Positions 1-63,724 of a stretch of 63,724 nucleotides of DNA are shown piece by piece. Positions within the stretch are counted from its first letter, which is position 1. Every line of letters starts with the position of its first letter. The position numbers and the translations under genes were made by a program. The notes beneath the pieces were generated by a model. That model had not been told where the DNA came from. It saw nothing but the letters and a program-made list of their open reading frames with translations, and did no database searches. The stretch comes from a bacterium CG10_46_32 (GTDB lineage: Bacteria > Patescibacteriota > Patescibacteriia > UBA2169), in NCBI GenBank assembly GCA_001889965.1, contig MOEI01000028.1, positions 1 to 63,724 on the forward strand, written 5' to 3'.

Positions 1-99
1 TCCTGACTTTATTCATTACTACAATACTGAGAGACCGCACATGGGGCTTAACATGAAAACACCACTGGAAGTGATTACAAGCTATTGACTAGAAAACAG
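1..99 (+). mobile_element. Terminus of an IS element (3' end of an rve/DDE transposase gene, cut by the window edge)
   Basis: Frame 2..88 reads PDFIHYYNTERPHMGLNMKTPLEVITSY-stop, the YN-x-x-RPH...P tail typical of integrase-core (IS3/IS481-like) transposases. Bases 17..99 are the exact reverse complement of 63642..63724. Confidence 0.75.
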
Positions 100-133
100 A
101 GCATAGTTTTTCGTTGCATAAGAGGCCGATATT

Positions 134-2476
134 ATGTACAATACAAGAATGCATCAAGTAGCTATAGAAAAATTTTTTGTTTGGGTTATTAAGGCGTGTT
201 TGGGTCTTGCAGTATTTGCGCCGCTCTTGCTTGCAGCGGATTATTTTTTTCCGGCGATTTTTCCAAAAGCGATTTACTTTAGGATTCTTATTGAAGTCGC
301 TGTGGTTGCGTACGTGCCGCTCGCGATACTGGCGCCGCACTTCCGGCCGCGCTACCATAGTGTGTACATGGCCTTGGCGATATTCGTGGCACTCGTGCTT
401 TTGACTTCTCTTGCTGGTGAGAATTTCAGCTACAGTTTTTGGGGTAACTATGAGCGCATGGACGGCATCTTTAGCTGGCTGCATTATTGGGTCGCAATTG
501 TAATAGCCGCAAGCGTGCTGCGATCGAGGCGAGATTGGATGGTATTTTTGAGTTGTTCAATTATTGCCGCGTTCCTGATGTCTTGGTATGGATTTTTACA
601 GCGATTCGGCGTTGCGTCAATTGGACCGATAACTATTTACGAAACCAATCTTGGCAGGATTACTGGCACCATTGGCAACCCTGCATTTTTAGCAGTATAT
701 CTTTTGTTTAATGTGGCCTTTGGTCTGCTTGTGATTATTGAGCGTTCAATCCCTCTGTGGTGGCGCATTGCCGCGGGTGCGGCGCTTGTTCCGATTTTTA
801 TTGCATACATGATGACTGGCGTGCGCGGAGCCTTTGTCGGCTTTGTGGCTTCAGTGGTTGTATTTTTTACGGGGACTTTGTTTTGGAGCACACATACTCG
901 CATCCGAAGACGTGTGGGGCAGGGATTTTTTGTGTTCGTTATAGTACTTGCTCTGTTATATGGGATGGTCGGACAGAACCAATGGGTAACGCAGAATTTT
1001 GGCAGGCTTTTTTCCATTGATCTTTCTGATTCAACTATTCAGACTCGGCTTGTTTCTTGGCGTGGCGCGGTTACTGGATTTAAAGATAATTTTTTGCTTG
1101 GGGTCGGGCCCCAGAAGTTTGACGTGATATTTAACCAGCATTTTGATCCGGCATTTTACCAGCTGGTAGGGGATGAAACCTGGTGGGATCGGGCGCATAA
1201 TATGGTGCTTGAAGTTGCGGCCACTATGGGGATTTTTGGGTTGCTTGCCTATCTCGGCATTGGCGCGGTATTACTCTATAGTCTGTGGCATATGGGCCGG
1301 AAACATGTTGAGCACCGAATTGAGGCGCTTATTATTATTTCATTTTTGGTTGGCTATTTTATACAAAATTTATTTGTATTTGATACTATCAGCTCATATA
1401 TCATGTTGGTTGTTTTGTTGGCATATGTGGTGGCGCGCACCGAGGAATCTGTCGCTTCCAATGGCGTGTTTAAACAGATGCTTACTGGATCACTTAGTCA
1501 GCTTCGCGAATTTTTGCCGCATATTTCCTCAACATATTGGCAGGCAGGGCTTGTGGTATCATTTGGCATTATGGCTCCTATTGCGTACACGGGCAACATC
1601 AATTTGCTGCGCCACAATCAATTGTTTCTTACGAATTTAGCGTACGCGAATATTCAGCCGTTTGCTACAACTATTGAAAACTATAAAAAGATTTTTGAGC
1701 TTTCCAGTTTTGACAGCCGTGAAGTGGGAATAAAGCTTTCCCAGTATATGGGAAGCTGGGCGCTTTCCGGCCAGCTTACAGTTTCCGAGCTGCAATCTGG
1801 GTATGTATTTCTTATCAGTGCTCTCGATCAAATAGTCGCGCAAAATCCTAAAGATGTTAGGCTCTTGCTTTCGTACGGAAACAGCTTGAATGTATATGGA
1901 GAATTGCTAAAACAAAAGGATGCTAATGAAGCTATGCGCATTTTACAAAAATCGGAACGCATATTAAGTGAGGCTGCAAGTCTTGGTGTTGCGCGACAGC
2001 AGGTGTTTCATTCGCTTGCGAATACTTATTTGATTATGGGGGATGACGAAAAGGGCATCAGCGTGCTTGTTAAAACCGCGGAGATTAATCCAAATAATCC
2101 GGCAACCTACTGGCTACTTGCCTTTGCGTATCTGCAAGACGGACAAACAGAACTCGGTATTCAAGCCGCGGATGCGGGAATTGCTAAAGGATACAGTTTC
2201 AGAAGTGAGGCCCAAGCGCAACCTGTGGCTGCTGCGCTGGCAGCACAAAGAGACTGGGAGCGTTTGCTTCGGCTTTACCAAAAAGTCGTATCTGATACTA
2301 GAAGCGGGACAGCACAGGCAAAAGTTGCTGCAGTGCTTGCACAAATGGGTAGAAAGGATGAGGCAATCGCGGCAGCAGAAGAAGTGTTACGTCTTGACCC
2401 TTCTCTTAAGGGACAAGTGGATGATTTTATTCAAAAAGTAAACAGTGGAAATACGGTTGATTTTATTGGAGAGTAG
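134..2476 (+). CDS. O-antigen ligase/polymerase-like (Wzy_C-type) polytopic membrane protein with C-terminal TPR domain
   Basis: 780-aa ORF with many hydrophobic helices. WDRAHNMVLEVAATMGIFGLL resembles the conserved His-containing O-antigen-ligase motif. The C-terminal ~300 aa are TPR-like. Confidence 0.8.
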   Translation: MYNTRMHQVAIEKFFVWVIKACLGLAVFAPLLLAADYFFPAIFPKAIYFRILIEVAVVAYVPLAILAPHFRPRYHSVYMALAIFVALVLLTSLAGENFSYSFWGNYERMDGIFSWLHYWVAIVIAASVLRSRRDWMVFLSCSIIAAFLMSWYGFLQRFGVASIGPITIYETNLGRITGTIGNPAFLAVYLLFNVAFGLLVIIERSIPLWWRIAAGAALVPIFIAYMMTGVRGAFVGFVASVVVFFTGTLFWSTHTRIRRRVGQGFFVFVIVLALLYGMVGQNQWVTQNFGRLFSIDLSDSTIQTRLVSWRGAVTGFKDNFLLGVGPQKFDVIFNQHFDPAFYQLVGDETWWDRAHNMVLEVAATMGIFGLLAYLGIGAVLLYSLWHMGRKHVEHRIEALIIISFLVGYFIQNLFVFDTISSYIMLVVLLAYVVARTEESVASNGVFKQMLTGSLSQLREFLPHISSTYWQAGLVVSFGIMAPIAYTGNINLLRHNQLFLTNLAYANIQPFATTIENYKKIFELSSFDSREVGIKLSQYMGSWALSGQLTVSELQSGYVFLISALDQIVAQNPKDVRLLLSYGNSLNVYGELLKQKDANEAMRILQKSERILSEAASLGVARQQVFHSLANTYLIMGDDEKGISVLVKTAEINPNNPATYWLLAFAYLQDGQTELGIQAADAGIAKGYSFRSEAQAQPVAAALAAQRDWERLLRLYQKVVSDTRSGTAQAKVAAVLAQMGRKDEAIAAAEEVLRLDPSLKGQVDDFIQKVNSGNTVDFIGE

Positions 2477-2482
2477 TACTCT

Positions 2483-3154
2483 ATGCGAATAAAGAAAAAA
2501 GAAAAAATTATAGTATTTTTTGGTACACTCGGCGTACTGGTCTTGTTATTCGCCATAGGATTTAGCGTGTATCAAAAACTGCAACCTGATATAGTGGTAG
2601 ATCCTAATATTACCGATGAGTACCGGCAGGAATTAGAGGTTGAGCTTGCGGACGCGCGCGGAAAGTCTCTTGAAAATCCTCAGGATATAGATGCCCGGAT
2701 TTTGATTGGAATCTTAGAGCAAAAGCTCGGCCGCCTTTCGGCGAGCGAACGCGCTTTTAAGAACGCGCTTAAAATTAATGATCAACATTATCTACCCTAC
2801 CTGTATCTGGGATCCGTGTATGAAGCAATGGGGCAATACCAGAAAGCGGATGATAGCCTTCGTGTATCAACCCAGCTTAATCCGCAAGATGCGCGTCCAT
2901 TTCAAATACTTATTACGCTCTATAAACAGCATTTTCCTGGAGAAGCGGATGAACTTAATAATATTTTTCGGGCAGCAAGCGATTATACGAACAGCCCTGA
3001 AATTTGGGAGGAGTATGCGCAGTTTTTAGAAGATCGCAGGGAGTACCGGCAGGCGTGGGTGTACTGGAAAGAAGTGCTTTTTGTTGAGCATGACAACACA
3101 AACGCGGCCGCGCACGTCAAATGGCTTGGTGATCAATTAGGCGTGGGTGAATAG
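2483..3154 (+). CDS. Membrane-anchored TPR-repeat protein
   Basis: 223-aa ORF with an N-terminal TM helix followed by TPR-like repeats (YLGSVYEAMGQYQKADDSL etc.). It starts 7 nt after the upstream stop. Confidence 0.8.
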   Translation: MRIKKKEKIIVFFGTLGVLVLLFAIGFSVYQKLQPDIVVDPNITDEYRQELEVELADARGKSLENPQDIDARILIGILEQKLGRLSASERAFKNALKINDQHYLPYLYLGSVYEAMGQYQKADDSLRVSTQLNPQDARPFQILITLYKQHFPGEADELNNIFRAASDYTNSPEIWEEYAQFLEDRREYRQAWVYWKEVLFVEHDNTNAAAHVKWLGDQLGVGE

Positions 3155-3156
3155 CT

Positions 3157-5238
3157 ATGGCAGTGCGCACTGTGGCTCTTATTATAATTTTTGCGGGGGG
3201 GTTGTTTTTTTTGAGCAAAGGAACAGTAGCTGCTGCTGTTCCAAATGACACTTTTTATACAAAAGATCAGCTGTCATATTTTAACCAAATACATCTTCCT
3301 GAAGCCTGGGATATAACCATTGGTTCAAAAGATGTGATTATTGCAGTAATTGACGCGGGCGTTGATACTGATCACCCGGATATTATTGGAAACATATGGT
3401 TGAATCGGGGCGAAAAGCCATTAAACGGGATTGATGATGATGGTAACGGATATGTTGATGATTTTAATGGATGGGATTTTTTGGAAAACACATCTGATCC
3501 GCACCCTAAGTTTGGTAATGGATACACATTTGGCGGCGCCAACCACGGAACTGTGGTCGCTGGAGTAGCAGCGTCCGTTTCTAATAACTCCGAAGGCTTG
3601 GCGGGTGTATGTTGGAATTGCAAAATTATGGCTTTGCGTGCTCTTGATGCGAACGGAGAGGGAGACACCAAGCATATTGCCGTGGCCATTGATTACGCGA
3701 TTGCAAACGGTGCGGACATTATTAATATGAGTTTTGTTGGCGCGGCAACGGACCTGGCTCTGTCTGAAGCGGTCGCGCGCGCGTACCAAGCCGGCGTGGT
3801 GCTGGTCGCGGCAGTCGGCAATGATGCAGACAACAGTGAGTTTGTTGTGGGAGATTTAGATTTTAGGCCATTATATCCAGTGTGTTTAGATGGCGGATTA
3901 GGGATGAATCATGTTCTTGGAGTCGGGTCTGTCGACAGCAATAATACAAAATCAATTTTTTCAAATTACGGCTTCAGCTGCATTGATATTAATACGCCAG
4001 GAAACGGCATTGCCGCTCCTCAATTGTATGATCCTTCGCGCGGCACTGATTTTGAGAACAAGTATCGTGGGGGCTGGCAGGGAACGTCCGTGGCTGCTCC
4101 TATTGCGTCTGGAGTCGCGGGATTGATGAAATCAATAAATCCAAAGCTCTCAAACAATCAGATTATTTCTATTATCCGGGACACAGCTATTGATATTTCA
4201 AGCCAGAATTCGCTCCGCATCACCGAGATTGGGGAAGGGCTTTTAAACGCCGAAGCTGCCGTTAAAAAAGCAATGGAGACAGTTGGTGTTGGGTTGGGGA
4301 AAGCAAGTCGCCTATTTTCACAATCCGGAAAAAAGAATATTCTAGTTTCCTCCGGCGTAGGTCGTGAAGTAGGCGCGCGCGTTTCGGACGCATTTGGTGA
4401 AAATTCTTTTCAATGGCAGACATACCCATCATTTTTTCGTGGGGGAGCAGAAATCGTTTCCGGAGATATAGACGGGGATGGGAAATCTGAAATTATAACC
4501 GGCGCAGGAGCAGGTGGTGGTCCACAGGTGCGTATTTTTGATACCCAAGGAAATGTCAAAGGACAGTTTTTTGCGTATGATTCAACATTTCGCGGCGGCG
4601 TGCATGTGGCAACTGCAGATTTTGATGGTGACGGCATTGATGAAATTGTAACATCAGCTGGAGCTGGACTCTCAAGCGAAGTGAAAATTATGGATATGAA
4701 CGGATTAGTCAAATGGTCGTTTAATGTGACTGCAGACGGATTAAAAGGGGGAATTACGGTCCAAGCCGTTGATATTGACAATGATGGCGAAAGTGAGGTG
4801 ATTACCGGCACTGGCGGAGGTTCATTGCCGCTCGTGCAGATATTTGATAAGATGGGGAACAAGGAGGCACAGTGGCTTGCATATCCAGAATTTTTTCGAG
4901 GAGGCGTGAATGTTGCAGTTGGAGATGTAGATGGCGACGACGATTTGGAGATTATAACTGCCGCAGGAGAAGGCGGTGGTCCGCAGATTCGAGTGTTTTC
5001 CTCAAGTGGACAAGTAGAAACTCAATTTTTCGCGTTTGAACAAACATTTCGCGGCGGCGCGAACCTTGCCGTGGGAAATGTAGATAGCGACAAGACCGCG
5101 GAAATTATTGTGGGCTCGGGCAGGGGCCGCGTTTCGGAGGTTAGAGTATTCAGTAAATTCGGTGTTGATTTTGTGCAGGACTCAATGTTCAGTGTATTTG
5201 AAAAAGATTATCAAGGAGGTGTACACGTAGGAATTTAA
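3157..5238 (+). CDS. Secreted subtilisin-like serine protease (S8) fused to FG-GAP/integrin-alpha-type repeat propeller
   Basis: Catalytic triad motifs DAGVDTDHPD, HGTVVAGVAA and GTSVAAPIASG. The C-terminal half consists of repeated FRGG...GD.DGDG..EI..G.G.GGGPQ.R.F blades. Confidence 0.9.
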   Translation: MAVRTVALIIIFAGGLFFLSKGTVAAAVPNDTFYTKDQLSYFNQIHLPEAWDITIGSKDVIIAVIDAGVDTDHPDIIGNIWLNRGEKPLNGIDDDGNGYVDDFNGWDFLENTSDPHPKFGNGYTFGGANHGTVVAGVAASVSNNSEGLAGVCWNCKIMALRALDANGEGDTKHIAVAIDYAIANGADIINMSFVGAATDLALSEAVARAYQAGVVLVAAVGNDADNSEFVVGDLDFRPLYPVCLDGGLGMNHVLGVGSVDSNNTKSIFSNYGFSCIDINTPGNGIAAPQLYDPSRGTDFENKYRGGWQGTSVAAPIASGVAGLMKSINPKLSNNQIISIIRDTAIDISSQNSLRITEIGEGLLNAEAAVKKAMETVGVGLGKASRLFSQSGKKNILVSSGVGREVGARVSDAFGENSFQWQTYPSFFRGGAEIVSGDIDGDGKSEIITGAGAGGGPQVRIFDTQGNVKGQFFAYDSTFRGGVHVATADFDGDGIDEIVTSAGAGLSSEVKIMDMNGLVKWSFNVTADGLKGGITVQAVDIDNDGESEVITGTGGGSLPLVQIFDKMGNKEAQWLAYPEFFRGGVNVAVGDVDGDDDLEIITAAGEGGGPQIRVFSSSGQVETQFFAFEQTFRGGANLAVGNVDSDKTAEIIVGSGRGRVSEVRVFSKFGVDFVQDSMFSVFEKDYQGGVHVGI

Positions 5239-5243
5239 ACCAT

Positions 5244-6305
5244 ATGCCAAATACTAAAGGAGTGTTTAAAAAGAAAAATGTAGTGGTTATCGGCGGAGCT
5301 GGATTTATTGGGTCGCATGTTTGCGAAGCTTTGATAACAAATAAAAGAACGCAGGTTGTTTGTATTGACAATCTGGTTTCTGGCACCATTATGAATATTG
5401 AGCTGTTGTTGCAATCGCCAGATTTTAAATTTATAAGGCATGATATTACTGAGCCTATTGACCTTGCGGTTTTTCCCGAGCTTGCTCCATTCGAAATTGA
5501 GTTTGCGGGCATACAAGAAATGTATAACTGTGCAACGCCGACTTCCTATAAAGATCCCAAGCGTTTTGCCATGGAAACCGCATTAATGCATTCTGTGGGT
5601 ATTAAGAATATTTTAGATCTTGCCAAGCGACATACCGCAAAGGTGGTGCATCTTTCGTCCTCTGCTATTTACGGCGACCCACCGCCAGAGCAAGGACATT
5701 TTAAAGAAGATTATTGGGGATTTATTAATCCAGTTGGTGAGCGAGCTGCGTACAACGAAGGCAAGCGTTTTAGCGAGACCATGTGCACTGTGTATCGCGA
5801 AAAAGAAGGCCTTGCTATTTCCATTGCTCGCATTTTTTCCACCTATGGTCCGCGTATGATTATGGCTGAAGGCAGGCATATTCCGGATTTTATTACAGCG
5901 GCAATAGACAACAAAGATATTGTCATCTATGGAGATAAAGAAAAAACCAGCACGTTCTGTTATGTAAAAGATACAGTCGAAGGGATTATAAAGCTGATGG
6001 AGGCATCTGATGAGATGGGCCCAATCAATATCGGCAGTGACAAAGAACATAAACTTACTGAGATAGCAGAGCAGGTGATTGCATTAGTGGGTTCAAAATC
6101 AAAAATTAATTTCGCGGCAAATCTTCCGGGTATTGCGGAACAAGGCATTCCAGATATTCAAAAAGCCAAAGACGCATTAGGTTGGTTTCCAGTAGTTACA
6201 CTCAAACAGGGCCTGACTGAATCAATTGAATATATGCGTTCAGTAAAATCAAGCTACGAACAGAAAGGGTTGTGGGATGAGAGCACGTTGGATAGGAAGG
6301 AATAA
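5244..6305 (+). CDS. UDP-glucuronate decarboxylase (UDP-xylose synthase)-like SDR
   Basis: GGAGFIGSH Rossmann motif, plus YGDPP..E.YWG.INP.G.RAAYNEGKRFSE...IARIFSTYGPRM, which matches the UXS family signature as I recall it. Confidence 0.85.
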   Translation: MPNTKGVFKKKNVVVIGGAGFIGSHVCEALITNKRTQVVCIDNLVSGTIMNIELLLQSPDFKFIRHDITEPIDLAVFPELAPFEIEFAGIQEMYNCATPTSYKDPKRFAMETALMHSVGIKNILDLAKRHTAKVVHLSSSAIYGDPPPEQGHFKEDYWGFINPVGERAAYNEGKRFSETMCTVYREKEGLAISIARIFSTYGPRMIMAEGRHIPDFITAAIDNKDIVIYGDKEKTSTFCYVKDTVEGIIKLMEASDEMGPINIGSDKEHKLTEIAEQVIALVGSKSKINFAANLPGIAEQGIPDIQKAKDALGWFPVVTLKQGLTESIEYMRSVKSSYEQKGLWDESTLDRKE

Positions 6306-6306
6306 T

Positions 6307-7257
6307 ATGAAGGTGCTTGTCACTGGAGGAGCCGGGTTTATCGGCTCCCATATCGTTGACGGTTTAGTTAGTGAGGGTCACGAAACCGTGATCCTCGATG
6401 ATTTTAGTGCAGGCAATCATGAGTTTGTTAATTCCGCGGCAAGCGTTGTGGAAGCGGATATTCGGGATACGGAAGCCGTTAATCGTGCGTTTCAAGAACA
6501 GCAACCCGAGGCAGTGTTTCATTTGGCTGCAATGGTTGACCTAAGAGAGAGTTTAAAAAATCCAGAAAAGTCATATGCAGTTAATGTTATTGGATCGCAG
6601 AATATAATTCGCGCCGCGAAAAATGTGGGCGTCAAAAAATTTATTTTTTCATCATCAGCAGCAGTGTATGGAAACAATAATAATTTGCCCATAAAAGAAT
6701 CAGAACCCATAGCGCCAACTTCTCCGTATGGTGAGCAAAAAGCAGAAATTGAAAAAGCGCTCAAAGATTCTGGCGTTCCATCAATTGTGTTGCGCTACGC
6801 AAATGTGTACGGCCCGCGGCAAGGTACGGTCGGCGAAGGAGGGGTAGTTGCAATTTTTTGCAAAAAATTGCGTGCAGGCGAACAGCTTGCTGTGTTTGGC
6901 AGCGGAGAACAAACGAGGGACTTTGTGTTTGTAGATGACGTTGCCTCCGCAAATCTTAAGGCCTTGGCATATACAGGGGCGTATGCCATCTGCAACATCT
7001 CAACCCGCATCGAAACCAGCGTAAACCACATTGCTTCCGCGCTCTTGTCAGTATCCCAAAAAAATACTACTATTTCTCACACAGAAGCGCTCCCAGAAGA
7101 AGTGCTTCGGAATAGCTTAGATTCTAGTTTTGCCCAGAAAACGCTTCATTGGGAGTCTGTAATAAGCATTGAAGAAGGGCTAGAAGCCACATGGAAGTGG
7201 TTTACAGAAAATGTCAAAGTCAAAAATTCAAATGCCAAATCAATGCCAAAATTCTAA
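6307..7257 (+). CDS. NAD-dependent epimerase, UDP-glucose 4-epimerase (GalE)-like
   Basis: MKVLVTGGAGFIGSH start preceded by GGAAGG; SSAAVYG and YGEQK (YxxxK) motifs. The ORF-track start at 6277 was trimmed to the RBS-backed ATG. Confidence 0.85.
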   Translation: MKVLVTGGAGFIGSHIVDGLVSEGHETVILDDFSAGNHEFVNSAASVVEADIRDTEAVNRAFQEQQPEAVFHLAAMVDLRESLKNPEKSYAVNVIGSQNIIRAAKNVGVKKFIFSSSAAVYGNNNNLPIKESEPIAPTSPYGEQKAEIEKALKDSGVPSIVLRYANVYGPRQGTVGEGGVVAIFCKKLRAGEQLAVFGSGEQTRDFVFVDDVASANLKALAYTGAYAICNISTRIETSVNHIASALLSVSQKNTTISHTEALPEEVLRNSLDSSFAQKTLHWESVISIEEGLEATWKWFTENVKVKNSNAKSMPKF

Positions 7258-7328
7258 TAACAAAGTTTTTAGCCTTTAAGCATGTAACATTCATTTGAGC
7301 TTTGGATTTTGACATTTAGGTTTGATTT

Positions 7329-8621
7329 ATGAGACTATCCATTATTGGCGCGGGATACGTAGGGCTCGTCAGTGGAGCCGCATTCGCAGAATTTGGACAT
7401 GATGTCATTATCATGGATATTGATCGTGAGAGGATCGCAAAACTGCAGCGTGGCATTGTTCCAATTCACGAACCAGGACTTGACCGACTTTTGGATAAAA
7501 ATTCAGATCGAATCAGTTATACTTCCAACATGGAAGAGGCAGTGCGCGAAGCTGATATCCATTTTATTTGCGTGTGGACTCCTCCATTAGAAGACGGAAG
7601 CGCGGATCTTTCAGCCGTGCGTGCGGTTGCGCGCGAACTTGGAAAACAGTTTGTAAAACTAAAGGTTAAAACTCCAATTATTGTAACAAAAAGCACGGTG
7701 CCAGTTGGCACGGGTGTTGCTATTCAGCGCCTTGTTCGGCAATCCTATAAAGGTGATTTTAGCGTTGTATCAAATCCGGAATTTTTACGCGAGTCCCAGG
7801 CAGTTGCGGACATGCTTCGGCCAGATCGGATTGTAGTTGGTTCAAATGATCCAGATGCTGCGAAAACTATTGCAGGGGTATACCACGATGTTAATGCGCC
7901 GATTATCATGACAGATTTGGCAACAGCGGAAATGATTAAATATGCGGCAAACGCATTTTTGGCAACCAAGATTTCTTTTATTAATGAAGTTGCAAATATT
8001 TGCGAAATTGTGGGCGCGGATGTCGAGCGGGTTGCCGAAGGAATTGGACATGATCCTCGAATCGGCAAGGCGTTCCTTAAAGCAGGTATGGGATATGGAG
8101 GTTCATGTTTTCCAAAAGACGTTCGGGCATTGCATCAGTTTTCGAACGCAAGCGGATATGATTTTAAACTTTTAAAATCCGTGATTGAAGTGAATGAGCA
8201 GCAGCGGCAGATGATTGTTGATAAAGTTAACAAGCATTTAAAAATTTTGAACGGCAAAAATATTCTCGTTCTAGGCTTGGCGTTTAAAGCGCATACTGAT
8301 GATGTACGTGAATCTGGAGCGCTTGATATCATCGAGCGTCTGCAAATACAAGGGGCGAACATTACTGCCTTTGATCCGCTTGCATTGTTGAATGCAAAAA
8401 AGAAATTAAATGATTTAGTTATTCTTGTTGGAAACGCGCACGAGGGTGCGGTTGGGGCTGATGCGATTATTGTTGCCACGGAATGGCCAGACTTTAAAGA
8501 GTTGGATTGGGAGCGCATCCAGAGTGTAATGCGTAAGCCGCTTATCATCGATGGCCGAAATTTACTTGATCCGAGTGAAATGAGAAAATTAAAATTCATC
8601 TACGAAGGGGTAGGAAGATAG
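7329..8621 (+). CDS. ugd: UDP-glucose 6-dehydrogenase
   Basis: 430 aa with an N-terminal IIGAGYVGL Rossmann motif and the GYGGSCFPKD catalytic-Cys motif. Length is typical of Ugd. Confidence 0.92.
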   Translation: MRLSIIGAGYVGLVSGAAFAEFGHDVIIMDIDRERIAKLQRGIVPIHEPGLDRLLDKNSDRISYTSNMEEAVREADIHFICVWTPPLEDGSADLSAVRAVARELGKQFVKLKVKTPIIVTKSTVPVGTGVAIQRLVRQSYKGDFSVVSNPEFLRESQAVADMLRPDRIVVGSNDPDAAKTIAGVYHDVNAPIIMTDLATAEMIKYAANAFLATKISFINEVANICEIVGADVERVAEGIGHDPRIGKAFLKAGMGYGGSCFPKDVRALHQFSNASGYDFKLLKSVIEVNEQQRQMIVDKVNKHLKILNGKNILVLGLAFKAHTDDVRESGALDIIERLQIQGANITAFDPLALLNAKKKLNDLVILVGNAHEGAVGADAIIVATEWPDFKELDWERIQSVMRKPLIIDGRNLLDPSEMRKLKFIYEGVGR

Positions 8622-8622
8622 C

Positions 8623-9294
8623 ATGTCTATTGTAGTTATTATTCCAGCATACAAAGAAGCGCAAAAAATTTTTGACGTTGTGCAACGCGTGCGTGAAAAA
8701 GGATATGATGTTGTCGTTGTTGATGACGCGTCTCCTGACGCAACATCAAGTGAAGCATGGCGAGCCGGAGCAGTTGTGTTGCGGCATTTTGTAAACCGCG
8801 GATACGGCGCCGCGCTTTCTACTGGAAATGCATATGCAATGCGTCGTGGGTATGATATTGCGGTTCATTTCGATGGAGATGGACAGCATAGTGCCGACGA
8901 AATTGAGCGCGTTGTAGTACCTATCCAAAAAGGCGAAGCTGAAGCAGTGGTGGGTTCACGATTTTTAGGACGTGCCACTGAAATGTCTTTTGTCCGAAAG
9001 CTACTTATTAAACTTGCTATTCTTTTTACGTGGCTGTTTTCTGGTATCAAGTTAACCGACAGCCACAATGGGTTTCGAGCATTTTCAATCTCTGCGCTTA
9101 AGGCTATTGACTGTAGGCAGGATGGTATGTCGTATGCGTCTGAAGTTATTGATCAGATTGCAGAACATAAGTTGTCTATCTGCGAAGTTCCGGTGACTAT
9201 TCAGTATACAGACTACTCAAAAGCTAAAGGAGAGGGTAATATAAAGAAAGTACTGCTTGGGGCCCGATTTTTATGGGGGAAAGTGATTAAATGA
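8623..9294 (+). CDS. GT2 polyprenyl-phosphate glycosyltransferase (GtrB/GacI/DPM1-like)
   Basis: 223 aa. IVVIIPAYKE, VVVVDDASPD and DGDGQH motifs are typical of the short GT2 dolichyl/undecaprenyl-phosphate sugar synthases. Confidence 0.85.
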   Translation: MSIVVIIPAYKEAQKIFDVVQRVREKGYDVVVVDDASPDATSSEAWRAGAVVLRHFVNRGYGAALSTGNAYAMRRGYDIAVHFDGDGQHSADEIERVVVPIQKGEAEAVVGSRFLGRATEMSFVRKLLIKLAILFTWLFSGIKLTDSHNGFRAFSISALKAIDCRQDGMSYASEVIDQIAEHKLSICEVPVTIQYTDYSKAKGEGNIKKVLLGARFLWGKVIK

Positions 9295-9305
9295 GCCTTT
9301 AAGAT

Positions 9306-9392
9306 GGCTGTTCGGGGCTATAAATTTTTTCGCTCCGAAGGGGGCTAGAGCCCATACATTCTCGCTACAAAATTTATAGCCCCTGCACACCC
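9306..9392. repeat. Copy 1 of an ~85-nt hairpin-forming intergenic repeat (GTTCGGGG...CTCCGAAGGG...CCCTGCACACC)
   Basis: Shares termini and core with 54824..54904 and 63526..63607. GGGGCTATAAATTTT pairs perfectly with AAAATTTATAGCCCC. Confidence 0.85.
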
Positions 9393-9400
9393 TAGATCAA

Positions 9401-9739
9401 ATGAATCATATGTTAATCCAAATCATCACAACCATTGTCGTTTTATTCCTGATTACGCGCGTAGGCGGAAGGCTTAAGCGTAGGGAAATTACTTTTAAAG
9501 AAGCCTTGTTTTGGGCGCTTCTGTGGTTTGGCGTTGGGATTGTAGTTCTGTATCCGAAGCTTGCGGACCGCGTTGCATCATATATTGGATTACAAACCGC
9601 AACTGGTATTGATTTAGTAGTATATATTGCGGTTGGCCTAGCGTTTTATCTTATCTTCCGATTATTCGTGCATATTGAGCGCGTGGAGCGTGATATAACT
9701 AAAATCATACGCCACCTGGCTTTGAAAGATGAAGAATAA
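9401..9739 (+). CDS. DUF2304-type small membrane protein (GacJ-like partner of the upstream GT2)
   Basis: 112 aa with three hydrophobic helices. The R/K-rich loop (GRLKRREITFKEALFW) and C-terminal amphipathic ERVERDITKIIRHLA match my recollection of DUF2304. It lies directly downstream of a GT2, as that family usually does. Confidence 0.75.
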   Translation: MNHMLIQIITTIVVLFLITRVGGRLKRREITFKEALFWALLWFGVGIVVLYPKLADRVASYIGLQTATGIDLVVYIAVGLAFYLIFRLFVHIERVERDITKIIRHLALKDEE

Positions 9740-10766
9740 CCTCGCAATAATTATTGTTACTTACAACGGAAGCACATGGATTAAAAAATGCCTTGCTTCC
9801 GTTTTTCGGAATGACCCCACACAAGGGGGGTATGATGTCATTTTGATTGATAACGCGTCGCACGATGGGACCGCGGATATTGTGGAAAAAGAATTCCCAC
9901 CGGTTGCTGTTATCCGCTCCAGTAAAAATCTTGGATTTGTAGGCGGTAATAATCTGGGAATCAAAGAGGCGTTACGTCACCAGTACGAATATATTTTAAT
10001 GTTGAATCAGGATACAGAGGTTGTGTCTGATTTTTTTTCTGAAATTATAAAAGTTGCGGTGCTGGATCATGTTGGAATCGTACAAGGGATGCTGGTGTTG
10101 GGGGATGAGCGGTCATTAACAAACAATGCGGGTAATGCGCTTCATTATTTAGGTTTTGGGTTTGTAAAACAGTATGGCGAACCAGTTGAACGATGGGCGA
10201 GTCGTGAGCCGTTTGAAATTGGGTATGCATCCGGCGCTGCGCTTCTCGTCAAAAGAGAAGTACTGGAACACATCGGGGTGCTGGATGAGAAGTTTTTTAT
10301 GTACCATGAGGATTTGGATTTGTGCTGGCGCGCGAAATTGGCCGGCTACCGCGTCATGTTGGCTCCGAAAGCAATTGTGTATCACTACTATGAATTCAAC
10401 CGCAACAAGGAAATGTTTTATTGGACCGAGCGCAACCGGTGGGCTGTACTGTTGCAGAACTACAGCGCCAAATCACTCATACTCCTTTCGCCGATGCTCG
10501 CGGCCACCGAACTAATGATGCTTGTATATAGTGTAATGAGTGGATGGCTTGGCAAGAAGCTTAAGAGTTATGTTTGGATTTTAGCGCATCTTCCCCAAAT
10601 TTTTGCACAACACCGGCGCGTGCAGTTGTCGCGCACGGTTAGCGATAAACGCATTTTTAAAACCATGGATGCCACGTTTACTATGGCGGGAATAAATAAT
10701 CCAATCATTACAAGAGTATTGAATTCACTGTTTACTGTTTATTTTGCGATCATCAGAATCATATGA
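9729..10766 (+). CDS. GT2 glycosyltransferase (rhamnosyltransferase/WbbL-like)
   Basis: IIVTYNG, IDNASHDGT and YHEDLDLCWRA motifs. Overlaps the upstream gene by 11 nt. Confidence 0.88.
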   Translation: MKNNLAIIIVTYNGSTWIKKCLASVFRNDPTQGGYDVILIDNASHDGTADIVEKEFPPVAVIRSSKNLGFVGGNNLGIKEALRHQYEYILMLNQDTEVVSDFFSEIIKVAVLDHVGIVQGMLVLGDERSLTNNAGNALHYLGFGFVKQYGEPVERWASREPFEIGYASGAALLVKREVLEHIGVLDEKFFMYHEDLDLCWRAKLAGYRVMLAPKAIVYHYYEFNRNKEMFYWTERNRWAVLLQNYSAKSLILLSPMLAATELMMLVYSVMSGWLGKKLKSYVWILAHLPQIFAQHRRVQLSRTVSDKRIFKTMDATFTMAGINNPIITRVLNSLFTVYFAIIRII

Positions 10767-11881
10767 ACATAGCAATTGTAAGCGCAGTATTTCCGCCATA
10801 TCGAGGTGGTATTGGAGCCGTGGCCCAAGCCCACGCTCGTATGTTGGCATTAAAAGGACAAAACATATCAATGTTTACGCCGAATTATGGGCAGGGTGCA
10901 TATGTAGGAGATGCTTCGTATAAGATTGAATTGTTGCAGCCAAAGCTGAAATATGGAAATGCAGCTTGGGTGCCGCAGCTAGAAAGCCAATTAAAAGATT
11001 TTGATGCGGTGATTTTGCAGTATCCATTTTTTGGAGGAATGCGTGCTGTATATAATGCAAAAAAGAAGTATGGATTCAAATTGATATTGAATTACAATAT
11101 GGATGTGGTAGGTTCGGGTTTAAAAGGATTGGTATTTTGGTATGCAACAAAATTTTTTTTACCACGTATCGTCAAGATCGCGGATGTAGTGCTCGCGTCA
11201 TCCGAAGATTACGCAAGGCATTCTGATTTGGGGCGCTTGTGGTCCAATGACAAAAAGTTCCAAGTGGTGCCTATTGGTGTTGACTTAAATAAGTTCAAGC
11301 CAGATCCCTCCGCTCGCCTGCGGCTCGGTCGGGATGACAAAGGGATGGTGTTGTTTGTTGGAGGTTTGGATCGCGCGCACTATTTTAAAGGAGTTGAGTA
11401 TTTGATTAAGGCTATGCCATTGGTTTCCATGGACGCGAAATTTGTCATCGCCGGAAAAGGCGATCGTATGGAACAGTATGAAAAACAGGCTCAAAACCTT
11501 GGTGTTGCTGATCGTGTTACATTCGCAGGAGGAGTGTCAGACGAAGAGCTTGTTGCATTGTACCAGAACGCGGCAGTTACTGTGCTGCCATCTATTGATC
11601 AATCAGAGTCATTCGGCATCGTGCTCGCAGAGTCCATGGCATGTGGCACGCCAGTTATCACGTCAAACCTACCTGGCGTTAGGTCGGTGTACCAAGATGG
11701 CGTGTCCGGAATAACAATTCCAGTCCGCGACGAGAAAGCGCTTGCAAATGCAATCAATTTTATAGTAACTAATCCATCAAAACACGCAGCAATGGGAAAA
11801 TCTGCTCGCAAACTTTGCGAAACAAGGTATACTGGGGAGAGTATTGGAAATACATTACTTACACTATGCGGCGTTCAATAA
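10763..11881 (+). CDS. GT4 (GT-B fold) glycosyltransferase
   Basis: 372 aa. The C-terminal PS..ESFGIVLAESMACGTPVI motif is the E-x7-E region of GT4 enzymes. ATGA overlap with the upstream stop. Confidence 0.88.
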   Translation: MNIAIVSAVFPPYRGGIGAVAQAHARMLALKGQNISMFTPNYGQGAYVGDASYKIELLQPKLKYGNAAWVPQLESQLKDFDAVILQYPFFGGMRAVYNAKKKYGFKLILNYNMDVVGSGLKGLVFWYATKFFLPRIVKIADVVLASSEDYARHSDLGRLWSNDKKFQVVPIGVDLNKFKPDPSARLRLGRDDKGMVLFVGGLDRAHYFKGVEYLIKAMPLVSMDAKFVIAGKGDRMEQYEKQAQNLGVADRVTFAGGVSDEELVALYQNAAVTVLPSIDQSESFGIVLAESMACGTPVITSNLPGVRSVYQDGVSGITIPVRDEKALANAINFIVTNPSKHAAMGKSARKLCETRYTGESIGNTLLTLCGVQ

Positions 11882-14184
11882 TACAAACATTACTCTTGTT
11901 CGCATCAGTTGCGCTTTTGTACAGCAACTGGACCGGAAGCAAATCATTTGTTGTTGGGCTTGTTGGCCTTGCAGTATATTATGGTCTCCAAGCAATTTGT
12001 TGGGGAGTTGTTTTGGAGCGCATACTTCCATTCAATAGGGCGTGGGCATCTGTATTTGGATTTTTAGTTGGGTTCTACCTTTCCGCATTTGCTGTTGGTA
12101 TTCCAGTTGTGGTATGGAAGTATGATAGGATCGCCGTTGCATGTGCGCTACTATTTGTTGGTTTGGTGGGTATACTGTTGTCATTGTGGATGAAATCAAA
12201 TAATAGCATCATCCCAAACTCATTGCGGGATCCTTACGGAAAACAGATTCTGAAACAAGTTCAGCATGACGCCCTAAAGAAGATTTCTTCGTTTCTCGCT
12301 TTAGTGCGAGATTGGCATGTAATTGGTTTTTTTGTGTTTTCCGCCTTGTTTGCATTTTTTATTTTTCATGCCCGCACGGGAGTGTATATTATTTCCCCAT
12401 GGGCCGCGCTTTCATCATTTACGCTCATGCTTTTTTTTGCGCTTGCGTTTTTGGTGGGGTATATGGTGCTCACAAAAGGATCAATTAAGCTGGTGCTTGC
12501 GGTCATCATCGTATTTTCGTACCTTACGCATGCGTATTTGCCGGTTATCTACGAAACAGGATTTGGCGGGGACAAATGGCGCCATTTGGGAGCCGAACAA
12601 TGGCTACAAGAAGGGAATATTTATACTCCGAGCATTTGGGGAGAGGATCGCTCCACTATTCATTTCGGGCCTATTGCGGTTCCCGAGGCTTTGGTTGCAG
12701 GAAATAAAACATCATACGCAGCTCAATGGGCATCAACTATCTTTTTATCTGAATCTTTTGGGGTGAGCTTATTTTGGGTTGATTTGTTGATGGTATTTTT
12801 GCTCTGGTCGTTGTTTCTTCCACTGCTGTTATATTGGTTCGGCAGGTTGATTTTTGAAAATGAGCGCTTAGGGTTATTATTCGCATTTTTGCCGACCATT
12901 TTTTATACGTTCCAGTCCGAAGGCGCTATTACGATTCCGGTTTCGTTCGGGCATTTATTTTTCTTTTTTATTTTATTACTATGGGCGCAGTATGTTAAAG
13001 AGGGAAAACGGGCCGCATTGTATGCGGCAAGCGTATTCTCTTTGATGTTTTATTGGGGGTATATTTTGAATTTTTTCGTGTTGCTTCTTTTTGGCAGTTT
13101 GGCAATTGCATGGCGAAAATTGTTTATGGAGCGCAATCATTGGTATAAGCTTAAGCTTAAGTTTGGATTCAGCGACCGAAGGATCGCGCTCCGCGATAAA
13201 ACTATTTTTGTACTTTTGGTTTTTGGCGCGTTGTTCGCAATTCCATTTTTGGAGATATTCCAAGGACTCTCCAACTACGCCTCAGGTTCAATGTCTGTTG
13301 GAGGTGTGGTGGATGCGCTTGCAGATTCTTTCGGCAGGCTTTCTGGGTTTATCGGAATTATAGTGCCCCCTGATTTTATTGATCAGGGAAACTTTTTGTA
13401 TAACCAATCTAAAGAGTCACTCTCACGCTTGCCACTATTCTCCTACCGAATTGTTCCGTTTGTCGTTTCTATGGGCGTGTGGACTGTTATTGGCTGGGCT
13501 TGCTATCGCTTGTTCCGATACCACAAGGCGAAGCGTGTGCTGGCGCTCATTGCTGTTTTGTTTGGCGTCACTTTGGGTGCGTACTTTATTTCCTGGTCAT
13601 TTACCGAGGGTGTGCACATTTTGGCGCGCCGGCTTAATGAGACAATTGTATTTTTTATGATTTTGTTTTTAGGATGGGGGATGTGGCTATTCTTGCACGA
13701 AGACCGCATTCCCATTCCTATGCGGAAAAAGATTCTTGTTGTTGCTTTTTTGCTCGCGTTTAGCGCGACATCAACCTATGCATCCGGCCCTAAACTGCAA
13801 ATGGTAACCAGTGATGAGCTGGCGGCGGCGCGCGTCGTGTGGGCTGAACACCAACTAGATGGAGAGCCACACTGCGTTATTGCAAATACCTGGCCGTTGC
13901 TTGGGCTTGAAGCGGTATCTGGCCGTAAAATTACGGGCGGAAATTTTCCTATGTACACGGAGTATGCCCAGCCAGAGCGTGTTAAGATTTTTGAAGCATT
14001 GTCAAAATCGCCATCAGACACATGGATTACCGCGGCATTCCGCGTGACTGGCGCATCCACCTGTTACTACATGACTGAGAATAAATGGATTAATGATACC
14101 GTGCTTGGCAAGATTATTGAATTACTTGGCGAGCCACGGCGTATTGGGGATGTGCATATTTGGCGGATTGACAGGCAACTCTAA
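11866..14184 (+). CDS. Large polytopic membrane protein, candidate GT-C-type glycosyltransferase/polymerase
   Basis: ~770 aa with more than 12 predicted helices and a soluble C-terminal domain. I could not recognise a family. The start was taken at the internal ATG 11866 (the track ORF begins at 11815). Confidence 0.7.
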   Translation: MRRSIIQTLLLFASVALLYSNWTGSKSFVVGLVGLAVYYGLQAICWGVVLERILPFNRAWASVFGFLVGFYLSAFAVGIPVVVWKYDRIAVACALLFVGLVGILLSLWMKSNNSIIPNSLRDPYGKQILKQVQHDALKKISSFLALVRDWHVIGFFVFSALFAFFIFHARTGVYIISPWAALSSFTLMLFFALAFLVGYMVLTKGSIKLVLAVIIVFSYLTHAYLPVIYETGFGGDKWRHLGAEQWLQEGNIYTPSIWGEDRSTIHFGPIAVPEALVAGNKTSYAAQWASTIFLSESFGVSLFWVDLLMVFLLWSLFLPLLLYWFGRLIFENERLGLLFAFLPTIFYTFQSEGAITIPVSFGHLFFFFILLLWAQYVKEGKRAALYAASVFSLMFYWGYILNFFVLLLFGSLAIAWRKLFMERNHWYKLKLKFGFSDRRIALRDKTIFVLLVFGALFAIPFLEIFQGLSNYASGSMSVGGVVDALADSFGRLSGFIGIIVPPDFIDQGNFLYNQSKESLSRLPLFSYRIVPFVVSMGVWTVIGWACYRLFRYHKAKRVLALIAVLFGVTLGAYFISWSFTEGVHILARRLNETIVFFMILFLGWGMWLFLHEDRIPIPMRKKILVVAFLLAFSATSTYASGPKLQMVTSDELAAARVVWAEHQLDGEPHCVIANTWPLLGLEAVSGRKITGGNFPMYTEYAQPERVKIFEALSKSPSDTWITAAFRVTGASTCYYMTENKWINDTVLGKIIELLGEPRRIGDVHIWRIDRQL
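12220..12270. repeat. Short GTCAT-type palindromic repeat unit embedded in frame in the membrane-protein CDS
   Basis: TCATTGCGGG...GATTCTGAAACAAGTTCAGCATGAC. The last 25 nt match 36157..36181 at about 21/25 positions and fold as CTGAA/TTCAG. Translated as SLRDPYGKQILKQVQHD. Confidence 0.55.
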
Positions 14185-14236
14185 AAAAAGTATCGTGTGT
14201 ATTATTGTTCTTCGGCCTCTAACGGAGGAATGTGGT

Positions 14237-14479
14237 ATGTTTAGGCTTATTGACTGGTTTGTGCTGTTTGGGTTTCCTGTTGGGGCAGTTCTGGTAGTTT
14301 GGTTCCTTATGACACCAGAGAATCCATTGAGAAGGTTTATGATTTCCCCAGTAGGAATTATCCTCTGCCTGGTAGCGTGGGTACTCTGGATGGCAATGAT
14401 TGTCGGTTTTATATGTCAACGGCAGCAAGAGAGTGACTCATTCAACTTGCCGTATGATGAATGGGAATCAGGCGAGTGA
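14237..14479 (+). CDS. Small two-TM membrane protein
   Basis: GGAGG lies 10 nt upstream of ATG 14237. 80 aa with two hydrophobic helices, followed by an intrinsic terminator. Confidence 0.6.
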   Translation: MFRLIDWFVLFGFPVGAVLVVWFLMTPENPLRRFMISPVGIILCLVAWVLWMAMIVGFICQRQQESDSFNLPYDEWESGE

Positions 14480-14557
14480 GCATGAGCCGATATCAGTACG
14501 CCTTTAGCGAAAGGAATAAGAGGCGTTGCTTGTTGTATCGGGTCATTTCCTCGTCCG

Positions 14558-14595
14558 CGTCTGCGAAGCCAAAGGTTTCGCAGACGTATTTTTTT
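14558..14595 (+). terminator. Rho-independent terminator
   Basis: 10-bp stem CGTCTGCGAA/TTCGCAGACG, 9-nt loop, then TATTTTTTT. Confidence 0.8.
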
Positions 14596-14623
14596 GTGGA
14601 CAACTCTCTACTTGTTCGTTTTT

Positions 14624-15679
14624 TTATAGAAGATTTTTTGGGAAGATTCCGTTTTCAAACCAAACGTTCCATCCTTTGTAATGTTTGTGTTTTTGTATTT
14701 CAGCACGCTTGTGTTTCATAGTTGCTATGCCAGCCAATCCATCAGCCATTGCTTTGGCGATGATCCAAGGCCTGTCTTTAAATATATAACCAAAGAAGAT
14801 GGTCATCCATCCGAGAATAATCCAGAGCACATTGCGGAAGAAAACCGCTGTAGGATAATTTTTGTATTGCGTCCAAATCAAATTACGGTAGGTAGTATAT
14901 ACCGCAAAATCCGAAAGCTTGCTTGTTGATGCAGAGCCCTTGTGATATACAACTGCGTCTTTATCATACCCTGCTTCAAATCCGAGCAAGTGGGCGCGGA
15001 ATCCGAGGTCAATGTCTTCGGTGTATGCAAAGTATGTTGGATCAAAATACCACTTGTCATTGCGAGGGAGGGTACTCCCGACCGTGGCAATCTTATCATC
15101 GCCATGGTTGCCTGTAGCCTTGGAATCGTGCTCTGAGGCGACGTTAGGATTGCCGCGCTCCGCTACCGCTCCGCTCGCAATGACACAGGCTTCTAATAAC
15201 CTTCTAGAGTACAGTGCGCATCCCGCAGAGGGGCAGAAGATCTTTTGCTTTTCATTCAATCGGTTGAAAGGTAAACCGCTTTTCATCATCACCACGCCGA
15301 GGTTGTCTACTTTGTCGCGATTGTTGTATTGCATCATGTGGCCGGCAATCATATCACCCTTAGCTTGCGCCATGGTAGTCAAAAAGCTCGGTTCAACTTC
15401 AGTGTCATTATTAAGGACTAGGACGGCATCGGTGGCGTCATTAGCAAGTGCGTGCCTCATGCCTATATTATTGCCCTCCGCAAAGCCTAGATTACTCTCA
15501 TTCTGAATGAGAGTAATCTTGGGAAATTCATCCATCAAAACCTTGCCGTGGCCATCTGCGTCATTATTTACAACAATGACGGAGTAGCTCGGATAGTCTA
15601 TTTTTTCAAGCGATTTTAAGCAGGCCTTGGTGTCATCAAGGTTTTTGTAGTGCAGGACAATAATTGCAATATGTGACAT
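14624..15679 (-). CDS. GT2 glycosyltransferase carrying an in-frame repeat insertion
   Basis: MSHIAIIVLHYKN, VVNNDADG and YTEDIDLGFRA motifs; paralogous to 9729..10766. The track ORF extends to a TTG at 15727; the ATG at 15679 fits the usual GT2 N-terminus. Confidence 0.85.
   Translation of the reverse strand: MSHIAIIVLHYKNLDDTKACLKSLEKIDYPSYSVIVVNNDADGHGKVLMDEFPKITLIQNESNLGFAEGNNIGMRHALANDATDAVLVLNNDTEVEPSFLTTMAQAKGDMIAGHMMQYNNRDKVDNLGVVMMKSGLPFNRLNEKQKIFCPSAGCALYSRRLLEACVIASGAVAERGNPNVASEHDSKATGNHGDDKIATVGSTLPRNDKWYFDPTYFAYTEDIDLGFRAHLLGFEAGYDKDAVVYHKGSASTSKLSDFAVYTTYRNLIWTQYKNYPTAVFFRNVLWIILGWMTIFFGYIFKDRPWIIAKAMADGLAGIATMKHKRAEIQKHKHYKGWNVWFENGIFPKNLL
15056..15184. repeat. 129-bp GTCATTGCGAGG...CTCGCAATGAC palindromic element inside the GT2 CDS
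   Basis: Same terminal inverted repeat as 16539..16626 and 20813..20930. It is exactly 43 codons, read on the minus strand as VIASGAVAERGNPNVASEHDSKATGNHGDDKIATVGSTLPRND. Confidence 0.85.
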
Positions 15680-15714
15680 ATTCATATAGGTTATTGTTAT
15701 GGTAGTATAGCTAT

Positions 15715-16536
15715 ATGAAAGATACAAGAAACATTCTATATGTCGCTCGTTCCTTTCTCTGGGGCGGGTCTGTTCTATTTCTCGCCTGGCTGTTTTTCCA
15801 GAACCTGGTGCCCACCGGGGAGTTTGTTTTACAGTACAAAAAAGGGAGCGCTATTTCGCCGATTACGGATCTGCATCCGGAACAGCGCGTGATTGATTTG
15901 GATGATGATGGCCCGAATAGCCAGCGTTTTTATGTTGATCCTGTGTACTTTGATGCAAAAGTTCCGCGCGAGTTTGATACGGTGACCGTTGATATAACAT
16001 TCCAAAATCAAGCCCAACCAATCTTGGAGCTAGGTGCACGTCGTTTGCGTGGAAGTTGGGGTTTTGTAATGAAGCCGTTGCAGAATACAATTATCGACAA
16101 CCTCGATTGGCCGTGCCAGCGGTATGATGGTGTACTGTTCTGCCAAAAGCAGGAGCGTTATACGAACCTTTCTGCATTACTGGTAAAGCCTCCTTCCGAA
16201 CCAATTTTGACGTACCACTATGCGCTTCCAGAGAATATTCAGTGGGATGTTATGAATGTAAATACTGATACAAGCGAGTATAATTATCTGGTGGCAACAT
16301 ATACGCCTCCTGAATCACTAGGAGATGATTGGTACCGAACTAGTGTTCCATTTGTATGGAGCGATTTTGAGTTGTACATCAACGAGATCAGTTTTTTGGT
16401 TTCTGCTCCGGAATTAAATAAAGGACATGGTGATATTGTGCTTAAGGATATTACTATCCTACTCAAGCGCGACCCATTGGATTGGAACGGATTTGTTGAG
16501 TACATAAAAAACCAATTGAAAAGATTAAAAACTTAG
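15715..16536 (+). CDS. Hypothetical membrane-anchored protein
   Basis: 273-aa ORF with an N-terminal TM helix. No family recognised. Divergent from the GT2 gene. Confidence 0.7.
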   Translation: MKDTRNILYVARSFLWGGSVLFLAWLFFQNLVPTGEFVLQYKKGSAISPITDLHPEQRVIDLDDDGPNSQRFYVDPVYFDAKVPREFDTVTVDITFQNQAQPILELGARRLRGSWGFVMKPLQNTIIDNLDWPCQRYDGVLFCQKQERYTNLSALLVKPPSEPILTYHYALPENIQWDVMNVNTDTSEYNYLVATYTPPESLGDDWYRTSVPFVWSDFELYINEISFLVSAPELNKGHGDIVLKDITILLKRDPLDWNGFVEYIKNQLKRLKT

Positions 16537-16538
16537 TT

Positions 16539-16626
16539 GTCATTGCGAGGGAGCGAAGCGACTGCGGCAATCTTATCAACCAGCCGCAGCTCGATGGTAA
16601 GATTGCTTCGCTACGCTCGCAATGAC
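16539..16626. repeat. 88-bp intergenic copy of the GTCATTGCGAGG...CTCGCAATGAC palindromic element
   Basis: Perfect 11-12-nt terminal inverted repeats. The internal arms GCGAAGCGACTGCGGCAATCTTA / TAAGATTGCTTCGCTACGC also pair. Confidence 0.9.
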
Positions 16627-16816
16627 AATTCTACTAAAACTCAATACCGAGCTATTCCGTGCATCCGGAGTACTTACGCTTGTGCTTTACTTTTTAGAGA
16701 CGCTGAAAGATGGGTATGTATCGTTTTTCGTTAATCCGGCTATCATGCTGGCTGTTTTTGTCGTATCCGGCATAATCTGGCTTTTTACTCCTGATTCTGG
16801 TAAAGTAGGGGTATGA
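16622..16816 (+). CDS. Possible small two-TM membrane protein
   Basis: 64-aa ORF whose stop overlaps the rmlC ATG (ATGA at 16813). Its ATG is the ATGAC terminus of the repeat. No clear SD. Confidence 0.4.
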   Translation: MTILLKLNTELFRASGVLTLVLYFLETLKDGYVSFFVNPAIMLAVFVVSGIIWLFTPDSGKVGV

Positions 16817-17262
16817 TAGAAGATATAGTAATCAAACCATTAGAGCGTTGGGCGGATGAGCGCGGCTGGCTTTCCGAAGTGTGGAGAAATGACGAAATGG
16901 ACTACCAGCCAGTGATGGCATATGTCTCCAAAACAGAATCAGGCATAAGCCGCGGACCGCACGAACACAAAGATCAGTCTGATGGGTTTATTTTTGCGGG
17001 CCCGGGAAATTTTGATTTGTATCTCTGGGAGAACCGCGAGGGAAAGCCTGGGTACCGCGAGTTATTCAAGCTGACTGTCGGCGAGGATAATCCCGTGTTT
17101 GTGATGGTGCCGCCGGGCGTAGTGCATGGATACAAATGTATCTCCAAGGCAGGCGCGTATTCGTTTAACCTTCCGGATCGCTTATACAAAGGAAAAGGAA
17201 AGCAAGATGAGGTTGATGAAATCAGATGGGAACAAGATCCTAAATCACCATTTAAGATATAA
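16813..17262 (+). CDS. rmlC: dTDP-4-dehydrorhamnose 3,5-epimerase (short cupin form)
   Basis: 149 aa. ERGWLSEVWR, RGPHEH and VPPGVVHGY follow the RmlC cupin pattern. Sits with rmlB, rmlD and rmlA. Confidence 0.8.
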   Translation: MIEDIVIKPLERWADERGWLSEVWRNDEMDYQPVMAYVSKTESGISRGPHEHKDQSDGFIFAGPGNFDLYLWENREGKPGYRELFKLTVGEDNPVFVMVPPGVVHGYKCISKAGAYSFNLPDRLYKGKGKQDEVDEIRWEQDPKSPFKI

Positions 17263-17272
17263 TTAAAACCAT

Positions 17273-17680
17273 ATGTCAGACTGTATTTTTTGTAACATAG
17301 TAACAGGTGAATCACCTTCGCACAAAGTGTATGAGGATGATGATATTCTCGCATTTTTAGATATTAATCCCATTAACCCTGGACACACATTAGTAATTCC
17401 AAAAGAGCATTACAAAGATTTAACAGATACCCCTCCAGAGCTTGCTTCAAAACTTATTCAAACTGTACAAAAAATTAAGCCAGCAATACTTGGAGCAGTG
17501 GGAGCTGATTCTTTTAACCTTGGAGTTAATGTTGGAAAAAAAGCTGGGCAAGTTGTTTTTCATACGCACTTCCATATTATGCCTCGGTTTGAAGATGACG
17601 GGCATAAACTCTGGGGAGGCAAGCAAGTAGCGCAGGATGAACTTGCATTGACCGCGGAACATATTAAGAAACTTCTTTAA
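17273..17680 (+). CDS. HIT-family (histidine triad) nucleotide hydrolase/transferase
   Basis: 135 aa. CIFC N-terminus and the HTHFHIMPR histidine-triad motif. Confidence 0.9.
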   Translation: MSDCIFCNIVTGESPSHKVYEDDDILAFLDINPINPGHTLVIPKEHYKDLTDTPPELASKLIQTVQKIKPAILGAVGADSFNLGVNVGKKAGQVVFHTHFHIMPRFEDDGHKLWGGKQVAQDELALTAEHIKKLL

Positions 17681-17729
17681 CTAATAAGGACGTTAGACCC
17701 TTCGACTTCGCTCAGGGTGACGTGTAATT

Positions 17730-18725
17730 ATGAACATAGCAGTAACCGGATCGCTCGCATACGACCGGATCATGGATTTTAATGATAGATTCCGGAATCA
17801 CATTATTCCGGATAAAATTCACCTGCTGAATGTGTCTTTTGTGTTGGAGCGCTTGGAAGAAAAATTCGGAGGCACAGCCGGCAACATTGCGTACAATCTT
17901 AAATTGCTTGGTTTTGATTCTAAAATTATTGGAAGTGTTGGAAAAGATTTTGAGCGGTATGCTGCATATTTAGTCGGGCAAGGTATTAGCACTGAGCATA
18001 TTAAAATGTACGAAGACGAGTACACTGCAGTCGCAAACATTATTACGGATTTGGACGACAATCAGATCAGCGCGTTCTACCCTGGAGCGTTGTCGCGCGG
18101 GCATGAAGTACATTTACCGCGTAGTTTTGTATCAGGTGATTTTCTAGTAGTAGCACCTTCTTCAAAACAAGAAATCGTCAAGCGGTGCAAAGAAGCGCGT
18201 GACCGAAAGATTCCATACTTGTTTGATCCGGGCCAACAGATGAGCGTGCTTTCTGCGGAAGAGCTTTTGTATTGCGCTGAGGGTTCCGCGATTTCGATTT
18301 TTAATGATTATGAGTGGCAGATGTTCCGGACCAAGACAGGTGTTGAATTGAATGATATAACAAAAAACGAAACCATTGTTGTGGTGACTCAAGGAGCAAA
18401 TGGTTCGATGATCCATTCCAAGCAAGGGAATTTTGCAATCAGTACTGCAAAGCCTCGGGAGGTTGTAGATCCAACCGGCGCCGGAGATGCCTACCGCGCG
18501 GGAATCATTGTTGGATTCATCAGCCAGCGGAGCTGGAAAGAAACCGGCCAGCTTGCTGCGACCATTGCATCGTATGCTATTGAGAAGTATGGCACCCAGG
18601 AGCACCATACTTCAATTGATGAAATAAACGAACGGTATAAAACATCATTTAACGAGCACAGTCCGCTTGATACAGCTCCGGATCCGCGCGAACAAGCAGC
18701 TGACCACGGGGACCGGAGATTTTAA
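17730..18725 (+). CDS. PfkB-family carbohydrate/nucleoside kinase
   Basis: FGGTAGNIAYNL N-terminal motif and DPTGAGDAYRAG C-terminal PfkB signature. Confidence 0.88.
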   Translation: MNIAVTGSLAYDRIMDFNDRFRNHIIPDKIHLLNVSFVLERLEEKFGGTAGNIAYNLKLLGFDSKIIGSVGKDFERYAAYLVGQGISTEHIKMYEDEYTAVANIITDLDDNQISAFYPGALSRGHEVHLPRSFVSGDFLVVAPSSKQEIVKRCKEARDRKIPYLFDPGQQMSVLSAEELLYCAEGSAISIFNDYEWQMFRTKTGVELNDITKNETIVVVTQGANGSMIHSKQGNFAISTAKPREVVDPTGAGDAYRAGIIVGFISQRSWKETGQLAATIASYAIEKYGTQEHHTSIDEINERYKTSFNEHSPLDTAPDPREQAADHGDRRF

Positions 18726-18727
18726 TT

Positions 18728-19738
18728 ATGAAATTACTTATTACCGGAGGAGCCGGGTTTATCGGTTCTAATTTTATCCGCTACCTGTTAAAAAATTATC
18801 CAGACGAAGTGCTCATTAATTTTGACAAGCTTACGTACGCCGGAAATTTGGAGAATCTTAAAGAGTTTGAAGAGGATGCGCGTTACTCTTTTATCAAAGG
18901 AGATGTGTGCGACGCAAATGCGTTTATAGAAGCCGCACAAGGCGTTGATGCGATTGTGCATTTTGCCGCGGAATCGCACGTGGATAGATCCATCCATTCC
19001 GGCCACGAATTTATCCACACCAACGTATTTGGCGCGCAGGTTGTCATCGACGCAGTCAAAGAACTGAAAATCCCCAAAATGATTCTCGTAAGCACGGACG
19101 AAGTGTATGGAGATGTGGATGCTCCAAAAAAATCAAAAGATGGGGATCCGTTTAAGCCATCCAGCCCATATTCCGCATCCAAGGCAGCGGCCGAATCACT
19201 GGCAATCGCGGCAATCCGCACGCATGAGGCGCCCATTATGATTACGCGGTGCACCAACAATTACGGGCCATATCAGTTTCCAGAAAAACTCGTGCCTTTG
19301 TTTATCACTAATCTTATTGAAGGCAAAAAAGTTCCGCTCTACGACGGAGGCACGCAGATTCGCGACTGGCTGTATGTTTCCGACCACTGCAGTGCTATTG
19401 ATTTAGTGTTGCGCAAGGGTACGCTTGGCGAGGCATATGACATTGCCGCGGAAAATGACCCGGAAGTCACGAATAGAGAAATTACAGAAACCGTTCTCGC
19501 ATTGCTCGGTAAAGGTAATGATATGATTGAGCCGGTAAGTGGCTTGCGCCCTGGGCATGATCAGCGGTATGCGGTTGACTCTTCAAAAATCCGTTCCTTA
19601 GGCTGGGAGCCAACTGTCACGCTCAAAGAAGGGCTTGTAAGCACCGTTACATGGTATCAGGATAACGAAGACTGGTGGAAGCGCGTAAAGAGCGGGGATT
19701 ACCAGCACTATTACCAACAGCACTACCAAACATCATGA
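18728..19738 (+). CDS. rmlB: dTDP-glucose 4,6-dehydratase
   Basis: MKLLITGGAGFIGSNF, STDEVYG, YSASKAA (YxxxK), RCTNNYGPYQFPEKL and QIRDWLYV are classic RmlB motifs. Confidence 0.95.
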   Translation: MKLLITGGAGFIGSNFIRYLLKNYPDEVLINFDKLTYAGNLENLKEFEEDARYSFIKGDVCDANAFIEAAQGVDAIVHFAAESHVDRSIHSGHEFIHTNVFGAQVVIDAVKELKIPKMILVSTDEVYGDVDAPKKSKDGDPFKPSSPYSASKAAAESLAIAAIRTHEAPIMITRCTNNYGPYQFPEKLVPLFITNLIEGKKVPLYDGGTQIRDWLYVSDHCSAIDLVLRKGTLGEAYDIAAENDPEVTNREITETVLALLGKGNDMIEPVSGLRPGHDQRYAVDSSKIRSLGWEPTVTLKEGLVSTVTWYQDNEDWWKRVKSGDYQHYYQQHYQTS

Positions 19739-20412
19739 AGCTGCCTCTTATTACTCCTTCTCTGGTAACATACACCAAAGGAAAGCCGGTTTCGCGCGGG
19801 TATATTGATGCGCGCATCCGGGAAATTAATGCATTGGGGCTTAAAGAAATTTCTTTATTTGTGACGGGGTACGAAAAAAAAGGGCGCGACTATGTCCATG
19901 AAAAACTCAAGACCACGGGCATTGTTTCGATTCCGCACGTACATATCCGCGCAGACCAAACTGAGCACGAGGTTCGGCATTATATGGAAACATATGGTAC
20001 GCGCCGCTTTACGACACACTATGAGTATATTCCGTATTTTACAAAATTCAGTGCAGATGTGCGCGCTTGCATTGGCATAGAAAATAATAATGATTTTAAG
20101 CTTGATAAAAAATTGGATCGATTTGGCGGGCTGGTGATTGATCTCTCACATTATGTTGATGTGCGGGAACAAGGCATTGCTCGTGATATTGAACGCGCCC
20201 TCGAACGGCTGCCGGTTTTAGTGAATCACGCGAGCGCGGTGACTGCGGCGAGCGAGTCGCGCCATTTTGCCCGCAGCGTACAGCAATACGCATACCTGCG
20301 TACTATGCCAAAAAAATGTTTTAGCGAGGTGGTGAGTTTGGAGATTGGCAATACTCTTGCCGCGCAATTAAGCTTTATCCCTTTTATTAAAAAGCAACTG
20401 GCACGCGTATGA
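19735..20412 (+). CDS. Hypothetical protein embedded in the rml operon (possible TIM-barrel fold)
   Basis: 225 aa from the ATG that overlaps the rmlB stop (ATGA); its own stop overlaps the rmlD ATG. IGIENNN and IDLSHY faintly recall xylose-isomerase-like/AP-endonuclease-2 barrels. Confidence 0.65.
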   Translation: MKLPLITPSLVTYTKGKPVSRGYIDARIREINALGLKEISLFVTGYEKKGRDYVHEKLKTTGIVSIPHVHIRADQTEHEVRHYMETYGTRRFTTHYEYIPYFTKFSADVRACIGIENNNDFKLDKKLDRFGGLVIDLSHYVDVREQGIARDIERALERLPVLVNHASAVTAASESRHFARSVQQYAYLRTMPKKCFSEVVSLEIGNTLAAQLSFIPFIKKQLARV

Positions 20413-21338
20413 AAACACTTATCATAGGCGCAAAAGGCATGCTCGGCCAGGAGCTTGCAAAAGCATTTACAGAATTCAATCCCACCGTATGGGATGTGAG
20501 CGATATTGATATTACCGACCAATCCCAGGTCAACGAGAAAATGAGCATGCTCGCGCCGGAGCTCATCATCAACGCGGCAGCATACACCAATGTGGACGCA
20601 TGCGAAGAGAACGAGGAGCTTGCCACAAAAGTTAATGGTACTGCAGTAGGGTATCTTGCAAGAGTTGCATCAAACCTTGGCGCGACCTTGGTGCACTATT
20701 CAACGGATTACGTGTTTGATGGAACTCAGCAGGAGGGGTATACAGAACTTGATACGCCGCATCCAATTAATGCCTATGGGCGGTCAAAACTTGCAGGAGA
20801 GCAGGATATACTGTCATTGCGAGGGAGTGAGCAGTACCCTGCGAACGACCGAAGCAATCTTAACGACGAGAATAGGCCTTTTGGTGACGATAAGGTTGCT
20901 TCGTTGGCGAGTACGCCTCCTCGCAATGACAGATGGTACATCATCCGCACCGCATGGCTCTATGGGCACGCAGGGAAAAATTTTGTGGAGACCATGCTTT
21001 CAATGGCTCAAGCGGGTGAGCCATTGAAAGTAGTAGATGACCAGATCGGCTCGCCAACGTACGCGCCGGATTTGGCACAGGCAACTTTTGATCTCGTAAA
21101 AAGTGGTAAACCAGCAGGCATCTATCACCGCACCAACAGCGAAACAATAAGCTGGTACGGATTTGCCAAGGAAATTTTTGAGGTGTATGGTAAGGACGTT
21201 GATTTAGTGCCGTGCGCAACTATGGAATATCCGCGCCCAGCAAAGCGCCCTACGTTTTCGACCTTAGTATCAACAAAGCTTCCTTCGCTTCGTTCGTGGC
21301 AAGAGGCGCTCCGAGAGTACGCGTCATTTCATCATTAA
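20409..21338 (+). CDS. rmlD: dTDP-4-dehydrorhamnose reductase with ~40-aa repeat-derived insertion
   Basis: IIGAKGMLG, INAAAYTNVD, STDYVFDG, YGRSKLAGE, IIRTAWLYG and DQIGSPTY are RmlD motifs. Confidence 0.9.
   Translation: MKTLIIGAKGMLGQELAKAFTEFNPTVWDVSDIDITDQSQVNEKMSMLAPELIINAAAYTNVDACEENEELATKVNGTAVGYLARVASNLGATLVHYSTDYVFDGTQQEGYTELDTPHPINAYGRSKLAGEQDILSLRGSEQYPANDRSNLNDENRPFGDDKVASLASTPPRNDRWYIIRTAWLYGHAGKNFVETMLSMAQAGEPLKVVDDQIGSPTYAPDLAQATFDLVKSGKPAGIYHRTNSETISWYGFAKEIFEVYGKDVDLVPCATMEYPRPAKRPTFSTLVSTKLPSLRSWQEALREYASFHH
20813..20930. repeat. 118-bp GTCATTGCGAGG...CCTCGCAATGAC palindromic element inside rmlD
   Basis: With flanking bases, CTGTCATTGCGAGG / CCTCGCAATGACAG form a 14-bp terminal inverted repeat. 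The internal GAAGCAATCTTA / TAAGGTTGCTTC arms also pair. The rmlD ORF is uninterrupted. Confidence 0.9.
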
Positions 21339-21342
21339 ACTA

Positions 21343-21403
21343 GATCCCTCGACTCGCGAGGAAGCCTGCCCCGAGTATTCCCGAGGGGCTCGCTCGGGAT
21401 GAC
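21343..21403. repeat. Related GTCAT-type repeat fragment (…CTCGCTCGGGATGAC)
   Basis: GATCCCTCGACTCGCGAGG...GGGGCTCGCTCGGGATGAC between rmlD and rmlA. It has the same ...CGCTCG-NNN-ATGAC ending as the other elements. A shorter relative is at 17696..17721 (…TTCGCTCAGGGTGAC). Confidence 0.45.
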
Positions 21404-21414
21404 AGCTATTTTTT

Positions 21415-22140
21415 ATGAAAGGAATTATTTTAGCAGGAGGATCAGGCACAAGGCTTAGTCCGCTCACTAAGGTTACCTCCAAGCAGTTGTTGCCTATCTA
21501 CAATAAGCCAATGATCTATTATCCCCTCGAAACCTTGATGCAAGGTGGGATCACGGAAATTCTTATTATTACCGCGCCAGATAGAGCTGGAGATTTTTTG
21601 CGCTTTCTTGGAAGCGGGAAAGAGCTGGGCGTAAAGTTTACGTACGAAATCCAGGATAATCCTGAAGGCCTGCCTCAGGCGTTTACCATTGGCGAGAATT
21701 TTATCGGCGATGATTCGGTTGCGCTTATCCTTGGGGATAATATTTTTGAAGATGATTTTTCTGAACAGATTAAAGCGTTTAAGAGCGGGGGACAGGTGTT
21801 CGCAAAAAAAGTGCCTGATCCAGAGCGGTTCGGCGTGATCAAGTTTAATGAGGCCAATGTTGCGGAAAAAATCGTAGAAAAGCCAAAAGAGCATTTATCC
21901 GATTACGCGGTAACAGGATTATATCTCTACGACAACCGCGTAGTAGAGGCAGCAAAAAATCTTGCCAAGTCAGCGCGAGGCGAGTACGAAATCGTAGACC
22001 TGCATAATTTTTACCTGCACAAAGGCGAGCTCACGGTGAGTACAGTGAGTGGAGCGTGGCTGGATGCCGGAACCTTTGACTCTCTTTTGGCGGCAAATCT
22101 TTTAATTGCCAAACGGGAAGGATCTCAAGTTCTCTTGTGA
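21415..22140 (+). CDS. rmlA: Glucose-1-phosphate thymidylyltransferase (short form)
   Basis: MKGIILAGGSGTRLSPLT...KQLLPIYNKPMIYYPL N-terminus and LGDNIF motif. Confidence 0.9.
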   Translation: MKGIILAGGSGTRLSPLTKVTSKQLLPIYNKPMIYYPLETLMQGGITEILIITAPDRAGDFLRFLGSGKELGVKFTYEIQDNPEGLPQAFTIGENFIGDDSVALILGDNIFEDDFSEQIKAFKSGGQVFAKKVPDPERFGVIKFNEANVAEKIVEKPKEHLSDYAVTGLYLYDNRVVEAAKNLAKSARGEYEIVDLHNFYLHKGELTVSTVSGAWLDAGTFDSLLAANLLIAKREGSQVLL

Positions 22141-23520
22141 TAAGGCAAGCGTTTGCAGTATTCCATCCCCATCAATAAAAGTGAGGGAATTATTTTGGCT
22201 GCTGTACCTAAGTCCACTCATAGTGTTCGTTCCAGAATAAAGAATAATTGAACGCGGATCATCGAACGAATTCAGCTCGCTTACTCGTAATTCGTTTTCA
22301 ATAGTGTAAAATACATGCCTGCCGTTGCCACTAATCGCTAGCTCGCGGATTTGTTTTGAGTAGCGTGTTACAAGATTGCTGGTTTCTTTTTGGTTTGGGA
22401 GGACAGAAATTGGCGTGGTGAACGTCTGTGTATATATTCCAAATCCATCAGAATACACGAGCGTGTTTCCATCGTCTGTCCAGTATGCGTTTTTAACACC
22501 GGCAATAGAAACTATGGCTTCGTTGGATAGTGGCGGTAATGCCCCAGGATCAATAATACGCAGTGTGTTGGTATCTTGATTTTTAATCGCAATATAGTGT
22601 GAATTTGAAGGAATGAATGTGTCATAGTGCGTTACTAAAATTTCTGGAAGCAAATGCACAGTGTCGCGGTCAGATGGATTGATCCACGCAAGGTATAGTT
22701 TTCCGGATGTATTTTTTGCAATCAGTATGATTCGTTTTTCCTCAACAAGATACTGTGTTACCGGGCCTTCAGCAATCAGATGTTCTGTATGCAATAGATA
22801 GTTGAGGCGCATGAGATCACCGCTATCTGTTGTTCCATAAAGCGTGGTTTTGGAAACAGGATCCCACTGCAGAGAATTAAATGATTTCGTTGAAATATCC
22901 GAAAGGGGAATAATCCGTTCTGGGGATTGCGTGGCTACGATAATAAATTCCTTGTTCCCTTGGGTAGTGTTTCGGTTGAAGAAGAATTGGTCGCGATTTT
23001 TTGACCAAGAAAGCGTAACGCTCGATGCATCGGCACTATTGGCAATAAGCGTATCTTTTTGGTTGAGTGTGTTAAAGAGGCGCAGCGTGTTGTCTTCTGC
23101 GGCATAGGCAAGTAAGGTATGTGATCGGTTCCACCAGTATTGCACCAAAGCATGTTCAGTTATTGCCATGGGTTTTGTATCTTTAAACAATGTGATATGC
23201 TCCTCAAAGGTGGTGACTCGAGGCTGTATTTCTATTTCTTTTTTCCAGGAATAATGCCCTTCTTTTTGGACTAGTAGATTTATTTTCCCAGGTAGTATAG
23301 TATTAATAATTGTTGGGGTGACTTCTTTGTATAATTCGCCATCAAGATAGATTTCAGCGCCCGAAGGATTGGAGCTGATAACTAAGCTTCCTGTTTCAAC
23401 AACTCGGTTATACTGAAAATCATACCGAAATCCAGCCGTATACAAAACAAGCGGCGGAGCCGCGATAAAAAATATAATTATAAATCCAATATAGAGTATT
23501 CGTCTTGTTGTTAGAGTCAT
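22102..23520 (-). CDS. Membrane-anchored PEGA-domain protein with beta-propeller-like C-terminal region
   Basis: N-terminal TM helix. The segment SSNPSGAEIYLDGELYKEVTPTII...LLVQKEGHYSWKKEIEI is PEGA-like. The rest is beta-rich and repeat-like (TolB/WD-like). Confidence 0.8.
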   Translation of the reverse strand: MTLTTRRILYIGFIIIFFIAAPPLVLYTAGFRYDFQYNRVVETGSLVISSNPSGAEIYLDGELYKEVTPTIINTILPGKINLLVQKEGHYSWKKEIEIQPRVTTFEEHITLFKDTKPMAITEHALVQYWWNRSHTLLAYAAEDNTLRLFNTLNQKDTLIANSADASSVTLSWSKNRDQFFFNRNTTQGNKEFIIVATQSPERIIPLSDISTKSFNSLQWDPVSKTTLYGTTDSGDLMRLNYLLHTEHLIAEGPVTQYLVEEKRIILIAKNTSGKLYLAWINPSDRDTVHLLPEILVTHYDTFIPSNSHYIAIKNQDTNTLRIIDPGALPPLSNEAIVSIAGVKNAYWTDDGNTLVYSDGFGIYTQTFTTPISVLPNQKETSNLVTRYSKQIRELAISGNGRHVFYTIENELRVSELNSFDDPRSIILYSGTNTMSGLRYSSQNNSLTFIDGDGILQTLALSQENLRSFPFGN

Positions 23521-24783
23521 ATGTCAACATTTATTATACAGGGAGGTAAAACGCTTTCCGGAGAATGGCGCGTTCAAGGAATGAAGAACGCGGCAACACC
23601 AATACTTGCCGCAACCTTGCTTTCCCGAGATCCATCCACTATTCGAAATATACCGCGAATTAGCGATATTAGCCACATGCTGGCTATTTTAGAGGATCTT
23701 GGAGCACATATTACCTGGCAGGATGAGCATACTGCCACTATTCATACACCAGAAATCAAAAAGCATGAAATGGATTATCTTCTCACAAAGCGCATGCGGT
23801 CATCAGTCTTGTGTATGGGGCCATTACTTGCTTCCCTTGGCCGTGTTCGTATGCCTGAGCCAGGAGGGTGTAATATTGGTAATCGGCCTTTGGATGCTCA
23901 TTTTAAGGCTTTTGAGGCACTTGGAGCATCTATACAGCGAGGAGAAGATGGATACTATACTATAATTGGCGATTTTTTGCAAGCCTCTACTATTAAACTC
24001 ACCGAGCGTTCAGTCACGGCAACAGAAAATGCGCTTATGGCCGCAAGCAGGATTCCTGGGCGCAGCATCATTCAAAACGCGGCTAGCGAGCCACATATTG
24101 TCTGTTTGTGTAACATGCTTTCTGCTATGGGAGCAGAAGTGAGTGGGGCAGGCACCGACGAAATTACCATTCACGGCTCAAAGGATCTCAAGGGGGTTGA
24201 TTTTGAAATTATTCCAGATCAACTTGAGATAGGCACTATTGCGGTGCTTGGAGCGCTCTGTGGCGGAACTATTGTTATTTCGCCTGTGGTCACAAAAGAT
24301 GTTGAAGTGATTCGCCAGAAATTGATTGCTATAGGCGTTTCTGTCCTTGAGTCAGGAAATACCTGGACAGTTTCCTCATCAAAAAATACGCTTAAATCTT
24401 TTTCTATTGAAACAGCTCCGCATCCTGGATTTCCTACTGATTTGCAGGCGCCATTTGGCTTACTTGCCACTCAAGCGAGCGGTGAAAGTATTATTCATGA
24501 TCCCATGTATGAGAACCGGTTAGGGTATATTGAAAAGTTAGTTGATATGGGCGCGGAGGCAGAGATTAAAGATAGCCACACTGCAATTATCAAAGGTAAA
24601 ACTCAGCTTTCTGGAAGCGTTGTTCCTAGCCTGGATTTGCGCGCTGGCGCAACACTGCTCATGGCAGGCTTAGTAGCGCAAGGAGAAACCATTGTTAGTC
24701 AGGCTGAAATTATTGATCGTGGGTACGAGCGAATTGATGAGCGTTTGCGCGCGTTGGGTGCGGACATTAGTCGTGTTGAGTAG
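23521..24783 (+). CDS. murA: UDP-N-acetylglucosamine 1-carboxyvinyltransferase
   Basis: 420 aa. FIIQGGKTLSGEWRVQGMKNAATPILAA N-terminus, GGCNIGNRPLD (catalytic Cys loop) and FPTDLQ. Confidence 0.95.
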   Translation: MSTFIIQGGKTLSGEWRVQGMKNAATPILAATLLSRDPSTIRNIPRISDISHMLAILEDLGAHITWQDEHTATIHTPEIKKHEMDYLLTKRMRSSVLCMGPLLASLGRVRMPEPGGCNIGNRPLDAHFKAFEALGASIQRGEDGYYTIIGDFLQASTIKLTERSVTATENALMAASRIPGRSIIQNAASEPHIVCLCNMLSAMGAEVSGAGTDEITIHGSKDLKGVDFEIIPDQLEIGTIAVLGALCGGTIVISPVVTKDVEVIRQKLIAIGVSVLESGNTWTVSSSKNTLKSFSIETAPHPGFPTDLQAPFGLLATQASGESIIHDPMYENRLGYIEKLVDMGAEAEIKDSHTAIIKGKTQLSGSVVPSLDLRAGATLLMAGLVAQGETIVSQAEIIDRGYERIDERLRALGADISRVE

Positions 24784-24867
24784 TGTTCTATGGTATGGTA
24801 AGATGACTTTTGGAGATCTTAAGAATTTAATGTTTATTTGGCATTTCGATTTTGAGATTTTTTATTT

Positions 24868-26103
24868 ATGTCTTTTTTGAAAAAATTCCAATTTGTTTTT
24901 GTTAGCGTTTTTATTGTTGCTGCCGCGTTTGTTGGCGGTTTTTACCTTGGAAAAGGAGAGAAAGAAGTATTGGTAGTTAATAAAAAAGGTGAACCAATTG
25001 AATCTGGAACCGTCACTATCCGTCCCGATCAGGTAAAAGCCTATTTAGGAAAAGATATTGATTTTGATATTTTTACAACGGTATGGGGCATGCTAAAAAA
25101 GCAGTATGTGGATCAGCCAGTTTCTGAAACTAATCTTTTTTATGGAGCGCTCCAAGGTATGGTTGCGGCGCTTGATGATCCATACTCAGTATTTTTAGAA
25201 CCTCAAGTTTCAGAAGCATTTTCTGATTCACTCAAGGGGCGGTTTGAAGGCATTGGAGCAGAAATCGCAATAAAGCACGATGTGCTCACTGTGGTATCTC
25301 CATTAGATGGATCTCCTGCTAAAAAAGCTGGATTAAAGCCGCGTGATTTAATTGCAAAGATTGATGGCGAATCCACAAAGGATCTTAGTGTGAATGAGGC
25401 CGTAAACCGCATTCGTGGCGAAGGAGGAACCACGGTTATGCTTACTATTGCGCGCGAGGGCGTGGATGCGTTGTTTGATGTGCCCATTGTCCGCGACACT
25501 ATTAACGTTAAGAGCGTTTCTTGGGAAATGAAAGATAATGCAATCGCCTATATCCAGATTCGCAGTTTTAACGAAGACACGTCAACCGCGTTTAAAGCGA
25601 TTCAGCGCGAAGTAATAAGCAAGAATCCCAAAGGAATTATTTTTGATTTGCGCAATAATCCGGGAGGATTTTTGCAGACATCTGTTGATGTGTCGTCTGC
25701 TTGGATAGATAAAAAAGTCGTTGTAAGCGAGCGTTCGGTGGATGGATCTACTACGTACACCGCACAAGGAACGCCGTTGTTGACCGGCATACCTACCGTG
25801 ATTTTAGTAAATGGAGGAAGCGCCTCTGCTTCGGAAATTGTTTCGGGCGCTTTGCAGGATTACAAAATTGCATACATTATTGGTGAACAGACGTTCGGCA
25901 AGGGATCTGTGCAGGTGCTTGAGGATTTACCAGACGGATCCAGCGTCAAGTTTACCGTAGCAAAATGGTTTACTCCGAATGATAGATCTATTAACGAGGA
26001 AGGCATTACTCCCGATGAGGTTATTGAGCTTACTGAAGAGAATTTCAACAACGACGAAGATCCACAGATGGATCGGGCACTTGAGTATCTTAATGCACTA
26101 TGA
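24868..26103 (+). CDS. S41 C-terminal processing peptidase with PDZ domain
   Basis: N-terminal anchor, PDZ segment (GSPAKKAGLKPRDLIAKIDG), DLRNNPGG, and NGGSASASEIVSGALQD with the catalytic Ser. Confidence 0.92.
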   Translation: MSFLKKFQFVFVSVFIVAAAFVGGFYLGKGEKEVLVVNKKGEPIESGTVTIRPDQVKAYLGKDIDFDIFTTVWGMLKKQYVDQPVSETNLFYGALQGMVAALDDPYSVFLEPQVSEAFSDSLKGRFEGIGAEIAIKHDVLTVVSPLDGSPAKKAGLKPRDLIAKIDGESTKDLSVNEAVNRIRGEGGTTVMLTIAREGVDALFDVPIVRDTINVKSVSWEMKDNAIAYIQIRSFNEDTSTAFKAIQREVISKNPKGIIFDLRNNPGGFLQTSVDVSSAWIDKKVVVSERSVDGSTTYTAQGTPLLTGIPTVILVNGGSASASEIVSGALQDYKIAYIIGEQTFGKGSVQVLEDLPDGSSVKFTVAKWFTPNDRSINEEGITPDEVIELTEENFNNDEDPQMDRALEYLNAL

Positions 26104-26549
26104 AAATTATCCTTGTACAGCACGTTTCTAAGCTTGGAAATCCTGGGGATATTTTAGAGGTGGCGCCTGGGTATGGAAGAAATTTTTTAATTGCAAAGGG
26201 GTTTGTGCGGGAAGCAACTCGAGATGTTGTTGTTCGCGTTCAGGCGGTAAAACAGAAAAAATCACGCAAACAGGAGCAAGTCAAAAAAGTACGGAACGAA
26301 CTACATAACGTGCTTTCTGGCCAAGTAATCCTCATACGGGCTTCTGCTAACGAGGAGGGTAATCTTTTTGGAGGTATTGGGCCTAAGGAAATCGTGGAAG
26401 CAATAGAAAAACGGAAAAAAATCCAGGTGGACCCAAAAGCCGTAAACCTGCCTCATCATCTCAAAACTTTGGGGAAACATGAGGTTGTGTTAAGCTTAGG
26501 AGGAAGCGATTCAATAACCATTACTATCAACATTGCGCGCAATGAATAA
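26100..26549 (+). CDS. rplI: 50S ribosomal protein L9
   Basis: MKIILVQHVSKLGNPGDILEVAPGYGRNFLIAKGF is the canonical L9 N-domain. 149 aa. Confidence 0.93.
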   Translation: MKIILVQHVSKLGNPGDILEVAPGYGRNFLIAKGFVREATRDVVVRVQAVKQKKSRKQEQVKKVRNELHNVLSGQVILIRASANEEGNLFGGIGPKEIVEAIEKRKKIQVDPKAVNLPHHLKTLGKHEVVLSLGGSDSITITINIARNE

Positions 26550-28173
26550 CACCAAGTACCTATTTGTAGTTGGAGGGGTGATGAGTTCCGTTGGCAAGGG
26601 CATCGCGAGCGCATCTATTGGAAAAATTCTACAATCACGCGGCTTTAGCGTCTCCATCATCAAGTGTGATATGTACGTAAATATTGATGCTGGCACCATG
26701 CGCCCCACAGAGCATGGTGAAGTTTTTGTTGGAGACGATGGCATTGAGGCGGACCAGGATTTAGGGACCTACGAGCGATTTGTGGATCAAATTTCTACAC
26801 GCAACCACTACATCACCACTGGGCAGGTATATCAGGAGGTCATCCGCCGCGAGCGGAACCTTGAATACAAGGGCGAGGACGTGGAAGTGGTGCCAGATAT
26901 CCCCAATGAAATTTTGCGGCGCATCAACTTGGTGGTTAAAAAAGAAAAGAGCGATTTCGTTATCGTGGAAATAGGCGGCACCGTAGGAGAGTACCAAAAC
27001 GTGTTATTTTTGGAGGCGGCGCGCATGATGAAGTTTAAGCACAAGAACGACGTGCTGTTTGTGTTGGTTTCTTATTTGCCTATTCCTCCTATGGTTGGAG
27101 AAATGAAGTCAAAGCCAACCCAGTATGCGGCGCGTACCTTAAACAGTGCAGGCATTCAGGCGGATTTTATTATTTGCCGAAGCGAGCGCTCCTTGGATCA
27201 CAAGCGCAGGGATAAAATTGCAACATTCTGCAATGTGAACGCAGAAAATGCCATTTCCGCGCCGGACGTGAGTTCGGTGTACGATGTGCCTGTTAATTTT
27301 ATAAAAGAAAAGCTTGATGAAAAGATTCTTAAAGCGTTCGGTATAAAGCCCAAGAGTCGCGACATGAAAGAATGGCGTGCCTTAGCAAAGAAAATCAAGC
27401 GCCTAAAGCGTGAAGTTAAAATTGCAGTAGTTGGCAAGTACTTTGGAACTGGAGATTTTGAGCTGGCTGATTCCTACATCAGCGTTATAGAGGCCGCAAA
27501 GCACGCTGCCTGGGGGCAGAATGTGAAACCGAATTTTACTTGGGTTGATTCCGAAGAGTACGAAAAAGATCCTAAAAAAGTCAAAGAGCTTTCTGCTTTT
27601 GATGGAGTTATTGTGCCCGGTGGGTTTGGTACGCGCGGCATTGAAGGAATCATCTCAGCCATTAAGCATGTGCGTACCAATACTATTCCGTATTTAGGTT
27701 TGTGCTATGGCATGCAGCTTGCCACTATTGAGTTTGCCCGAAATGTGGCCAAGATAAAAGGCGCTACTTCAACCGAGCAAAATCCAGAGGCAAAGCATCA
27801 GGTTATTCACATTATGCCGGACCAAGAAAAGAAATTACTCGCAAAGGATTATGGTGCCAGTATGCGGCTCGGGAGTTGGCCGTGCAAGCTCAAAAAAGGC
27901 ACCAAGGCACAGAAAGCCTATGCCAAGAGCCGTGTTGATGAGCGCCATAGGCATCGCTATGAATTCAACAATGCTTACCGCAAGCGATTGGAGGCTTCGG
28001 GGCTTGTTGTTTCTGGAGTGAGCCCGGATAACCACATTGTAGAAATTATTGAGCTTCCAAAGCATCCGTTTTTTGTGGGAGTGCAGTTCCATCCAGAGTT
28101 TAAATCTCGCCCGCATAAGCCGCATCCGCTGTTTAAGGAATTTGTACGAGCGAGCTTGAAGAAAAGGAAATAG
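26533..28173 (+). CDS. pyrG: CTP synthase
   Basis: KYLFVVGGVMSSVGKGI N-terminus and the GLCYGMQ glutaminase Cys motif. The true start may be the ATG at 26542. Confidence 0.95.
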   Translation: MRAMNNTKYLFVVGGVMSSVGKGIASASIGKILQSRGFSVSIIKCDMYVNIDAGTMRPTEHGEVFVGDDGIEADQDLGTYERFVDQISTRNHYITTGQVYQEVIRRERNLEYKGEDVEVVPDIPNEILRRINLVVKKEKSDFVIVEIGGTVGEYQNVLFLEAARMMKFKHKNDVLFVLVSYLPIPPMVGEMKSKPTQYAARTLNSAGIQADFIICRSERSLDHKRRDKIATFCNVNAENAISAPDVSSVYDVPVNFIKEKLDEKILKAFGIKPKSRDMKEWRALAKKIKRLKREVKIAVVGKYFGTGDFELADSYISVIEAAKHAAWGQNVKPNFTWVDSEEYEKDPKKVKELSAFDGVIVPGGFGTRGIEGIISAIKHVRTNTIPYLGLCYGMQLATIEFARNVAKIKGATSTEQNPEAKHQVIHIMPDQEKKLLAKDYGASMRLGSWPCKLKKGTKAQKAYAKSRVDERHRHRYEFNNAYRKRLEASGLVVSGVSPDNHIVEIIELPKHPFFVGVQFHPEFKSRPHKPHPLFKEFVRASLKKRK

Positions 28174-28178
28174 AAACT

Positions 28179-28253
28179 AAAAACACCCTGCCAAAACCGG
28201 GTTCCCGCAAGTCCGCGAAGCGGACGAGTGGGTGGACTAGGCAGGGTGTTTTG
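28179..28253. terminator. Bidirectional terminator between convergent pyrG and rpmA
   Basis: AAACACCCTGCC...GGCAGGGTGTTT outer stem enclosing a GTCCGCGAAGCGGAC hairpin. A-tract upstream and T-tract downstream. Confidence 0.7.
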
Positions 28254-28262
28254 ATACTGGAG

Positions 28263-28550
28263 TTATTTTGAGACTACCGCAACGACGTTCACTTCCACGC
28301 GCTGTTTCAAATTTCCATCGTAGCCGCGTTTCATTTTTTTCTTAAAGAGTACTGCGCCTTCTTTAATCGCGAACATGCTGTCGTCTTTAGAGCGTTTTAC
28401 ATTTTCACCGGCAAAGTAGCGGGTGCCGCGTTGGCGTACGATAATAGCGCCTGCTTGCGCAAATTCTCCGCCATAAAGCTTAACGCCTAGACGTTGTCCT
28501 TTTGAGTCTCGTAAATTACTAGTTGATCCTCCTGCTTTTTTATGTGCCAT
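28263..28550 (-). CDS. rpmA: 50S ribosomal protein L27
   Basis: [28 protein letters not shown] is the canonical L27 N-terminus. Confidence 0.95.
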
Positions 28551-28698
28551 GTCGTCTAAAGCGCGCTTCAGGTTCCGTATCCTGCTTATGTAGGCTACTT
28601 CACCTTTCGCACGCTTTCTCCTCTCGATTTTTCGCTTAACTTCGCCTACGGCTCAGCCCAAGTAAAAAATCGAACATATAGATATAAATAATAAAAAC

Positions 28699-28727
28699 AG
28701 TATAACTCAAACTATAGCTTTGGTCAA
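28699..28727 (-). promoter_or_regulatory. Candidate sigma70 promoter for rpmA
   Basis: The minus strand reads TTGACC-17 nt-TATACT. This predicts a ~140-nt leader before rpmA. Confidence 0.45.
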
Positions 28728-28749
28728 GAGCCAAAAAAAGTGGTATAAT
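28721..28749 (+). promoter_or_regulatory. Candidate extended -10 promoter giving a leaderless or near-leaderless mRNA for 28757
   Basis: TGGTCA-17 nt-TATAAT with TG at the extended -10 position. The -10 ends 7 nt before the ATG. Its -35 overlaps the rpmA -35 on the other strand. Confidence 0.4.
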
Positions 28750-28756
28750 TGGGGCT

Positions 28757-29266
28757 ATGGTAGATATCTTAAAATCAAAAGAAACACCAAAAATCACGAA
28801 TGAATCTGTTGAGCACGTTTTGGCGCCGCAGCCTGAAATTCGTGAGCCTGAGCCTCGTCGCGAAGAACAAGAGGCTCGGACAGGACGGTCAAAGGAAAAG
28901 CCTCAAGCCAGCCAACTTCCTTCGGTAAGCCAGCATATACGTCCACTTACAGAACGAGTTCCAACGCCCGCTACCAAGTCCGAGCGTTTGATTGATATTG
29001 AAAAAATTATGTCCGAAGGATTGGGAGAAATTTTTGTGTCCTTGCCGCCGGAGGTTAAGGCAACAGTTAAGTATGAGGGAGAACTTGCTGCTCACAAAAT
29101 TGAAATGCTTATTGAGCGCAGCGCATCAATTGGCAAAACAGTACTTTCTATCCTGCGGGCGTGGCTTTCAAAAATTCCTGGGGTTAACAAGTTTTTTTTG
29201 GAACAGGAATCAAAAAGAAAGACTGATAAAATTATTGCAATCGCGATTAAAACACGCGGAGAGTAG
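28757..29266 (+). CDS. Hypothetical protein (charged/Pro-rich N-terminal half, helical C-terminal half)
   Basis: 169-aa ORF ending 2 nt before the VirD4-like ATPase gene. No family recognised. Confidence 0.7.
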   Translation: MVDILKSKETPKITNESVEHVLAPQPEIREPEPRREEQEARTGRSKEKPQASQLPSVSQHIRPLTERVPTPATKSERLIDIEKIMSEGLGEIFVSLPPEVKATVKYEGELAAHKIEMLIERSASIGKTVLSILRAWLSKIPGVNKFFLEQESKRKTDKIIAIAIKTRGE

Positions 29267-29268
29267 TT

Positions 29269-31737
29269 ATGTCATTTACCTACCTTGTCCTTGGTATTAG
29301 TATTTTGCTTCTTATTCCGATCACTTTTATTGTGAGGATGTTTACGCGCAAAATGTATAATCGTTTTAATCCATTTGAAATGGTTACCTTGCGCGTGCTT
29401 TTGCCCAAAGAGTCGCTTGAAGTAGAAGGAGTAAACCAGCAAAAAGAGGTTCGCCAACTTATTGCGCCCATTGAATCGTTTATGTCGAACCTCGCTGGGT
29501 TGCGCGCAGAGCGAGGGTGGAATGCATTTTGGTTTGGGAGGCGCGACCATTTTGCATTTGAAATTGTTGCGGACGATGGTGTTATTTCTTTTTATATTAC
29601 GGTTCCGCAGGATCTGAGGCAGTTTGTGGAGCAACAGATTCAATCTCAATCTCCGGATGCGTATATTGAAGAGCGGGAAGATTATAATATTTTTAGTCCC
29701 CAAAGCGCGATTGCCGGGCTTTCTCTTGGATTTAAAAAATCGTACTATTTTCCCATCCAAACGTATCAGGAAATGGAATTTGATCCGTTAAACGGCCTTA
29801 CAAATTCTCTTTCTAAATTTCGTGATCCAGAGAATGGGGGAGCGGCAATTCAGTTTGTGGTGCGTAGCGCCCATCCGAAGTGGCATGCCGCAGCTTCCAG
29901 GCTTGCCCGCGAAGTCCGGACTGGAAAAAAACTTTCAGATGCCGTAAAAATTGTGAGTGGCAATCCATTTAATGTTGCGCTCCGCGCGGTGATGTCCGCA
30001 GGAACAAAAAAATCAGAAGAACGTGAGCGATTAAATCGCCAACAGCAGACGCTTTCTCAGTTCGACGAAGAAGCGCTTTCTCGCATACAGGGAAAAAGCG
30101 CAAAGAGCGCTTTTGAGGTAAATATCCGTATTGTAGTGGCCGCACAAAATGAATCAATCGCAAACTCAAGCCTTTCCGCGATTGCGGATTCATTCAGCCA
30201 GTATGGGGGCTATGAGTATTCTAATGGATTTATTCGAAATAAGCCGCGCAACCTTACTGCATTTTTAAATGATTTTATTTATCGCAATTTTAAGGAGCGC
30301 GGTCAACTTATTTTAAACACCGTGGAAATGGCATCGGTGTTCCATTTTCCCTTGCCTACAGCCGAGACCCCGAATATTTTGTGGCTTTCCTCAAAACAAG
30401 CTGCTGCCCCAGTGAATATGCCGACTCAAGGGCTTGTGCTTGGGCATAATGTGTATCGCGGAGACGATACCGTGGTGCGCATTAAGGAGGGTGATAGAAG
30501 GCGGCATGCATATATCATTGGAAAATCAGGCTCTGGAAAATCCGTGCTTATCGCGAATATGGCAAAGCAGGATATTGAGGCAGGCCACGGAGTATGCGTT
30601 ATTGATCCGCATGGTGACTTAGTTGATACCGTGCTTTCGTATGTTCCAGAGAATCGCATGAAGGATGTTATCTACTTTGATCCAAGCGACACCGATCGGC
30701 CCATGGGGCTTAATATGCTTGAGTACAAGGATGATTCGCAGAAGGATTTCGTGGTGCAGGACATGATTCGTATTTTCGAGAAATTGTTTCCACCTGAGGT
30801 TATCGGCCCTATGTTTGAGCACAATATGCGTAACGTAATGTTGACGTTGATGGCAGACAAAGAACATCCAGGCACTATTGTGGATATTCCACGCATGTTT
30901 ACGGATCCAGAATTCCAAAAGTACAAGGTTTCAAAGCTGGTGGATCCAAACGTTCGTTCGTTTTGGGAGCAGGAAATGGCAAAGACCAGTGATTTTCATA
31001 AGTCTGAAATGCTTGGGTACCTTATTTCAAAAGTTGGTAGGTTCGTGGAAAACGAAATGCTCCGCAACATCATCGGCCAGCCAACAAGTGCATTTGATTT
31101 TAGGGATGTAATGGATAACAAAAAAATTCTGCTTATCAATCTCGCAAAAGGGAAAACCGGAGAGGTTAATAGTTCGTTGCTCGGTTTAATTATTGTGTCA
31201 AAATTACAGATGGCTGCTATGACGCGGGCTGAACTGCCAGAGAGCGAGCGCCATGATTTTTATTTGTATATCGACGAGTTCCAGAATTTTGTTACCGATT
31301 CAATTGCCACTATTCTTTCTGAGGCGCGCAAATATCGGCTTGATCTTATTATTTCGCACCAGTACGTTGGCCAGCTTGTTGATTCAAAAGGAAACACTAA
31401 TATCCGTGATGCGGTGTTCGGGAACGTAGGTACTATTATTTCTTTTAAGATAGGCGTTGAGGATGCGGAAATGATCGCCAAGGAGTTTGCTCCCGTATTT
31501 AATGAGTATGATGTGATTAATATTGATAAGTATCAGGCATACATCAAGCTGTTGATTGACAATGCTTCGGCAAAGCCGTTCCAGATATCAACCTATCCTC
31601 CTGAACCTGGAAACTCAGCCCTTGCTACGGCCATCAAAGAATATGCGCGCAACACCTATGGAGTGAGCAGAGCAGATGTTGAAGCTAACATTGTGGAGAG
31701 CTTCCAATTAGAAAAAAAAGCAGAAGCATCAGAGTAG
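29269..31737 (+). CDS. VirD4/TraG/TraD-like (type IV coupling protein-like, FtsK/HerA superfamily) membrane-anchored P-loop ATPase
   Basis: 822 aa with an N-terminal TM helix. Walker A IIGKSGSGKSV followed by CVIDPHGDL, Walker B FYLYIDEFQNF, then RKYRLDLIISHQY. Confidence 0.8.
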   Translation: MSFTYLVLGISILLLIPITFIVRMFTRKMYNRFNPFEMVTLRVLLPKESLEVEGVNQQKEVRQLIAPIESFMSNLAGLRAERGWNAFWFGRRDHFAFEIVADDGVISFYITVPQDLRQFVEQQIQSQSPDAYIEEREDYNIFSPQSAIAGLSLGFKKSYYFPIQTYQEMEFDPLNGLTNSLSKFRDPENGGAAIQFVVRSAHPKWHAAASRLAREVRTGKKLSDAVKIVSGNPFNVALRAVMSAGTKKSEERERLNRQQQTLSQFDEEALSRIQGKSAKSAFEVNIRIVVAAQNESIANSSLSAIADSFSQYGGYEYSNGFIRNKPRNLTAFLNDFIYRNFKERGQLILNTVEMASVFHFPLPTAETPNILWLSSKQAAAPVNMPTQGLVLGHNVYRGDDTVVRIKEGDRRRHAYIIGKSGSGKSVLIANMAKQDIEAGHGVCVIDPHGDLVDTVLSYVPENRMKDVIYFDPSDTDRPMGLNMLEYKDDSQKDFVVQDMIRIFEKLFPPEVIGPMFEHNMRNVMLTLMADKEHPGTIVDIPRMFTDPEFQKYKVSKLVDPNVRSFWEQEMAKTSDFHKSEMLGYLISKVGRFVENEMLRNIIGQPTSAFDFRDVMDNKKILLINLAKGKTGEVNSSLLGLIIVSKLQMAAMTRAELPESERHDFYLYIDEFQNFVTDSIATILSEARKYRLDLIISHQYVGQLVDSKGNTNIRDAVFGNVGTIISFKIGVEDAEMIAKEFAPVFNEYDVINIDKYQAYIKLLIDNASAKPFQISTYPPEPGNSALATAIKEYARNTYGVSRADVEANIVESFQLEKKAEASE

Positions 31738-31795
31738 CTCTTTTGTATTTTAGTATTTTGTGCTATACTGTTTTTGTAATAAAAATCAAAATAAA

Positions 31796-32416
31796 ATGGC
31801 AAATACAAACCAAATTGCATTACTACAACAGATGATTCAGCGCGCGCAGAAGCAGATAGAGACTGCGCAATCCATGCTGGAAAAGGTTCAATCAGGAGAG
31901 CATGTGGATATCTCAGGGCTTACGTCTACACCCCGGCCAGCGCGCGCAAGTTCGCAAGAGGAAGGCGAGGTAGTGGAAGGCATGTTTGACGGAGTGCAGA
32001 TGTACGGCAACGACGGAAAAGGATACTCCATACCTCCGAACTATGCTTCCAAATCAAAGCTTGTTGAAGGCGACATTTTAAAGCTCACTATTTTGAATGA
32101 TGGGTCGTTTTTGTACAAGCAAATTGGTCCCGTAGAGCGTAAGCGCGTTCGTGGAGCATTGATGCAGGATGATGATACTGGCGAGTACACGGTTATGGCC
32201 GGCGGCAATTCTTACAAAGTGCTTTCCGCATCCATTACATACTTTAAAGGCGAGGTCGGGGATGAGGTTGTTATTTTAGTCCCATCAGATAAGCAGTCGC
32301 ACTGGGCGGCTGTGGAAAACATCATCAAGCAGTTAGAATCGGGCAATCATGCAGAAAGCTCGGCATCCAAAGAGTACGCGGATCCCCTGGATAAGGCAAC
32401 CTCAGATTTACTCTAA
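31796..32416 (+). CDS. Hypothetical protein (N-terminal coiled coil, C-terminal beta-rich domain)
   Basis: The ATG at 31796 lies downstream of a TGCTATACT extended -10-like box. 206 aa, followed by a terminator at 32450. Confidence 0.7.
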   Translation: MANTNQIALLQQMIQRAQKQIETAQSMLEKVQSGEHVDISGLTSTPRPARASSQEEGEVVEGMFDGVQMYGNDGKGYSIPPNYASKSKLVEGDILKLTILNDGSFLYKQIGPVERKRVRGALMQDDDTGEYTVMAGGNSYKVLSASITYFKGEVGDEVVILVPSDKQSHWAAVENIIKQLESGNHAESSASKEYADPLDKATSDLL

Positions 32417-32449
32417 TTATTCGTTGAATCATATTGGATTTATTTTACT

Positions 32450-32479
32450 AAGCCGCACCTTGATTGGTGCGGCTTTTTT
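32450..32479 (+). terminator. Rho-independent terminator
   Basis: AGCCGCACC / GGTGCGGCT stem, then TTTTTT. Confidence 0.8.
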
Positions 32480-32494
32480 AGGTACACTGTTCAT

Positions 32495-34150
32495 ATGACA
32501 TTGTACCGAACCTACCGTCCAAAAACATTTAAGGAAGTTGTTGGCAGGGATGCTATTAAGCATATCCTTACTGAACAGCTAAAGACCAAAACACTTACGC
32601 ATGCGTATTTATTTTCGGGTATCCGAGGAACAGGAAAAACTACGTTAGCGCGTTTACTTGCAAAGGCCGCGAATTGTTCTAGCCTCGATCAAGCTACTGG
32701 AGAGCCGTGCAACGAATGCGCTTCTTGTGTTGCCGTAAACAGCGGAACCAGCCAGGATCTTGTGGAGATTGATGCCGCATCCAACCGTAGGATTGAGGAA
32801 ATTAGGCAGCTGCGCGAACACATTAAATACGTTCCCGCGAATTCTTTGTACAAGGTGTACATTATCGACGAAGTGCACATGCTTACGCGCGAGGCATTTA
32901 ACGCGCTTTTAAAAACACTAGAAGAGCCTCCAGCTCATGCGATATTTATCCTCGCAACCACGGAGTTGGAAAAAATTCCCGACACTATTTTTTCCCGCTG
33001 TCAGCATTTTAGTTTTGGTAGGGTGCCGCTCAAAGAGATTCAAGAGCGCTTACATGCGCTTCTTGCTGCAGAAAAAGTTAATATGGATGCATCGGTCGTG
33101 CTTGCTATCGCGCGCCGGAGCTCTGGATCGTTACGGGACGCAGAAAGCTTGCTTGGGCAGATTCTTTCTATAGGCAAAACTGAGATCACCGCTAATGATG
33201 CAAGCTTGTTTTTGCCTAAAGCGCCATTTGTGGAAACTATTAGTTTTTTATCTGCGATCATTTCGCGTGATGCAAAACAGGCGCTAGAGCTTTTGTCTTC
33301 TCTTGAGGAACAGGGGATTAATTTTGCATTTTTTATGGATACGTGCCTAGAGTATGCAAGACACCTGTTGCTTTTTGGCGCAACCAATGATGCCAATCGG
33401 CTTGCATTGTATTTTTCTACGGACGAGATAACAGAAATTCAAGCGCTTGTAGGGCGTGCGGATCAAAATCGTTTGCGCGAAATTACCGTTGAACTTCTTA
33501 AGGCGAGCCATGATCTTTCGATTGTGCCCGATATCCCTTCTTTGGCGTTTGAACTTGTTACCGTATTGTTGTGTGCCGAGAAGAAGGTATCTGTTGTAGC
33601 TCAAGCGCAGGAGACGCCAAAAAAAGAACTTTCTAAAACAAAAACAATTGAACCTTCGGCGGCTGTGGATTTTTCGCGCGCCAGTGTGTTGCCTGAAGAT
33701 GTTGCGCCTATTGCAGAAGCGCAACCCGAACGATTAGTTTCTGTTGCTCCTGAATCAGCTCTACCTGTATCTATCACACCAAAAGGAGGTGCGCATTCAT
33801 TGGAAGAGATTTTAGACGGTTGGGGAGAGGTTTTGGCAAAGGCACGGGATAAAAACCATGCTCTCAATTTTGTACTTGGCGTTTCCGAACCCATTGGCAT
33901 ATCCGGAAATATCCTTGAGCTTGGGTTTAAGTTTAGGCTCCAGCAAGAAAAGGTTTCAGAGATGAAAAATCGAGAGATAGTTGAAACAATTATAAAAGAG
34001 GTGTATGGTACTTCATACCGTATTTCTCCGACTTTAAAAGAGTCTCTACGGCCCCACAAGAGCGCTGAAGTACACCAGCCTGCGCCACAAGAGGATAATC
34101 TATTAAAAGCCGCGTTAGAAGTGTTCGAAGGCGCGGAAGTACTCAATTAG
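32495..34150 (+). CDS. dnaX: DNA polymerase III subunit gamma/tau
   Basis: YRPKTFKEVVGRD, GIRGTGKTTLARLLAK Walker A, the CNECASC zinc module, IIDEVHML and SRCQHF sensor motifs. Confidence 0.95.
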   Translation: MTLYRTYRPKTFKEVVGRDAIKHILTEQLKTKTLTHAYLFSGIRGTGKTTLARLLAKAANCSSLDQATGEPCNECASCVAVNSGTSQDLVEIDAASNRRIEEIRQLREHIKYVPANSLYKVYIIDEVHMLTREAFNALLKTLEEPPAHAIFILATTELEKIPDTIFSRCQHFSFGRVPLKEIQERLHALLAAEKVNMDASVVLAIARRSSGSLRDAESLLGQILSIGKTEITANDASLFLPKAPFVETISFLSAIISRDAKQALELLSSLEEQGINFAFFMDTCLEYARHLLLFGATNDANRLALYFSTDEITEIQALVGRADQNRLREITVELLKASHDLSIVPDIPSLAFELVTVLLCAEKKVSVVAQAQETPKKELSKTKTIEPSAAVDFSRASVLPEDVAPIAEAQPERLVSVAPESALPVSITPKGGAHSLEEILDGWGEVLAKARDKNHALNFVLGVSEPIGISGNILELGFKFRLQQEKVSEMKNREIVETIIKEVYGTSYRISPTLKESLRPHKSAEVHQPAPQEDNLLKAALEVFEGAEVLN

Positions 34151-34158
34151 TCTACTGT

Positions 34159-34232
34159 TCGGGGATCGTCTAATGGTAGGACATCAGGTTCTGGACCTGA
34201 GAATCGGGGTTCGAGCCCCTGTCCCCGAGCCA
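34159..34232 (+). tRNA. tRNA-Gln (anticodon CTG), CCA encoded
   Basis: Hand-folded cloverleaf: acceptor TCGGGGA/TCCCCGA, D stem GTCT/GGAC, anticodon stem TCAGG/CCTGA with loop TTCTGGA, T arm CGGGG-TTCGAGC-CCCTG. U1-A72 and G73 are typical of tRNA-Gln. Confidence 0.9.
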
Positions 34233-34251
34233 CGCATTAATCAAAAATTAT

Positions 34252-35058
34252 ATGAATCAGGTTCAAGAGACCTTTAGGAGCTTCCAGGGAGGGAAGATTA
34301 TTAAGCGTGCCTTGTATACACTTGTTGTGTTGATTTTACTTTTTTCAAGCTTTGGAACCGTGGGAGCAGGCGAACGCGGAGTATTGCTGCAGTTTGGAGC
34401 TGTGCAGGATAAAGTGTTTGGCGAGGGATTATATTTTAAAATTCCATTCATCCAGCATGTTGTTACAGTGGATGTTAAAATCCAAAAAGATGAGATTCCC
34501 GCTACCGCATCATCAAAAGATTTGCAGGTAGTCACTTCGCGTATCGCGCTCAACTATCACTTGCTTCCGGATTCCGTAAACCTTATTTGGAAAGAAGTGG
34601 GTAAGGACTATAACATTCGCGTTATTGCGCCCGCAATCCAGGAGGCGGTAAAAGCAACCACTGCCAAGTTTACGGCAGAAGAGCTTGTTACTAAGCGCGA
34701 GGAAGTAAAAGAAGAAATTAAATCAAATCTCGCGGAGCGTTTGCTTACCCGTTCTATTGTAGTGGATGAATTTAATATTATTGATTTTGATTTTTCACGC
34801 GCCTTTAACGAGGCCATCGAGCAGAAGGTGACCGCAGAACAATTAAAGCTCAAAGCAGAGCGTGATTTGGAGCGCATTGTAATCGAAAAAGAACAACAGA
34901 TCAGGCAAGCCGAAGGTAAGGCTCAGGCCATAACTATTGAGGCTCAAGCCCTACGGATTAATCCGGGTGTCATTCAGCTTCGGTGGGTGGAGAAGTGGGA
35001 TGGCAAAGCTCCACAGTACTGGGGTAGTGTAAGTCCTTTCTTCGGGCTCAATCAATAA
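34252..35058 (+). CDS. SPFH/band-7 (prohibitin/HflC-like) membrane protein
   Basis: N-terminal TM helix. GERGVLLQFGAV...GEGLYFKIPFIQHV and a C-terminal coiled coil (AEQLKLKAERDLERI) are typical of the prohibitin family. Confidence 0.9.
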   Translation: MNQVQETFRSFQGGKIIKRALYTLVVLILLFSSFGTVGAGERGVLLQFGAVQDKVFGEGLYFKIPFIQHVVTVDVKIQKDEIPATASSKDLQVVTSRIALNYHLLPDSVNLIWKEVGKDYNIRVIAPAIQEAVKATTAKFTAEELVTKREEVKEEIKSNLAERLLTRSIVVDEFNIIDFDFSRAFNEAIEQKVTAEQLKLKAERDLERIVIEKEQQIRQAEGKAQAITIEAQALRINPGVIQLRWVEKWDGKAPQYWGSVSPFFGLNQ

Positions 35059-35062
35059 ACGT

Positions 35063-35098
35063 AAAAAAAGGAGTCCCAATGAGGGGACTCCTTTTTTT
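35063..35098. terminator. Bidirectional rho-independent terminator
   Basis: AAAAAAAGGAGTCCC-loop-GGGACTCCTTTTTTT. Confidence 0.8.
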
Positions 35099-35144
35099 GG
35101 TACCGTTCTAAAAGTTGGTATTCTCGTATGATATAATGTTATAT

Positions 35145-35705
35145 ATGAAAAAAAGATGTTCTTGGGGTGAGGGCAATGCATTGATGGTAGCGTATCATGA
35201 TAAAGAGTGGGGTAAGCCTGTCCACAATGATAGACTACTTTTTGAGTTCCTCATTTTGGAAGGGTTTCAAGCGGGGTTGAGTTGGTCCACCATTTTAAAT
35301 AAGCGAGAAAATTTTAGAAAAGCGTTTGATAATTTTGATTACAAAAAAATTGCAAAATATAATAATAAAAAAGTCGCGTCCTTACTAAAATATGAAGGAA
35401 TTGTTCGTAATAGATTAAAAGTTGCAGCTACAATAATCAACGCAAAAGCATATCTCGCAACTCAAAAGGAATGTGGAAGTTTTGATACATATATATGGCA
35501 ATTTGTTTCTGGTACGCCTAAGAAAAATAAATGGAAAGCCATGTCCCACATTCCAGCTACCTCAAAGGAATCAGATGCTTTGAGCTTGGATTTAAAAAAG
35601 AGGGGATTTAAATTTGTTGGTTCTACGATTATGTACGCTCATATGCAGGCAGTTGGAATGGTGAACGACCACCTTACAACTTGTTTTAGATATAACGAAG
35701 TTTAA
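35145..35705 (+). CDS. tag: DNA-3-methyladenine glycosylase I
   Basis: MKKRCSWGEGNALMVAYHDKEWGKPVHNDRLLFEFLILEGFQAGLSWSTIL is the Tag signature. Visibly AT-rich gene. Confidence 0.93.
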   Translation: MKKRCSWGEGNALMVAYHDKEWGKPVHNDRLLFEFLILEGFQAGLSWSTILNKRENFRKAFDNFDYKKIAKYNNKKVASLLKYEGIVRNRLKVAATIINAKAYLATQKECGSFDTYIWQFVSGTPKKNKWKAMSHIPATSKESDALSLDLKKRGFKFVGSTIMYAHMQAVGMVNDHLTTCFRYNEV

Positions 35706-35759
35706 AAAAAAGAGCCCGTACCACCCAAAGAGGAGAGGGGTGGCACGGGCTTACTGCAC

Positions 35760-36008
35760 ATGGTCAAACATACTCCTCTTAGCTGGAACGAGGAGCATGA
35801 TTTTGCTGGCCGCATCAAAGCCGGCGATACCGAAGCGCGGAACCAACTGGTGCTCGCGAACATGCGGTTTGGCTTGCGGATGGCCCGCCAATGGCACGAA
35901 ACGAACAGCCACATTCCGTATAGCGAGTTCCTGAGTGCCGCACATTGCGTGCTCCTGGAGGCCGCAGACCGGTTCGACGGCACCCGCGGATTCAGGTTTA
36001 TCTCCTAG
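35760..36008 (+). pseudogene. Truncated sigma-70-family fragment (regions 1.2-2.2 only)
   Basis: The 82-aa ORF (IKAGDTEARNQLVLANMRFGLRMARQW...LLEAADRFDGTRGFRFIS) stops where sigma factors continue with F-S/T-TYA. An intrinsic terminator starts at the stop codon. Confidence 0.55.
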
Positions 36009-36037
36009 GGGACTGTATGTGCTACAGTCCCTTTTTA
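36008..36037 (+). terminator. Rho-independent terminator
   Basis: GGGACTGTA / TACAGTCCC stem, then TTTTT. Confidence 0.75.
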
Positions 36038-36087
36038 TTTGCCAAAATAAGGCAGGGGAGTAAAATAGTAGGGCTACACACAAACAC

Positions 36088-36181
36088 GTCATCCTGAATC
36101 CCGAAACCAGTTCGTGACAGGCCTTGTTTCAGGATCGACCTATAAAATTATATGAAGATGCTGAAATAAATTCAGCATGAC
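36088..36181. repeat. Two adjacent GTCAT-type palindromic repeat units upstream of rarA
   Basis: GTCATCCTGAATCCCGAAACC...GTTTCAGGATCGAC (36088..36139) and GATGCTGAAATAAATTCAGCATGAC (36157..36181). Confidence 0.7.
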
Positions 36182-36190
36182 GGTACTTAT

Positions 36191-37312
36191 ATGGAACCCC
36201 TCGCATCACAACTTAGGCCAAAGTCATTGGATGAATTCACAGGACAAGAGCATCTTGTGGGTTCGGGCAAGCCAATCCGGACTGCCATAGAACAAAAGCA
36301 CCTTTTCTCCTTTATCCTCTGGGGTCCGCCGGGGGTAGGAAAAACCACGCTCGCCAAAATCTACGCCAACGCCCTGCAAGCGGAACTTTTTGAATTGTCC
36401 GCCGTTTCCGCGGGCAAGGCAGACATCAAGACCATCATCGTCCACGAGACAGATAAACCAAAGGTGCTGTTCCTAGATGAAATCCATAGATTCAACAAAG
36501 CCCAGCAGGATTTTCTTTTGCCCTATGTTGAGAGCGGGGAATTAACGCTTATCGGCGCAACCACGGAAAATCCAAGTTTCGAAATCATTTCCGCATTACT
36601 TTCCCGATGCCGCGTCTTCGTTTTAAACGAGCTTACCAGCGATGATATGCTCGCCATCATCAACCGCACCTCATTCAACATGGATCAGGAGGCCAAGGAC
36701 TGGCTCATCGCCATGGCAAACGGAGATGCTAGAGCTGCCATCACTATGCTGGAGGCAACCTCATCACTCTACAAAGATATTACCTTGGAGAACCTCAAGC
36801 AGGCGCTCCAGTCCAAGCACCTGCGGTATGACAAAAAAGGGGAGGAGCATTACAATGTTATCAGCGCGTTTATTAAGAGCATGCGCGCGAGCCAGCCCGA
36901 TGCCGCCATCTACTACCTGGCGCGCATGGTGGACGCGGGCGAGGACCCGCTCTTTATTGCACGCAGGATGGTGGTGTTTGCGAGCGAGGATATTGGCCTG
37001 GCAGTGCCCACTGCCTTGGTGGTGGCGAATGCCGTGTTCCGCAGCTGCGAGACAATTGGCTATCCGGAGTGCGCCATTAACCTGGCTCATGGGGTAGCGT
37101 ATTTGTGCCAGTGCAAAAAAGACCGCTCTGCGTATGATGCCCTGCGTAGCGCGCAGGCGGACGTTAAAGATTTAGGCAATCTTCCGGTTCCTATGAATAT
37201 CCGCAACGCCCCAACAGGGTTGATGAAGGATTTGGGGTATGGGAAGGGTTATGAGAAGTATACTGATGAATCTTTTTTGCCGGAGGAGTTGAAGGGGAAG
37301 AAGTATTTTTAA
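36191..37312 (+). CDS. rarA: Replication-associated recombination protein A (AAA+ ATPase)
   Basis: LRPKSLDEFTGQEHLVGSGKPIR, WGPPGVGKTTLAKI, LFLDEIHRFNK and ATTENPSFE are RarA/MgsA motifs. Visibly more GC-rich than its surroundings. Confidence 0.93.
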   Translation: MEPLASQLRPKSLDEFTGQEHLVGSGKPIRTAIEQKHLFSFILWGPPGVGKTTLAKIYANALQAELFELSAVSAGKADIKTIIVHETDKPKVLFLDEIHRFNKAQQDFLLPYVESGELTLIGATTENPSFEIISALLSRCRVFVLNELTSDDMLAIINRTSFNMDQEAKDWLIAMANGDARAAITMLEATSSLYKDITLENLKQALQSKHLRYDKKGEEHYNVISAFIKSMRASQPDAAIYYLARMVDAGEDPLFIARRMVVFASEDIGLAVPTALVVANAVFRSCETIGYPECAINLAHGVAYLCQCKKDRSAYDALRSAQADVKDLGNLPVPMNIRNAPTGLMKDLGYGKGYEKYTDESFLPEELKGKKYF

Positions 37313-37322
37313 ATGGTCGGAT

Positions 37323-37352
37323 CGACCCGGCCGGTATTTTTTTGTAAAAAAA
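37323..37352 (+). terminator. Terminator after rarA
   Basis: GGTCGGATCGACC / CCGGCCGG palindromes, then TATTTTTTT. Confidence 0.55.
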
Positions 37353-37397
37353 GAACCCCTCCGCAGCATATGGTAGTCTGCGGAGGGGGTGGGCTGC
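37353..37397 (-). terminator. Rho-independent terminator for the minus-strand small ORF
   Basis: CCCCTCCGCAG / CTGCGGAGGGG 11-bp stem. On the minus strand it is followed by TTCTTTTTTT. Confidence 0.7.
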
Positions 37398-37428
37398 ATG
37401 GTGGCATGTGGTGTTCTTGTTGTTGTGG

Positions 37429-37611
37429 CTAGAACACCAACATCACGATCACTCCTCCGACAATGATCCCAATCCACGCTCCTACACGGAGATCATTCAC
37501 CGCCGGCGGCTCGCTGTACCACCACATTTTCACCGACGTTGGGACCCACTCATGTCCCACGAGCCATGTTACTGGCCTGCTGATGTGCACTTCCTCACGG
37601 TTGGAGCTCAT
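37429..37611 (-). CDS. Possible small protein with C-terminal TM helix
   Basis: 60-aa ORF ending AWIGIIVGGVIVMLVF, with its own minus-strand terminator downstream. It lies in a GC-rich region, so a chance ORF cannot be excluded. Confidence 0.4.
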   Translation of the reverse strand: MSSNREEVHISRPVTWLVGHEWVPTSVKMWWYSEPPAVNDLRVGAWIGIIVGGVIVMLVF

Positions 37612-37836
37612 AGGATCACTACTTTTCGTTGTGGATGGTAGGTGAAAAATGTCGAATGAAGATACGTACGTGTTAGGCAGCCCCCTTAGCCTGCATGTGA
37701 GTAGTTGTTTGTTGTTGGCAGAATATCATGCTGTTTTATATTTATCAATGTATGACAAACAAATCAACCCCGCCCCCTCGCGAGGATCAAGGCAGGCTCG
37801 TCTCTCCGGCAGACAAGCGGCGGAGTATTTTTTGGT

Positions 37837-37865
37837 TTGACGAGCTGCACCTACTTTGTTATAAT
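37837..37865 (+). promoter_or_regulatory. Candidate sigma70 promoter of the abrB/doc operon with tandem TTATAATAT repeats downstream
   Basis: TTGACG-17 nt-TATAAT. The -10 is part of a direct repeat, TTATAATATCATTATAATAT, that could be the antitoxin operator. Confidence 0.5.
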
Positions 37866-37891
37866 ATCATTATAATATTTATTATTCTCGT

Positions 37892-38125
37892 ATGGTACAG
37901 AAAGTTATCAAAGTCGGCAGCTCTGCCGGCATCACCCTATCCAAACAAGCCACTCGCGACTTGGGTTTGCGTGTTGGGGACAGCGTGCGTACCACCATTG
38001 ACGCAAAACGCGGGCGTTTGTACGTGGAACCGGCGAATGCCGCGGTTTCCGAAGAAACGCTGGACTGGACCAAGAAGTTTATAGACCGCTACCGCCCGGC
38101 CCTTGAAGCGCTCGCTAAAAAATAG
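37892..38125 (+). CDS. AbrB/MazE/SpoVT-family antitoxin
   Basis: MVQKVIKVGSSAGITLSKQATRDLGLRVGDSV is a swapped-hairpin AbrB-type N-terminus. 77 aa, ending 3 nt before doc. Confidence 0.88.
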   Translation: MVQKVIKVGSSAGITLSKQATRDLGLRVGDSVRTTIDAKRGRLYVEPANAAVSEETLDWTKKFIDRYRPALEALAKK

Positions 38126-38128
38126 GGT

Positions 38129-38518
38129 ATGGAGTATTTGAGCGGGGAGGACATTTTGGTCATGCACTCGGAGATTGTTGACGCGACCGGCGGGACACAT
38201 GGGATTCGGGACACCGAGCTTTTTATTTCCATTATTGAGCGGCCTAAAGCGAGCTTCGGGGGCACAGAGATGCATGCGACTGTGTTTGCAAAAGCTGCAG
38301 TGTATCTGGAATCATTGGCGCAGTATCATGTATTCATTGACGGCAACAAGCGCACTGCATTGGCCGCTAGTGCGCGGTTTTTGTTTGTGAACGGATACGA
38401 TCTCACTGCTTCCAATACGGAAGTTGAAGTGTTTGTGCTGCGTACGGTAGAGGAGAAGCTTGGTCTGGAAGAAATCGCAGATTGGTTTGAATCAAACGTC
38501 AAACGTATAAATAGCTAG
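38129..38518 (+). CDS. Fic/Doc-family toxin (death-on-curing type)
   Basis: 129 aa. HVFIDGNKRTALA matches the Doc/Fic motif HxFx(D/N)GNKR. Confidence 0.9.
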   Translation: MEYLSGEDILVMHSEIVDATGGTHGIRDTELFISIIERPKASFGGTEMHATVFAKAAVYLESLAQYHVFIDGNKRTALAASARFLFVNGYDLTASNTEVEVFVLRTVEEKLGLEEIADWFESNVKRINS

Positions 38519-38537
38519 TACCGGTCCTAGCTATTTA

Positions 38538-38573
38538 GTGCAACCTTTCCATCGCCACTGCGTTATAGTATAA
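38538..38573 (+). promoter_or_regulatory. Candidate ECF-type (AAC-16 nt-CGT) promoter overlapping a TATAAT box
   Basis: GTGCAAC-CTTTCCATCGCCACTG-CGTTA, followed by TAGTATAAT, about 30 nt upstream of the ECF sigma ATG. Confidence 0.35.
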
Positions 38574-38601
38574 TTGGGGGCGCTTTACGATATGCATAAC
38601 T

Positions 38602-39228
38602 ATGGAATTATCCGAACAAAAACAACTCATTCAGCGTGCCAAAAAAGATCCCCAAGCATTTGGGGTTATTTTTGAGGAGTACTACGAACCTATCTTTGGA
38701 TACGTGTTAAAGCGCACCGGAAACGTGCACAGCGCTCAGGATATTACATCTGAAACGTTTTTTAAGGCCCTGGATAGGCTATGGCAGTTTAAGTGGCGCA
38801 GCATCTCCATATCATCCTGGCTGTACCGCATTGCCACCAACGAAATCAATCAATACTTCCGTAGGCAGAAAAAGAGCACCTATTCTTTGGAGGCCATGCT
38901 TGAGCAAAGTGGCATAGAGCTCAAAGATGAGTATGATTTGATGCAGGAAATTTTAGATCAGGAAAAAGAATTGGAACAGGCGCGGGAGTGGACCAAAGCG
39001 CGGAAGATTTTGGTTGGGCTTCCGGAAAAGTACCAGGAAGTTTTGTCATTGCGGTATTTTGAAGATAAAAAGATTGCGGAAATCGCGTCCATCCTCGGTA
39101 AGCGTGAGGGCACTGTCAAATCACTCATATCCCGCGGGACTGCAATGCTGCGCAAGGGAATGCAACCAAATCAAGAGAGCCGCGTTGTAGGTATAGAGAC
39201 GATTAGTCCCGCCTCAAAAAAACACTAA
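38602..39228 (+). CDS. ECF (group 4) RNA polymerase sigma factor
   Basis: Region 2 (PIFGYVLKRTGNVHSAQDITSETFFKAL...WLYRIATN) and region 4 (LPEKYQEVLSLRYFEDKKIAEIASILGKREGTVKSLISRG). Confidence 0.92.
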   Translation: MELSEQKQLIQRAKKDPQAFGVIFEEYYEPIFGYVLKRTGNVHSAQDITSETFFKALDRLWQFKWRSISISSWLYRIATNEINQYFRRQKKSTYSLEAMLEQSGIELKDEYDLMQEILDQEKELEQAREWTKARKILVGLPEKYQEVLSLRYFEDKKIAEIASILGKREGTVKSLISRGTAMLRKGMQPNQESRVVGIETISPASKKH

Positions 39229-39232
39229 ACAT

Positions 39233-40072
39233 ATGAACCACGAGCAACATCCATTCAAAAATATTACCGTTCCAACGGTATCGCGCATGGCGAGCCATAG
39301 GCGCAGGCTTAAGGTTGCCTTGCTCACCGCACATGAAAGGCGCTCTGGGGTTCAGGCGTTTGGTCGCATTATTAACGATTTTATAAAACCTATGTCTTTA
39401 GGAAAAAAGAGTACCGCACTGGCCACGGTGGCAGTGTTCGGTCTTGTCGTGACTGCCGGCGTGTTCGGGCCAAGCGCGTCCGAAGTTGCGCAGGCTGAAG
39501 CAACCAACACCGTAAAACGCGCATTTGCGCATTTTGTTAACCTCTCGGATGAGGAAAAAACTAGTCTGGATCAAAAGTTTCAGGGTCAAGTCCACTTTAA
39601 GGAAGCCGGGGAAATGATGTTCCACGGCATGGACGAAATTTCGGTTGAAGAGCGCGAGGCAAAGCACGCTGAGATGAAAGCGTCTTTGGCTGATTCTTTG
39701 GTAGAGGCGCAGGCAGCTGCTGATTTGGAAGTTATAAGCAGTGATGAAATGCCCCTTGGTGGATTCTGGGGCAAAGCTGGCCGTGCGTTCGGCATGAAAA
39801 TGATGCGCAAGACACCGAAGGATATTGCAAACCTTCCAGAAGAGATTCAGTCCAAGATCAAGGAGCACGAAGATCTGCGCGCAGAGATGGCGCCCGCAAA
39901 GTTTCTCCGCTATACCAATAGCTCCGGCAAACAAGTAACGCTCGGCTTAAATGCGAACGACGAGCCCATGATGAAATTTGTGGAAGGCGAGCTTCCGTTT
40001 TCTGGCGGGCCGGAAGGCATGATGCGTGGCCATGGCGGCCCAAAGGGATGGTTTGAGAAAAGGGTTCAGTAA
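39233..40072 (+). CDS. Single-pass membrane protein, putative anti-sigma factor
   Basis: Starts 5 nt after the sigma gene. ~60-aa cytoplasmic segment, TM helix ALATVAVFGLVVTAGVF, then a charged extracytoplasmic domain. The function is inferred from position only. Confidence 0.6.
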   Translation: MNHEQHPFKNITVPTVSRMASHRRRLKVALLTAHERRSGVQAFGRIINDFIKPMSLGKKSTALATVAVFGLVVTAGVFGPSASEVAQAEATNTVKRAFAHFVNLSDEEKTSLDQKFQGQVHFKEAGEMMFHGMDEISVEEREAKHAEMKASLADSLVEAQAAADLEVISSDEMPLGGFWGKAGRAFGMKMMRKTPKDIANLPEEIQSKIKEHEDLRAEMAPAKFLRYTNSSGKQVTLGLNANDEPMMKFVEGELPFSGGPEGMMRGHGGPKGWFEKRVQ

Positions 40073-40084
40073 TGTAGTACATCC

Positions 40085-40117
40085 AAAAGCGGCCCTTTGA
40101 AATGAGGGTCGCTTTTT
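40085..40117 (+). terminator. Rho-independent terminator
   Basis: GCGGCCCT / AGGGTCGC stem, then TTTTT. Confidence 0.75.
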
Positions 40118-40132
40118 GGTATACTGAGGTAT

Positions 40133-40333
40133 ATGGAAGGCGAACTATCATTTGAACATATGCAACAGGAGCAGACACGTGAGCGCATTGCCCAATTTAA
40201 GGAGCAAGGGCTTGCTCCTATGGATGCGGCTCGGCTCGCGGAATTGATGCATGCGCAAGAGCATACTGCATTGAGCCAAAAGGAAGAAGCAGAGCGCACC
40301 GCGCTTATGGAAAAGTTCAAGCCGCAAGAATAG
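40133..40333 (+). CDS. Small acidic/Gln-rich helical protein, unknown function
   Basis: 66 aa. TGGTATACT extended -10-like box and a GAGG SD upstream. Terminators on both sides. Confidence 0.55.
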   Translation: MEGELSFEHMQQEQTRERIAQFKEQGLAPMDAARLAELMHAQEHTALSQKEEAERTALMEKFKPQE

Positions 40334-40340
40334 TGTATTT

Positions 40341-40371
40341 AAAAACCCCACAGATTTCTGCGGGGTTTTTT
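40341..40371 (+). terminator. Rho-independent terminator
   Basis: AAAACCCCACAG-ATTT-CTGCGGGGTTTTTT. Confidence 0.8.
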
Positions 40372-40402
40372 GTGAGTGCATAAACATGGTACAATTGAAT
40401 AT

Positions 40403-41812
40403 ATGAAAATCACCTTCCATGGGGCCGCGCAAAATGTAACCGGATCCAAGCATCTTATAGAGACTGAAGACGGATTTAGGCTGCTTTTGGATTGTGGATT
40501 TTTTCAGGGTCACCGTAAAGAGGCCGAGATTTTGAACCGGAATTTTCCCATGGATGCAAAATCCATTGACGCGGTGATCCTTTCGCACGCGCATTTGGAC
40601 CACTGTGGCCTACTGCCGCTGTTAGTAAAAGAAGGATATACGGGTTCCATTTACGCGACTCCTGCAACCATGGATGTGGCTGCGGCAATGCTTGCAGATG
40701 CAACACATATACAGGAATCTGATGCTGAGTATCTTAACCGCCATTTGCAGAAGAACCAAGTGCATATCGCGCCTTTATACAACGAAGCTGACTGCAAGGC
40801 AACTATTGATCGGTTTGTGGGAGTGCAGTATAGCCGTTTAGGCGGGGGGTGGACGAAGTTGTCTGATTCAGTGCGGTTTAAATTCTATGATGCAGGGCAC
40901 ATCCTTGGCTCAGCAGTCATCTTAGTCGAGATTAAAGAATCAGGCAAAACAAAAACTATCGCGTTTACTGGAGATTTAGGTCGTACAAACGCGCCTATTC
41001 TATGGGATCCAGAGCCTATTGTTGAGAACGTGGATATATTATTATCCGAGGCAACCTATGGAGATCGTTTGCACGAGCCTCCGGCGGAAACCGAACGACT
41101 GGTGCGCGAAATTATTGAACGTGCCATAAAGCACCGAGCAAAAATTATCGTGCCCGCGTTTGCATTAGGAAGAACCCAGGAGCTTATCTATGTGCTACAT
41201 AAGCTTTTCCATACACAAGGGTTTCCAAAAATTCCCGTGTATCTAGATAGCCCACTTGCAAGTCACGTAACTGACATATTTAAAAAGCATCGCAATGTGT
41301 TTGATAATCAAACCTGGAAAGATTTTAATGCGTCGCACGATTTGCCATTAATGTTTGAGGATCTCATCTACACGCGTACCACCGAGGAATCAAAGGCGCT
41401 AAACGAGATGCACGGGCCTTTGATGGTCATATCCGCAAGCGGCATGATGGAAGCTGGCCGTATTTTGCACCACCTTAAAAACGGCATAGAAAATCCAAAC
41501 AACACCATTCTTATTACAGGATACCAAGCCGAAAACACGCTAGGCCGCAGGATTCAAGATGGCGTTTCGTTGGTGCGAATTTTTAACCGAAAATATCACG
41601 TAAAAGCGCGCGTAGTTTCTGCGCACTCATTGTCTGCACATGCGGACCAGGTTGAGTTGCTAGAATATATTGGCGCAGCCAAGGGTCTTTCAACATTATT
41701 TCTTGTGCATGGCGAAGAGCAAACCATGCAAACCTTTGCCAGCCTTGTTAGGTCAAAATTTTCCACTATTTCTGTAGGTATACCGAAGCGCGGAGACGTG
41801 GTTGAAATCTAG
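40403..41812 (+). CDS. MBL-fold beta-CASP ribonuclease (RNase J/CPSF-like)
   Basis: MKITFHGAAQNVTGS, ILSHAHLDHCG metallo-beta-lactamase motif, and C-terminal SAHAD (beta-CASP motif C region). Confidence 0.88.
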   Translation: MKITFHGAAQNVTGSKHLIETEDGFRLLLDCGFFQGHRKEAEILNRNFPMDAKSIDAVILSHAHLDHCGLLPLLVKEGYTGSIYATPATMDVAAAMLADATHIQESDAEYLNRHLQKNQVHIAPLYNEADCKATIDRFVGVQYSRLGGGWTKLSDSVRFKFYDAGHILGSAVILVEIKESGKTKTIAFTGDLGRTNAPILWDPEPIVENVDILLSEATYGDRLHEPPAETERLVREIIERAIKHRAKIIVPAFALGRTQELIYVLHKLFHTQGFPKIPVYLDSPLASHVTDIFKKHRNVFDNQTWKDFNASHDLPLMFEDLIYTRTTEESKALNEMHGPLMVISASGMMEAGRILHHLKNGIENPNNTILITGYQAENTLGRRIQDGVSLVRIFNRKYHVKARVVSAHSLSAHADQVELLEYIGAAKGLSTLFLVHGEEQTMQTFASLVRSKFSTISVGIPKRGDVVEI

Positions 41813-41838
41813 GGCGCGGTGTGGTATAGTGCCTTCTT

Positions 41839-42513
41839 GTGATTATTAGCCACCGAGGTTACGCCAAAAAGCATCCCGAGAACAGTTTTGAGGCATTTAA
41901 TGCCGCTTTTGATGCTGGTGCCGATGCCATAGAAACCGATGTCCGCATTGCCGAAGACAACAAGATAGTAGTATCACATGATCCAGTTAAAAGTTCAAAA
42001 GGCCTTCCAAGTTTGGATGATCTTTTTGCATACATCAAAGAAAAAGACGCGCATTTCTTTTTGGAACTTAAAAGCCCGAGCCCGGATCTTCTTGGAAATG
42101 TTTTAAAAAAAATTAACCGCATCAACGCGTGGGAGCGCGTGCATCTTATTGGGTTTGCCAAGAATCTTAAAACTGCGGTTCGCTCACAAAAAGATTTTCC
42201 TAATCTTTTAGTGGATCAGATTTTACAATTTCCATTATGGTCGCACCTGAAAAAACCGAAACAAAGCAATGCCGTATACATTGGCTGGTTGGATGGGGTT
42301 GCGGGAAGTGAAATTTTTTTTAAGCAATGTGTTTCGCGGGCGCGTTTATCCAGGCTTAGGCAGTATTTTGAAGGCCATGGATTTGGGGTATATGGCGGCG
42401 TCGTAAACCGGGAGGAGGGTATGAGGTACTTTCAAAGTGCGGGAATCAATGATATATTTACAGATGAAGTAGAAACAGCAATAATATGCCTCAAGCAACA
42501 GCAACAATTTTAG
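41839..42513 (+). CDS. Glycerophosphodiester phosphodiesterase
   Basis: IISHRGYAKKHPENSFEAFNAAFDAGADAIETDVR is the GDPD signature. GTG start. Confidence 0.88.
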   Translation: MIISHRGYAKKHPENSFEAFNAAFDAGADAIETDVRIAEDNKIVVSHDPVKSSKGLPSLDDLFAYIKEKDAHFFLELKSPSPDLLGNVLKKINRINAWERVHLIGFAKNLKTAVRSQKDFPNLLVDQILQFPLWSHLKKPKQSNAVYIGWLDGVAGSEIFFKQCVSRARLSRLRQYFEGHGFGVYGGVVNREEGMRYFQSAGINDIFTDEVETAIICLKQQQQF

Positions 42514-43481
42514 GCGCCGGAGCCATGGGAACAGCACTTGCGACCGTGCTTGCTAAAAACAAGTACAAGGTCACGCTTTGGGATGTGGAAAAAGAGGTGG
42601 TCCAAGGCATTGCGAGATTTCATAAAAATCCACGCTCTCTTTCCAATTTAACACTTGATACTTCAATCAAATCCGAAGCAGATATTATAAAAGCGGTTTC
42701 CAGCCGCGATTTAGTAGTGATTGCCGTGGCGAGCGGCGCGGTGCGCGAGGTAGCTACCCAGATTTCCACTGTACTCAGTCGCAATTGCGTTGTGGCATGC
42801 GTTTCAAAAGGGCTTGAACCTCAGACATTTAAAACCATGCATGAGGTGATTTTAGAACAACTTGGTTCAGGCTTCCGGTACCAAATAGTTATGCTTTCTG
42901 GGCCCACCTTTGCGAACGAAATCGCAGAAAAAAAACCAACCGCAGCCATGCTTGCTTCTGAACGGAGCAATGAATATTCAAAACGGGTTATTTCCGCTTT
43001 TTCCAATGACTGGTTCCGGATTTACGAAACCAGGGATATTGTCGGCGTTTCGCTCTGCGGAGTTGCAAAAAACGCGCTTGCCGTGGGATCCGGCATTATG
43101 AAAGGATTGGATTATGGATTTAACACCTACTCCTGGATACTGACTGACGCGTTCCGGGAATTTTCGCGCCTTATTTGGAAGCTTGGCGGAGCTGAGCAGA
43201 CAATGTATGGCTTGGCTGGATTTGGAGATACCATTGGAACCTGTTTTTCCGAGGCAAGCCGCAACCGAACATTTGGCGAGCTTTTAGGAAAAGGAAAAAC
43301 AATTTCTGCCGCCATTGCAGAAGTTGGGGAAACTGTGGAAGGCATAGGCGCCATCGAAGCAATGCATCGCCTTGCACTTAAAGAGCGCTTAAAGCTTCCT
43401 ATTTTGGAAGCCTTGAATGAGATTGTGACAAATCGAAAAAAAGCAGACAAGGTGTTTGGAGAACTCATTCGGAATTTATAA
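42486..43481 (+). CDS. gpsA: NAD(P)H-dependent glycerol-3-phosphate dehydrogenase
   Basis: ILGAGAMGTALA Rossmann motif, LSGPTFANE and GVAKNALAVGSG motifs. Confidence 0.92.
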   Translation: MPQATATILGAGAMGTALATVLAKNKYKVTLWDVEKEVVQGIARFHKNPRSLSNLTLDTSIKSEADIIKAVSSRDLVVIAVASGAVREVATQISTVLSRNCVVACVSKGLEPQTFKTMHEVILEQLGSGFRYQIVMLSGPTFANEIAEKKPTAAMLASERSNEYSKRVISAFSNDWFRIYETRDIVGVSLCGVAKNALAVGSGIMKGLDYGFNTYSWILTDAFREFSRLIWKLGGAEQTMYGLAGFGDTIGTCFSEASRNRTFGELLGKGKTISAAIAEVGETVEGIGAIEAMHRLALKERLKLPILEALNEIVTNRKKADKVFGELIRNL

Positions 43482-43489
43482 AAAAAGAA

Positions 43490-43516
43490 GGCCTGCCTGT
43501 AGTAGATAGGCAGACC
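43490..43516. terminator. Hairpin between convergent gpsA and the small minus-strand ORF
   Basis: GGCCTGCCT / AGGCAGACC stem. An A-tract upstream gives a T-tract on the minus strand. Confidence 0.55.
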
Positions 43517-43546
43517 CTCGGTTGTGTTTTTTTGTGAATCACGGAT

Positions 43547-43645
43547 CTAGTTCGCGAAGTAGTTGATGTAGATCGCGAACAGGCCGAGAACTGTACATGC
43601 CCCTACAACGATCCATGTGCCGGCATTTGAGTTTTTGTGCGACAT
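43547..43645 (-). CDS. 32-aa hydrophobic peptide (below the ORF-track cutoff)
   Basis: The minus strand has AAGAGGAGGTGCGCA-ATG, a strong SD. Encodes MSHKNSNAGTWIVVGACTVLGLFAIYINYFAN. Hairpin plus T-tract downstream. Confidence 0.6.
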   Translation of the reverse strand: MSHKNSNAGTWIVVGACTVLGLFAIYINYFAN

Positions 43646-43818
43646 TGCGCACCTCCTCTTGGTTGACAGGAAAAGAACTTTGCTTATTCTGCAACTCCTC
43701 CTTTTGGTTTCTGGTTTAAGCTAGGAATTGTAGCAAATAAATCATTTTTTTTCAAGATCAACTTTTATGAGGTTGTTTTTAATTTTTCTTTTATGAGGAA
43801 GTAGTATAGAATAGAGGC

Positions 43819-44265
43819 ATGAAAGCAATTTTACAGCGTGTCACAGCATCATCTGTTTCTATTGATGGAAACGTCATAGGAGAAATCGGCCGCGGCCTCA
43901 ATGTCCTTTTGGGAATTGGGCAAGATGATGACGAATCAATGGTTCCAAAATTTACCGAGAAGATCGTCAACCTCCGCATCTTTCAAGACGAAGAAGGCAA
44001 AATGAACCGTTCGCTTTTGGATATCAAAGGCGAGGTTTTGCTTATTTCGCAATTTACGCTCTATGGGGATTGCAAAAAAGGCAGGCGTCCAAGTTTTATA
44101 AAAGCCGCGGATCCGGAAAAAGGCAGGGTGCTGTATCAAAAAGTTATTGACGCTATCCAATCATATGGCATCATTATTACAACCGGAGAATTTGGAGGGT
44201 ACATGGATGTTGCAATCCAGAACGATGGGCCAACCACCATTATTTTGGACTCAAACGAGATTTAA
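43819..44265 (+). CDS. dtd: D-aminoacyl-tRNA deacylase
   Basis: MKAILQRVTASSVSIDG...GRGLNVLLGIGQDD and SQFTLYGD motifs. 148 aa. Confidence 0.93.
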   Translation: MKAILQRVTASSVSIDGNVIGEIGRGLNVLLGIGQDDDESMVPKFTEKIVNLRIFQDEEGKMNRSLLDIKGEVLLISQFTLYGDCKKGRRPSFIKAADPEKGRVLYQKVIDAIQSYGIIITTGEFGGYMDVAIQNDGPTTIILDSNEI

Positions 44266-44290
44266 TGGTATGCTGTGTTTGTGTTGTGGA

Positions 44291-44385
44291 GGTGGCATAC
44301 GTACTCACGATTTAGCGGGACCCCCCGCTTGGCCGAGACGTAACTCAGCCAAGCGTACCCGATAATCGTTCGTACGTATGCCACC
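44291..44385. other. 95-nt extended imperfect hairpin (candidate structured RNA or DNA palindrome)
   Basis: Helices of 14 bp (GGTGGCATACGTAC/GTACGTATGCCACC), 6 bp (ACGATT/AATCGT), 4 bp (CGGG/CCCG) and 8 bp (CGCTTGGC/GCCAAGCG) around a 14-nt loop. Confidence 0.7.
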
Positions 44386-44407
44386 ATATTTCATACTATA
44401 ATCGCCT

Positions 44408-44647
44408 ATGGAAAAAATACATTTTATAAGAGAAGCAAAACACTCAACCCACGCACTGGCGTGGCAACTTGTTGGGCAGGGGATTGTTATGATTTTTTTG
44501 GGTATAGTTATTATACTGTACCCACAGCTTTTAATTTTATTTTTCGCGTTCGCCTTTATACTTATTGGTTTAAGTTCACTTGTGGTTGCATATAAAATTC
44601 GTAGATTTGCGAAAAAATTTGATACTTTTTTCGATTTTTTTGGATAG
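44408..44647 (+). CDS. Small two-TM membrane protein (HdeD/DUF308-like)
   Basis: 79 aa with two long hydrophobic helices. A TATAAT box at about 44395 lies upstream. Confidence 0.6.
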   Translation: MEKIHFIREAKHSTHALAWQLVGQGIVMIFLGIVIILYPQLLILFFAFAFILIGLSSLVVAYKIRRFAKKFDTFFDFFG

Positions 44648-44704
44648 CTTGATGAGGTTAAGTGATGGTGATATAATGACATCCCGAAAGATGTCATTAT
44701 TTGT

Positions 44705-45643
44705 ATGATTCAAGTTCAAAACCTAACTAAAACCTATGGCGCCACGCGCGCTTTGGAAAATGTAAATTTTCAGGTGTGTCCCGGCGAAGTTCTTGGTTTT
44801 TTAGGGCCGAATGGAGCTGGGAAATCCACAACCATGAAAATTATCACAGGGTTTATTTCTCCAAGTGCGGGAACGGTGAAAGTAGGTGATTTAGACGTTG
44901 TGGATAACTCATTCGAGATCAGGCAGAAGCTTGGGTATTTGGCGGAAACAAACCCTTTGTACACAGATATGAAAGTGCATGAGTATTTGCGGTTTGTAGC
45001 GGCAGCTCGGCATATTCCATCATCAGAGCGATCAAACGCGATAAAGGCGATGGTGCAGGTCTGTGGATTGTTTGCTGTGGTTGGAAAATCAATTGATGCC
45101 CTTTCTAAGGGATTTAGGCAGCGCGTTGGGTTAGCGCAAGCAATGATTCATAATCCCGATATCCTGATACTTGATGAGCCCACAAGCGGCCTTGATCCTA
45201 ATCAAATTGTGGAAATTCGGGATCTTATCCGATCTATTGGAAAAGAAAAAACCATAATTCTTTCCACGCATATACTGCCAGAAGTGGCTGCTACGTGCTC
45301 GCGCGTGGTTATTATTAATAATGGCACTATTGTAGCCCAAGGAACGCCAGACGAACTAATGCGAGGATCAAGCCGCGAGGTAGTGTACATTAAAATAAAG
45401 GGCGACCGAGGAATCATTCGACAGACGCTCTCGGAGTATCATGCATTGGGCGCAATTAAACAGTATGCACCCGAGGGCAGAGATATTCACGCTTTTGCAG
45501 TTGAGATTAAAGAAGGAGATGGCCGTGAATTACTATTTAAAGCCGCAGTATCTAATAAATGGACATTAATAGAAATGTACCGGAAGAGCGAGAATTTGGA
45601 AGATGTATTTCGAAGATTAACCACAAAGGAGAATGGTGTATAG
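44705..45643 (+). CDS. ABC transporter ATP-binding protein (ABC-2/GldA-like)
   Basis: GPNGAGKST Walker A, LSKGFRQR signature, ILILDEPTSGLD Walker B. Confidence 0.93.
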   Translation: MIQVQNLTKTYGATRALENVNFQVCPGEVLGFLGPNGAGKSTTMKIITGFISPSAGTVKVGDLDVVDNSFEIRQKLGYLAETNPLYTDMKVHEYLRFVAAARHIPSSERSNAIKAMVQVCGLFAVVGKSIDALSKGFRQRVGLAQAMIHNPDILILDEPTSGLDPNQIVEIRDLIRSIGKEKTIILSTHILPEVAATCSRVVIINNGTIVAQGTPDELMRGSSREVVYIKIKGDRGIIRQTLSEYHALGAIKQYAPEGRDIHAFAVEIKEGDGRELLFKAAVSNKWTLIEMYRKSENLEDVFRRLTTKENGV

Positions 45644-45690
45644 CGCGCGATCCAGTTAATTGAAAATATCCTAAAAAATAGGTTGGGTTC

Positions 45691-46443
45691 ATGCATGATA
45701 TGAAGTATTCAAATATACAATCAAGCATTGCGAATATTCGTCCCTTGCTTGCGCGGGAGTTTGTGTCGTATTTTAATTCTCCCATTGCGTATGTATTTGC
45801 GGCCGTGTTTTTAGTGGTTACGAACTGGATTTTTTTTCAGCAGTTTTTTTTGATAAACCAAGCGCTGATGCGCGACTGGTTTGGATTTTTGCCATGGGTA
45901 TTTTTGTTTCTTGCCCCAGCTATTACTATGCGCAGCTGGGCTGAGGAGAAGAAGAGTAATACTATTGAATTCTTGCTTACGCTTCCTATCAAAGATTCAG
46001 AAGTGGTGATTGCTAAGTTTTTTTCATCTTTTTTCTTTTTGGCGATTGTTCTTGGTTTGAGCCTTGCATTGCCTATTGCTATCGGACGTTTGGGGGATGT
46101 GGATAGTGGCGTAGTGGTTGCTGGATATGTAGGAGCATTGCTTTTGGGCGGGCTGTATCTTTCGATTGGGCTTCTTATTTCATCATTTACTCGAAACCAG
46201 ATTGTGGCATTCCTGTTAAGCCTTTGCGCGATGTTTGTTTTGTACATTGTAGGATCTGGTGTTGTGTTATTATTTTTACAAGGACCTATTGCTGGTGTAT
46301 TGCAATATATCTCTGCTGCAACGCACTTTTCGAGTATGAGTCGTGGTGTTTTTGATACCCGCGATATTGTGTACTATATTTCGTTTACTCTATTTTTTCT
46401 GTATCTTAATACCGAATCAATCGGATCAAGGAAATGGCGGTAA
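45691..46443 (+). CDS. ABC-2-type permease (GldF-like)
   Basis: 250 aa, six hydrophobic helices, directly after the ATPase gene. Confidence 0.85.
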   Translation: MHDMKYSNIQSSIANIRPLLAREFVSYFNSPIAYVFAAVFLVVTNWIFFQQFFLINQALMRDWFGFLPWVFLFLAPAITMRSWAEEKKSNTIEFLLTLPIKDSEVVIAKFFSSFFFLAIVLGLSLALPIAIGRLGDVDSGVVVAGYVGALLLGGLYLSIGLLISSFTRNQIVAFLLSLCAMFVLYIVGSGVVLLFLQGPIAGVLQYISAATHFSSMSRGVFDTRDIVYYISFTLFFLYLNTESIGSRKWR

Positions 46444-46446
46444 GAT

Positions 46447-48048
46447 ATGCTGAAATCAAAAAAACAACGTAATGCTGTAAACGCGATTCTTATGATGGTT
46501 TTTGTTTTTGCAGTAGTGTTGGTGTTGAATCTTTTTTCTACACAGTTTTTTATGCGATTTGACGTAACTGAAAATAATAATTACAGCATTTCAAGCGCTA
46601 CAAAAACAATGCTAAAGAATGTAGATGACACAGTGACTATTACAGCCTACTTTACGCGGGAGTTGCCCGGGTATCTATTGGTTCGCAACCAAGAGGTGAA
46701 AGACATGCTCACTGAGTTTGAAGCAGTTTCAAATGGAAAGGTAAGCGTTTCATTTTTAGACCCAAGCACAGATACGGATGTTGAAAAAGATGCCCAAGAA
46801 ATTGGCATTCCAACGTTGCAGTTTAATGTTGTCGAAAAAGACGCATTCCAAGTAACCAATGGCTATCTGGGTATTGTTGTGCAATACGGGGACGCTAAAG
46901 AAATTATTCCCTTTGTTCAAGATAGCGCATCATTAGAATATGATATAGCGGTTATTGTAAATCGCATAACTCGCGAGAAAGTTCCAATGGTTGGCATTGC
47001 CAATCTGTCTGGCGCAAGTATTCTCGTAGCGCACGATGTATTGGAGCGACAGTATGCATTGCAGGATATTTTATTGAGTGACGGGAACCTTATTCCGGAT
47101 GATGTTGATGCGCTGATAGTTTTTAGCTCGACTGATTCTTTATCGAGTCGCAGCCAGTATGTTTTGGATCAGTTTTTGATGCGAGGCGGGAGTATGCTCA
47201 TGCTTGCCGAAGGCACACGTATTAACTGGGATACGCTTACCGCCGAAACATTGGATTCTAGTATTTTTGATTTACTTGGGCAGTGGGGCGTTCGTTTACA
47301 TAAAAATTTGGTCCTTGATGCAAGTAATGAGTTTGCCGGATTTCGCACGGATCAAACTCAATTTTTTGTGCCATACCCGTTTTGGGTAAAAACGCAGCGC
47401 GATGGATTTAATCCTGATTCTGGCATCGTCAACAAGCTTGAGTCTGCGGTGTTTCCGTGGGTTTCAAGTGTGGCAGTATTAGACACTACCCTCACCGACG
47501 CCACCGAGTATATTGATTTAGTGCGTACCACAAACCATGCATGGGAGCTGGACAAAGATTGGCAATTAAATCCTCAAATGATTCAGCCTCCTTTGGAAGA
47601 TACTTTTAAGTCGTATGTGCTTGCGCTTATGCTTTCCGGACATTTTGAAAGTTTCTTTAGCAAAGAGACTATTCCCGGAAGGACAGTTGATGATGGAGGA
47701 TCTCAGGCTAGTAATACTGTTCCAAAAGAAGACCAAGAAAATTTTCTTGCTTCAACCGAACAAGGGCGCCTTATTGTGGTGGGGGATATTGATTTTGCAG
47801 TTGATGCAAATATAAATCGTTTTTCAGCAAACAAAATTCTTTTTTCTAACATGGTTGATGCCTTGGCTTCCGATGATGCCCTCATTGCCATTCGTTCTAA
47901 ATCTATTACCGATCGGCCCTTGCAAACACTTACAGATTCACAAAAGAGTTGGATTCGTTGGGGTACTATTTTTGGCGTTCCTATACTCTTTTCGCTTTAC
48001 GGATTAGTTCGTTTTATTCGACGTCGAAATCAAACTAATCCTTTTTAG
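46447..48048 (+). CDS. GldG-like ABC-transporter auxiliary protein
   Basis: 533 aa with N- and C-terminal TM anchors and a large external domain. The ATPase, ABC-2 permease, GldG-like order matches GldA/F/G-type operons. Confidence 0.75.
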   Translation: MLKSKKQRNAVNAILMMVFVFAVVLVLNLFSTQFFMRFDVTENNNYSISSATKTMLKNVDDTVTITAYFTRELPGYLLVRNQEVKDMLTEFEAVSNGKVSVSFLDPSTDTDVEKDAQEIGIPTLQFNVVEKDAFQVTNGYLGIVVQYGDAKEIIPFVQDSASLEYDIAVIVNRITREKVPMVGIANLSGASILVAHDVLERQYALQDILLSDGNLIPDDVDALIVFSSTDSLSSRSQYVLDQFLMRGGSMLMLAEGTRINWDTLTAETLDSSIFDLLGQWGVRLHKNLVLDASNEFAGFRTDQTQFFVPYPFWVKTQRDGFNPDSGIVNKLESAVFPWVSSVAVLDTTLTDATEYIDLVRTTNHAWELDKDWQLNPQMIQPPLEDTFKSYVLALMLSGHFESFFSKETIPGRTVDDGGSQASNTVPKEDQENFLASTEQGRLIVVGDIDFAVDANINRFSANKILFSNMVDALASDDALIAIRSKSITDRPLQTLTDSQKSWIRWGTIFGVPILFSLYGLVRFIRRRNQTNPF

Positions 48049-48085
48049 TATTGGCGATTTTTAATAAGCGTGATAGTATCAACAT

Positions 48086-48286
48086 ATGATAAAATATATT
48101 TGGTTTACTGTTATTTTGATCGGCGTTGTGCTTGCACTTGCATTTAAACAAGCGCCGCACGAACCCGAAGTTACCCGCCCAATGCAAGAATCTTTCCAAG
48201 ATGTAGTGGCCGTACCCGACGAAAGCACGCCTGCTGTTTCGGATTCTGCAGAAGGAGCAACTGCTGAACCTCTTAATACTAATTAA
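48086..48286 (+). CDS. Small membrane-anchored protein
   Basis: 66 aa with an N-terminal TM helix and an acidic tail. Confidence 0.5.
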   Translation: MIKYIWFTVILIGVVLALAFKQAPHEPEVTRPMQESFQDVVAVPDESTPAVSDSAEGATAEPLNTN

Positions 48287-48295
48287 GTTTTAACT

Positions 48296-48988
48296 ATGAA
48301 AAAAACAAAACTGTTTTTACTGCTTATGGCAGTTTCGCTTTTTGGGCTTTCGTGTGGATCAAAAGCTCCCATTGCCGCGCCAGTCACCAATCAGCCACTA
48401 GCAGAAATAATTCCTATGGATACTACACCTGTAAATACCACGCCGGAGAATAGTGAACCAGTTGCTAATCCAGTTGTTGTGCTCAAAACTTCTTTGGGAG
48501 ATATTTCAATTGAACTTTTTATGGATCGCGCTCCTATTACCGCGGGAAACTTTCTTGCGCTTGCAAAAGATAACTTTTACGACGGAGTCACTTTTCACCG
48601 CGTAATTCCTGGCTTTATGATCCAAGGGGGAGATCCACTATCAAAAGATGCTGATCCTACAAACGACGGCAAAGGCGGACCTGGATACTTTATCAAAGAT
48701 GAATTCTACGAAGGGTCATCCAACGTGGCTGGAACCATTGCTATGGCAAACGCGGGTGCGGGAACTGGTGGATCGCAGTTTTTTATCAACATCGGGGATA
48801 ATACGTTTTTAGATTATGACAAAGAGCCCGCAAGCTCCAAGCACCCAGTGTTCGGCCGCATCACCGCTGGTATGGACGTTCTGGCTGCTATCTCGGCAGT
48901 TGACCGTGATTCACACGACCGTCCACTTGAAAACGTTACCATTCAGGATGTTATTATTTCGGATGACAGCGTTTCTGTTGTCGAATAG
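48296..48988 (+). CDS. Cyclophilin-type peptidyl-prolyl isomerase, lipoprotein
   Basis: Lipobox-like LFGLSCGS. FHRVIPGFMIQGGDP and GTIAMANAG...GSQFFI cyclophilin motifs. Confidence 0.92.
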   Translation: MKKTKLFLLLMAVSLFGLSCGSKAPIAAPVTNQPLAEIIPMDTTPVNTTPENSEPVANPVVVLKTSLGDISIELFMDRAPITAGNFLALAKDNFYDGVTFHRVIPGFMIQGGDPLSKDADPTNDGKGGPGYFIKDEFYEGSSNVAGTIAMANAGAGTGGSQFFINIGDNTFLDYDKEPASSKHPVFGRITAGMDVLAAISAVDRDSHDRPLENVTIQDVIISDDSVSVVE

Positions 48989-49012
48989 TTAAAAATATAG
49001 TATACTATCTGC

Positions 49013-50206
49013 ATGTTGAAGCTTGTTCAGACCATGGCAGTAGTTGGTATGTTTCTGCTGGTGCCGGCAGCGGCGCACGCAGCTGATTTGGTGTTGCCAA
49101 AAGAAAATGTTTATTTTTCAAATAATAAACCATTATCTGGTGAAGTAGTTCGCATCTACGCCACTGTGGCTAACGCAAGCCAGAATGATGTCCGCGCGCG
49201 GGTTCGATTTTCTGTGAGCGGAGTGCAGGTAGGTGAAGTACAGCCTATCACTGTTTTAGCGGCAAAATCATCTACCGTGTTTGTGGATTGGACGCCTTCT
49301 GAGGGCTACTATCCTATTGAAGTTTCTGTGATTAATCCTGATATTGGTGATGAGAATCAAGATAATAATACCGCGAACATGGTAGATTTTATTGTTGATC
49401 TTGATACAGATTCCGATGGCATTTTTGATAGTATTGATATGGATGATGATAACGATGGCGTGGAAGACGGGCTTGAACGCATCAAAGGTTCAAATCCTTT
49501 AAAAACAGACACTGATGGCGATGGCGTAAATGACGGAGTGGATGAATTTCCAAATGATCCAGCTGAGAAATACGATAACGACAAAGATGGCATCGGCAAC
49601 AACACTGATCCTGATAATGATAATGACGGCGTATTAAATGGCGATGATCCAGCGCCTTTTGACCCTCTTATATCTCGCAAAGAAAGTCCTCCAGAACCTA
49701 AAAAATCTAAGCCTGTAGCTACGCCAGAAAAAATAGTAGCAGCAGAGCCCCTACCTGCTCCCGTGCCTGAGCCTGAACAGCCTCAAGAGCCGGAATATAC
49801 CATAGAGGATGTTACGTATACATTCCCCAATGCAGATGAAGCAGTATATACGATTGATGTTTCTATTGCTAAAAGCAGAACAAGTTGGAATACGTATGCA
49901 TTTGATGTCCTCGGTGGTGATCCTACTTTTTTATATCTTTGGGATTTCGGGGATGGAAACTATGCTCAAAATATTGATACTACGCATACATTTCCTGGAA
50001 GTGGAGAATATAGCGTAACACTGTCAGTGACAGATGCTGCAGGAGGATTAGGAACAGCCACAGAACATATCAGCATCGGATTTTGGAATATCGGCAATTT
50101 CACGCTTAAGCTTGTCGTGGGCGTACTTTCTTTGTTTGGGGTTGTACTTGCCGGCTATTTAATACGGCAGACTTTTTTTGAAAGAAAAAAACCCAGTGTA
50201 TCATGA
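49013..50206 (+). CDS. Surface protein with thrombospondin-type-3 Ca-binding repeats, PKD domain and C-terminal TM anchor
   Basis: Signal peptide. DTDSDGIFDSIDMDDDNDGVEDG / DTDGDGVNDGVDEFPNDP repeats, a Pro-rich linker, and WDFGDG...HTFPGSGEYSVTLSVTDAAG (PKD). Confidence 0.85.
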   Translation: MLKLVQTMAVVGMFLLVPAAAHAADLVLPKENVYFSNNKPLSGEVVRIYATVANASQNDVRARVRFSVSGVQVGEVQPITVLAAKSSTVFVDWTPSEGYYPIEVSVINPDIGDENQDNNTANMVDFIVDLDTDSDGIFDSIDMDDDNDGVEDGLERIKGSNPLKTDTDGDGVNDGVDEFPNDPAEKYDNDKDGIGNNTDPDNDNDGVLNGDDPAPFDPLISRKESPPEPKKSKPVATPEKIVAAEPLPAPVPEPEQPQEPEYTIEDVTYTFPNADEAVYTIDVSIAKSRTSWNTYAFDVLGGDPTFLYLWDFGDGNYAQNIDTTHTFPGSGEYSVTLSVTDAAGGLGTATEHISIGFWNIGNFTLKLVVGVLSLFGVVLAGYLIRQTFFERKKPSVS

Positions 50207-51117
50207 AAATCATAACGCATAAAAAAGTAACGTGGCATTATTTCGAAGAAAATAACGACGACGCGGTTAAGAAGCTTGAAAAAGATTTTGCGTTTCATCA
50301 GCTTGATATTGAAGACGTGAGTAGTGGTCCGCAGCAGCCAAAAACTGATTTTTACAAAGACTATTTGTTTGCAATTTTTCATTTTCCTGGTTACCACAAA
50401 GAAGAAGGGCGCGTGAGTGTATTTGAGCTTGACGTGTTTCTTTCTGAGGATTACCTGATTACGGTCTGTAAAGGAGAAAATAGTCGACTGCGGGATGTGT
50501 ATCAACACATCAATTCAGATGATGAATATCGCGAGGATATGATGGGTCAAGGAGCGGGATTTTTTCTTTATAAACTACTTGATATTCTTACGGAAGACAG
50601 TTGGGGTGTGATTCGCAAAATTAGCAGCCAGATGAATGACATTGAAGAGGAGATTTATAGCGAGGAAACAACGAAGGGTACCGTATGGAGGATTGCGCTC
50701 ACTAGGCGTAACCTTATCCGATTGCGCCGCATTTTAAATCCTCAGCTTGTGGTGCTTGCTTCGCTCGTTTCTGTGGATAAACCATATCTTAAAAAATCAT
50801 TATCCTTATATTACGACGATATTCAAGATACACTTAATCGATTACAGGCCATTACTGTTGGTAATGTAGAAGTAATGAACACCTTGCATAATGTGAATGA
50901 ATCATTGATTTCTCAGCGCACCAACAGCGTAATCAAGCTTCTGACCGTGATTTCGGTTTCTCTTCTGCCGATGACGCTATTAACTGGTTTTTACGGCATG
51001 AATGTTGCGGAATTGCCTTTTGCAAGCCATCCAAATTTTGTCTGGATGATTTTTGGCGCTTTATTTTTGATTATTTTTATGGCGCTTGTTATTTTTAGAC
51101 GAAAAGACTGGGTATGA
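50203..51117 (+). CDS. corA: CorA-family Mg2+/Co2+ transporter
   Basis: 304 aa. C-terminal FYGMNV (GMN motif) between two TM helices. Confidence 0.9.
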   Translation: MKIITHKKVTWHYFEENNDDAVKKLEKDFAFHQLDIEDVSSGPQQPKTDFYKDYLFAIFHFPGYHKEEGRVSVFELDVFLSEDYLITVCKGENSRLRDVYQHINSDDEYREDMMGQGAGFFLYKLLDILTEDSWGVIRKISSQMNDIEEEIYSEETTKGTVWRIALTRRNLIRLRRILNPQLVVLASLVSVDKPYLKKSLSLYYDDIQDTLNRLQAITVGNVEVMNTLHNVNESLISQRTNSVIKLLTVISVSLLPMTLLTGFYGMNVAELPFASHPNFVWMIFGALFLIIFMALVIFRRKDWV

Positions 51118-52124
51118 AGTACGATATTGTAACTATTGGTTCTGCGGTGAAGGACACATTTTTGTTTTTAGATTCGGCAGACGCGCCTGTGATTGCAAAT
51201 CCTTCCGGTGATGCAAGGCGCCAAAAATTGATTGCGCTTGAATACGGCGCAAAGATTGATGTTGCGCGTTCGATTCGAACTCTTGGTGGCGGCGGAATAA
51301 ATACTGCGGTTACTTTTGCACGTTTTGGGCTTACAAGCGCTGCCGTAGTTTCTATAGGATCAGACGAAGATGGTGGTGCTATTACAGAAACATTGCGTAG
51401 GGAAGGCATTGGTCGTGCCTTCGTAGTCCGCGACCCAAAGCGCTCCACAGGATTTTCCGTGCTTATTGTTGCAGGAGAAAAAAAACGTGATCGAGTGGTG
51501 CTCACTGAGCGCGGTGCAAGTAGTATGAATAATTTTTCAGCCACGAGCAACGGAATTACCAAAACAAAATGGTACTATACTTCTGCAATGACGGGGAAAA
51601 ATTGGAAAGGCGAGGTTTCTGATATCAAGAGCGCTGCATCAAAGCATGGAATTAGTTGGGCGTGGAACCCTGGTTCAGTCCAGCTTTCGGCAGGACTTTC
51701 TGTTCTTTCGGGATATATGAAATTTTGTTCTGTGTTCATTGTAAATCGAGACGAAGCGCTTGAGCTCACTCGAGCCAAAAACGATATTAAAACGCTTCTT
51801 TCTAAATTACTCCAAACCAACGCAAGCCGCGTGATTATCAGCGACGGAATCAATGGTGTATACTACGGGGATACTGAATGCATGATACATATGTCAGCTA
51901 ATAAATCCATTAAAGCGGTGGAGGCAACTGGCGCGGGAGATGCTTTTGGATCTGGATTTGTAGCTGGCTTAATTGAAAAAAATGACGTCCCCTATGCCTT
52001 GGATTTAGGTATTACAAATTCAGAGTCAGTAATTTGCAAAATCGGAGCCCAAGACGGAATTTTGAAAAAAGGTGATATTGCGGTTGCGCTTAAAAAAAGT
52101 AAACACCAATTACATTATGTCTAA
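51114..52124 (+). CDS. PfkB-family carbohydrate kinase
   Basis: GGGGINTAVTFARFG and ATGAGDAFGSGFVAG PfkB signatures. Confidence 0.88.
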   Translation: MKYDIVTIGSAVKDTFLFLDSADAPVIANPSGDARRQKLIALEYGAKIDVARSIRTLGGGGINTAVTFARFGLTSAAVVSIGSDEDGGAITETLRREGIGRAFVVRDPKRSTGFSVLIVAGEKKRDRVVLTERGASSMNNFSATSNGITKTKWYYTSAMTGKNWKGEVSDIKSAASKHGISWAWNPGSVQLSAGLSVLSGYMKFCSVFIVNRDEALELTRAKNDIKTLLSKLLQTNASRVIISDGINGVYYGDTECMIHMSANKSIKAVEATGAGDAFGSGFVAGLIEKNDVPYALDLGITNSESVICKIGAQDGILKKGDIAVALKKSKHQLHYV

Positions 52125-52398
52125 ACGCAGATTGAGATTAGAAATTTTAGAAAAAATGGCTCAGTTGGCAACTGCAGGGTTTGGGTTGGTTGCAGCGCTC
52201 GCCTGGAACAGCGCCATTCAGGATTTGTTTAAAAAAGTCAATGTATTTGGTTCGCCCGACGGGCTTGTGGTTAAGTTTGTGTACGCTGCTGTGGTTACTA
52301 TTATTGTAGTATTTGTGACTATTACCATTGGTCGCTCCATTAATAAATTAAAAGATCAATTAGGTATTGTTCCTGAAGGCGATCAAGATAAAAAATAA
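52117..52398 (+). CDS. DUF5654-like small membrane protein
   Basis: MSKRRLRLEILEKMAQLATAGFGLVAALAWNSAIQDLF plus a second helix. The start was moved to the ATG overlapping the upstream stop. Confidence 0.65.
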   Translation: MSKRRLRLEILEKMAQLATAGFGLVAALAWNSAIQDLFKKVNVFGSPDGLVVKFVYAAVVTIIVVFVTITIGRSINKLKDQLGIVPEGDQDKK

Positions 52399-52408
52399 GA
52401 ATTACAAT

Positions 52409-53131
52409 ATGTCTATGACACATTTTTCAACCAACGAAGCCGTCTCCTTTGGGTGGCGCACTGCCAAACAGCGTTTTTGGTTTTTTTTGCAGGTTATTCT
52501 TGTTATGGCCGTTGTTATATATGGGCCAAGCCTTATTATGCAGAGTTTTAAAAATATTGAGCTGCCAACGATTGTTACTGTGTTTTTTTTCTTTGCCGGA
52601 ATCGTATTTTGGGTCATTCAAGCTTTTATGTCTATTGGGTTGATTCGGGTTGTGCTAGCGCATGTTGATGGCCACGAAGCGCATATCAGTGATTTGTTTA
52701 CCGGTGGTAGGTTTTTAGTTAAGTATATTGTAAATGTCTTTTTGATGGCACTATTTGTGTGGGTTGCGATTGCTTTTGTTGGCGCTTTATATTTATTTGT
52801 TTTTACTGTGTTACCTAAATTTCTATTTTTTCTCCTTATTCTGGTAGGAACTCCTTTCTTATTTGTGTTTGGTATTATTTACGCAGTACGCCTCCAGTTT
52901 GCGCCATATCTGGTTATAGATAAGAATCTGGGCCCACTTATTGCGATCAAGGAGAGCTGGAATATTACTCGGGGTATGTTCTGGGATTTGGTTGTACTTG
53001 CGCTTATATTGCTTGCCATAAACCTCTTAGGGATTGTTGCGCTTGGTGTTGGTCTACTATGGAGTATTCCTACATCGCTTTTAGTTTTTGGATTTGTATA
53101 TCGGAAGCTTTCAACAAGAGTTCATGCGTAA
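52409..53131 (+). CDS. Polytopic membrane protein, unknown function
   Basis: ~240 aa with five to six hydrophobic helices. ATG at 52409, after an AT-rich spacer. Confidence 0.7.
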   Translation: MSMTHFSTNEAVSFGWRTAKQRFWFFLQVILVMAVVIYGPSLIMQSFKNIELPTIVTVFFFFAGIVFWVIQAFMSIGLIRVVLAHVDGHEAHISDLFTGGRFLVKYIVNVFLMALFVWVAIAFVGALYLFVFTVLPKFLFFLLILVGTPFLFVFGIIYAVRLQFAPYLVIDKNLGPLIAIKESWNITRGMFWDLVVLALILLAINLLGIVALGVGLLWSIPTSLLVFGFVYRKLSTRVHA

Positions 53132-54821
53132 TTGGAATATTTCGGAGGTAATTGTTGCAACACTAATAGCAGAGTATCCGGATATGCATCCGGTTATTTT
53201 GCAGTTGCTCGCGAATCGCGGTATAACATCCAAGAGTGAGATAGGCGCATTTTTAAATCCACGCTACGAAGATTTATGTGATCCATTTTTATTCCGGGAT
53301 ATGCAAAAAGCCGTTGACCGCGTCGCCTGCGCGCGCGAAAAAGGAGAAACAGTTTTTGTGTACGGGGATTATGATGCAGACGGAGTAACATCTTCTTTGA
53401 TTATGGTGGAAACATTGCGTGCATGTGGTATTAAAACGGTGGGGATATATATTCCGCACCGCGAAAAAGAAGGTTACGGCTTACATACCGGATCTATTGA
53501 TTATATTGCAGAGCAAGGCGCAACATTAGTTATCGTGGTGGATTCAGGAACTTCTTCTGTGTCTGAAGTAGCATATGCGGTTGAAAAAGGCTTAGATGTT
53601 ATTGTCTGCGATCATCACGAGGAACCTAAAGAACTCCCGCAGGGGCTTTCTGCATTTTTGAATCCGCATGTACGCGGTGAAACCTACCCATTCAAAAATC
53701 TTGCCGCGTGCGGAGTAGTATTTAAGTTTAGTCAGGCATTGTGGAAATCTTTTAATCTTCCTAGTGGACAAGAAAAGTGGTTTTTGGATTTAGTTGCTAT
53801 CGGCACAGTTGCGGACATGATGGATCTCGTAGGGGAAAACCGAATATTTGTCGCTTTTGGGCTAACGGTACTTAATAAAACAAAACGCCAAGGCCTGCGT
53901 TCTTTAATTTCCGAAATGCAGATAAAATCAAAAACACTTGGAACGTACGAAATTGGATTTATGATTGCACCGCGTTTAAATGCAGCAGGCAGGCTTGATC
54001 ATGCCAATACCGCCTACACATTACTAGAAACTCAGGATATGGCCGTTGCCTCTGAATTTGCACAATCATTAAACCAGACGAACGTTGCGCGCCAGTCCGA
54101 AACGGTACGTATTTTTAATGAAGCAAAAGAACAAGTGAGCTCCCAAGTTTCAAAAAACAAAGTGTTGGTTGCGGTGGGCGCTGATTGGCCTGTTGGTATC
54201 GTTGGCTTGGTGTCCGGCAGAATTACGGAAAAATTTTGGCGCCCGTCTTTGGTTATCACTACATCAGAAAAAGGTTTAGTCGGCTCTGGCAGAAGTATTC
54301 CTGGTTTTAATATTACAGACGCGCTTTCGCAGGCAAGCGAGTATTTGGAGCGGTTCGGCGGACACGAGGGAGCATGCGGCTTCACTATAAAATCTGAATC
54401 AATGCTTCAGGATTTTATTCAAAAACTCAACCAAATCGCAGACGCAACACTTTCACAAGAAGCGCTTGTAAAACATCTTACCATTGATATGGAGCTAGGG
54501 CTTGAGCAAATTGATTGGGAGCTTGTATCAGCATTGGATACGTTTGGGCCGTATGGCATAGGAAATCCATCGCCTGTGTTTGCTTCTTTTGGGCTTCGTG
54601 TTGCTGATGTGTTTTTAATGGGCGCGGAAAAACAACACATGCGTATCAAGCTAGAGCAACATAAAGCAACTCATCAAGCTGTTCTGTTTGGATTTAGCAA
54701 GCACATCGAGGGCACGCTGAATCAGGGCGATCTCATTGATATGGCATACAGCATCGACATCAATGAGTACCATGGCCGCCGCGATATTCAGCTGAAGGTT
54801 GTTGCTATTAAGAAACTATGA
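53124..54821 (+). CDS. recJ: Single-stranded-DNA-specific exonuclease RecJ
   Basis: DHH-family motifs VYGDYDADGVTS, VVDSG, CDHH and GGHEGACG. Confidence 0.93.
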   Translation: MRNWNISEVIVATLIAEYPDMHPVILQLLANRGITSKSEIGAFLNPRYEDLCDPFLFRDMQKAVDRVACAREKGETVFVYGDYDADGVTSSLIMVETLRACGIKTVGIYIPHREKEGYGLHTGSIDYIAEQGATLVIVVDSGTSSVSEVAYAVEKGLDVIVCDHHEEPKELPQGLSAFLNPHVRGETYPFKNLAACGVVFKFSQALWKSFNLPSGQEKWFLDLVAIGTVADMMDLVGENRIFVAFGLTVLNKTKRQGLRSLISEMQIKSKTLGTYEIGFMIAPRLNAAGRLDHANTAYTLLETQDMAVASEFAQSLNQTNVARQSETVRIFNEAKEQVSSQVSKNKVLVAVGADWPVGIVGLVSGRITEKFWRPSLVITTSEKGLVGSGRSIPGFNITDALSQASEYLERFGGHEGACGFTIKSESMLQDFIQKLNQIADATLSQEALVKHLTIDMELGLEQIDWELVSALDTFGPYGIGNPSPVFASFGLRVADVFLMGAEKQHMRIKLEQHKATHQAVLFGFSKHIEGTLNQGDLIDMAYSIDINEYHGRRDIQLKVVAIKKL

Positions 54822-54823
54822 TA

Positions 54824-54904
54824 GGTGTTCGGGGTGTGCATTTTTCGACTCCGAAGGGATCATAGCTCATCATTCTCATCTCAAAATGCACACCCTGCAC
54901 ACCC
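54824..54904. repeat. Copy 2 of the ~85-nt hairpin-forming repeat
   Basis: GGTGTTCGGGG...CTCCGAAGGG...CATCATTCTCATC...CCCTGCACACCC. The inner stem GGGTGTGCATTTT / AAAATGCACACCC differs in sequence from copy 1 but still pairs. Confidence 0.85.
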
Positions 54905-54918
54905 TAAACCCAAAAAAC

Positions 54919-55320
54919 ATGAAGCTAACCATACAAACAGACGGCGGAGCTCGAGGAAACCCAGGTCCATCCGGAATCGGGGTAGTCATCACGGATGAGA
55001 AGCGTACTACCATTAAAGAAATTTCTGAATACATTGGCAAGGCAACCAACAATCAAGCGGAATACATTGCGCTTATTCGAGGCTTAGAAGAAGCAAAAAA
55101 ACTCGGCGCTTTTGAAGTGAGTATTGTTATGGATAGTGAGCTCATTATTAAACAGCTTAAAGGGGAATACAAAGTACGGGATGCAAAACTTGCTGTGTTG
55201 TTTGTGAAAGCATGGAATATGTTGCAGAGCTTTTCGTCTTACTCCGTCAAACACGTCCTGCGCGCAAAAAATAAGCGGGCAGATGAGCTGGTAAATGAGG
55301 CAATTGACCAAAAAATATAA
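54919..55320 (+). CDS. rnhA: Ribonuclease HI
   Basis: MKLTIQTDGGARGNPGPSGIGVVI, TNNQAEYIALIRGLE and ADELVNEA are RNase H motifs. The track ORF start at 54799 lies inside the repeat. Confidence 0.9.
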   Translation: MKLTIQTDGGARGNPGPSGIGVVITDEKRTTIKEISEYIGKATNNQAEYIALIRGLEEAKKLGAFEVSIVMDSELIIKQLKGEYKVRDAKLAVLFVKAWNMLQSFSSYSVKHVLRAKNKRADELVNEAIDQKI

Positions 55321-55321
55321 T

Positions 55322-55350
55322 TTGACATTTTAGCTGATTTTTGCTACTCT
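55322..55350 (+). promoter_or_regulatory. Candidate promoter for rnpB
   Basis: TTGACA-17 nt-TACTCT, about 30 nt upstream of the RNase P RNA 5' end. Confidence 0.4.
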
Positions 55351-55377
55351 ATTATCGTTAGTTTGATATCTGTAATT

Positions 55378-55751
55378 GGCAGGTAAGCTAGACAATCGCC
55401 TTGAGCTTGTCTCAAGGAGGAAAGTCCGAACACCTCCGTCGAAAGGCGGAAAAAAGGGTAGTCGGTAACGCCGACCGGTATACGAATCGTACGAAGGGTC
55501 TCTCGAGAACTTTCGTGCTTTTCTAAGCCAGGACAGGTGCAACAGAAAGTATACCGCCGATGGCCGCAAGGCACAGGCAAGGTTGAAATCGTGGGGTAAG
55601 AGCCCACGCGTTCGCGTGGTGACATGCGAAAAGAGGTAAACCCTACCCGGTGAAAGGGCGCATAAATGGTAGCCCGTTAGATTTTGCAAGCAATTGCAAA
55701 CCTAGATAGATGATTGTCCTCGACAAAATTCGGCTTATCGGCTTGCCTGTC
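55378..55751 (+). ncRNA. rnpB: RNase P RNA, bacterial type A
   Basis: Conserved blocks GGAGGAAAGTCCGAACAC (P4 5' strand), GCAACAGAAAGTATACCGCC, GTGGGGTAAGAGCCCAC and CGACAAAATTCGGCTTATCG (P4 3' strand). P1 pairs GGCAGGTAAGC with GCTTGCCTGTC. Confidence 0.92.
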
Positions 55752-55773
55752 GATTAGAGATATTCATAAAACA

Positions 55774-55849
55774 AAAGATTCCCGTAGCGCGTGCACTCTA
55801 AAAATTCATTTGAATTTTTAGAGTCATACTAAGGAGGGAATCTTTTTTT
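55774..55849 (+). terminator. Nested-hairpin terminator after rnpB
   Basis: Outer AAAGATTCCC / GGGAATCTTT stem and inner ACTCTAAAAATTCA / TGAATTTTTAGAGT stem, then TTTTTTT. Confidence 0.7.
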
Positions 55850-55863
55850 GTACCAGTATAGTT

Positions 55864-57255
55864 ATGAAGCGTTCTGAACTATTTTTTTCCTTTCTTTTGA
55901 TTCCAGTTGATTATATCATGATCATGCTGGCTGCTTTTGCGGTTTATTTTTTGCGGTACGAAACGTTTTTAGCGGAAGTGCGGCCGATTGTGTTCGAAAT
56001 TTCGATTGGTGAATATGTGCGTATCGCAGCAGTGGTTGCGCTATTGTGGCTGCCTGCGTTTGGCTTGGCAGGCATGTATACTATTCAACGCAACCGACGC
56101 TATATCGGCGAGCTTAAGCGCGTTATTGTTGGCTGTTCGCTTGGGTTGGTGGAAATCGTACTGTTTATTTTTTTTAGGCTTGAGCTTTTTGGATCTCGTT
56201 TTTTGGTGCTTGCAGGCTGCCTTGTTGCCATGGCGTTCGTATTTTTAGGGCGTGTTGGGATCCGTTCCGTGCAGCGCTCATTATACCGGAAGAATATTGG
56301 TGCGTATCGGGTTGTGGTGTTTGGGGCAGGATCAACCGCGCATCGTCTTATCCAATCCCTAAAAGATGATCCGGATTCCGGATTCCGCGTGGTGCGCCAT
56401 TTTCGGACTTTAGACGAGGCGTCCTTTGGGTTGCTCCAAAACATTTCAAAACACGATCAAGCTGACCTGGTGATCCACGCGGATCCAAATCATGGACGCA
56501 GGGAAATCAAACAGCTCTATGAGTTTTGCCGAGAGCATCATTTTGAATTTTCTTATGCTGCTGATGTGTTAGAAGCCACGAGCACAAATGTTGAGGTAAC
56601 AGATTTAGGCGGCATGCCTGTGGTACATCTTAAGCGTACGCCGCTTGATGGGTGGGGTAGGATTGTAAAGCGCATAACAGATATTGTGGTTGCTTCAGTA
56701 TTTCTTATACTATGCACCCCGTTTTTTTTAGTGCTTGGGGCTATTATTAAGCTTGATTCCGAAGGGCCTGTGTTTGTCCGGCTTACGCGCATGGGTGAGA
56801 GTGCAAGAAAATTTAAGCTGTATAAGTTTCGTTCAATGATCAAAGGAGCGCACGCACACAAGCAGGAGCTTTTCGTGCATAATGAGCGCGGTGATGGGCC
56901 GCTTTTTAAGATGAAAAATGATCCGCGCATAACAAACGTTGGGCGCATTATGCGTCGATGGAGTATTGATGAGTTTCCAAATTTTATTAATGTAGTGAAG
57001 GGAGATTTAAGCCTTGTCGGCCCTCGTCCTCATGAGCCCGAGGAAGTGGGCAAGTACACAGGATATCAAAAGCGTTTACTTGCTATTAAACCGGGAGTCA
57101 CGGGGCTTTCGCAGATTTCTGGGCGTTCAGATTTAAGTTTCGGAGACGAAGCTCGGTTGGATATGTTTTACATTGAAAACTGGAGTTTTTGGATGGATGT
57201 CCAGATACTTATTCGTACTCCCTGGATCGTGATAACAGGAAAGAGCGCAGTATGA
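55864..57255 (+). CDS. Polyprenyl-phosphate sugar phosphotransferase (WbaP/bacterial sugar transferase family)
   Basis: Four to five N-terminal TM helices and a central Rossmann-like region. C-terminal KRITDIVVAS...KFRSM...DPRIT.VGRIMRRWSIDEFPNFINVVKGDLSLVGPRP. Confidence 0.92.
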   Translation: MKRSELFFSFLLIPVDYIMIMLAAFAVYFLRYETFLAEVRPIVFEISIGEYVRIAAVVALLWLPAFGLAGMYTIQRNRRYIGELKRVIVGCSLGLVEIVLFIFFRLELFGSRFLVLAGCLVAMAFVFLGRVGIRSVQRSLYRKNIGAYRVVVFGAGSTAHRLIQSLKDDPDSGFRVVRHFRTLDEASFGLLQNISKHDQADLVIHADPNHGRREIKQLYEFCREHHFEFSYAADVLEATSTNVEVTDLGGMPVVHLKRTPLDGWGRIVKRITDIVVASVFLILCTPFFLVLGAIIKLDSEGPVFVRLTRMGESARKFKLYKFRSMIKGAHAHKQELFVHNERGDGPLFKMKNDPRITNVGRIMRRWSIDEFPNFINVVKGDLSLVGPRPHEPEEVGKYTGYQKRLLAIKPGVTGLSQISGRSDLSFGDEARLDMFYIENWSFWMDVQILIRTPWIVITGKSAV

Positions 57256-58343
57256 AGATTGCACTTGTCCATGACCACCTGAATCAAATAGGCGGGGCTG
57301 AGCGCGTGCTTTCTGCTATGCATGGCATTTGGCCAGAGGCACCACTCTACACACTGGTGCACGATAGAAAAACTATCAGCAATTTTTTTGATACGCTCAA
57401 CATTGTTCCATCGTTCATTCAAAAATTTCCATTTTCCATAAGCCATTTGCGGTGGTATTTGGCATTCATGCCTGCCGCAGTTGAGTCGTTTAACCTCTCT
57501 AAATACGATGTAGTGCTCTCGAGCGCGTCTGCATTTGCAAAAGGCGCAATTGCTCCTTCGTCAGCAATTCATATTTGCTATTGCCATACTCCTACGCGGT
57601 ACCTGTGGAGCGATAGCCACACCTACCTTAAAGAAGTCGGTGGTGGATCCATTATTAGCAAGATTTTACCATTTGTATTGCAACGTTTGCGCATATGGGA
57701 TTATGTCGCAAGCCAGCGGGTTGATCATTTTATTGCCAATTCGCAGTTCGTGGCCGCGCGCATTAAGCGTTATTACAATCGAGACGCAACAGTCATCTAT
57801 CCGCCGGTTGACGTTAAAAACTATCCAATACTGCCGCGGATGAATTATTTTGTTATGGTTTCACGCTTGCGGCCATATAAAAAAGTTGATATCGCAATTC
57901 GCGCGTTCAATCGCCTCAATATGCCACTTGTAATTATTGGAGATGGAGAAGAACGCGATGCGCTTCGTGCCCTGGCTTCACCTACTATTCATTTTATGGG
58001 AAATGTAGACGAGCGCACCAAGAAAAAATTACTTGCCGGAGCTCTTGGATTTATCCATCCACAAGAAGAGGATGCAGGAATTTCTGCTATAGAGGCCATG
58101 GCTGCTGGCACGCCAGTTATTGCGTATGGAGCTGGCGGTGCGCTCGAGACAATAATCCCAGGCGAAACCGGAGTATTTTTTGAGGAGCAAACATGGCAGT
58201 CTTTGGCAGATGCGGTGATTCGGTTTAAACGGCAATCATTTGATTACCAACGAATCCGCGTTCATGCCCAGCAGTATAGCCGGGAGCGTTTTGAGCGCGA
58301 ACTAAAACATTTTGTAGAATCAGCATATGCGAATCGGCATTGA
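57252..58343 (+). CDS. GT4 glycosyltransferase
   Basis: MKIALVHDHLNQIGGAERV start overlaps the upstream stop (ATGA). EEDAGISAIEAMAAGTPVIA is the E-x7-E region. Confidence 0.9.
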   Translation: MKIALVHDHLNQIGGAERVLSAMHGIWPEAPLYTLVHDRKTISNFFDTLNIVPSFIQKFPFSISHLRWYLAFMPAAVESFNLSKYDVVLSSASAFAKGAIAPSSAIHICYCHTPTRYLWSDSHTYLKEVGGGSIISKILPFVLQRLRIWDYVASQRVDHFIANSQFVAARIKRYYNRDATVIYPPVDVKNYPILPRMNYFVMVSRLRPYKKVDIAIRAFNRLNMPLVIIGDGEERDALRALASPTIHFMGNVDERTKKKLLAGALGFIHPQEEDAGISAIEAMAAGTPVIAYGAGGALETIIPGETGVFFEEQTWQSLADAVIRFKRQSFDYQRIRVHAQQYSRERFERELKHFVESAYANRH

Positions 58344-59487
58344 CGCGCGAGTACTGCAAGAGGGGACTGGAGGTGTGTTTGTGTATGCAAAAAATGTACT
58401 TACACACCTGGCACAACTTGGCCGCTCGCACGACATTAATTTATTTGCAAATCAGTATCATCCAAAAAAGAGCGATGCGCTTTTAGATCTTTGTGCATAT
58501 CCAAATGTGAGGCTTCATCAGTATCGATTTCCAAATAAATTTTTAAATGCGTCATTTAAGTTTAAGGAGTGGCCAAACATCGACGAGCTTGTAGGCGGGT
58601 GCGATGTGTTGTTTTTTCCGAGTATGATGTACTCAAGCTGGTCCCATAAAACAAAAGCAGTGCTTACTATGCATGATCTTTCGTATGAATTTTATCCTGA
58701 ATTTTTTACACTCAAGCAGAGAGCGTGGCATGCGCTTATGGATCCAAAGTTTTTATGCCAAAAATCTGATGCAATTATTGCTGTATCTAAAAGTACAAAA
58801 AAAGATATTATGAGCCTCTATGGCATTCCAGAACAAAAAATTTCAGCTATTCATTCCGGTGTTGATTCCCGTTTTAGACCTGTGGTAGATAGAAGTGTGC
58901 TTGCGCTGGTGCGTAAAAAATATAATCTTCCCGATGTCCGGTACATTTTGCAGACTGGAACGCTTGAGCCTCGGAAAAATCACTGCGCAACACTTGCAGC
59001 ATACGAAGAGTGGAAAAGGCAGTACCCCAATGAGTCCCAAAACACACATCTTTTGTTTGCTGGGCACCGGGGATGGAAATCTCGCGACTTGTTTTCCAGT
59101 GTGCATAATTCTGAATTTCGTGATACTATCCATATTGCGAACGAGATATTGGCTTCAGATTTTCCCGCAGTATATTCGCTCGCGAGCGCGTTTGTGTACC
59201 CAAGTTTTTATGAAGGATTTGGATTCCCCGTGCTCGAAGCGTTTGCTTGCGGCATTCCAGTTATTGCAAGCAACACATCTTCTATCGGCGAAGTTGCAGG
59301 CGATGCAGCGCTCTTAGTAAATCCATATCGTGTCGACGAACTTTTGTTTGCGATGCGAGAAATTTTAAACAAACCTGTTGTCGCAAAAGATTTGCGTTCT
59401 AAAGGATTAGGGCGCACAGTTGATTTTGGATGGGAGCGGGCTGCCAAGCAAACACTAAGCGTTTTAGAATATGCGCATCGGAATTGA
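58327..59487 (+). CDS. GT4 glycosyltransferase (paralogue 2)
   Basis: 386 aa, MRIGIDARV start, PSFYEGFGFPVLEAFACGIPVIAS motif. 17-nt overlap with the upstream gene. Confidence 0.9.
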   Translation: MRIGIDARVLQEGTGGVFVYAKNVLTHLAQLGRSHDINLFANQYHPKKSDALLDLCAYPNVRLHQYRFPNKFLNASFKFKEWPNIDELVGGCDVLFFPSMMYSSWSHKTKAVLTMHDLSYEFYPEFFTLKQRAWHALMDPKFLCQKSDAIIAVSKSTKKDIMSLYGIPEQKISAIHSGVDSRFRPVVDRSVLALVRKKYNLPDVRYILQTGTLEPRKNHCATLAAYEEWKRQYPNESQNTHLLFAGHRGWKSRDLFSSVHNSEFRDTIHIANEILASDFPAVYSLASAFVYPSFYEGFGFPVLEAFACGIPVIASNTSSIGEVAGDAALLVNPYRVDELLFAMREILNKPVVAKDLRSKGLGRTVDFGWERAAKQTLSVLEYAHRN

Positions 59488-60631
59488 TTGTCGTTTATAC
59501 GGAACATTTCATCGTGGAATTGGCCGCTATATTGAGCAGCTTATTTTGCAATTGAAAAATCGTACAGACAATCATCAGTATGTACTATTCACAACAGCCG
59601 AAACAGCAGCAAAACTTTCGCTTCCATTAGACCGTTTTTCTATTGTTATAACCGAGGTGCCGCACTATAGCGTGCGTGAGCAGTTAGTGATGCCTGGATT
59701 AATTCTGCGCGAGAAGCTTGCTATCATGCATTGGCCGCATCTTAATGTTCCTTACTGGTGCCCAGTGCCGTATATTGTTACCATACATGATTTAATTGTG
59801 TACCATTTTCCAGATACACGATCTTCGAATTTACCATCATGGAAATACAAGCTTAAGATACTAGGATACCGATTTGTTCTTGCGCGAGCCGTTAAAAAAG
59901 CAGTAAAAATTATTACTGTTTCTGAATTTACTAAGCGGGATATCGTTCGTAATCTTACGGTAGATGCAGACAAGATTATGGTAACCTATTTAGGCGTAGA
60001 AAAAATGCTTTTAGGCACAGACATAATGCGGAATACGCCGCAGTTCGAGCAGATGCTTACGGAAAAATTTAAGATTACCAAACAATATGTGCTCTACGCA
60101 GGAAGTGCGTATCCGCATAAAAATTTAGAACGTTTAATTGATGCGTATTTTTTGCTTCGTGGCACATACAATCGAAACTGGCAGCTGGTGCTTGCTGGTA
60201 GAACAGATTCATTCTATAAAAAACTTTCTGAGTATGCGGATACAACCATTTCTGATCCGCAGTACCGTAATGATATTATTTTTACCGGAGAGGTTTCGGA
60301 TACGGTATTAGATGGATTATACAGAGGAGCCAAATGCTTTGCGTTTCCTTCTTGGTATGAAGGGTTTGGGCTTCCGCCGCTTGAGGCTGCAAGCCGTGGT
60401 GTGCCAGTGGTTTGTTCAAAAGTAGCGAGCTTACCAGAGGTAATGGCGGACGCGGCTTATTATTGCGACCCTGAAGATGCTACATCTATTGCGCATGCAC
60501 TTGATGTTGTGGGCGGATCTCATGCGTTGCAAGACGAATTAGCTTCTGCGGGCCGCAAGCGCGCAAAACTTTTTACGTGGGAAAAAACAGCAGCGCAGAC
60601 AGTTGATGCGTACAACCAAATTATGGTATAA
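59471..60631 (+). CDS. GT4 glycosyltransferase (paralogue 3)
   Basis: 386 aa, MRIGIDCRL start, PSWYEGFGLPPLEAASRGVPVVCS motif. 17-nt overlap with the upstream gene. Confidence 0.9.
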   Translation: MRIGIDCRLYGTFHRGIGRYIEQLILQLKNRTDNHQYVLFTTAETAAKLSLPLDRFSIVITEVPHYSVREQLVMPGLILREKLAIMHWPHLNVPYWCPVPYIVTIHDLIVYHFPDTRSSNLPSWKYKLKILGYRFVLARAVKKAVKIITVSEFTKRDIVRNLTVDADKIMVTYLGVEKMLLGTDIMRNTPQFEQMLTEKFKITKQYVLYAGSAYPHKNLERLIDAYFLLRGTYNRNWQLVLAGRTDSFYKKLSEYADTTISDPQYRNDIIFTGEVSDTVLDGLYRGAKCFAFPSWYEGFGLPPLEAASRGVPVVCSKVASLPEVMADAAYYCDPEDATSIAHALDVVGGSHALQDELASAGRKRAKLFTWEKTAAQTVDAYNQIMV

Positions 60632-60657
60632 TTACGCCATATTACTTATCCCCATGC

Positions 60658-63519
60658 ATGTTAAAAAATCAAAATAAGTCCCCAGTAAAATTAAAATCAA
60701 TTTCTTTCCGAAAAACTCCACAGGATGCAAGTACTCATCTTGATTTTTCAATTACTAAAAAAGTAATTCATCACGATAATTACGAATCATTAGTTAAAAA
60801 ACGAAGGTATGAACACAGGAAAGCAGATGTTTTAGGTATCATTACTACACCAGATTCAGAGCCCGCAAAAGAAGCAGCGGAAGAAGAACTTGAACAAGCG
60901 CATACAAAAGAAAAAGGCACAGAAAATCATATGTTACCTGTCCGACACGATGCATTGTCTCGTTCTCCCTATGTAGTACGTTTGTTAAACGAATGGGAAC
61001 GTACAGCTCATGTGCTAGATGAGCCTAAAAAAAGCAGTCCCAAAAAATCACGTACAGATACAAGGGAGCATGATGCTCGGTGGCTTAAGGAAGTAGAGCG
61101 CCTGCGGAATCAAGTTTCATACACAAAACGAAAAGCACAAAGCATTACTATTGATTTGCTTGGAAAAAAAGGCAAGGCCGTAAAACGCAAGAAAAAAAGA
61201 GAACGATTTGTATTTTCTAGTGTTCCTGCAAAGATAGGCGCGGGAATTCTAAAAGTTGTAATTGCCATTCTTCGATGGTTTTTTGAGTTTATTCTTTCTA
61301 TTCCGCTTGGCTTTTTACTTGCGTTTACGGTTCTTTTGACATTAGTTGAGGTGTTTAACCGCGGGGCAGTTAAAACTGCGCGTGCTGCAGGGCATGGCAC
61401 CTCCTGGGCTATTCAGCATACTTTCTTTTTGATTATTGCGGGAGTCCGCGCAACACTGGTAATCCCTATTAAGCTTATTACGCTTGCGTGTATGGCAATC
61501 TATCGCACCATTAGCAGTGCTGGATCTTTTGCTATATTTACCACACATGCATTTTGGGAAGCAGTAAAAAATTATGCTTTGATTTTTTCAAATCCACCAA
61601 AACAGTTATATCGTAAACTTGCGGCTGTTGCGTGCATAGGCATCGTAGTGATGCTGCCAGTCAAATTTATGGAAATCGCGCCAGATCAGATTCGCTTGTT
61701 AAAAGGCAGTGTGCTTGGCGCAACTAAGCAGGGGTATCAAGGGTTGGCATCTTTTGATCTTGTCCAGGCACAAGGTGATTTTGAACAGGCTCGCACAAAC
61801 ATTGATTCGCTAAACATCGCCATGCGCGCAATGGTTTTAGTACTTCCTGCTGGACAGGATGGCTTGCACGCTATTACTGCAGGTGACGAGCTTGCAAAAG
61901 CTGGAACATATCTAGCGCAAGCGTTTGAGGCCCAGGATGTTGCATCTGAAAATCAAGGTATTTTGCCATTACTCGCCCGCGTTCAAGAATCCTTATCTCA
62001 GAGCTTGCCGCACCTTACCGCTGCTTCTAAAAACCTTGCAGCCATTAATGCAGATAAAGTTCCAGATGAATTTGCAGAAAAATTTCGATCTGCTCAACAA
62101 TTGCTTCCGCAGATTTCAGCCGCAGTTGCCGAGAGTTCGGAACTTTTTGGAACATTGGCAGATGTGCTTGGGGCAAACGGAGATAGGCGCTATGTAGTTT
62201 TGTTTCAAAATAACAATGAACTCAGGCCAGCTGGAGGTTTTATTGGAAGCCTCGCGTTTATTGATGTGCGGGATGGAGCTATTACAAACATAGAAGTTCC
62301 AGGCGGTGGAGCGTACGATTTCAAAGGATATCTTTCAGAGCAAGTCAAAGCCCCTAAGCCGTTATCCCTTATAAACAGTCGATGGGAATTGCAAGACGCG
62401 AATTGGTATCCAGATTGGAAAACATCTGCCGAAAAAGTGATGTGGTTTTTGGAGCATGCAGGCTACTCTTCTGTTGACGGTGTCATAGCCGTGCAGGCGA
62501 CCACACTCGAAAAATTGCTTGGAATAACCGGCCCTATTGAATTCCCCGATTACCAAGTCACGCTGGATGAAAATAACGTGCTTAATGAAATTCAGAATCA
62601 AGTGGAATTTGAATATGATAAAGTAGAAAATAAGCCAAAGCAGTATATTGGTGAATTGCTTCCGCGTGTTTTAGAAAAATTACTCAGCCTCAATGGGAAT
62701 CAAATGCTTTCGGCGCTTGAGCTGGTTAAATCAGAAATCAAAGCAAAAGATATTCTTCTCTATTTTACAGACGAAGAAACAAACCAAGCATTTATCAAGC
62801 GTGGCTGGCAGCCTTCTCTTATTGCAAGCAATGGGGATTATCTTTCTGTGGTGCATGCAAATATCGGAGGCGGTAAAACCGATGGCGTGATTAAAGAATC
62901 TTGGGACCAGGAGGTGGTTATAGATGCCGATGGCACTGTTACTGTTGCGCTTACTATTATTCGCGAACACCGAGGAGATCCTGCTAATCAATTTGAACGT
63001 TACAATAATGTGGATTATGTCCGCGTATACAGCCCCGAGGGTAGTGAGTTAATTTCGTTTGAAGGAGTTAAGCCACCTTCGTCGTCCTTATTTAAAATCG
63101 GAGAAGCATATTTGCAAGAAGACACAGAGCTTGCCCAGATTGAGGGCAAGGTAATTATTGATGAGGCAAGCGGAACGCGTATCACGAATGAATTTGGTAA
63201 AACCGTGTTTGGCAATTGGCTCCAGGTTAATCCCGGAAAAGTGCTCGTTGCAAAAGTCAGGTACAAGCTGCCGTTTAAAATTAAGCCATTTGATTTATTA
63301 AACCCAAACGCAAAAAATGGATACTCATTGATTATGCAAAAACAAGCTGGCGCGCGCGCGATTCCATACTCAGTTTCAGTTCGCTATCCATCAGATTGGC
63401 TTGTTCCATGGCAAAAAGCCGTGGGAAAGGGGAATGTACAAGTGCTTGGGCCCGGATTAGTAGTTTTTGAAGGTGATTTGTCTGAGGATACTGGTTTCGC
63501 GGTGTCGTTTGAGAAGTAA
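60658..63519 (+). CDS. DUF4012-domain large membrane-anchored protein
   Basis: 953 aa with a Lys-rich N-terminal region and TM helices. GDRRYVVLFQNNNELRPAGGFIGSLAFIDVRDGAI matches my recollection of the DUF4012 core. Confidence 0.8.
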   Translation: MLKNQNKSPVKLKSISFRKTPQDASTHLDFSITKKVIHHDNYESLVKKRRYEHRKADVLGIITTPDSEPAKEAAEEELEQAHTKEKGTENHMLPVRHDALSRSPYVVRLLNEWERTAHVLDEPKKSSPKKSRTDTREHDARWLKEVERLRNQVSYTKRKAQSITIDLLGKKGKAVKRKKKRERFVFSSVPAKIGAGILKVVIAILRWFFEFILSIPLGFLLAFTVLLTLVEVFNRGAVKTARAAGHGTSWAIQHTFFLIIAGVRATLVIPIKLITLACMAIYRTISSAGSFAIFTTHAFWEAVKNYALIFSNPPKQLYRKLAAVACIGIVVMLPVKFMEIAPDQIRLLKGSVLGATKQGYQGLASFDLVQAQGDFEQARTNIDSLNIAMRAMVLVLPAGQDGLHAITAGDELAKAGTYLAQAFEAQDVASENQGILPLLARVQESLSQSLPHLTAASKNLAAINADKVPDEFAEKFRSAQQLLPQISAAVAESSELFGTLADVLGANGDRRYVVLFQNNNELRPAGGFIGSLAFIDVRDGAITNIEVPGGGAYDFKGYLSEQVKAPKPLSLINSRWELQDANWYPDWKTSAEKVMWFLEHAGYSSVDGVIAVQATTLEKLLGITGPIEFPDYQVTLDENNVLNEIQNQVEFEYDKVENKPKQYIGELLPRVLEKLLSLNGNQMLSALELVKSEIKAKDILLYFTDEETNQAFIKRGWQPSLIASNGDYLSVVHANIGGGKTDGVIKESWDQEVVIDADGTVTVALTIIREHRGDPANQFERYNNVDYVRVYSPEGSELISFEGVKPPSSSLFKIGEAYLQEDTELAQIEGKVIIDEASGTRITNEFGKTVFGNWLQVNPGKVLVAKVRYKLPFKIKPFDLLNPNAKNGYSLIMQKQAGARAIPYSVSVRYPSDWLVPWQKAVGKGNVQVLGPGLVVFEGDLSEDTGFAVSFEK

Positions 63520-63525
63520 CGGTTC

Positions 63526-63607
63526 GGTGTTCGGGGGTATACATTTTTTCACTCCGAAGGGGGGCTTCGTCCATACATTTTCGCTAGGAAATGGCCCCCT
63601 GCACACC
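63526..63607. repeat. Copy 3 of the ~85-nt hairpin-forming repeat
   Basis: GGTGTTCGGGGG...CACTCCGAAGGGGGG...CCATACATTTTCGCTAG...CCCCCTGCACACC. It starts 7 nt after the DUF4012 stop and ends 34 nt before the IS end. Confidence 0.8.
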
Positions 63608-63641
63608 ATTAATTTAGGCTAGAATTAGCCCTGTTAAGACA

Positions 63642-63724
63642 CTGTTTTCTAGTCAATAGCTTGTAATCACTTCCAGTGGTGTTTTCATGTTAAGCCCCAT
63701 GTGCGGTCTCTCAGTATTGTAGTA
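63642..63724 (-). mobile_element. Second copy of the same IS terminus, inverted (transposase 3' end on the minus strand)
   Basis: Exact reverse complement of 17..99. The minus-strand frame 63653..63724 reads YYNTERPHMGLNMKTPLEVITSY-stop. Confidence 0.75.

Follow-up and report, generated by a model that had tools for sequence, protein, structure and literature searches.

A family of small foldback repeats with covarying stems at gene junctions of Patescibacteria, possibly mobile

The window, by which we mean the whole stretch of 63,724 nucleotides analysed here (contig MOEI01000028.1 of the bacterium CG10_46_32), matches the JGI contig Ga0210019_1000306. As shown in Table 1, it carries three copies of a short repeat, all on the + strand and each 2-12 nt past the stop codon of a + strand gene. 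Cell-envelope glycan genes dominate the window in two stretches, which encode epimerases, UDP-glucose dehydrogenase, rml-type dTDP-sugar enzymes, GT2 and GT4 transferases, Wzy_C, a sugar transferase and a DUF4012 protein. These clusters hold two of the three copies; no functional link to the glycan genes is read from this, since copies elsewhere flank unrelated genes.

Table 1. Positions of the repeat copies, their parts and neighbours, and other features in the window.
Feature	Position	Strand	Remarks
Copy 1	9307-9391	+	Intact; covariance model 94 bits
Copy 1, outer helix and terminus			GCTGTTCG
Copy 1, stem arms	9314-9328 / 9369-9383		GGGGCTATAAATTTT pairs with AAAATTTATAGCCCC
Copy 1, invariant motif	9333-9342		CTCCGAAGGG
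Copy 1, small hairpin	9342-9353		GGGC-TAGA-GCCC
Copy 1, segment CATACATTCTCG	9353-9364		
Copy 1, 5' neighbour	9292-9294		Stop codon of GT2 gene
Copy 1, 3' neighbour	9410		Conserved start of DUF2304 gene
Copy 2	54824-54903	+	Covariance model 75.6 bits
Copy 2, stem			GGGGTGTGCATTTT / AAAATGCACACCC, intact; small hairpin degenerate
Copy 2, core			CATTCTCA replaces CATTCTCG
Copy 2, neighbour recJ	54819-54821		Stop codon
Copy 2, neighbour rnhA	54919		Start
Copy 3	63526-63607	+	Decaying; covariance model 76.2 bits
Copy 3, core			Present, CATTTTCG variant
Copy 3, stem			3' arm lacks ~3 nt; middle of stem unpaired
Copy 3, upstream neighbour	63517-63519		Stop codon of DUF4012-domain gene
Unoccupied S41 protease|rplI site	26100-26103		Genes overlap, ATGA
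Cell-envelope glycan genes	5244-21338; 55864-63519		
Different palindromic repeat	16536-16628		TTGTCATTGCGAGGGAGCGAAGCGAC...CTCGCAATGACAA; partial match at 15052-15070
tRNA	34159-34229		Directly after dnaX-like gene
ORF with TTG start	54799-55320		Starts within recJ end, in frame across copy 2 into rnhA
RNase P RNA	55380-55753		Class A, 205.8 bits; 60 nt past rnhA
IS481-like transposase gene	63653-63724	-	At window end; last 24 codons only

The three copies recognised in the earlier note are real, and their limits were refined to those in Table 1; a mean column identity of 81% was obtained from their alignment. No fourth copy was found in the window by motif searches with mismatches or by the covariance model. 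The description of shared termini, core and stems given in that note also held, with the stem of copy 3 partly broken. Copies 1 and 2 had been placed 9-15 nt before the ATG of the following genes, and this distance needed correction for copy 1, as the conserved ATG of the DUF2304 gene is 18 nt off, at 9410 and not at 9401. On both strands, copies 1 and 2 folded better than shuffled sequence, as RNA (z of −3.5 to −5.4) and as DNA (z of −3.4 to −6.0), and the folding of copy 3 was weaker (z of −2.4 and −1.6).

A specific pattern scan detected the element in 4 of 185,579 species-representative genomes. Two of them are the Parcubacteria MAGs PCVT01 and JACOVK01; the other two, CAYIMZ01 and CAZSGI01, are labelled 'uncultured Gammaproteobacteria' and have genes closely related to those of the window. 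The covariance model added a fifth genome, the Patescibacteria MAG JAHJSI01 (L147), and 20 groundwater-type metagenome contigs, scanned with a pattern of the core and 3' end only, also carry the element. Removal of duplicates left 23 distinct copies of about 85 nt (range 77-96), which score 70-110 bits with the covariance model and come from hosts with a G+C content of 0.39-0.58. Copies are few, 1-4 being seen per genome; the window has three over its 64 kb, and three MAGs have 2-4 each. The first genome pattern, GTTCGGGGN{12,18}CTCCGAAGGG, was too loose: among the matches listed, five of 116 loci were real, and the remaining listed ones were chance matches in high-G+C genomes. Viral contigs gave no match to the element, nor did plasmid and phage collections. 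As a side observation, the loci L036, L054, L061, L077, L090, L146 and L162 belong to the MAGs CAZSGI01, CAYIMZ01 and CAZXOU01, all labelled 'uncultured Gammaproteobacteria'. The window shares 77-91% identity with them in the DUF2304, GT2, RecJ and RnhA genes, whose other closest relatives are from Parcubacteria or Patescibacteria; the labels look wrong.

As judged from the consensus, the element is built from the outside inwards as follows. The conserved ends GGTGTTCGGG and CCCTGCACACC are imperfect inverted repeats (GGTGTTC-GGGG differs from the reverse complement GGTGTGCAGGGG by one mismatch and one indel), which are kept in 22 of the 23 copies, and the outer helix of 4-5 bp (GGTGT/ACACC) has a small internal loop. 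The 15-bp stem starts with GGG(G)/(C)CCC and ends with ATTT(T/C)/(A/G)AAAT, with 7-8 free positions between. Inside the stem follow a 3x3 internal loop and a 2-bp helix, whose outer pair (columns 30:74) alternates between G-C in 13 copies and A-U in 8. The apical core of about 45 nt is conserved, asymmetric and non-palindromic, and consists of CTCCGAAGGG, a small hairpin and CAT(N)CATTCTCG. The first and last of these parts are invariant; the small hairpin varies in sequence and length (GGGC-TAGA-GCCC, GAAGC-TAAA-GCTTC, GCCTGCC-TTC-GGCAGGC) and is absent from one copy. Across the 23 copies, 35 columns are invariant.

Structure is preserved while the sequence differs, as the earlier note had proposed from the window copies, and this now extends to all 23. 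RNAalifold predicted 27 pairs in their alignment, 10 of them with double changes. The proportion of paired cells was 96.6%, compared with 88.6% in column-preserving shuffles and reached by none of 500 shuffles, and 54 double-change cells were observed against 18.2 expected. When the partners were shifted by 1-3 columns, pairing fell to 32-62% of cells. Covariation is also found outside the palindromic stem, in the column pair 30:74 and in the length-variable small hairpin. A pairing of 5 bp in the core (CGAAG/CTTCG) was considered and rejected, as copies 1 and L077 give it no support.

An RNA stem normally tolerates G.U pairs on its own strand. Of 340 cells in the variable stem, 320 are Watson-Crick, and G.U and A.C occur in six cells each; being equally rare, they favour neither strand, and such symmetry is in keeping with DNA or with a process blind to strand. 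Two near-invariant predicted pairs, 9:94 and 39:60, are G.U on the + strand only; since these columns barely vary, their pairing is not confirmable. Each small hairpin forms a perfect palindrome about a 3-nt spacer, with C-GAA-G on one strand opposite C-TTC-G. As a DNA mini-hairpin, C-GAA-G is known for its unusual stability.

The comparison of orthologous gene junctions shows sites that are filled in some relatives and empty in others at three places. The GT2|DUF2304 junction is filled in five lineages (the window, L036/L145, L077, L133 and L137/L147) and empty in L146 and L148, where it reads ...AAATAA-T-ATG... and the DUF2304 proteins are 79-81% identical to that of the window. The recJ|rnhA junction is filled in the window alone and empty in L161 (spacer of 15 nt), in L164 (JACOVK01), where the genes overlap, and in L162/L163 (CAZSGI01), where the spacer is the 36-nt CGAGGTCGTTTTAGGTTCGGGCAATCATCCCTCCAA (L162 2465-2500, CAZSGI010000006.1). 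This spacer holds GTTCGGG and CAATCAT in the order of the element and, to judge from these motifs, may be the remnant or scar of an internally deleted copy. The S41 protease|rplI junction is filled in L090 and L140 (8639-8741) and unoccupied in the window. In element-free relatives, the genes at GT2|DUF2304 and recJ|rnhA overlap or lie 1-36 nt apart. Since CAZSGI01 and JACOVK01 carry the element elsewhere, these contrasts are differences in insertion site and not in the presence of the family. Close relatives can dispense with the element at the same junctions. The idea that it supplies a 5' UTR or promoter is not supported, as relatives lack it there and no sigma-70-like promoter was found around copies 1 and 2; a search for an intrinsic terminator (hairpin and T run) around the same two copies was also negative.

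By crude ORF calls, about 17 of the 23 copies are in sense orientation to their flanking genes (about 17:6), and most copies are sense and lie between a stop codon and the next start. The element adjoins the stop codon of the upstream gene in both orientations. Three copies are clearly antisense to real genes: L134, flanked by guaA and an amidohydrolase gene; L061, with a beta-helix protein gene on one side and ftsK on the other; and L124 (3095-3175), after a gene of 159 codons. On its other side, the L124 copy is flanked by what appears on inspection to be a tRNA gene with a terminal CCA, and an IS5-like (DUF772 + DDE_Tnp_1) transposase gene lies about 290 bp beyond it. The flanking genes are diverse, unrelated housekeeping genes, and no association with gene function was found. 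The GC skew is positive in the orientation of the element at most loci; this bias would agree with an orientation fixed with respect to replication, but is confounded with gene strand on these short contigs and was given no weight.

One copy lies in coding sequence. In L122/L123 (L123 6950-7041), the element is antisense and in frame within a Mur-ligase/FolC-type ORF, to which it adds about 31 residues (KRCAGDAHFVARMMERSDPSERRNAHPRTPA); this folC-like protein is deposited with the insert as BK004_00970 of 'bacterium CG10_46_32'. Among 11 aligned FolC homologues, seven have no insert at the site and four have other, unrelated inserts, so that the insert sits in a variable, insert-prone stretch of the alignment. 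A six-frame peptide search of 5.8 billion proteins returned only this insertion in folC, the recombinant related to it and a single ORF call that was over-extended. In columns ~250-300 of the FolC alignment, the element is present in P0001 and other inserts in P0002, P0003, P0004 and P0010. These other inserts (e.g. ...HPGNAQ..GSAGAGCSAE... and ...SPLVLRGGLRGG...) look like translated other repeat families, so that repeats seem to insert in frame in this stretch with particular frequency, as at a hot spot.

Debris and recombinants were found among the copies, which points to repeated insertion and recombination. In L133, a further 5' fragment precedes the full copy by 36 nt, the 5' terminus is duplicated in L054, and the arms of L126 and L160 do not match. 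In L160 (ENA k141_1311978; 738-1496 and 883-974), the arm on the FolC side is joined to the flank and arm of the L120 copy; folC is truncated to its C-terminal half, and one flank is identical to that of the L120 copy. This arrangement could be due to ectopic recombination at the conserved core or to a chimeric assembly. The earlier statement that the element is not decaying junk is right only in part, given the unpaired arms of copy 3, L126 and L160 and the possible remnant in L162.

The five orthologous copies at the DUF2304 site differ from their surroundings in conservation. Third codon positions of the flanking genes are 35-62% identical and the spacers beside the element are barely alignable, compared with 78-91% identity in the element core, which indicates that the core is constrained or repeatedly renewed. 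At this site, the similarity of the elements does not track the divergence of their hosts: in the closest hosts, L036a and L077, the genes are 0.82 and the elements least similar (0.70), and in the most distant, L036a and L133, the genes are 0.68 and the elements most similar (0.88). Together with the L133 fragment, this mismatch makes simple vertical descent less likely than replacement, re-insertion or conversion, so that orthologous copies may owe their 'compensatory' differences to having come from different sources.

The search for an autonomous parent gave none: a scan of the 185,579 species genomes with the 5' half returned complete small elements only. A convincing target-site duplication, one of the signs looked for after the earlier note, was likewise not found, the best flank repeats averaging 2.3 nt against 1.5 nt in mismatched controls; the copies are old. 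TA or TTA is common at both flanks, which would also just extend the inverted repeat. Among the 25 most frequent of the 161 families matched by 122 neighbouring ORFs, no transposase family recurs next to the copies, although a single occurrence could escape such a listing, and a crude motif screen of 147 neighbouring ORFs gave no HUH enzyme. Among the ~58 genes of the window, there is no transposase, recombinase, integrase or HUH gene except the IS481-like end. This gene (rve/rve_3 + HTH) belongs to an insertion sequence that begins ~45 bp past copy 3 and that is complete in L132 (491-1378), with 20-nt inverted repeats TCAATAGCTTGTAATCACTT / AAGTGATTACAAGGTATTGA; L132 also has a copy identical to copy 3. 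The insertion sequence probably caused the contig break. As a partner it was rejected, since its ends are unrelated and it stands beside one copy only. The IS5-like gene, ~450 bp from the L124 copy, was rejected because it too is beside one copy only.

Rfam 15 at gathering thresholds recovered only the RNase P RNA and one tRNA from the window, and a search of short stretches at E <= 10 yielded only chance-level matches to microRNA, snoRNA and lncRNA families at 9-12 bits. The view that the family is unnamed is in line with this lack of an Rfam 15 match. The readings as a K-turn, a loop E or an IHF site, and as an inverton, a DGR hairpin, a retron or a tRNA-like structure, were dropped, as inspection by eye found their defining motifs absent from the consensus.

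The element can be compared with four known kinds of sequence. REPINs are REP doublets which form hairpins and are mobilised by RAYT tyrosine/HUH transposases. The element is similar to them in its length of ~80-100 nt, its mostly extragenic position, its inverted conserved ends with a less conserved, pairing middle, and its long persistence at orthologous positions; REPINs are thought to move as a single-stranded hairpin, and in both the hairpin is kept by compensatory changes, which are common across the REPIN hairpin (PMC3116915). However, the termini GGTGTTCGGGG and CCCCTGCACACC are not self-palindromic, have no GTAG and are not REP units, and no RAYT gene lies beside the copies in the neighbouring ORFs examined. 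The apex or spacer is the least conserved part of REPINs, whereas the asymmetric apical core is the most conserved part of the element, which has few copies per genome compared with tens to hundreds for REPINs.

Rickettsia palindromic elements (RPEs) are inserted in frame in genes and also occur between genes, with no known transposase or clear target duplication (PMC10969869). Like them, the element is a small palindromic repeat of a reduced-genome lineage, found between genes and in frame at tolerant positions. However, RPEs are ~100-150 bp long, mostly reported in ORFs and from a different host phylum, whereas an intact gene holds just one of 23 copies of the element, and the truncated folC holds L160, a recombinant that makes a 24th copy. 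No sequence relationship to RPEs is known.

Among MITEs, ERIC, Correia/NEMIS, RUP and Coxiella QMITE2 are intergenic, co-transcribed in operons and variably present between relatives (PMC10969869). The element shares with classical MITEs a short (under about 500 bp), non-coding, multi-copy nature, terminal inverted repeats, intergenic and often 3' UTR positions in both orientations, and presence or absence at orthologous sites; MITE transcripts fold into long RNA hairpins that can alter mRNA processing. Classical MITEs duplicate TA or another target and share their ends with a parent IS where one is known; for the element, no convincing target duplication and no parent IS were found. The arms of classical MITEs are of conserved sequence, whereas those of the element are free in sequence with compensatory change. 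Integron attC sites are also recognised as a folded single strand, with conserved ends and a stem conserved in structure and not in sequence. On inspection, however, the element has no RYYYAAC or GTTRRRY boxes, and its apex is conserved where that of attC is variable; the window copies are 45 kb and 9 kb apart with no cassette array, and no integrase is encoded in the window.

We consider it moderately probable that the element is a new family of non-autonomous, mobile foldback repeats of the MITE/REPIN/RPE kind in Parcubacteria/Patescibacteria, whose hairpin is needed for spread. In a family with stem covariation, recombination and decay, this reading draws on the filled and empty junctions, the orientation that is not tied to transcription, the in-frame insert, the recombinants, the unrelated neighbours, the wide range of host G+C, the mismatch between element and host similarity at the DUF2304 site, the equal G.U and A.C counts of the variable stem and the folding of both strands as DNA. 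Of the three options offered in the earlier note, the junction polymorphism, the occurrence in both orientations and the in-frame insert favour the MITE or REP-like one. The element would spread, or would have spread, by one strand folding on itself, most likely as single-stranded DNA, and a trans-acting, structure-specific enzyme would read the conserved ends and the apical core, the stem needing only to pair. If only copies with complementary arms were propagated, the compensatory pattern would be explained, and template switching within the quasi-palindrome may help to keep the arms matched. In operons, passive co-transcription would put a hairpin of −32 to −41 kcal/mol between cistrons as a side effect and not as a purpose.

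Several points speak against the mobile reading, namely the lack of a convincing target duplication and of a partner, the low copy number, the sense lean of about 17:6 and the G.U at 9:94 and 39:60 on the + strand only. With the window copies 81% alike, nothing shows recent movement in the CG10_46_32 genome, and the core conservation at the DUF2304 site suggests constraint or homogenisation beyond simple selfish decay. These weak points, the core conservation included, keep an RNA role alive: a host-useful, cis-acting structured RNA in operon transcripts, with mobility secondary or ancient, which we regard as rather unlikely. It could signal processing or stability, modulate translation or be a self-cleaving motif of a new kind, with the apical core as the functional or protein-binding part. 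Small ribozymes and protein-binding RNAs have variable helices around invariant loops, and the layout of the element is of this form; the core far more conserved than synonymous sites at an orthologous position, the covariation beyond the palindromic stem, the + strand-only G.U and the stop-to-next-start position of most sense copies also fit an RNA. Against it stand the well-supported antisense copies inside tight gene arrays with no promoter consensus to drive them, the antisense copy in frame in folC, the dispensability at the same junctions in close relatives, the lack of association with any gene function, a G.U tolerance of the variable stem no greater than that of A.C, and the lack of an Rfam match even at E <= 10. 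The functional ncRNA proposed in the earlier note is disfavoured by its absence from orthologous junctions, the antisense copies and the in-frame folC copy.

An old duplicated palindrome that is decaying with no structural selection appears improbable. Its arms would stay alike via template switching or extruded-hairpin repair, and its cores via gene conversion. The Watson-Crick-only stem with symmetric G.U and A.C is as a DNA-templated process would give, copies recombine (L160, L126), and decaying copies exist (copy 3 and possibly L162); however, such a relic leaves unexplained the arrival at new junctions and in a coding region in different lineages, the 35 invariant columns in 23 copies from hosts of 39-58% G+C, and the covariation of the non-palindromic 30:74 pair. 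Still less likely, and in our view very improbable, is a duplex DNA binding site of a host protein (a nucleoid, recombination, replication or uptake signal) copied around the genome. It would account for the conserved asymmetric core and terminal motifs and for intergenic sites working in either orientation relative to genes, but a duplex site leaves unexplained why 15 bp of free sequence stay complementary through compensatory change; the very few copies per genome, the dispensability at orthologous sites and the insertion in a coding region also speak against it. Chance resemblance or mere duplication of the termini, the latter named in the earlier note as a refuting case, is hardly credible. 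Copy 2 does have TGCACACCC twice in tandem, as that note had observed, and the 3' arm TGCACACACCC of one subfamily resembles the terminus, but the tandem does not explain the stems of the other copies: CTATAAATTTT, ATGTAGATTTT and GCGTACATTTC share nothing with the termini, the 23 copies score 70-110 bits, and no shuffle among 500 reached their pairing, by which this case is already refuted.

Returning to the mobile element, a new mobilisation mechanism or core function is a possibility that we rate as doubtful, its two forms taken together. In one form, an undescribed structure-dependent element could move as a folded single strand, served by a CPR enzyme which reads the asymmetric apical core (CTCCGAAGGG ... 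CATCATTCTCG) and which would differ both from RAYTs and from DDE transposases with matching ends. In the other, the core could act as a small RNA of a new type, catalytic or protein-binding, that is carried on mobile DNA and cuts or marks operon transcripts between cistrons. If the mobilising enzyme is new, the conserved apical core would be its recognition signal.

The genomes of CPR/Patescibacteria are tiny and tightly packed, with neighbouring genes often overlapping. Small mobile repeats are hardly described for them, and our search of the literature found nothing relevant; even such tightly packed genomes would have room for selfish foldback DNA, both at the junctions of genes and within a protein, in a variable stretch prone to inserts. 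Where TAATATG becomes a spacer of more than 100 nt, translational coupling is broken by the repeats, which are also substrates for ectopic recombination. The copies also offer a clean natural data set in which hairpins covary without this being the mark of a functional RNA, which calls for caution in ncRNA discovery pipelines.

For annotation, the element accounts for predicted proteins with spurious N-terminal extensions or odd inserts. One + strand frame is free of stops in 20 of 22 copies, so gene callers can add false N-terminal extensions; one such extension was seen for the NTP-transferase P0121 in L141, and the ORF across copy 2 is listed in Table 1. The different palindromic repeat of the window is probably the first family of the earlier note. 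It has a 13-mer, GGAGCGAAGCGAC, in common with the minus strand of the commonest core variant of the element, which could be a coincidence or a shared mini-hairpin module.

Follow-up and report, generated by a model that had tools for sequence, protein, structure and literature searches.

A palindromic repeat read in frame within a glycosyltransferase gene of a candidate-phyla bacterium, a probable gene-less miniature of GIY-YIG nuclease cassettes

The near-palindrome of 129 nt that is read in frame within a GT2 glycosyltransferase gene (copy c1 below) is probably an inverted dimer without an ORF, of the superfamily that comprises CGTC-tagged REPs and SRMs: a miniature of a GIY-YIG nuclease cassette that has survived in frame as a loop of its host protein. 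The family to which it belongs is a new member of an already known class. Two more copies, c2 and c3, are present in the window, by which is meant the whole stretch of DNA analysed (63,724 nt).

The copy in the glycosyltransferase gene

15056..15184, minus strand: c1, palindromic element of 129 nt, 60% GC against 44% GC for the window
14624..15685, minus strand: GT2 (GT-A fold) glycosyltransferase gene, host of c1, assigned from Pfam, alignment and a structural model, with the motifs of the catalytic region intact

The sequence of c1 is (T)GTCATTGCGAG...CTCGCAATGAC(A), and its inverted termini, GTCATTGCGAG and CTCGCAATGAC, are perfect over 11 nt and lengthened by the outer T...A. It folds beyond expectation from shuffled sequences (z = −6.5 as RNA, −4.0 as DNA). 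On the minus strand it reads VIASGAVAERGNPNVASEHDSKATGNHGDDKIATVGSTLPRND, 43 sense codons with zero stops (VIASGAV...TLPRND), and the ORF at 14624–15685 is stop-free across it. A repeated palindromic element giving 43 in-frame codons of a GT2 gene is what an earlier note on this DNA had described, and both parts of that description hold.

The identity of the host is supported by Pfam matches to PF00535 (E=2e-13, residues 8–165) and PF13641 (E=9e-11). It has 1136 homologues, the named ones being from Patescibacteria/Parcubacteria, and D92 together with E221/D222/D224 is invariant in the homologue alignment. The top Foldseek matches, GlfT2, RmlT and ppGalNAc-T, have a probability of 1.00. The alignment agrees with the claim that the paralogue at 9729–10766 lacks the c1 segment, which is also absent from most homologues. 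Its position is a variable loop immediately 5′ of the (Y/F)xEDxDL motif, with a base length of 18 aa in homologues versus 62 in the c1 host. In the AlphaFold2 model (pLDDT 84.6, pTM 0.85), the sole long stretch of low confidence, residues 173–205, is inside the insert (residues 166–208). An element-free allele of more than 65–71% protein identity, such as would fix the exact junctions, was not found among the homologues. [VAYERDGTQ, a sequence of element-free GT2 homologues, is similar to two collapsed forms, VIAREHTRDD and VIASEAKQSD; on this resemblance it was considered as a possible decayed remnant of an old copy.]

The other copies in the window

16539..16626, plus strand: c2, palindromic element between genes, 88 nt, recognised from sequence and folding
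16622..16816, plus strand: 64-aa gene with its ATG within the right terminus of c2, supported by alignment with the L005 protein
20409..21338, plus strand: rmlD (dTDP-4-dehydrorhamnose reductase), host of c3, assigned from PF04321, PDB matches and alignment
20813..20930, plus strand: c3, palindromic element in rmlD, 118 nt long, or 120 nt if the outer T/A is counted
21343..21405, minus strand: what may be a lone, degenerate unit from a related subfamily (TGTC-ATCCC...GGGAT-C), in the gap between rmlD and rmlA, of low confidence

Copy c2 begins 2 nt past the stop codon of the ORF at 15715–16536, and its right terminus, CTCGCA-ATG-AC, provides the initial ATG of the gene that follows. The 64-aa product of that gene, MTILLKLNTELFRASG..., aligns with a 65-aa protein, MRLLALKLNTELFRASG..., of L005, an element-free relative; the gene is also called in L002 and L003. 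The corresponding two genes of L005 overlap at ATGA where c2 stands; c2 lies exactly between two genes that formerly overlapped.

Copy c3 is read on the plus strand as (L)SLRGSEQYPANDRSNLNDENRPFGDDKVASLASTPPRND, in frame within rmlD, which bears out the claim of a second in-frame genic copy in a gene for glycan synthesis. The PF04321 match of the host (E=1e-89) is broken into two stretches. Its PDB matches are 1vl0 (E=2e-62) and 3sc6, and YGRSK, the YxxxK catalytic motif, is conserved. Against 1vl0, residues 138–172 of the query are unmatched, while residues 151 and 152 of the chain are contiguous across the insert. The insert is missing from most homologues, in which the segment has a base length of 28 aa versus 63 in the c3 host, and AlphaFold2 gives pLDDT <50 over residues 140–167. 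Both inserts are thus predicted to be low-confidence loops or coil on otherwise confident folds, an outcome that favours the loop interpretation already proposed for c1. The clean insertion proposed with it stands in part: the GT2 insert is in a variable loop, but the c3-derived stretch substitutes most of an ancestral 7-residue RmlD loop, with a net gain of 34 aa versus an element of 118–120 nt. Since the 118 nt between the canonical termini of c3 are not a multiple of 3, amounting to an exact number of codons is no general feature of the element.

The fourth, doubtful unit folds no better than shuffled sequences (z = −0.9) and is unmatched by the SRM search motif given below. The three elements account for six perfect occurrences of the 11-mer in the window; with one mismatch allowed there are 7 matches versus about 1 expected, 7 being attained in 0 of 100 shuffles. 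All of c1–c3 and the doubtful unit fall in a 6.4-kb part of a surface-glycan locus, the rest of the 64 kb has none, and a second glycosyltransferase cluster (55.8–63.5 kb) contains zero copies. The GT2 protein sequence is identical on at least eight contigs. The assembly from a second JGI sample has 99.995% identity over 20 kb and holds all of c1–c3 unaltered; an assembly artefact is thereby ruled out. The population is represented in JGI samples 3300025142 and 3300004209.

Anatomy and spread of the family

An arm is made up, in this order, of a YGTC tag, ATTGC...GCAAT and a short tail. The arm stem is 5 bp (ATTGC/GCAAT), its halves being parted by 12–30 nt that often include GCGAAGC. With the arms in opposed orientation and their tags outward, the whole element folds as one long hairpin. 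This inverted dimer is the form of all three window copies, of 48 GTDB elements and of 87 metagenome elements. Folding is a feature of whole elements (z = −4 to −7); of four single arms compared with shuffles, three are no better (z +1.2 to −0.4) and one has z −2.3. The tag is TGTC at both ends of c1, c2 and c3. Among 114 complete elements, tag position −1 is T in 75 and C in 36, and it is complementary to position +1 in 93. The tail is GCAAT-CCA in most GTDB copies and GCAAT-CTT or GCAAT-CCT in the window copies.

The family is present at 120 or more loci in each of three collections: GTDB genomes, metagenomes and the viral contigs of IMG/VR. Proteobacteria, Chloroflexi, Planctomycetes, Bacteroidetes, Cyanobacteria, Firmicutes and Patescibacteria are among the GTDB matches listed. 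No target-site duplication is apparent: direct repeats of 2–8 nt at offsets 0–2 are no commoner at the 114 elements than in shuffled pairings. Rfam gave no family at the elements, whether at gathering thresholds or at E<=1. Full-text literature searches with the exact termini returned unrelated primers only, and those for palindromic repeats or REPs in CPR/Patescibacteria returned nothing relevant.

Association with a GIY-YIG nuclease gene

In 10 of 12 loci, a member of an ORF cluster matching PF01541 (E=2.5e-16) is no more than 50 nt away from an arm. At eight loci outside the window such an ORF is enclosed, the arrangement being GTCATTGCGAG...[95–98-aa PF01541 ORF]...CTCGCAATGAC with a span of 364–470 nt; L243 (648–1011) and L244 (104–473) are examples. 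These eight composites have a common layout, a long arm, then ATG...ORF...stop, then a short arm; the left side of c1 on the plus strand is of the arm type that stands 5′ of the nuclease gene in them. The GIY-YIG ORF is the sole recurrent gene found between arms. Because the same arms enclose it at eight loci, the window copies are taken to be ORF-less miniatures.

A reciprocal check, in which viral loci were picked by GIY-YIG similarity, found 10 of 12 bracketed by inverted hairpin repeats. Most of those brackets carry a YGTCAY-type tag and one, in L378, is NTS-like, CGTCATTCCAGCGAAAGCTGGAATC. Relatives found by protein similarity have 39–55% identity and are flanked by NTS-like repeats, L378 being an example; this is an indirect pointer to possible membership of the associated proteins in the Ssn clade, cd10448. 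Two nuclease homologues from cultured organisms, Melioribacter roseus and Calothrix sp. 336/3, have other or degenerate arms on their flanks and lack intact GTCATTGCGAG termini. A comparison of the associated GIY-YIG proteins with NCBIfam named no family, and the PDB gave only a weak UPF0213 match. Neither a GIY-YIG gene nor a transposase was found within the 64-kb window.

The parent form would be an IS-like unit of two arms with a 95–98-aa single-domain GIY-YIG gene in the hairpin loop, equivalent to SRM-ssn-SRM, and the short elements would be this cassette minus its gene, as a MITE is to its parent IS. GIY-YIG nucleases hydrolyse DNA; we know of no strand transfer by them. The arms are presumably recognised in single-stranded form by a cognate Ssn-type nuclease, which would drive, or would once have driven, the spread of the element. 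By this route copies would have entered a GT2 surface loop, rmlD and one gene junction, leaving no target-site duplication.

Relation to known repeats

CGTC-tagged REPs are the first point of comparison. The survey by Di Nocera, De Gregorio and Rocco (2013, BMC Genomics 14:522; PMC3733652) describes dimers and in-frame intragenic copies, including RPE-4 and RPE-6 of Rickettsia, and also places dRS3 of Neisseria in the class. The likenesses to that account are several: a terminal CGTC/TGTC tag (the tag set being CGTC or TGTC / CCTC), a stem that opens with AT directly after it, a prevalence of dimers whose inverted units point their tags outward and can pair as one large stem-loop, copies near gene ends, and in-frame intragenic copies. 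As to differences, the unit stem described there is of 8–9 bp with a 4–5-nt loop, while here it is of 5 bp split by 12–30 nt, and single arms lack significant folding. The tail agrees in part, being CCA-like in most copies from outside the CPR and CTT in the window copies. A form with unusual loops, CGTC-1 of Bradyrhizobium, possibly of the present family, is among those described (PMC3733652). The family peptides VIAS.., SLRG.. and ..PRND are missing from the intragenic list of the survey, and its hosts are of 5 phyla, with no candidate-phyla host in the part available (PMC3733652).

The second comparison is with the SRM/NTS repeats (Chenal et al. 2025, Nat Commun 16:2388; PMC11893778). Hairpins of the NTS/SRM type are substrates of Ssn nucleases, which bind them in single-stranded DNA and cut there, and NTS-ssnA-NTS resembles an IS; hairpin binding with upstream cutting of one strand is shown only for the Neisseria and Wolbachia homologues (PMC11893778). 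Shared features are a hairpin repeat with a conserved upstream (C/T)GTCAT, inverted copies on both sides of a single-domain GIY-YIG gene (about 95 aa here; about 94 aa in the SRM definition), a broad phylogenetic spread and many gene-less copies. The present elements differ in being tight dimers often inside genes (NTS are intragenic in only 2% in N. meningitidis), in the failure of the published degenerate motif on their arms and in the lack of an ssn gene in the window. That motif, HGTCWYN(0-2)YYVSBRHN(0-5)WNVSBRGN(0-2)RNCYNB, matches the NTS control; it matches 0 of 6 window arms, 0 of 2 family consensus arms and nothing across the window.

For in-frame residence a further parallel is RPE-1 of Rickettsia. 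These palindromic repeats of 100–150 bp (Ogata et al. 2000, a paper cited in PMC3733652) have reportedly been inserted, in frame, into numerous unrelated protein genes of a bacterium with a small genome and are translated as extra surface segments that orthologues lack. The likeness is that of a palindromic repeat in frame within unrelated genes and missing from orthologues; the sequence family and host phylum differ, and here a gene-carrying parent form is identifiable. We know of no nuclease partner for RPE-1.

Tolerance and selection in coding DNA

Complete copies are in long ORFs in 13–26% of cases versus 51–70% for random windows of the same length from the same loci (three independent samples), that is, they are 3–4 times rarer there. 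The lengths of genic copies modulo 3 are distributed 5/5/2 in GTDB and 3/4/2 in metagenomes; as all residues are represented, the GTC...GAC length is no predictor of frame preservation. The reading frames of the element are open in about 38% versus 28% in shuffled copies. For a copy to survive within a gene, the total insertion would have to keep frame, the frame used to be free of stops and the site to be tolerant of added residues. Such a copy would then be carried into the mRNA and the protein, where it would form a hydrophilic loop that is probably disordered. The depletion from ORFs, the spread of lengths and the disordered peptides fit purifying selection that leaves harmless survivors. 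The inserts are presumably translated and are probably neutral in function.

The earlier note had argued that the element is tolerated, or even selected, in coding DNA. Tolerance is borne out by in-frame copies in two Pfam-confirmed genes; selection is not, in view of the depletion and of a census in which multiples of 3 are not enriched. Its interpretation as a whole survives for the repeat, the loop, the second copy and tolerance, and is unsupported for selection; the class of the element and the link to a GIY-YIG nuclease come in addition to it.

An adaptive role, in which the insert would be a protein module under selection or a site for the control of recombination, retained in glycan genes, is unlikely. 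The confinement of three copies and the doubtful unit to 6.4 kb of a surface-glycan locus would suit it, as would the GT2 and RmlD loops with repeat-derived peptides in many lineages and the NTS repeats of Neisseria, which are concentrated near genes for surface proteins and have a modulating effect on transformation (PMC11893778). Against it, neither the sequence nor the length of the inserts is conserved among homologues, the models show them as disordered, copies are depleted in ORFs, the cluster at 55.8–63.5 kb has none and the nuclease gene is absent from the window.

Several subfamilies have entered the same codon neighbourhood, in the same GT2/RmlD loops, in many Parcubacteria lineages, and insertion-site flanks resemble element ends (ATTCTG, GTN, ACATGAGG). 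Recurrent insertion at the same loops could involve targeting, which is beyond the reach of the miniature-cassette reading. A speculative extension, doubtful as it stands, is that the in-frame repeats are more than random survivors: either Ssn-type insertion would occur at preferred DNA contexts, or embedded hairpins would be single-strand nuclease sites modulating uptake or recombination of the surface-glycan locus (compare NTS-gene-NTS in Neisseria). If so, coding sequence in a CPR bacterium that scavenges DNA naturally would have a second function, as a signal that controls recombination. [In other Parcubacteria lineages the same GT2 and RmlD loops bear different repeat families.]

Other modes of origin

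REPINs, paired GTAG-type REPs that a RAYT (Y1/HUH) transposase moves via single-stranded hairpins, are likewise non-autonomous inverted doublets that form a long hairpin, with slightly asymmetric arms and no target duplication (Bertels and Rainey 2011), and the element-rich contig L178 encodes a RAYT-like protein. That the present elements are REPINs is nevertheless very unlikely: their tag is YGTC, not GTAG, their associated enzyme is a GIY-YIG nuclease rather than a Y1/HUH transposase, a Y1 gene is between the arms in 0 of 360 loci listed, and RAYTs flanked by CGTC REPs are unreported in the literature (PMC3733652). The RAYT lead in L178 was dropped because the palindrome on the flanks of that gene is another one, TATAAGGACAGTCCTTATAGATGC.

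Even less probable is a classical MITE, a deletion derivative of an IS with a DDE transposase, moved by cut-and-paste in trans. Perfect terminal inverted repeats of 11–12 nt, small size and many dispersed copies are what such an origin would give, but the 2–8 nt target-site duplication is absent at any offset (114 copies), the termini were not found to enclose any DDE transposase, GIY-YIG being the sole recurrent gene there, and the anatomy of tag, stem and tail is REP/SRM-like and not that of IS ends.

A structured RNA or regulatory hairpin (terminator, mRNA stabiliser or translational coupling) overlapping coding sequence by chance can scarcely be credited, despite a very stable fold (−45 to −65 kcal/mol, z about −6) and the position of c2 at a gene junction, where an action of REPs on mRNA is often assumed (PMC3733652), since Rfam is unmatched even at E<=1, the termini are conserved as sequence without covariation, and copies are in both orientations with respect to genes, also within ORFs, with a T-run after none.

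Significance

The 2013 survey found no dedicated transposase or other enzyme for CGTC-type REPs (Di Nocera et al. 2013; PMC3733652), and Ssn nucleases have since been tied to hairpin repeats (Chenal et al. 2025; PMC11893778) with a search motif that misses the GTCATTGCGAG... family. This very widespread family, with gene-carrying and miniature forms, joins the same system, and the composite elements are concrete candidate pairs of nuclease and substrate for testing. In-gene repeats in the style of Rickettsia are extended to candidate-phyla bacteria, whose dense genomes offer few neutral sites for such elements. For annotation, spurious ‘insert domains’ with VIAS..., SLRG..., ...PRND or ...LAMT are to be expected in metagenomic proteins. 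The reuse of the same enzyme loops provides a natural map of insertion-tolerant sites. The host in the present case is an uncultured, ultra-small bacterium (Parcubacteria).

An in-frame palindrome and its copies

The 129-nt near-palindrome c1 has inverted termini, GTCATTGCGAG and CTCGCAATGAC, that are perfect over 11 nts and are extended outward by one further complementary base (T...A). The perfect 11-mer occurs six times in the window, as the ends of three elements.

Copies of the element in the window
c1, 15056-15184, 129 nt, read on the minus strand in the family-2 glycosyltransferase (GT2) ORF, perfect 11-mer termini
c2, 16539-16626, 88 nt, between two genes, perfect 11-mer termini
c3, 20813-20930, 118 nt, in rmlD, perfect 11-mer termini

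Allowing one mismatch brings the count to 7, where chance predicts about 1, and 7 was never reached in shuffles. Each of the three forms one long hairpin (z about −6 as RNA relative to shuffles; for c1 folded as DNA, z = −4), and their GC content is 53–60% against 44% for the window. Each is an inverted dimer of two arms, the long-arm type being on the left side of the + strand in all three. The minus-strand ORF 14624-15685 translates c1 as 43 stop-free codons, VIASGAVAERGNPNVASEHDSKATGNHGDDKIATVGSTLPRND. The GT2 protein sequence is present on at least 8 contigs, and c1, c2 and c3 are unchanged in an assembly of a second JGI sample whose identity is 99.995% over 20 kb, so the elements are real and not assembly errors. 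The in-frame reading proposed in the earlier note is confirmed; the second in-frame genic copy that it counted is c3, within rmlD (PF04321, E=1e-89).

The window carries housekeeping genes, RNase P RNA and one tRNA. Neither a transposase nor a homologue of the GIY-YIG nuclease described below was found in its 64 kb. From this gene content, the lack of a transposase and the Patescibacteria/Parcubacteria affiliation of the named homologues, it is judged to be a chromosome fragment of an organism of that type. A solitary tag-like sequence (CGTCATCCTGAA..., 36088-36135), whose partner arm is absent, is probably a chance match or what remains of a unit from another subfamily.

Sites of insertion

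The c1 host is a family-2 glycosyltransferase (Pfam PF00535, PF13641), and c1 lies between LLEA and (K)WYFDPTYFAYTEDIDLG. The segment around it has 62 residues, against 18 in the shortest form of the family, and the c1-derived part is absent from most homologues; the nearest, 65% identical, read LLEA-VAYERDGTQ-YYFD and are palindrome-free. An AlphaFold2 model of the protein with its insert is confident (mean pLDDT 84.6, pTM 0.85), and its sole long low-confidence stretch, residues 173–205, falls within the 43 residues of the insert (166–208). Outside the insert the model is a GT-A fold resembling GlfT2, RmlT and ppGalNAc-T.

For c3, alignment of RmlD to the solved structure 1vl0 pairs query residues 1–137 with chain 13–151 and 173–305 with 152–287, leaving 35 query residues unmatched between the helix after the catalytic YxxxK and the next strand. 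The AlphaFold2 model has an overall pLDDT of 91, with residues 140–167 below 50. The closest homologues (71% identity) are insert-free. Little is left at the site of the 7-residue ancestral loop (QSSGLKN), so the c3-derived stretch replaces the loop and is not a mere addition. The remaining copy, c2, is placed exactly at a junction of two genes. In L005, a relative that lacks the element, these genes overlap (...AAGACATGAGG...). Here the TAG of the upstream gene stands 2 nts ahead of c2, and the 64-aa downstream gene starts at an ATG inside the right terminus of c2 (CTCGCA-ATG-AC). Given these two loops and the gene junction, all three positions are ones where only non-disruptive insertions could persist.

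In many other homologues from Parcubacteria, the GT2 loop occupied by c1 contains peptides derived from repeats. Some are of the c1 family: P0006 (VIARERTRDRGNP...ARDD), with remnants in P0016, P0035 and P0056. Others derive from other tagged families (P0018, VILSEARRK...AQND; P0015, RHPELVSGS...VRHDD; P0040, HPERSEAESRD...LRQAQGD; P0013, VIPNTH...NNQND) or from unrelated Pro/Gly-rich palindromes (PHPSPLP...GEGV, PSFTKEGAGGW). One arm of the P0006 DNA copy matches the left (+ strand) arm of c1 at 35/37 positions but lies at the opposite end relative to the gene, so the two insertions were separate events or an inversion occurred. RmlD homologues longer than the base form number 33 of 105; their loop inserts include the same family (P0137–P0139, ILSLRAKRSNP...VPRND), VILNEAKRSEES...AQDD, many remnants of MLKQVQHD type and PPLNPPLTKGG types. 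This sharing could mean that few loops tolerate insertion. Alternatively, insertion could favour certain sequences, given the likeness of the ancestral flanks to the ends of the element.

Two more GT2 loops (alignment columns 43–57 and 135–165) have the Pro/Gly-rich inserts PPLTKGGIEGG, PPPVSRRGSGGG and PLSPLPLGKGETQRG, borne by P0005, P0006, P0009, P0010, P0018, P0031, P0034, P0040 and P0041, which look like translations of a different, GC-rich palindromic repeat class. The RmlD homologues P0123, P0140, P0150 and P0138 have repeat-derived peptides both as extensions of the C-terminus (...DSRFRGNDNRIL; ...SCHSDQSESL) and as an insert, SAQGGSALGGN, in a different loop. DSRFRGND is the CGTC-1/RPE-6 signature in the supplement of Di Nocera et al. 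2013 (PMC3733652).

Distribution, and tolerance in coding DNA

Scanning GTDB, one genome per species, with GTCATTGCGAG-N(10-40)-GCAATC gave at least 120 loci. Hosts among the matches listed are Alpha-, Gamma- and Deltaproteobacteria, Chloroflexi, Planctomycetes, Nitrospirota, Zixibacteria, Bacteroidetes, Cyanobacteria, Oscillospiraceae, Helicobacter, Melainabacteria and Patescibacteria. Metagenomes and IMG/VR viral contigs gave at least 120 element loci each. Complete elements are mostly 73–135 nt, with the consensus YGTCATTGCGAG - (GAGCGAAGCGAC or CGAAGC) - GAAGCAATCC(A) - variable loop - (T)GGATTGCTTC - ... - CTCGCAATGACR. The base flanking each end is complementary in 93 of 114 elements and so is part of the palindrome; no target-site duplication of any offset or length was found in the 114. 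The stem of a single arm is only 5 bp (ATTGC/GCAAT) and encloses a 12–30-nt insert, and most single arms fold no better than chance.

Arms are in same-strand arrays spaced ~42–51 nt, not inverted dimers, in a Chloroflexus MAG (L014, 1345-1956) and a viral contig (L307), and are thus organised differently, in clusters. On related tailed-phage contigs (L251, L254, L255, L256 and ~15 more IMG/VR loci) arms adjoin structural genes (SPP1-type portal, capsid, adaptor), and for this reason phages could be vehicles moving the element between phyla. One 8-kb metagenome contig, L178, has three in-frame copies in large ORFs (3204-3314, 6253-6355, 7355-7448); its RAYT-like Y1 transposase gene (226-840) is flanked by its own, different palindrome (TATAAGGACAGTCCTTATAGATGC).

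Complete elements are much rarer in long ORFs (flanked on either side by at least 50 open codons) than same-length random windows from the same loci, in all three samples.

Complete elements in long ORFs, and random windows
GTDB genomes: 12/65 (0.18); random windows 0.70
Metagenomes: 9/70 (0.13); random windows 0.51
Viral contigs: 11/42 (0.26); random windows 0.61

The lengths of genic copies are of every residue mod 3 (c3 is 118 nt), so the 129 = 3 × 43 of c1 is not a family property and no enrichment for multiples of three is seen. The open fraction of the element's six frames is ~38%, against 28% in shuffles, and one frame per element end is always shut by the TGA of AATGAC. The depletion and the mod-3 pattern fit frequent insertion followed by purifying selection. 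Of the proposal that the element is 'tolerated, or even selected' in coding DNA, the first part is supported; for the second, the depletion and lack of mod-3 bias give no sign.

A GIY-YIG partner gene

When all ORFs were clustered across 360 element-bearing loci, one small-protein family was within 50 nts of an arm in 10 of 12 loci, and a member matches Pfam GIY-YIG (E=2.5e-16). Eight loci have one identical layout: (T)GTCATTGCGAG - long arm - GCAATC - 15–50 nt - ATG, a 95–98-aa ORF, then stop - (A)GATTGC - short arm - CTCGCAATGAC(A), spanning 364–470 nt in total. The ORF invariably follows the long arm, and its stop codon usually touches the inner stem of the short arm. The short elements correspond to this cassette with the ORF missing. 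In the reverse direction, 10 of 12 viral loci picked solely by similarity to the GIY-YIG protein lie between inverted hairpin repeats, which in most cases carry a tag of YGTCAY type. The stem is particular to each subfamily, that of L378 being close to the Neisseria hairpin repeat NTS. The protein family has >3,000 clusters, whose annotation goes no further than 'GIY-YIG nuclease family protein' or 'putative endonuclease'.

Relation to known repeats

The element is one of the CGTC-tagged REP/Ssn-related motif (SRM) class. CGTC REPs, with which Rickettsia RPE-4 and RPE-6 and Neisseria dRS3 were equated, have in-frame intragenic copies in several Alphaproteobacteria and Coxiella and were concluded to be without a dedicated transposase (Di Nocera et al. 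2013, PMC3733652). Shared with them are the CGTC/TGTC tag, AT-initial stem, CCA tail and tags-outward inverted dimers; the present family differs in its arm stem of only 5 bp around a 12–30-nt insert and in single arms mostly lacking a better-than-chance fold. Ssn proteins are single-domain GIY-YIG enzymes of ~94 aa which bind a hairpin repeat, NTS (CGTCATTCCCGCGMAVGCGGGAATCYRG, generalised as SRM), in single-stranded DNA and cleave on its upstream side; 42% of ssn genes have such motifs on both flanks, and NTS-ssnA-NTS was likened to an insertion sequence (Chenal et al. 2025, PMC11893778). The present cassette, with its small GIY-YIG gene between inverted hairpin repeats, matches this arrangement. 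The published degenerate SRM search sequence matched no arm of the present family, though it matched the NTS control, and the published screen would therefore miss the family.

A cognate Ssn-type nuclease would recognise the arms in single-stranded DNA and drive, or once have driven, their spread. On each DNA strand only one arm is in cleavable orientation. GIY-YIG enzymes hydrolyse DNA, and we know of no strand joining by them. The inserts are, we infer, translated and near-neutral.

Translated in-frame copies of the class are known from Rickettsia and other Alphaproteobacteria. In the literature consulted, candidate-phyla bacteria appear to be new as hosts. Also apparently new are the recognition that the pan-bacterial GTCATTGCGAG family, missed by the published motif, is a GIY-YIG cassette in miniature, and the recurrence of several repeat families in the same two enzyme loops. 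A 6.4-kb stretch of a surface-glycan locus holds all three copies and one doubtful single unit (21343-21405). This recalls NTS, which cluster around surface-protein genes in Neisseria (PMC11893778), but with so few copies is only a lead.

Other repeats in the window

The window ends (17-99 and 63642-63724) are perfect reverse complements over 83 nts, which has the look of a fold-back artefact at a contig end and not of biology. The public contigs measure 63,798–63,823 nt. A second repeat family of ~85 nt, without an Rfam match, has three copies (9309-9390, 54824-54903, 63528-63610) with internal inverted repeats, 80% mean column identity and the pattern GGTGTTCGGGG.TATA.ATTTTTTC.CTCCGAAGGGGG...CCATACATT.TCGCT..AAAT...CCCTGCACACC. 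Every copy begins at most ~15 nt past a stop codon.

Follow-up and report, generated by a model that had tools for sequence, protein, structure and literature searches.

The window analysed here is the whole stretch of DNA, 63,724 nucleotides in length, and the gene at the centre of this study is rmlD, which encodes a dTDP-4-dehydrorhamnose reductase. Its product matches Pfam RmlD_sub_bind (1.2e-89, with the match divided in two around an insert) and PDB RmlD chains (E 1.8e-62). The N-terminal GxxGxxG, the STDYVFDG and the YGRSK motif (the catalytic YxxxK) are all kept and are invariant columns in the homologue alignment. Pfam assignments place rmlC-like, rmlB and rmlA genes beside it, and this order is kept in orthologous loci. 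A preliminary description had reported a palindromic repeat wholly inside an uninterrupted rmlD reading frame, with related copies in a second gene and between two ORFs; the intact frame, the element and both further copies were all confirmed (Table 1).

Table 1. Host genes and REP-type repeats located in the window
Feature	Position	Strand	Description
rmlD, dTDP-4-dehydrorhamnose reductase	20409..21338	+	intact 309-aa ORF, no internal stop; hosts an element
REP dimer in rmlD	20813..20930		118 nt; two TGTC-tagged arms head-to-head (inverted) around a spacer
Second REP dimer, same subfamily	15056..15184		129 nt = 43 codons, in frame within the GT2 ORF (minus strand)
GT2-family glycosyltransferase, host of the second copy	14624..15727	-	Pfam Glycos_transf_2, Glyco_tranf_2_3; homologues, alignment
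Third REP dimer	16539..16626		88 nt, fills the spacer between two genes
CGTC-tagged REP pair, different subfamily	36088..36181		stems ATCCTGAA, ATGCTGAA; CGTC at both outer ends; intergenic
Single CGTC-tagged REP unit	12247..12270	-	cgtc ATGCTGAA cttgt TTCAGAAT; in frame in 789-aa membrane-protein ORF 11815-14184

The rmlD element is a palindrome, GTCATTGCGAGGGAG...CCTCCTCGCAATGAC. When the flanking bases are included it ends in the perfect 14-bp terminal inverted repeat that had been described, CTGTCATTGCGAGG, in which 20811-20824 pairs with 20919-20932. The three window copies have in common the termini of the element family (GTCATTGCGAG...CTCGCAATGAC) and an inner inverted box (GAAGCAATC). 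Exact occurrences of the 12-mer end sequence number four in the window, where 0.008 would be expected by chance on both strands, and two more carry one mismatch; these ends always form inverted pairs, 88-129 nt apart. Long hairpins are predicted for all three copies (z-scores of -5.5 to -6.9 against shuffles), the rmlD element reaching -56 kcal/mol (z -6.8) when folded as RNA and -33.6 kcal/mol (z -6.9) when folded as DNA. The G+C content of the elements is 53-60% vs 44% for the window, a foreign composition. Rfam gave zero matches for the window elements, both at the gathering cut-off and at E up to 10. The hairpin in rmlD is not followed by a T-run and was not flagged by a terminator scan of the window. 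A degenerate TGTC-tagged unit seen by eye after the rmlD stop codon (21345-21405) folds no better than shuffles (z -0.66) and was not counted.

Each of the six window arms has TGTC-AT... at its outer end, together with an AT-first stem, ATTGC...GCAAT (GCAAC in one arm). This perfect 5-bp stem closes an interior of 12-37 nt and is followed by a short tail, as GCAAT-CTT or -CCT. A profile built from 227 arms of other phyla only matched exactly these six window arms, with E-values of 2e-7 to 2e-4: in rmlD at 20813-20860 (+) and 20931-20896 (-), each at about 2e-5, in the GT2 copy at 1.6e-5 and 6e-5, and in the third copy at 1.8e-7 and 2e-4. Two TGTC-tagged REP units, joined head to head, make up the rmlD element, which belongs to the ATTGCGAG...GCAAT subfamily of the CGTC-tagged REP superfamily. 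The rmlD case is therefore real but not unprecedented, as this is a known and very widespread class of bacterial palindromic repeats.

The superfamily, with families CGTC-1 to CGTC-4 reported from five phyla, is that of Di Nocera, De Gregorio and Rocco (2013, BMC Genomics 14:522; PMC3733652). According to that paper, the units have a CGTC tag, with TGTC and CCTC as accepted variants, an AT-starting stem of 8-9 bp with a 4-5-nt loop and a CCA tail, and are arranged as head-to-head dimers. They are found mostly just 3' of ORFs, are probably transcribed, and include many in-frame intragenic copies but no dedicated transposase; R. conorii RPE-4 (CGTC-4) and RPE-6 (CGTC-1) and Neisseria dRS3 are among the members. 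The present elements agree with this description in the unpaired terminal CGTC tag, frequently TGTC instead, and in stems starting A-T, T-A. They also agree in being mostly head-to-head dimers with 20-100-nt spacers, able to form one long hairpin, in their location right after stop codons, and in encoding 20-40 aa when in frame. A short tail follows each stem, CCA in most copies of other phyla, and in the loci searched no associated transposase was found. The hosts named there, Bradyrhizobium, Micavibrio, Rickettsia and Coxiella, were all recovered in our genome scan too. The elements differ from the published families in their 5-bp stem and long interior, often with GCGAAGC or another mini-hairpin, in window copies that end CTT where the consensus tail is CCA, and in a host phylum, Patescibacteria, outside the five. 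LAMT/ARND-type peptides are missing from the paper's list of intragenic REPs; its Bradyrhizobium CGTC-1 variant may belong to this subfamily.

The published stem and loop sizes do occur in other REPs of the window, not in the arms of this subfamily. The right unit of the CGTC-tagged pair (36158-36181) combines a perfect 8-bp stem with a 5-nt loop (DNA fold z -4.1). The single unit in the membrane-protein ORF, read as ILKQVQHD, has an 8-bp stem with one mismatch and a 5-nt loop; taken alone it is indistinguishable from chance, shuffles averaging 3.9 such units. In orthologues P0006, P0020, P0023 and others, the rmlD hot spot holds this same peptide and REP type.

Further copies exist in related and other genomes. 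Scanning for the termini plus inner box gave at least 120 loci, those listed falling in Alpha- and Gammaproteobacteria, Bacteroidota, Desulfobacterota, Planctomycetota, Chloroflexota, Firmicutes and Patescibacteria, and the element is present on 111 viral contigs. Every scanned copy is an inverted pair with its tags outward. Across 126 copies in other genomes, GTCAT is preceded by C 86 times and by T 34 times, and ATGAC is followed by G 93 times and by A 29 times, which gives the CGTC/TGTC tag. The commonest arm in other phyla is CGTC-ATTGCGAGCGAAGCGAAGCAAT-CCAG; GCAAT-CCA(G) is the commonest tail, with CTC or CTT in Bacteroidota and CPR copies. No target-site duplication was found in the window copies or in the 126 others, where the flanks tend to be complementary and often extend the palindrome. 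Pfam revealed no transposase among the approximately 58 ORFs of the window, nor was there one between the paired copies in L102, L103, L109 and L117, where the ORFs are ordinary metabolic or envelope genes. The element had been called repetitive or mobile; repetitive it is, and since neither a target-site duplication nor a transposase was found, its mobility is something we infer. Literature searches returned only unrelated primers for the element sequence strings, and nothing relevant on REPs or palindromic inserts in CPR bacteria.

Within RmlD the element is read as LSLRGSEQYPANDRSNLNDENRPFGDDKVASLASTPPRNDRW, at roughly residues 135-174, between YGRSKLAGE and YIIRTAWLYG. These extra residues had been placed in a loop that usually holds about ten, and the comparison agrees: the loop has 10-11 aa in 120 homologues vs 45 aa here, an insert of about 38 residues. 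In the alignment to PDB 1vl0, query residues 137 and 173 fall on the adjacent chain residues 151 and 152, so that the insert has no counterpart in that structure. AlphaFold2 gives a pLDDT of 96-99 for the RmlD core and about 50 for the insert, with no secondary structure; the insert is predicted to be a disordered surface loop that leaves the enzyme core intact. It is probably translated, with RmlD still active. The strict maintenance of frame and stop-free state in five genic copies argues for translation, and removal in the manner of an intein or intron was rejected, as the insert resembles neither. Predicted tryptic peptides at the junctions or within the insert include GSEQYPANDR, SNLNDENRPFGDDK and VASLASTPPR.

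The GT2 copy is read as VIASGAVAERGNP...TVGSTLPRND. The true start of its host probably lies near 15679, since the called product (P0121) has 351 aa, and the GT2 orthologues P0145, P0153 and P0161 have no insert at the element site. The third copy had been described as intergenic. It does lie between ORFs, but it abuts a stop codon, beginning 2 nt past the TAG of ORF 15715-16536, and its terminal CAATGACA provides the ATG-ACA start of a conserved 64-aa membrane ORF (16622-16816). Orthologues of this small ORF in L083 and L087 align from LKLNTELF on, and the L083 spacer is without the element. The intergenic copy is missing at orthologous loci, the copy upstream of rmlC being absent in L083 and L084. 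Spurious small ORFs such as 16537-16734 stem from these repeats.

The two genic copies are entered in different frames (SLRG in rmlD, VIAS in GT2) and share the exit PRND, in line with the preliminary description. One of the three exit frames via CTCGCAATGAC holds a TGA, which leaves ...LAMT and ...PRND as the open ones, and the 19 putative genic copies elsewhere use only these two exits. With the flanking T/A counted in, the orthologous rmlD copies (n = 4) are 120, 66, 87 and 87 nt long; each length is divisible by three, and each copy is read in the SLR...PRND frame. The earlier proposal that frame is kept by element length, not by a fixed peptide module, holds.

Orthologues of rmlD were gathered by exact protein look-up; a search with universal RmlD alignment motifs yielded, among the matches listed, no RmlD genes but distant ones (36-43% identity). 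At the same codon, diverged orthologues in syntenic loci have a homologous copy, in hosts that are 63-65% identical; the insertion is not a recent, genome-specific one. The outer stem and inner box are kept in these copies while the interior varies. The right-arm peptide is alike in three diverged orthologues (ASLASTPPRND, ASSASTPSRNG and AASAGTPPRND), and the left half of the peptide and the length vary freely. Other rmlD and GT2 orthologues have different CGTC-type repeats or nothing at the same codon position, which indicates that the site turns over; orthologues without the insert, for which the preliminary description had suggested a search, are among them. In a crude neighbour-joining tree of rmlD, made with the loop masked and without support values, the insert types are scattered among empty orthologues, and the GT2 alignment has the same scatter of filled and empty sites.

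Empty sites read CAA-TCG-TCT in rmlD, ACA-GTC-GGC in GT2 and TACTGTCAG in the spacer. NGTC is present at the tag position in the empty sites examined (three loci, with a rough probability estimate), a hint that the element inserts just 3' of an NGTC already in place. The net gain in rmlD is about 34 aa, unequal to the element length, so this was no clean insertion into the present-day 'empty' sequence. In P0010 the first codons of the element, GTC-ATT-CTG (V-I-L), stand in place of host A-I-Q/L. For one orthologue pair, DNA identity jumps from about 70% to about 100% approximately 45 nt from the rmlD site.

Three known repeat systems invite comparison. RPEs were reportedly described by Ogata et al. 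in 2000 and 2002, and RPE-1 is said to be longer, at about 150 bp, and without a CGTC tag. NCBIfam has RPE domain models. The three insert peptides matched nothing in NCBIfam (E up to 10) or Pfam, searches of limited sensitivity for such short peptides, and the rmlD element appears to lie outside the RPE families as defined by peptide models. RPEs are in-frame palindromic repeats in unrelated housekeeping genes, with added loop residues that the fold is believed to tolerate (PMC10969869). In-frame carriage and fold compatibility are shared by the rmlD and GT2 copies, and the peptide logic is parallel (SFPRKRES...DSRFRGND in Rickettsia vs SLRGSE...PPRND in rmlD), while stem sequence and host lineage differ from those of RPE-4 and RPE-6. 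The RPE-like behaviour noted in the preliminary description is upheld, and the resemblance extends to the tag, AT-first stem and dimer layout of the superfamily that includes RPE-4 and RPE-6, but not to membership in an RPE peptide family.

REPINs are doublets of GTAG-tagged REPs that a Y1 HUH transposase mobilises, the single-copy RAYT (Y1_Tnp) being flanked by REPs, and they are reported to be vertically inherited and lineage-specific. The rmlD element resembles them in its two inverted REP units and spacer, its hairpin of roughly 100 nt, the conserved unpaired tetranucleotide at the outer ends and the lack of target duplication. It differs in its tag (TGTC/CGTC vs GTAG) and in being common to many phyla and present on viral contigs; no RAYT/Y1_Tnp gene was matched among the ORFs of the 64-kb window. 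MITEs such as Correia, Nezha and ERIC are short non-autonomous elements with terminal inverted repeats and are sometimes fused in frame (PMC10969869). The present repeat is also short, with terminal inverted repeats and in-frame intragenic copies; unlike MITEs, it is palindromic over its entire length and has neither a target-site duplication nor a related insertion sequence sharing its ends.

Taken together, we consider it likely that the rmlD insert, a REP-superfamily dimer, is repetitive sequence at the DNA level, most likely selfish or neutral, which sits in a permissive RmlD loop and is translated with the gene. The dimer would occupy the loop between the catalytic YxxxK helix and the following beta-strand and would be transcribed and translated along with rmlD. 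It may survive there because its length preserves the reading frame, no stop codon interrupts the frame used and the disordered loop of about 38 residues spares the enzyme core. Spread could proceed through a single-stranded hairpin intermediate handled by some enzyme. TTAC is the target of IS608, and by analogy insertion may occur directly 3' of an existing NGTC, the tag being at least partly target. More doubtful is the extension that CGTC-type REPs are mobilised by one phylum-spanning single-strand DNA enzyme that inserts the hairpin 3' of NGTC, with loops serving as reusable landing pads on which REP families replace each other.

Local origin is an unlikely alternative source for the insert. 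Template switching or gene conversion between palindromes could have formed a REP de novo at a loop that resembles a REP end (GCN-ATH-CAR/CTG ...GTC). The replaced codons in P0010, the net length changes unequal to element length, and the finding of neither a target duplication nor a transposase are in keeping with such an event, and de novo REP formation is kept as a possibility by the authors of PMC3733652. The same 11-nt termini and inner box nevertheless recur in unrelated contexts, in many phyla and on viral contigs, which is hard to obtain without copying an existing element, and the three window copies are at non-homologous sites.

Distinctly unlikely, in our view, is a nucleic-acid-level role in the rml operon, either in mRNA stability, processing or ribosome transit or as a DNA recombination or supercoiling site, with the peptide as a by-product. 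The very stable hairpin, the conserved outer stem and inner box around a variable interior, and the identity switch near the site speak for it, as do the predominantly 3' and probably transcribed REPs described in PMC3733652 and the window copy 2 nt past a stop codon. Many close orthologues, however, lack a hairpin there or have another in its place, so a conserved regulatory role is not required for the operon; the missing T-run, the negative terminator scan and the lack of an Rfam match also count against it.

Selection on the protein has very little going for it as the reason for persistence. The peptide would be adaptive in RmlD and GT2, for example as a flexible docking segment or linker in envelope sugar enzymes. 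Both genic copies are indeed in glycosylation enzymes of one gene cluster, the right-arm peptides are alike, and homologous copies in the 63-65% identical hosts imply persistence through speciation. Conservation of the DNA palindrome fully explains the peptide similarity, however, and the insert is predicted to be disordered, its left half and length differ freely, unrelated repeat families or nothing stand at the same site elsewhere, and the two genic copies are entered in different frames. That rmlD is a decaying pseudogene or the insert an assembly artefact is scarcely credible: the contig ends do bear an 83-nt perfect inverted repeat, an assembly oddity, but the ORF is uninterrupted with all catalytic motifs conserved, the model of the enzyme core is of high confidence, 11 contigs have the identical 309-aa protein, which speaks against an artefact, and independent assemblies of related organisms hold a homologous in-frame copy.

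What is new here is a CPR bacterium as host, the turnover of the site among rmlD and GT2 orthologues and, as a hint, NGTC at the empty sites. Until now, in-frame palindromic repeats have been seen as an oddity of Rickettsia and a handful of other lineages. Patescibacteria have the same repeat class, at work within their core cell-envelope sugar enzymes; one 11-nt terminus and inner box are common to bacteria from Bradyrhizobium through CPR and to viral contigs, and a single protein loop has repeatedly been taken by different repeat subfamilies in orthologues. For annotation, inserts of 20-45 aa, of low complexity and disordered, are to be expected in CPR proteins, with SLRG...PRND, VIAS...LAMT, ILKQVQDD and VILSEAKRSEES...AQDD as signatures. 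To our knowledge, the field has lacked a mobilising enzyme since RPEs were described in 2000. Pairs of filled and empty alleles offer a route to the insertion rule and to a search for that enzyme. Since Patescibacteria have very small gene sets and several CGTC subfamilies with filled and empty alleles, a comparison of REP-bearing with REP-free CPR bacteria could identify it.

The palindromic repeat lies wholly within an uninterrupted gene, as the preliminary description had it: the host ORF (20409-21338, + strand, 309 aa) is free of stops and encloses the whole element. Its product is RmlD, based on a Pfam RmlD_sub_bind match (1.2e-89) split into two stretches flanking the insert, matches to PDB RmlD chains (E 1.8e-62) and conserved nucleotide-binding and catalytic motifs. 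Extra residues had been noted at a loop of about ten residues in known RmlD enzymes, and both structures and homologues bear this out. In the 1vl0 alignment, query residue 137 falls on residue 151 and query residue 173 on residue 152, leaving the insert without any counterpart, and the loop between YG(R)SKxxGE and YxIRT measures 45 aa here versus a baseline of 10-11 aa in 120 homologues. An AlphaFold2 model (92 homologues) reached a mean pLDDT of 92.3, with 96-99 in the core and about 50 for residues ~137-175, which have no secondary structure and lie between helix 122-136 and strand 176-181; the insert is predicted to be disordered. It would be translated along with rmlD, and RmlD activity would be retained. 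Gene calls on 11 contigs give the identical 309-aa product, so the insert is no assembly accident. The closest homologues and the chromosomal genes within the window, including those for L9, CTP synthase, DnaX, RecJ and RNase P RNA, identify the host organism as a Parcubacteria/Patescibacteria bacterium.

With its flanking bases, the element has the perfect 14-bp terminal inverted repeat originally reported (20811-20824 pairs with 20919-20932). The 12-mer GTCATTGCGAGG, exact or with one mismatch, occurs six times in the window as three inverted pairs; 0.008 exact occurrences are expected by chance. These pairs, together with the shared termini and an inner inverted box, CGGCAATCTTATCA...GATAAGATTGCC, which are the alignable parts of the three copies, also establish the two sister copies. 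A long hairpin is predicted for each copy (z -5.5 to -6.9), and their G+C content is 53-60% versus 44% for the window. No Rfam family was matched by the element, and the insert peptides matched no NCBIfam or Pfam model.

Repeats of the window and repeat content of the rmlD loop in homologous proteins (P-numbers); lengths with T/A include the flanking bases
Feature	Position	Length or sequence	Context
REP dimer in rmlD	20813-20930	120 nt with T/A; GTCATTGCGAGGGAG...CCTCCTCGCAATGAC	enters SLR, exits PRND; family, codon and frame shared with P0018, P0019 and P0017
REP dimer in GT2 gene	15056/15184		minus strand; enters VIA, exits PRND
REP dimer between genes	16539/16626		starts 2 nt after TAG of ORF 15715-16536
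CGTC-tagged REP pair, other subfamily	36088-36181	stems ATCCTGAA, ATGCTGAA	intergenic, head-to-head
Single CGTC-tagged unit	12247-12270		in frame as ILKQVQHD in 789-aa membrane-protein ORF 11815-14184
Second, unrelated repeat family	9309-9383, 54831-54904, 63528-63592	GGGG(C/T)(A/G)T..ATTTTTT.(A/G)CTCCGAAGGGG	three intergenic copies
P0015 rmlD loop		33 nt (KAIQSSVLKNW)	palindrome absent
P0018, P0019, P0017 rmlD loops		element 66, 87, 87 nt with T/A; TGTCATTGCG...CGCAATGACA
P0010 rmlD loop		GTCATTCTGAACGAAGCGAAG...CGCTCAGGATGAC	other palindrome
P0003 rmlD loop			C/G-run hairpin
P0006, P0020, P0023 and other rmlD loops		single unit ATGCTGAAACAAGTTCAGCATGAC(G)	read as (I/M)LKQVQ(H/D)D

The CGTC-tagged REP superfamily was defined by Di Nocera et al. 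2013 (PMC3733652). Its units carry an unpaired terminal CGTC tag, frequently TGTC, a stem that begins with A-T pairs and a 3-nt tail, mostly CCA; they are mostly head-to-head dimers with 20-100-nt spacers, able to fold as one hairpin, are found directly 3' of ORFs as well as in frame within genes, and have no dedicated transposase. In that scheme the R. conorii palindromic element RPE-6 is a CGTC-1 repeat, as is Neisseria dRS3, and RPE-4 is a CGTC-4 repeat; in-frame dimers in the supplementary table include SFPRKRES...DSRFRGND and VIPAKAGI...IPAFAGMT. The window element shares the tag, AT-first stem, dimer layout, post-stop position and intragenic behaviour, but differs in its short 5-bp stem closing a long interior and in its CTT tail; its peptides SLRG/VIAS/HCE...LAMT/ARND are absent from that table. 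Because tag, AT-first stem and dimer layout fit and the peptides have no NCBIfam or Pfam counterpart, we file the element as an additional CGTC subfamily in a new host lineage and under no named RPE family. The RPE-like reading first proposed is supported: the in-frame dimer shares features of the superfamily to which RPE-4 and RPE-6 belong.

When one genome of each species was scanned with the pattern GTCATTGCGAG-N60-90-CTCGCAATGAC, the element turned up in at least 120 genome loci, and 111 IMG/VR contigs carry it. The matches listed include Alpha- and Gammaproteobacteria (many Bradyrhizobium, also Rickettsiales, Coxiellaceae and Legionellales), Bacteroidota, Desulfobacterota, Planctomycetota, Chloroflexota, Firmicutes, Ignavibacteriota, Margulisiibacteriota and Patescibacteria. 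Common to the listed copies are the outer box and the inner box GAAGCAATCC...GGATTGCTTC, with a variable spacer. In the 126 copies among the matches listed, GTCAT is preceded by C (86) or T (34) and ATGAC followed by G (93) or A (29); the flanks often extend the palindrome, and none of these copies has a direct duplication there. Local de novo formation or conversion is a less likely alternative that would account for the absent duplications but leaves the identical termini across phyla and viral contigs unexplained.

The repeat may spread by insertion 3' of NGTC, which would recall the tetranucleotide target of IS200/IS605 elements. The most frequent arm, or half-dimer, among the matches listed is CGTC-ATTGCGAGCGAAGCGAAGCAAT-CCAG, and a profile built from 227 such arms alone matches exactly the six arms of the three window copies (E 2e-7 to 2e-4) and nothing more. 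Within this arm is GCGAAGC, which we take to be the classic, very stable DNA mini-hairpin and which would fit a single-strand DNA intermediate. No transposase domain was found among the ~58 window ORFs or between paired copies at four other loci. At the tag point, the empty rmlD alleles P0015 and P0008 read CAA-TCG-TCT, the empty GT2 allele P0161 reads ACA-GTC-GGC, with the GTC valine codon kept in filled and empty alleles, and the empty spacer of L083, a locus from another assembly, reads TACTGTCAG. These match the expectation for insertion 3' of NGTC, a hint that relies on three loci and an approximate estimate of chance. About five host residues are gone from the rmlD loop, which makes its history more than a simple insertion.

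Syntenic loci, obtained via exact-protein look-ups, conserve the gene order rmlC, HIT, PfkB, rmlB, hypothetical, rmlD, rmlA, PEGA, EPSP-synthase family, CtpB. They include rmlD orthologues free of the insert, such as P0015. In P0018, P0019 and P0017 the elements use the same codon and frame as in the window, with A-I-L before, S-L-R...R-N-D/G within and x-L-K/N after. The right arm TTGCTTCGTYGGCGAGTACGCCTYCTCGCAATG is near-identical in the window and P0017, and close in P0018; the ATTGCGAG-family copies in rmlD therefore have a common ancestry, despite a host identity of only 63-65%. Insert types are intermixed with empty orthologues in a crude neighbour-joining tree (loop masked, no support values). 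The GT2 site between LLEx and (Y)FDP is empty in P0145, P0153 and P0161 and holds unrelated repeat-type peptides in other orthologues, and the intergenic copy is absent from orthologous loci. Given such mixtures of filled and empty orthologues in rmlD, GT2 and the spacer, the sites are hot spots with turnover and do not record a one-off event.

A role of the hairpin at the RNA or DNA level is possible but not required, as close orthologues lack it and no terminator-like tail follows it. That the inserted peptide is adaptive is unlikely: it is predicted disordered, varies freely among orthologues and is substituted by unrelated repeats at the site. The stop-free ORF, the 11 contigs, the orthologous in-frame copies and the confidently modelled core rule out, for practical purposes, both an assembly artefact and a pseudogene, the alternative raised at the outset.

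One of the three frames of CTCGCAATGAC holds TGA, and the only open exits are ...LAMT and ...PRND; the entry frames VIA, SLR and HCE are all open. Conceptual translation confirmed that the genic copies enter differently (SLRG in rmlD, VIAS in GT2) and leave alike, as previously claimed, and they do so because their lengths differ accordingly. Preservation of frame by element length, also suggested earlier, holds for the ATTGCGAG family in rmlD, where four of four lengths are divisible by 3. Among the matches listed, 19 of the 126 copies occupy frames that stay open for 60 codons or more on either side, and all 19 exit as LAMT or RND; some of these frames probably represent spurious ORFs in G+C-rich genomes.

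Repeat-like inserts were also seen at other positions of RmlD homologues (LPAEASAQAG in P0013; SALGGSASGGN and SAQGGSALGGN in P0016 and P0018), the C-terminus of P0003 reads LDSRFRGNDN, which is CGTC-1/RPE-6-like, and several GT2 orthologues have PPL/PPP...GG-type inserts. Repeat-derived peptide inserts seem, from these sequences, to be common within this clade. In a separate comparison, the loci L211 (P0006) and L212 (P0008) are ~70% identical in DNA until ~45 nt past the rmlD loop (rmlD nt ~489) and ~100% identical across >3 kb downstream, and their upstream genes are unlike (NUDIX versus rmlB). This switch is either a recombination junction beside the hot spot for repeats or the seam of a chimeric contig.

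The copy described as intergenic does lie between ORFs, but its last bases, CAATGACA, supply the ATG-ACA with which a conserved membrane ORF of 64 aa (16622-16816) begins; the orthologues of this ORF in the loci L083 and L087 have another start. An overlapping listed ORF of 65 aa (16537-16734, MSLRGSEATAAIL...ARNDN) reads through the repeat and is very likely spurious. The orthologous spacer of L087 (915-1010) has several short AAATGTCAAA/TGACAAATGTCA motifs in place of the repeat, and a similar pair, AAATGTCAAAG...TTTGACATTT, occurs at 7209-7317 of the window.

Other features accompany these repeats. Each second-family copy could form a 13-15-bp hairpin, and one lies directly upstream of the RNase P RNA gene (55380-55753); the REP pair of the other subfamily directly precedes an MgsA-like AAA+ gene. 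The unit type found in the 789-aa membrane protein, which has no Pfam match, is also found at the rmlD hot spot of several orthologues. At 21345-21405, 7 nt past the rmlD stop, a segment ending ...CTCGCTCGGGATGACA (opposite strand TGTC-ATCCCGAG...) has the appearance of a decayed REP unit and was rejected, as it folds no better than shuffles. The window ends (17-99 and 63642-63724) form an 83-nt perfect inverted repeat, which may reflect either a fold-back artefact of the assembly or a genuine inverted repeat bounding the contig; public contigs measure 63798-63823 nt. Nearly all window genes are on the + strand, and a TrwB/TraG-like coupling-protein ATPase (29269-31734, 822 aa) and a small RNase H/RVT_3 protein (54799-55317) lie among housekeeping genes.

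The superfamily has already been described. Added here are a CPR host, several subfamilies reusing one loop across orthologues, the identity of termini across phyla, and pairs of filled and empty alleles, which could define the insertion rule.
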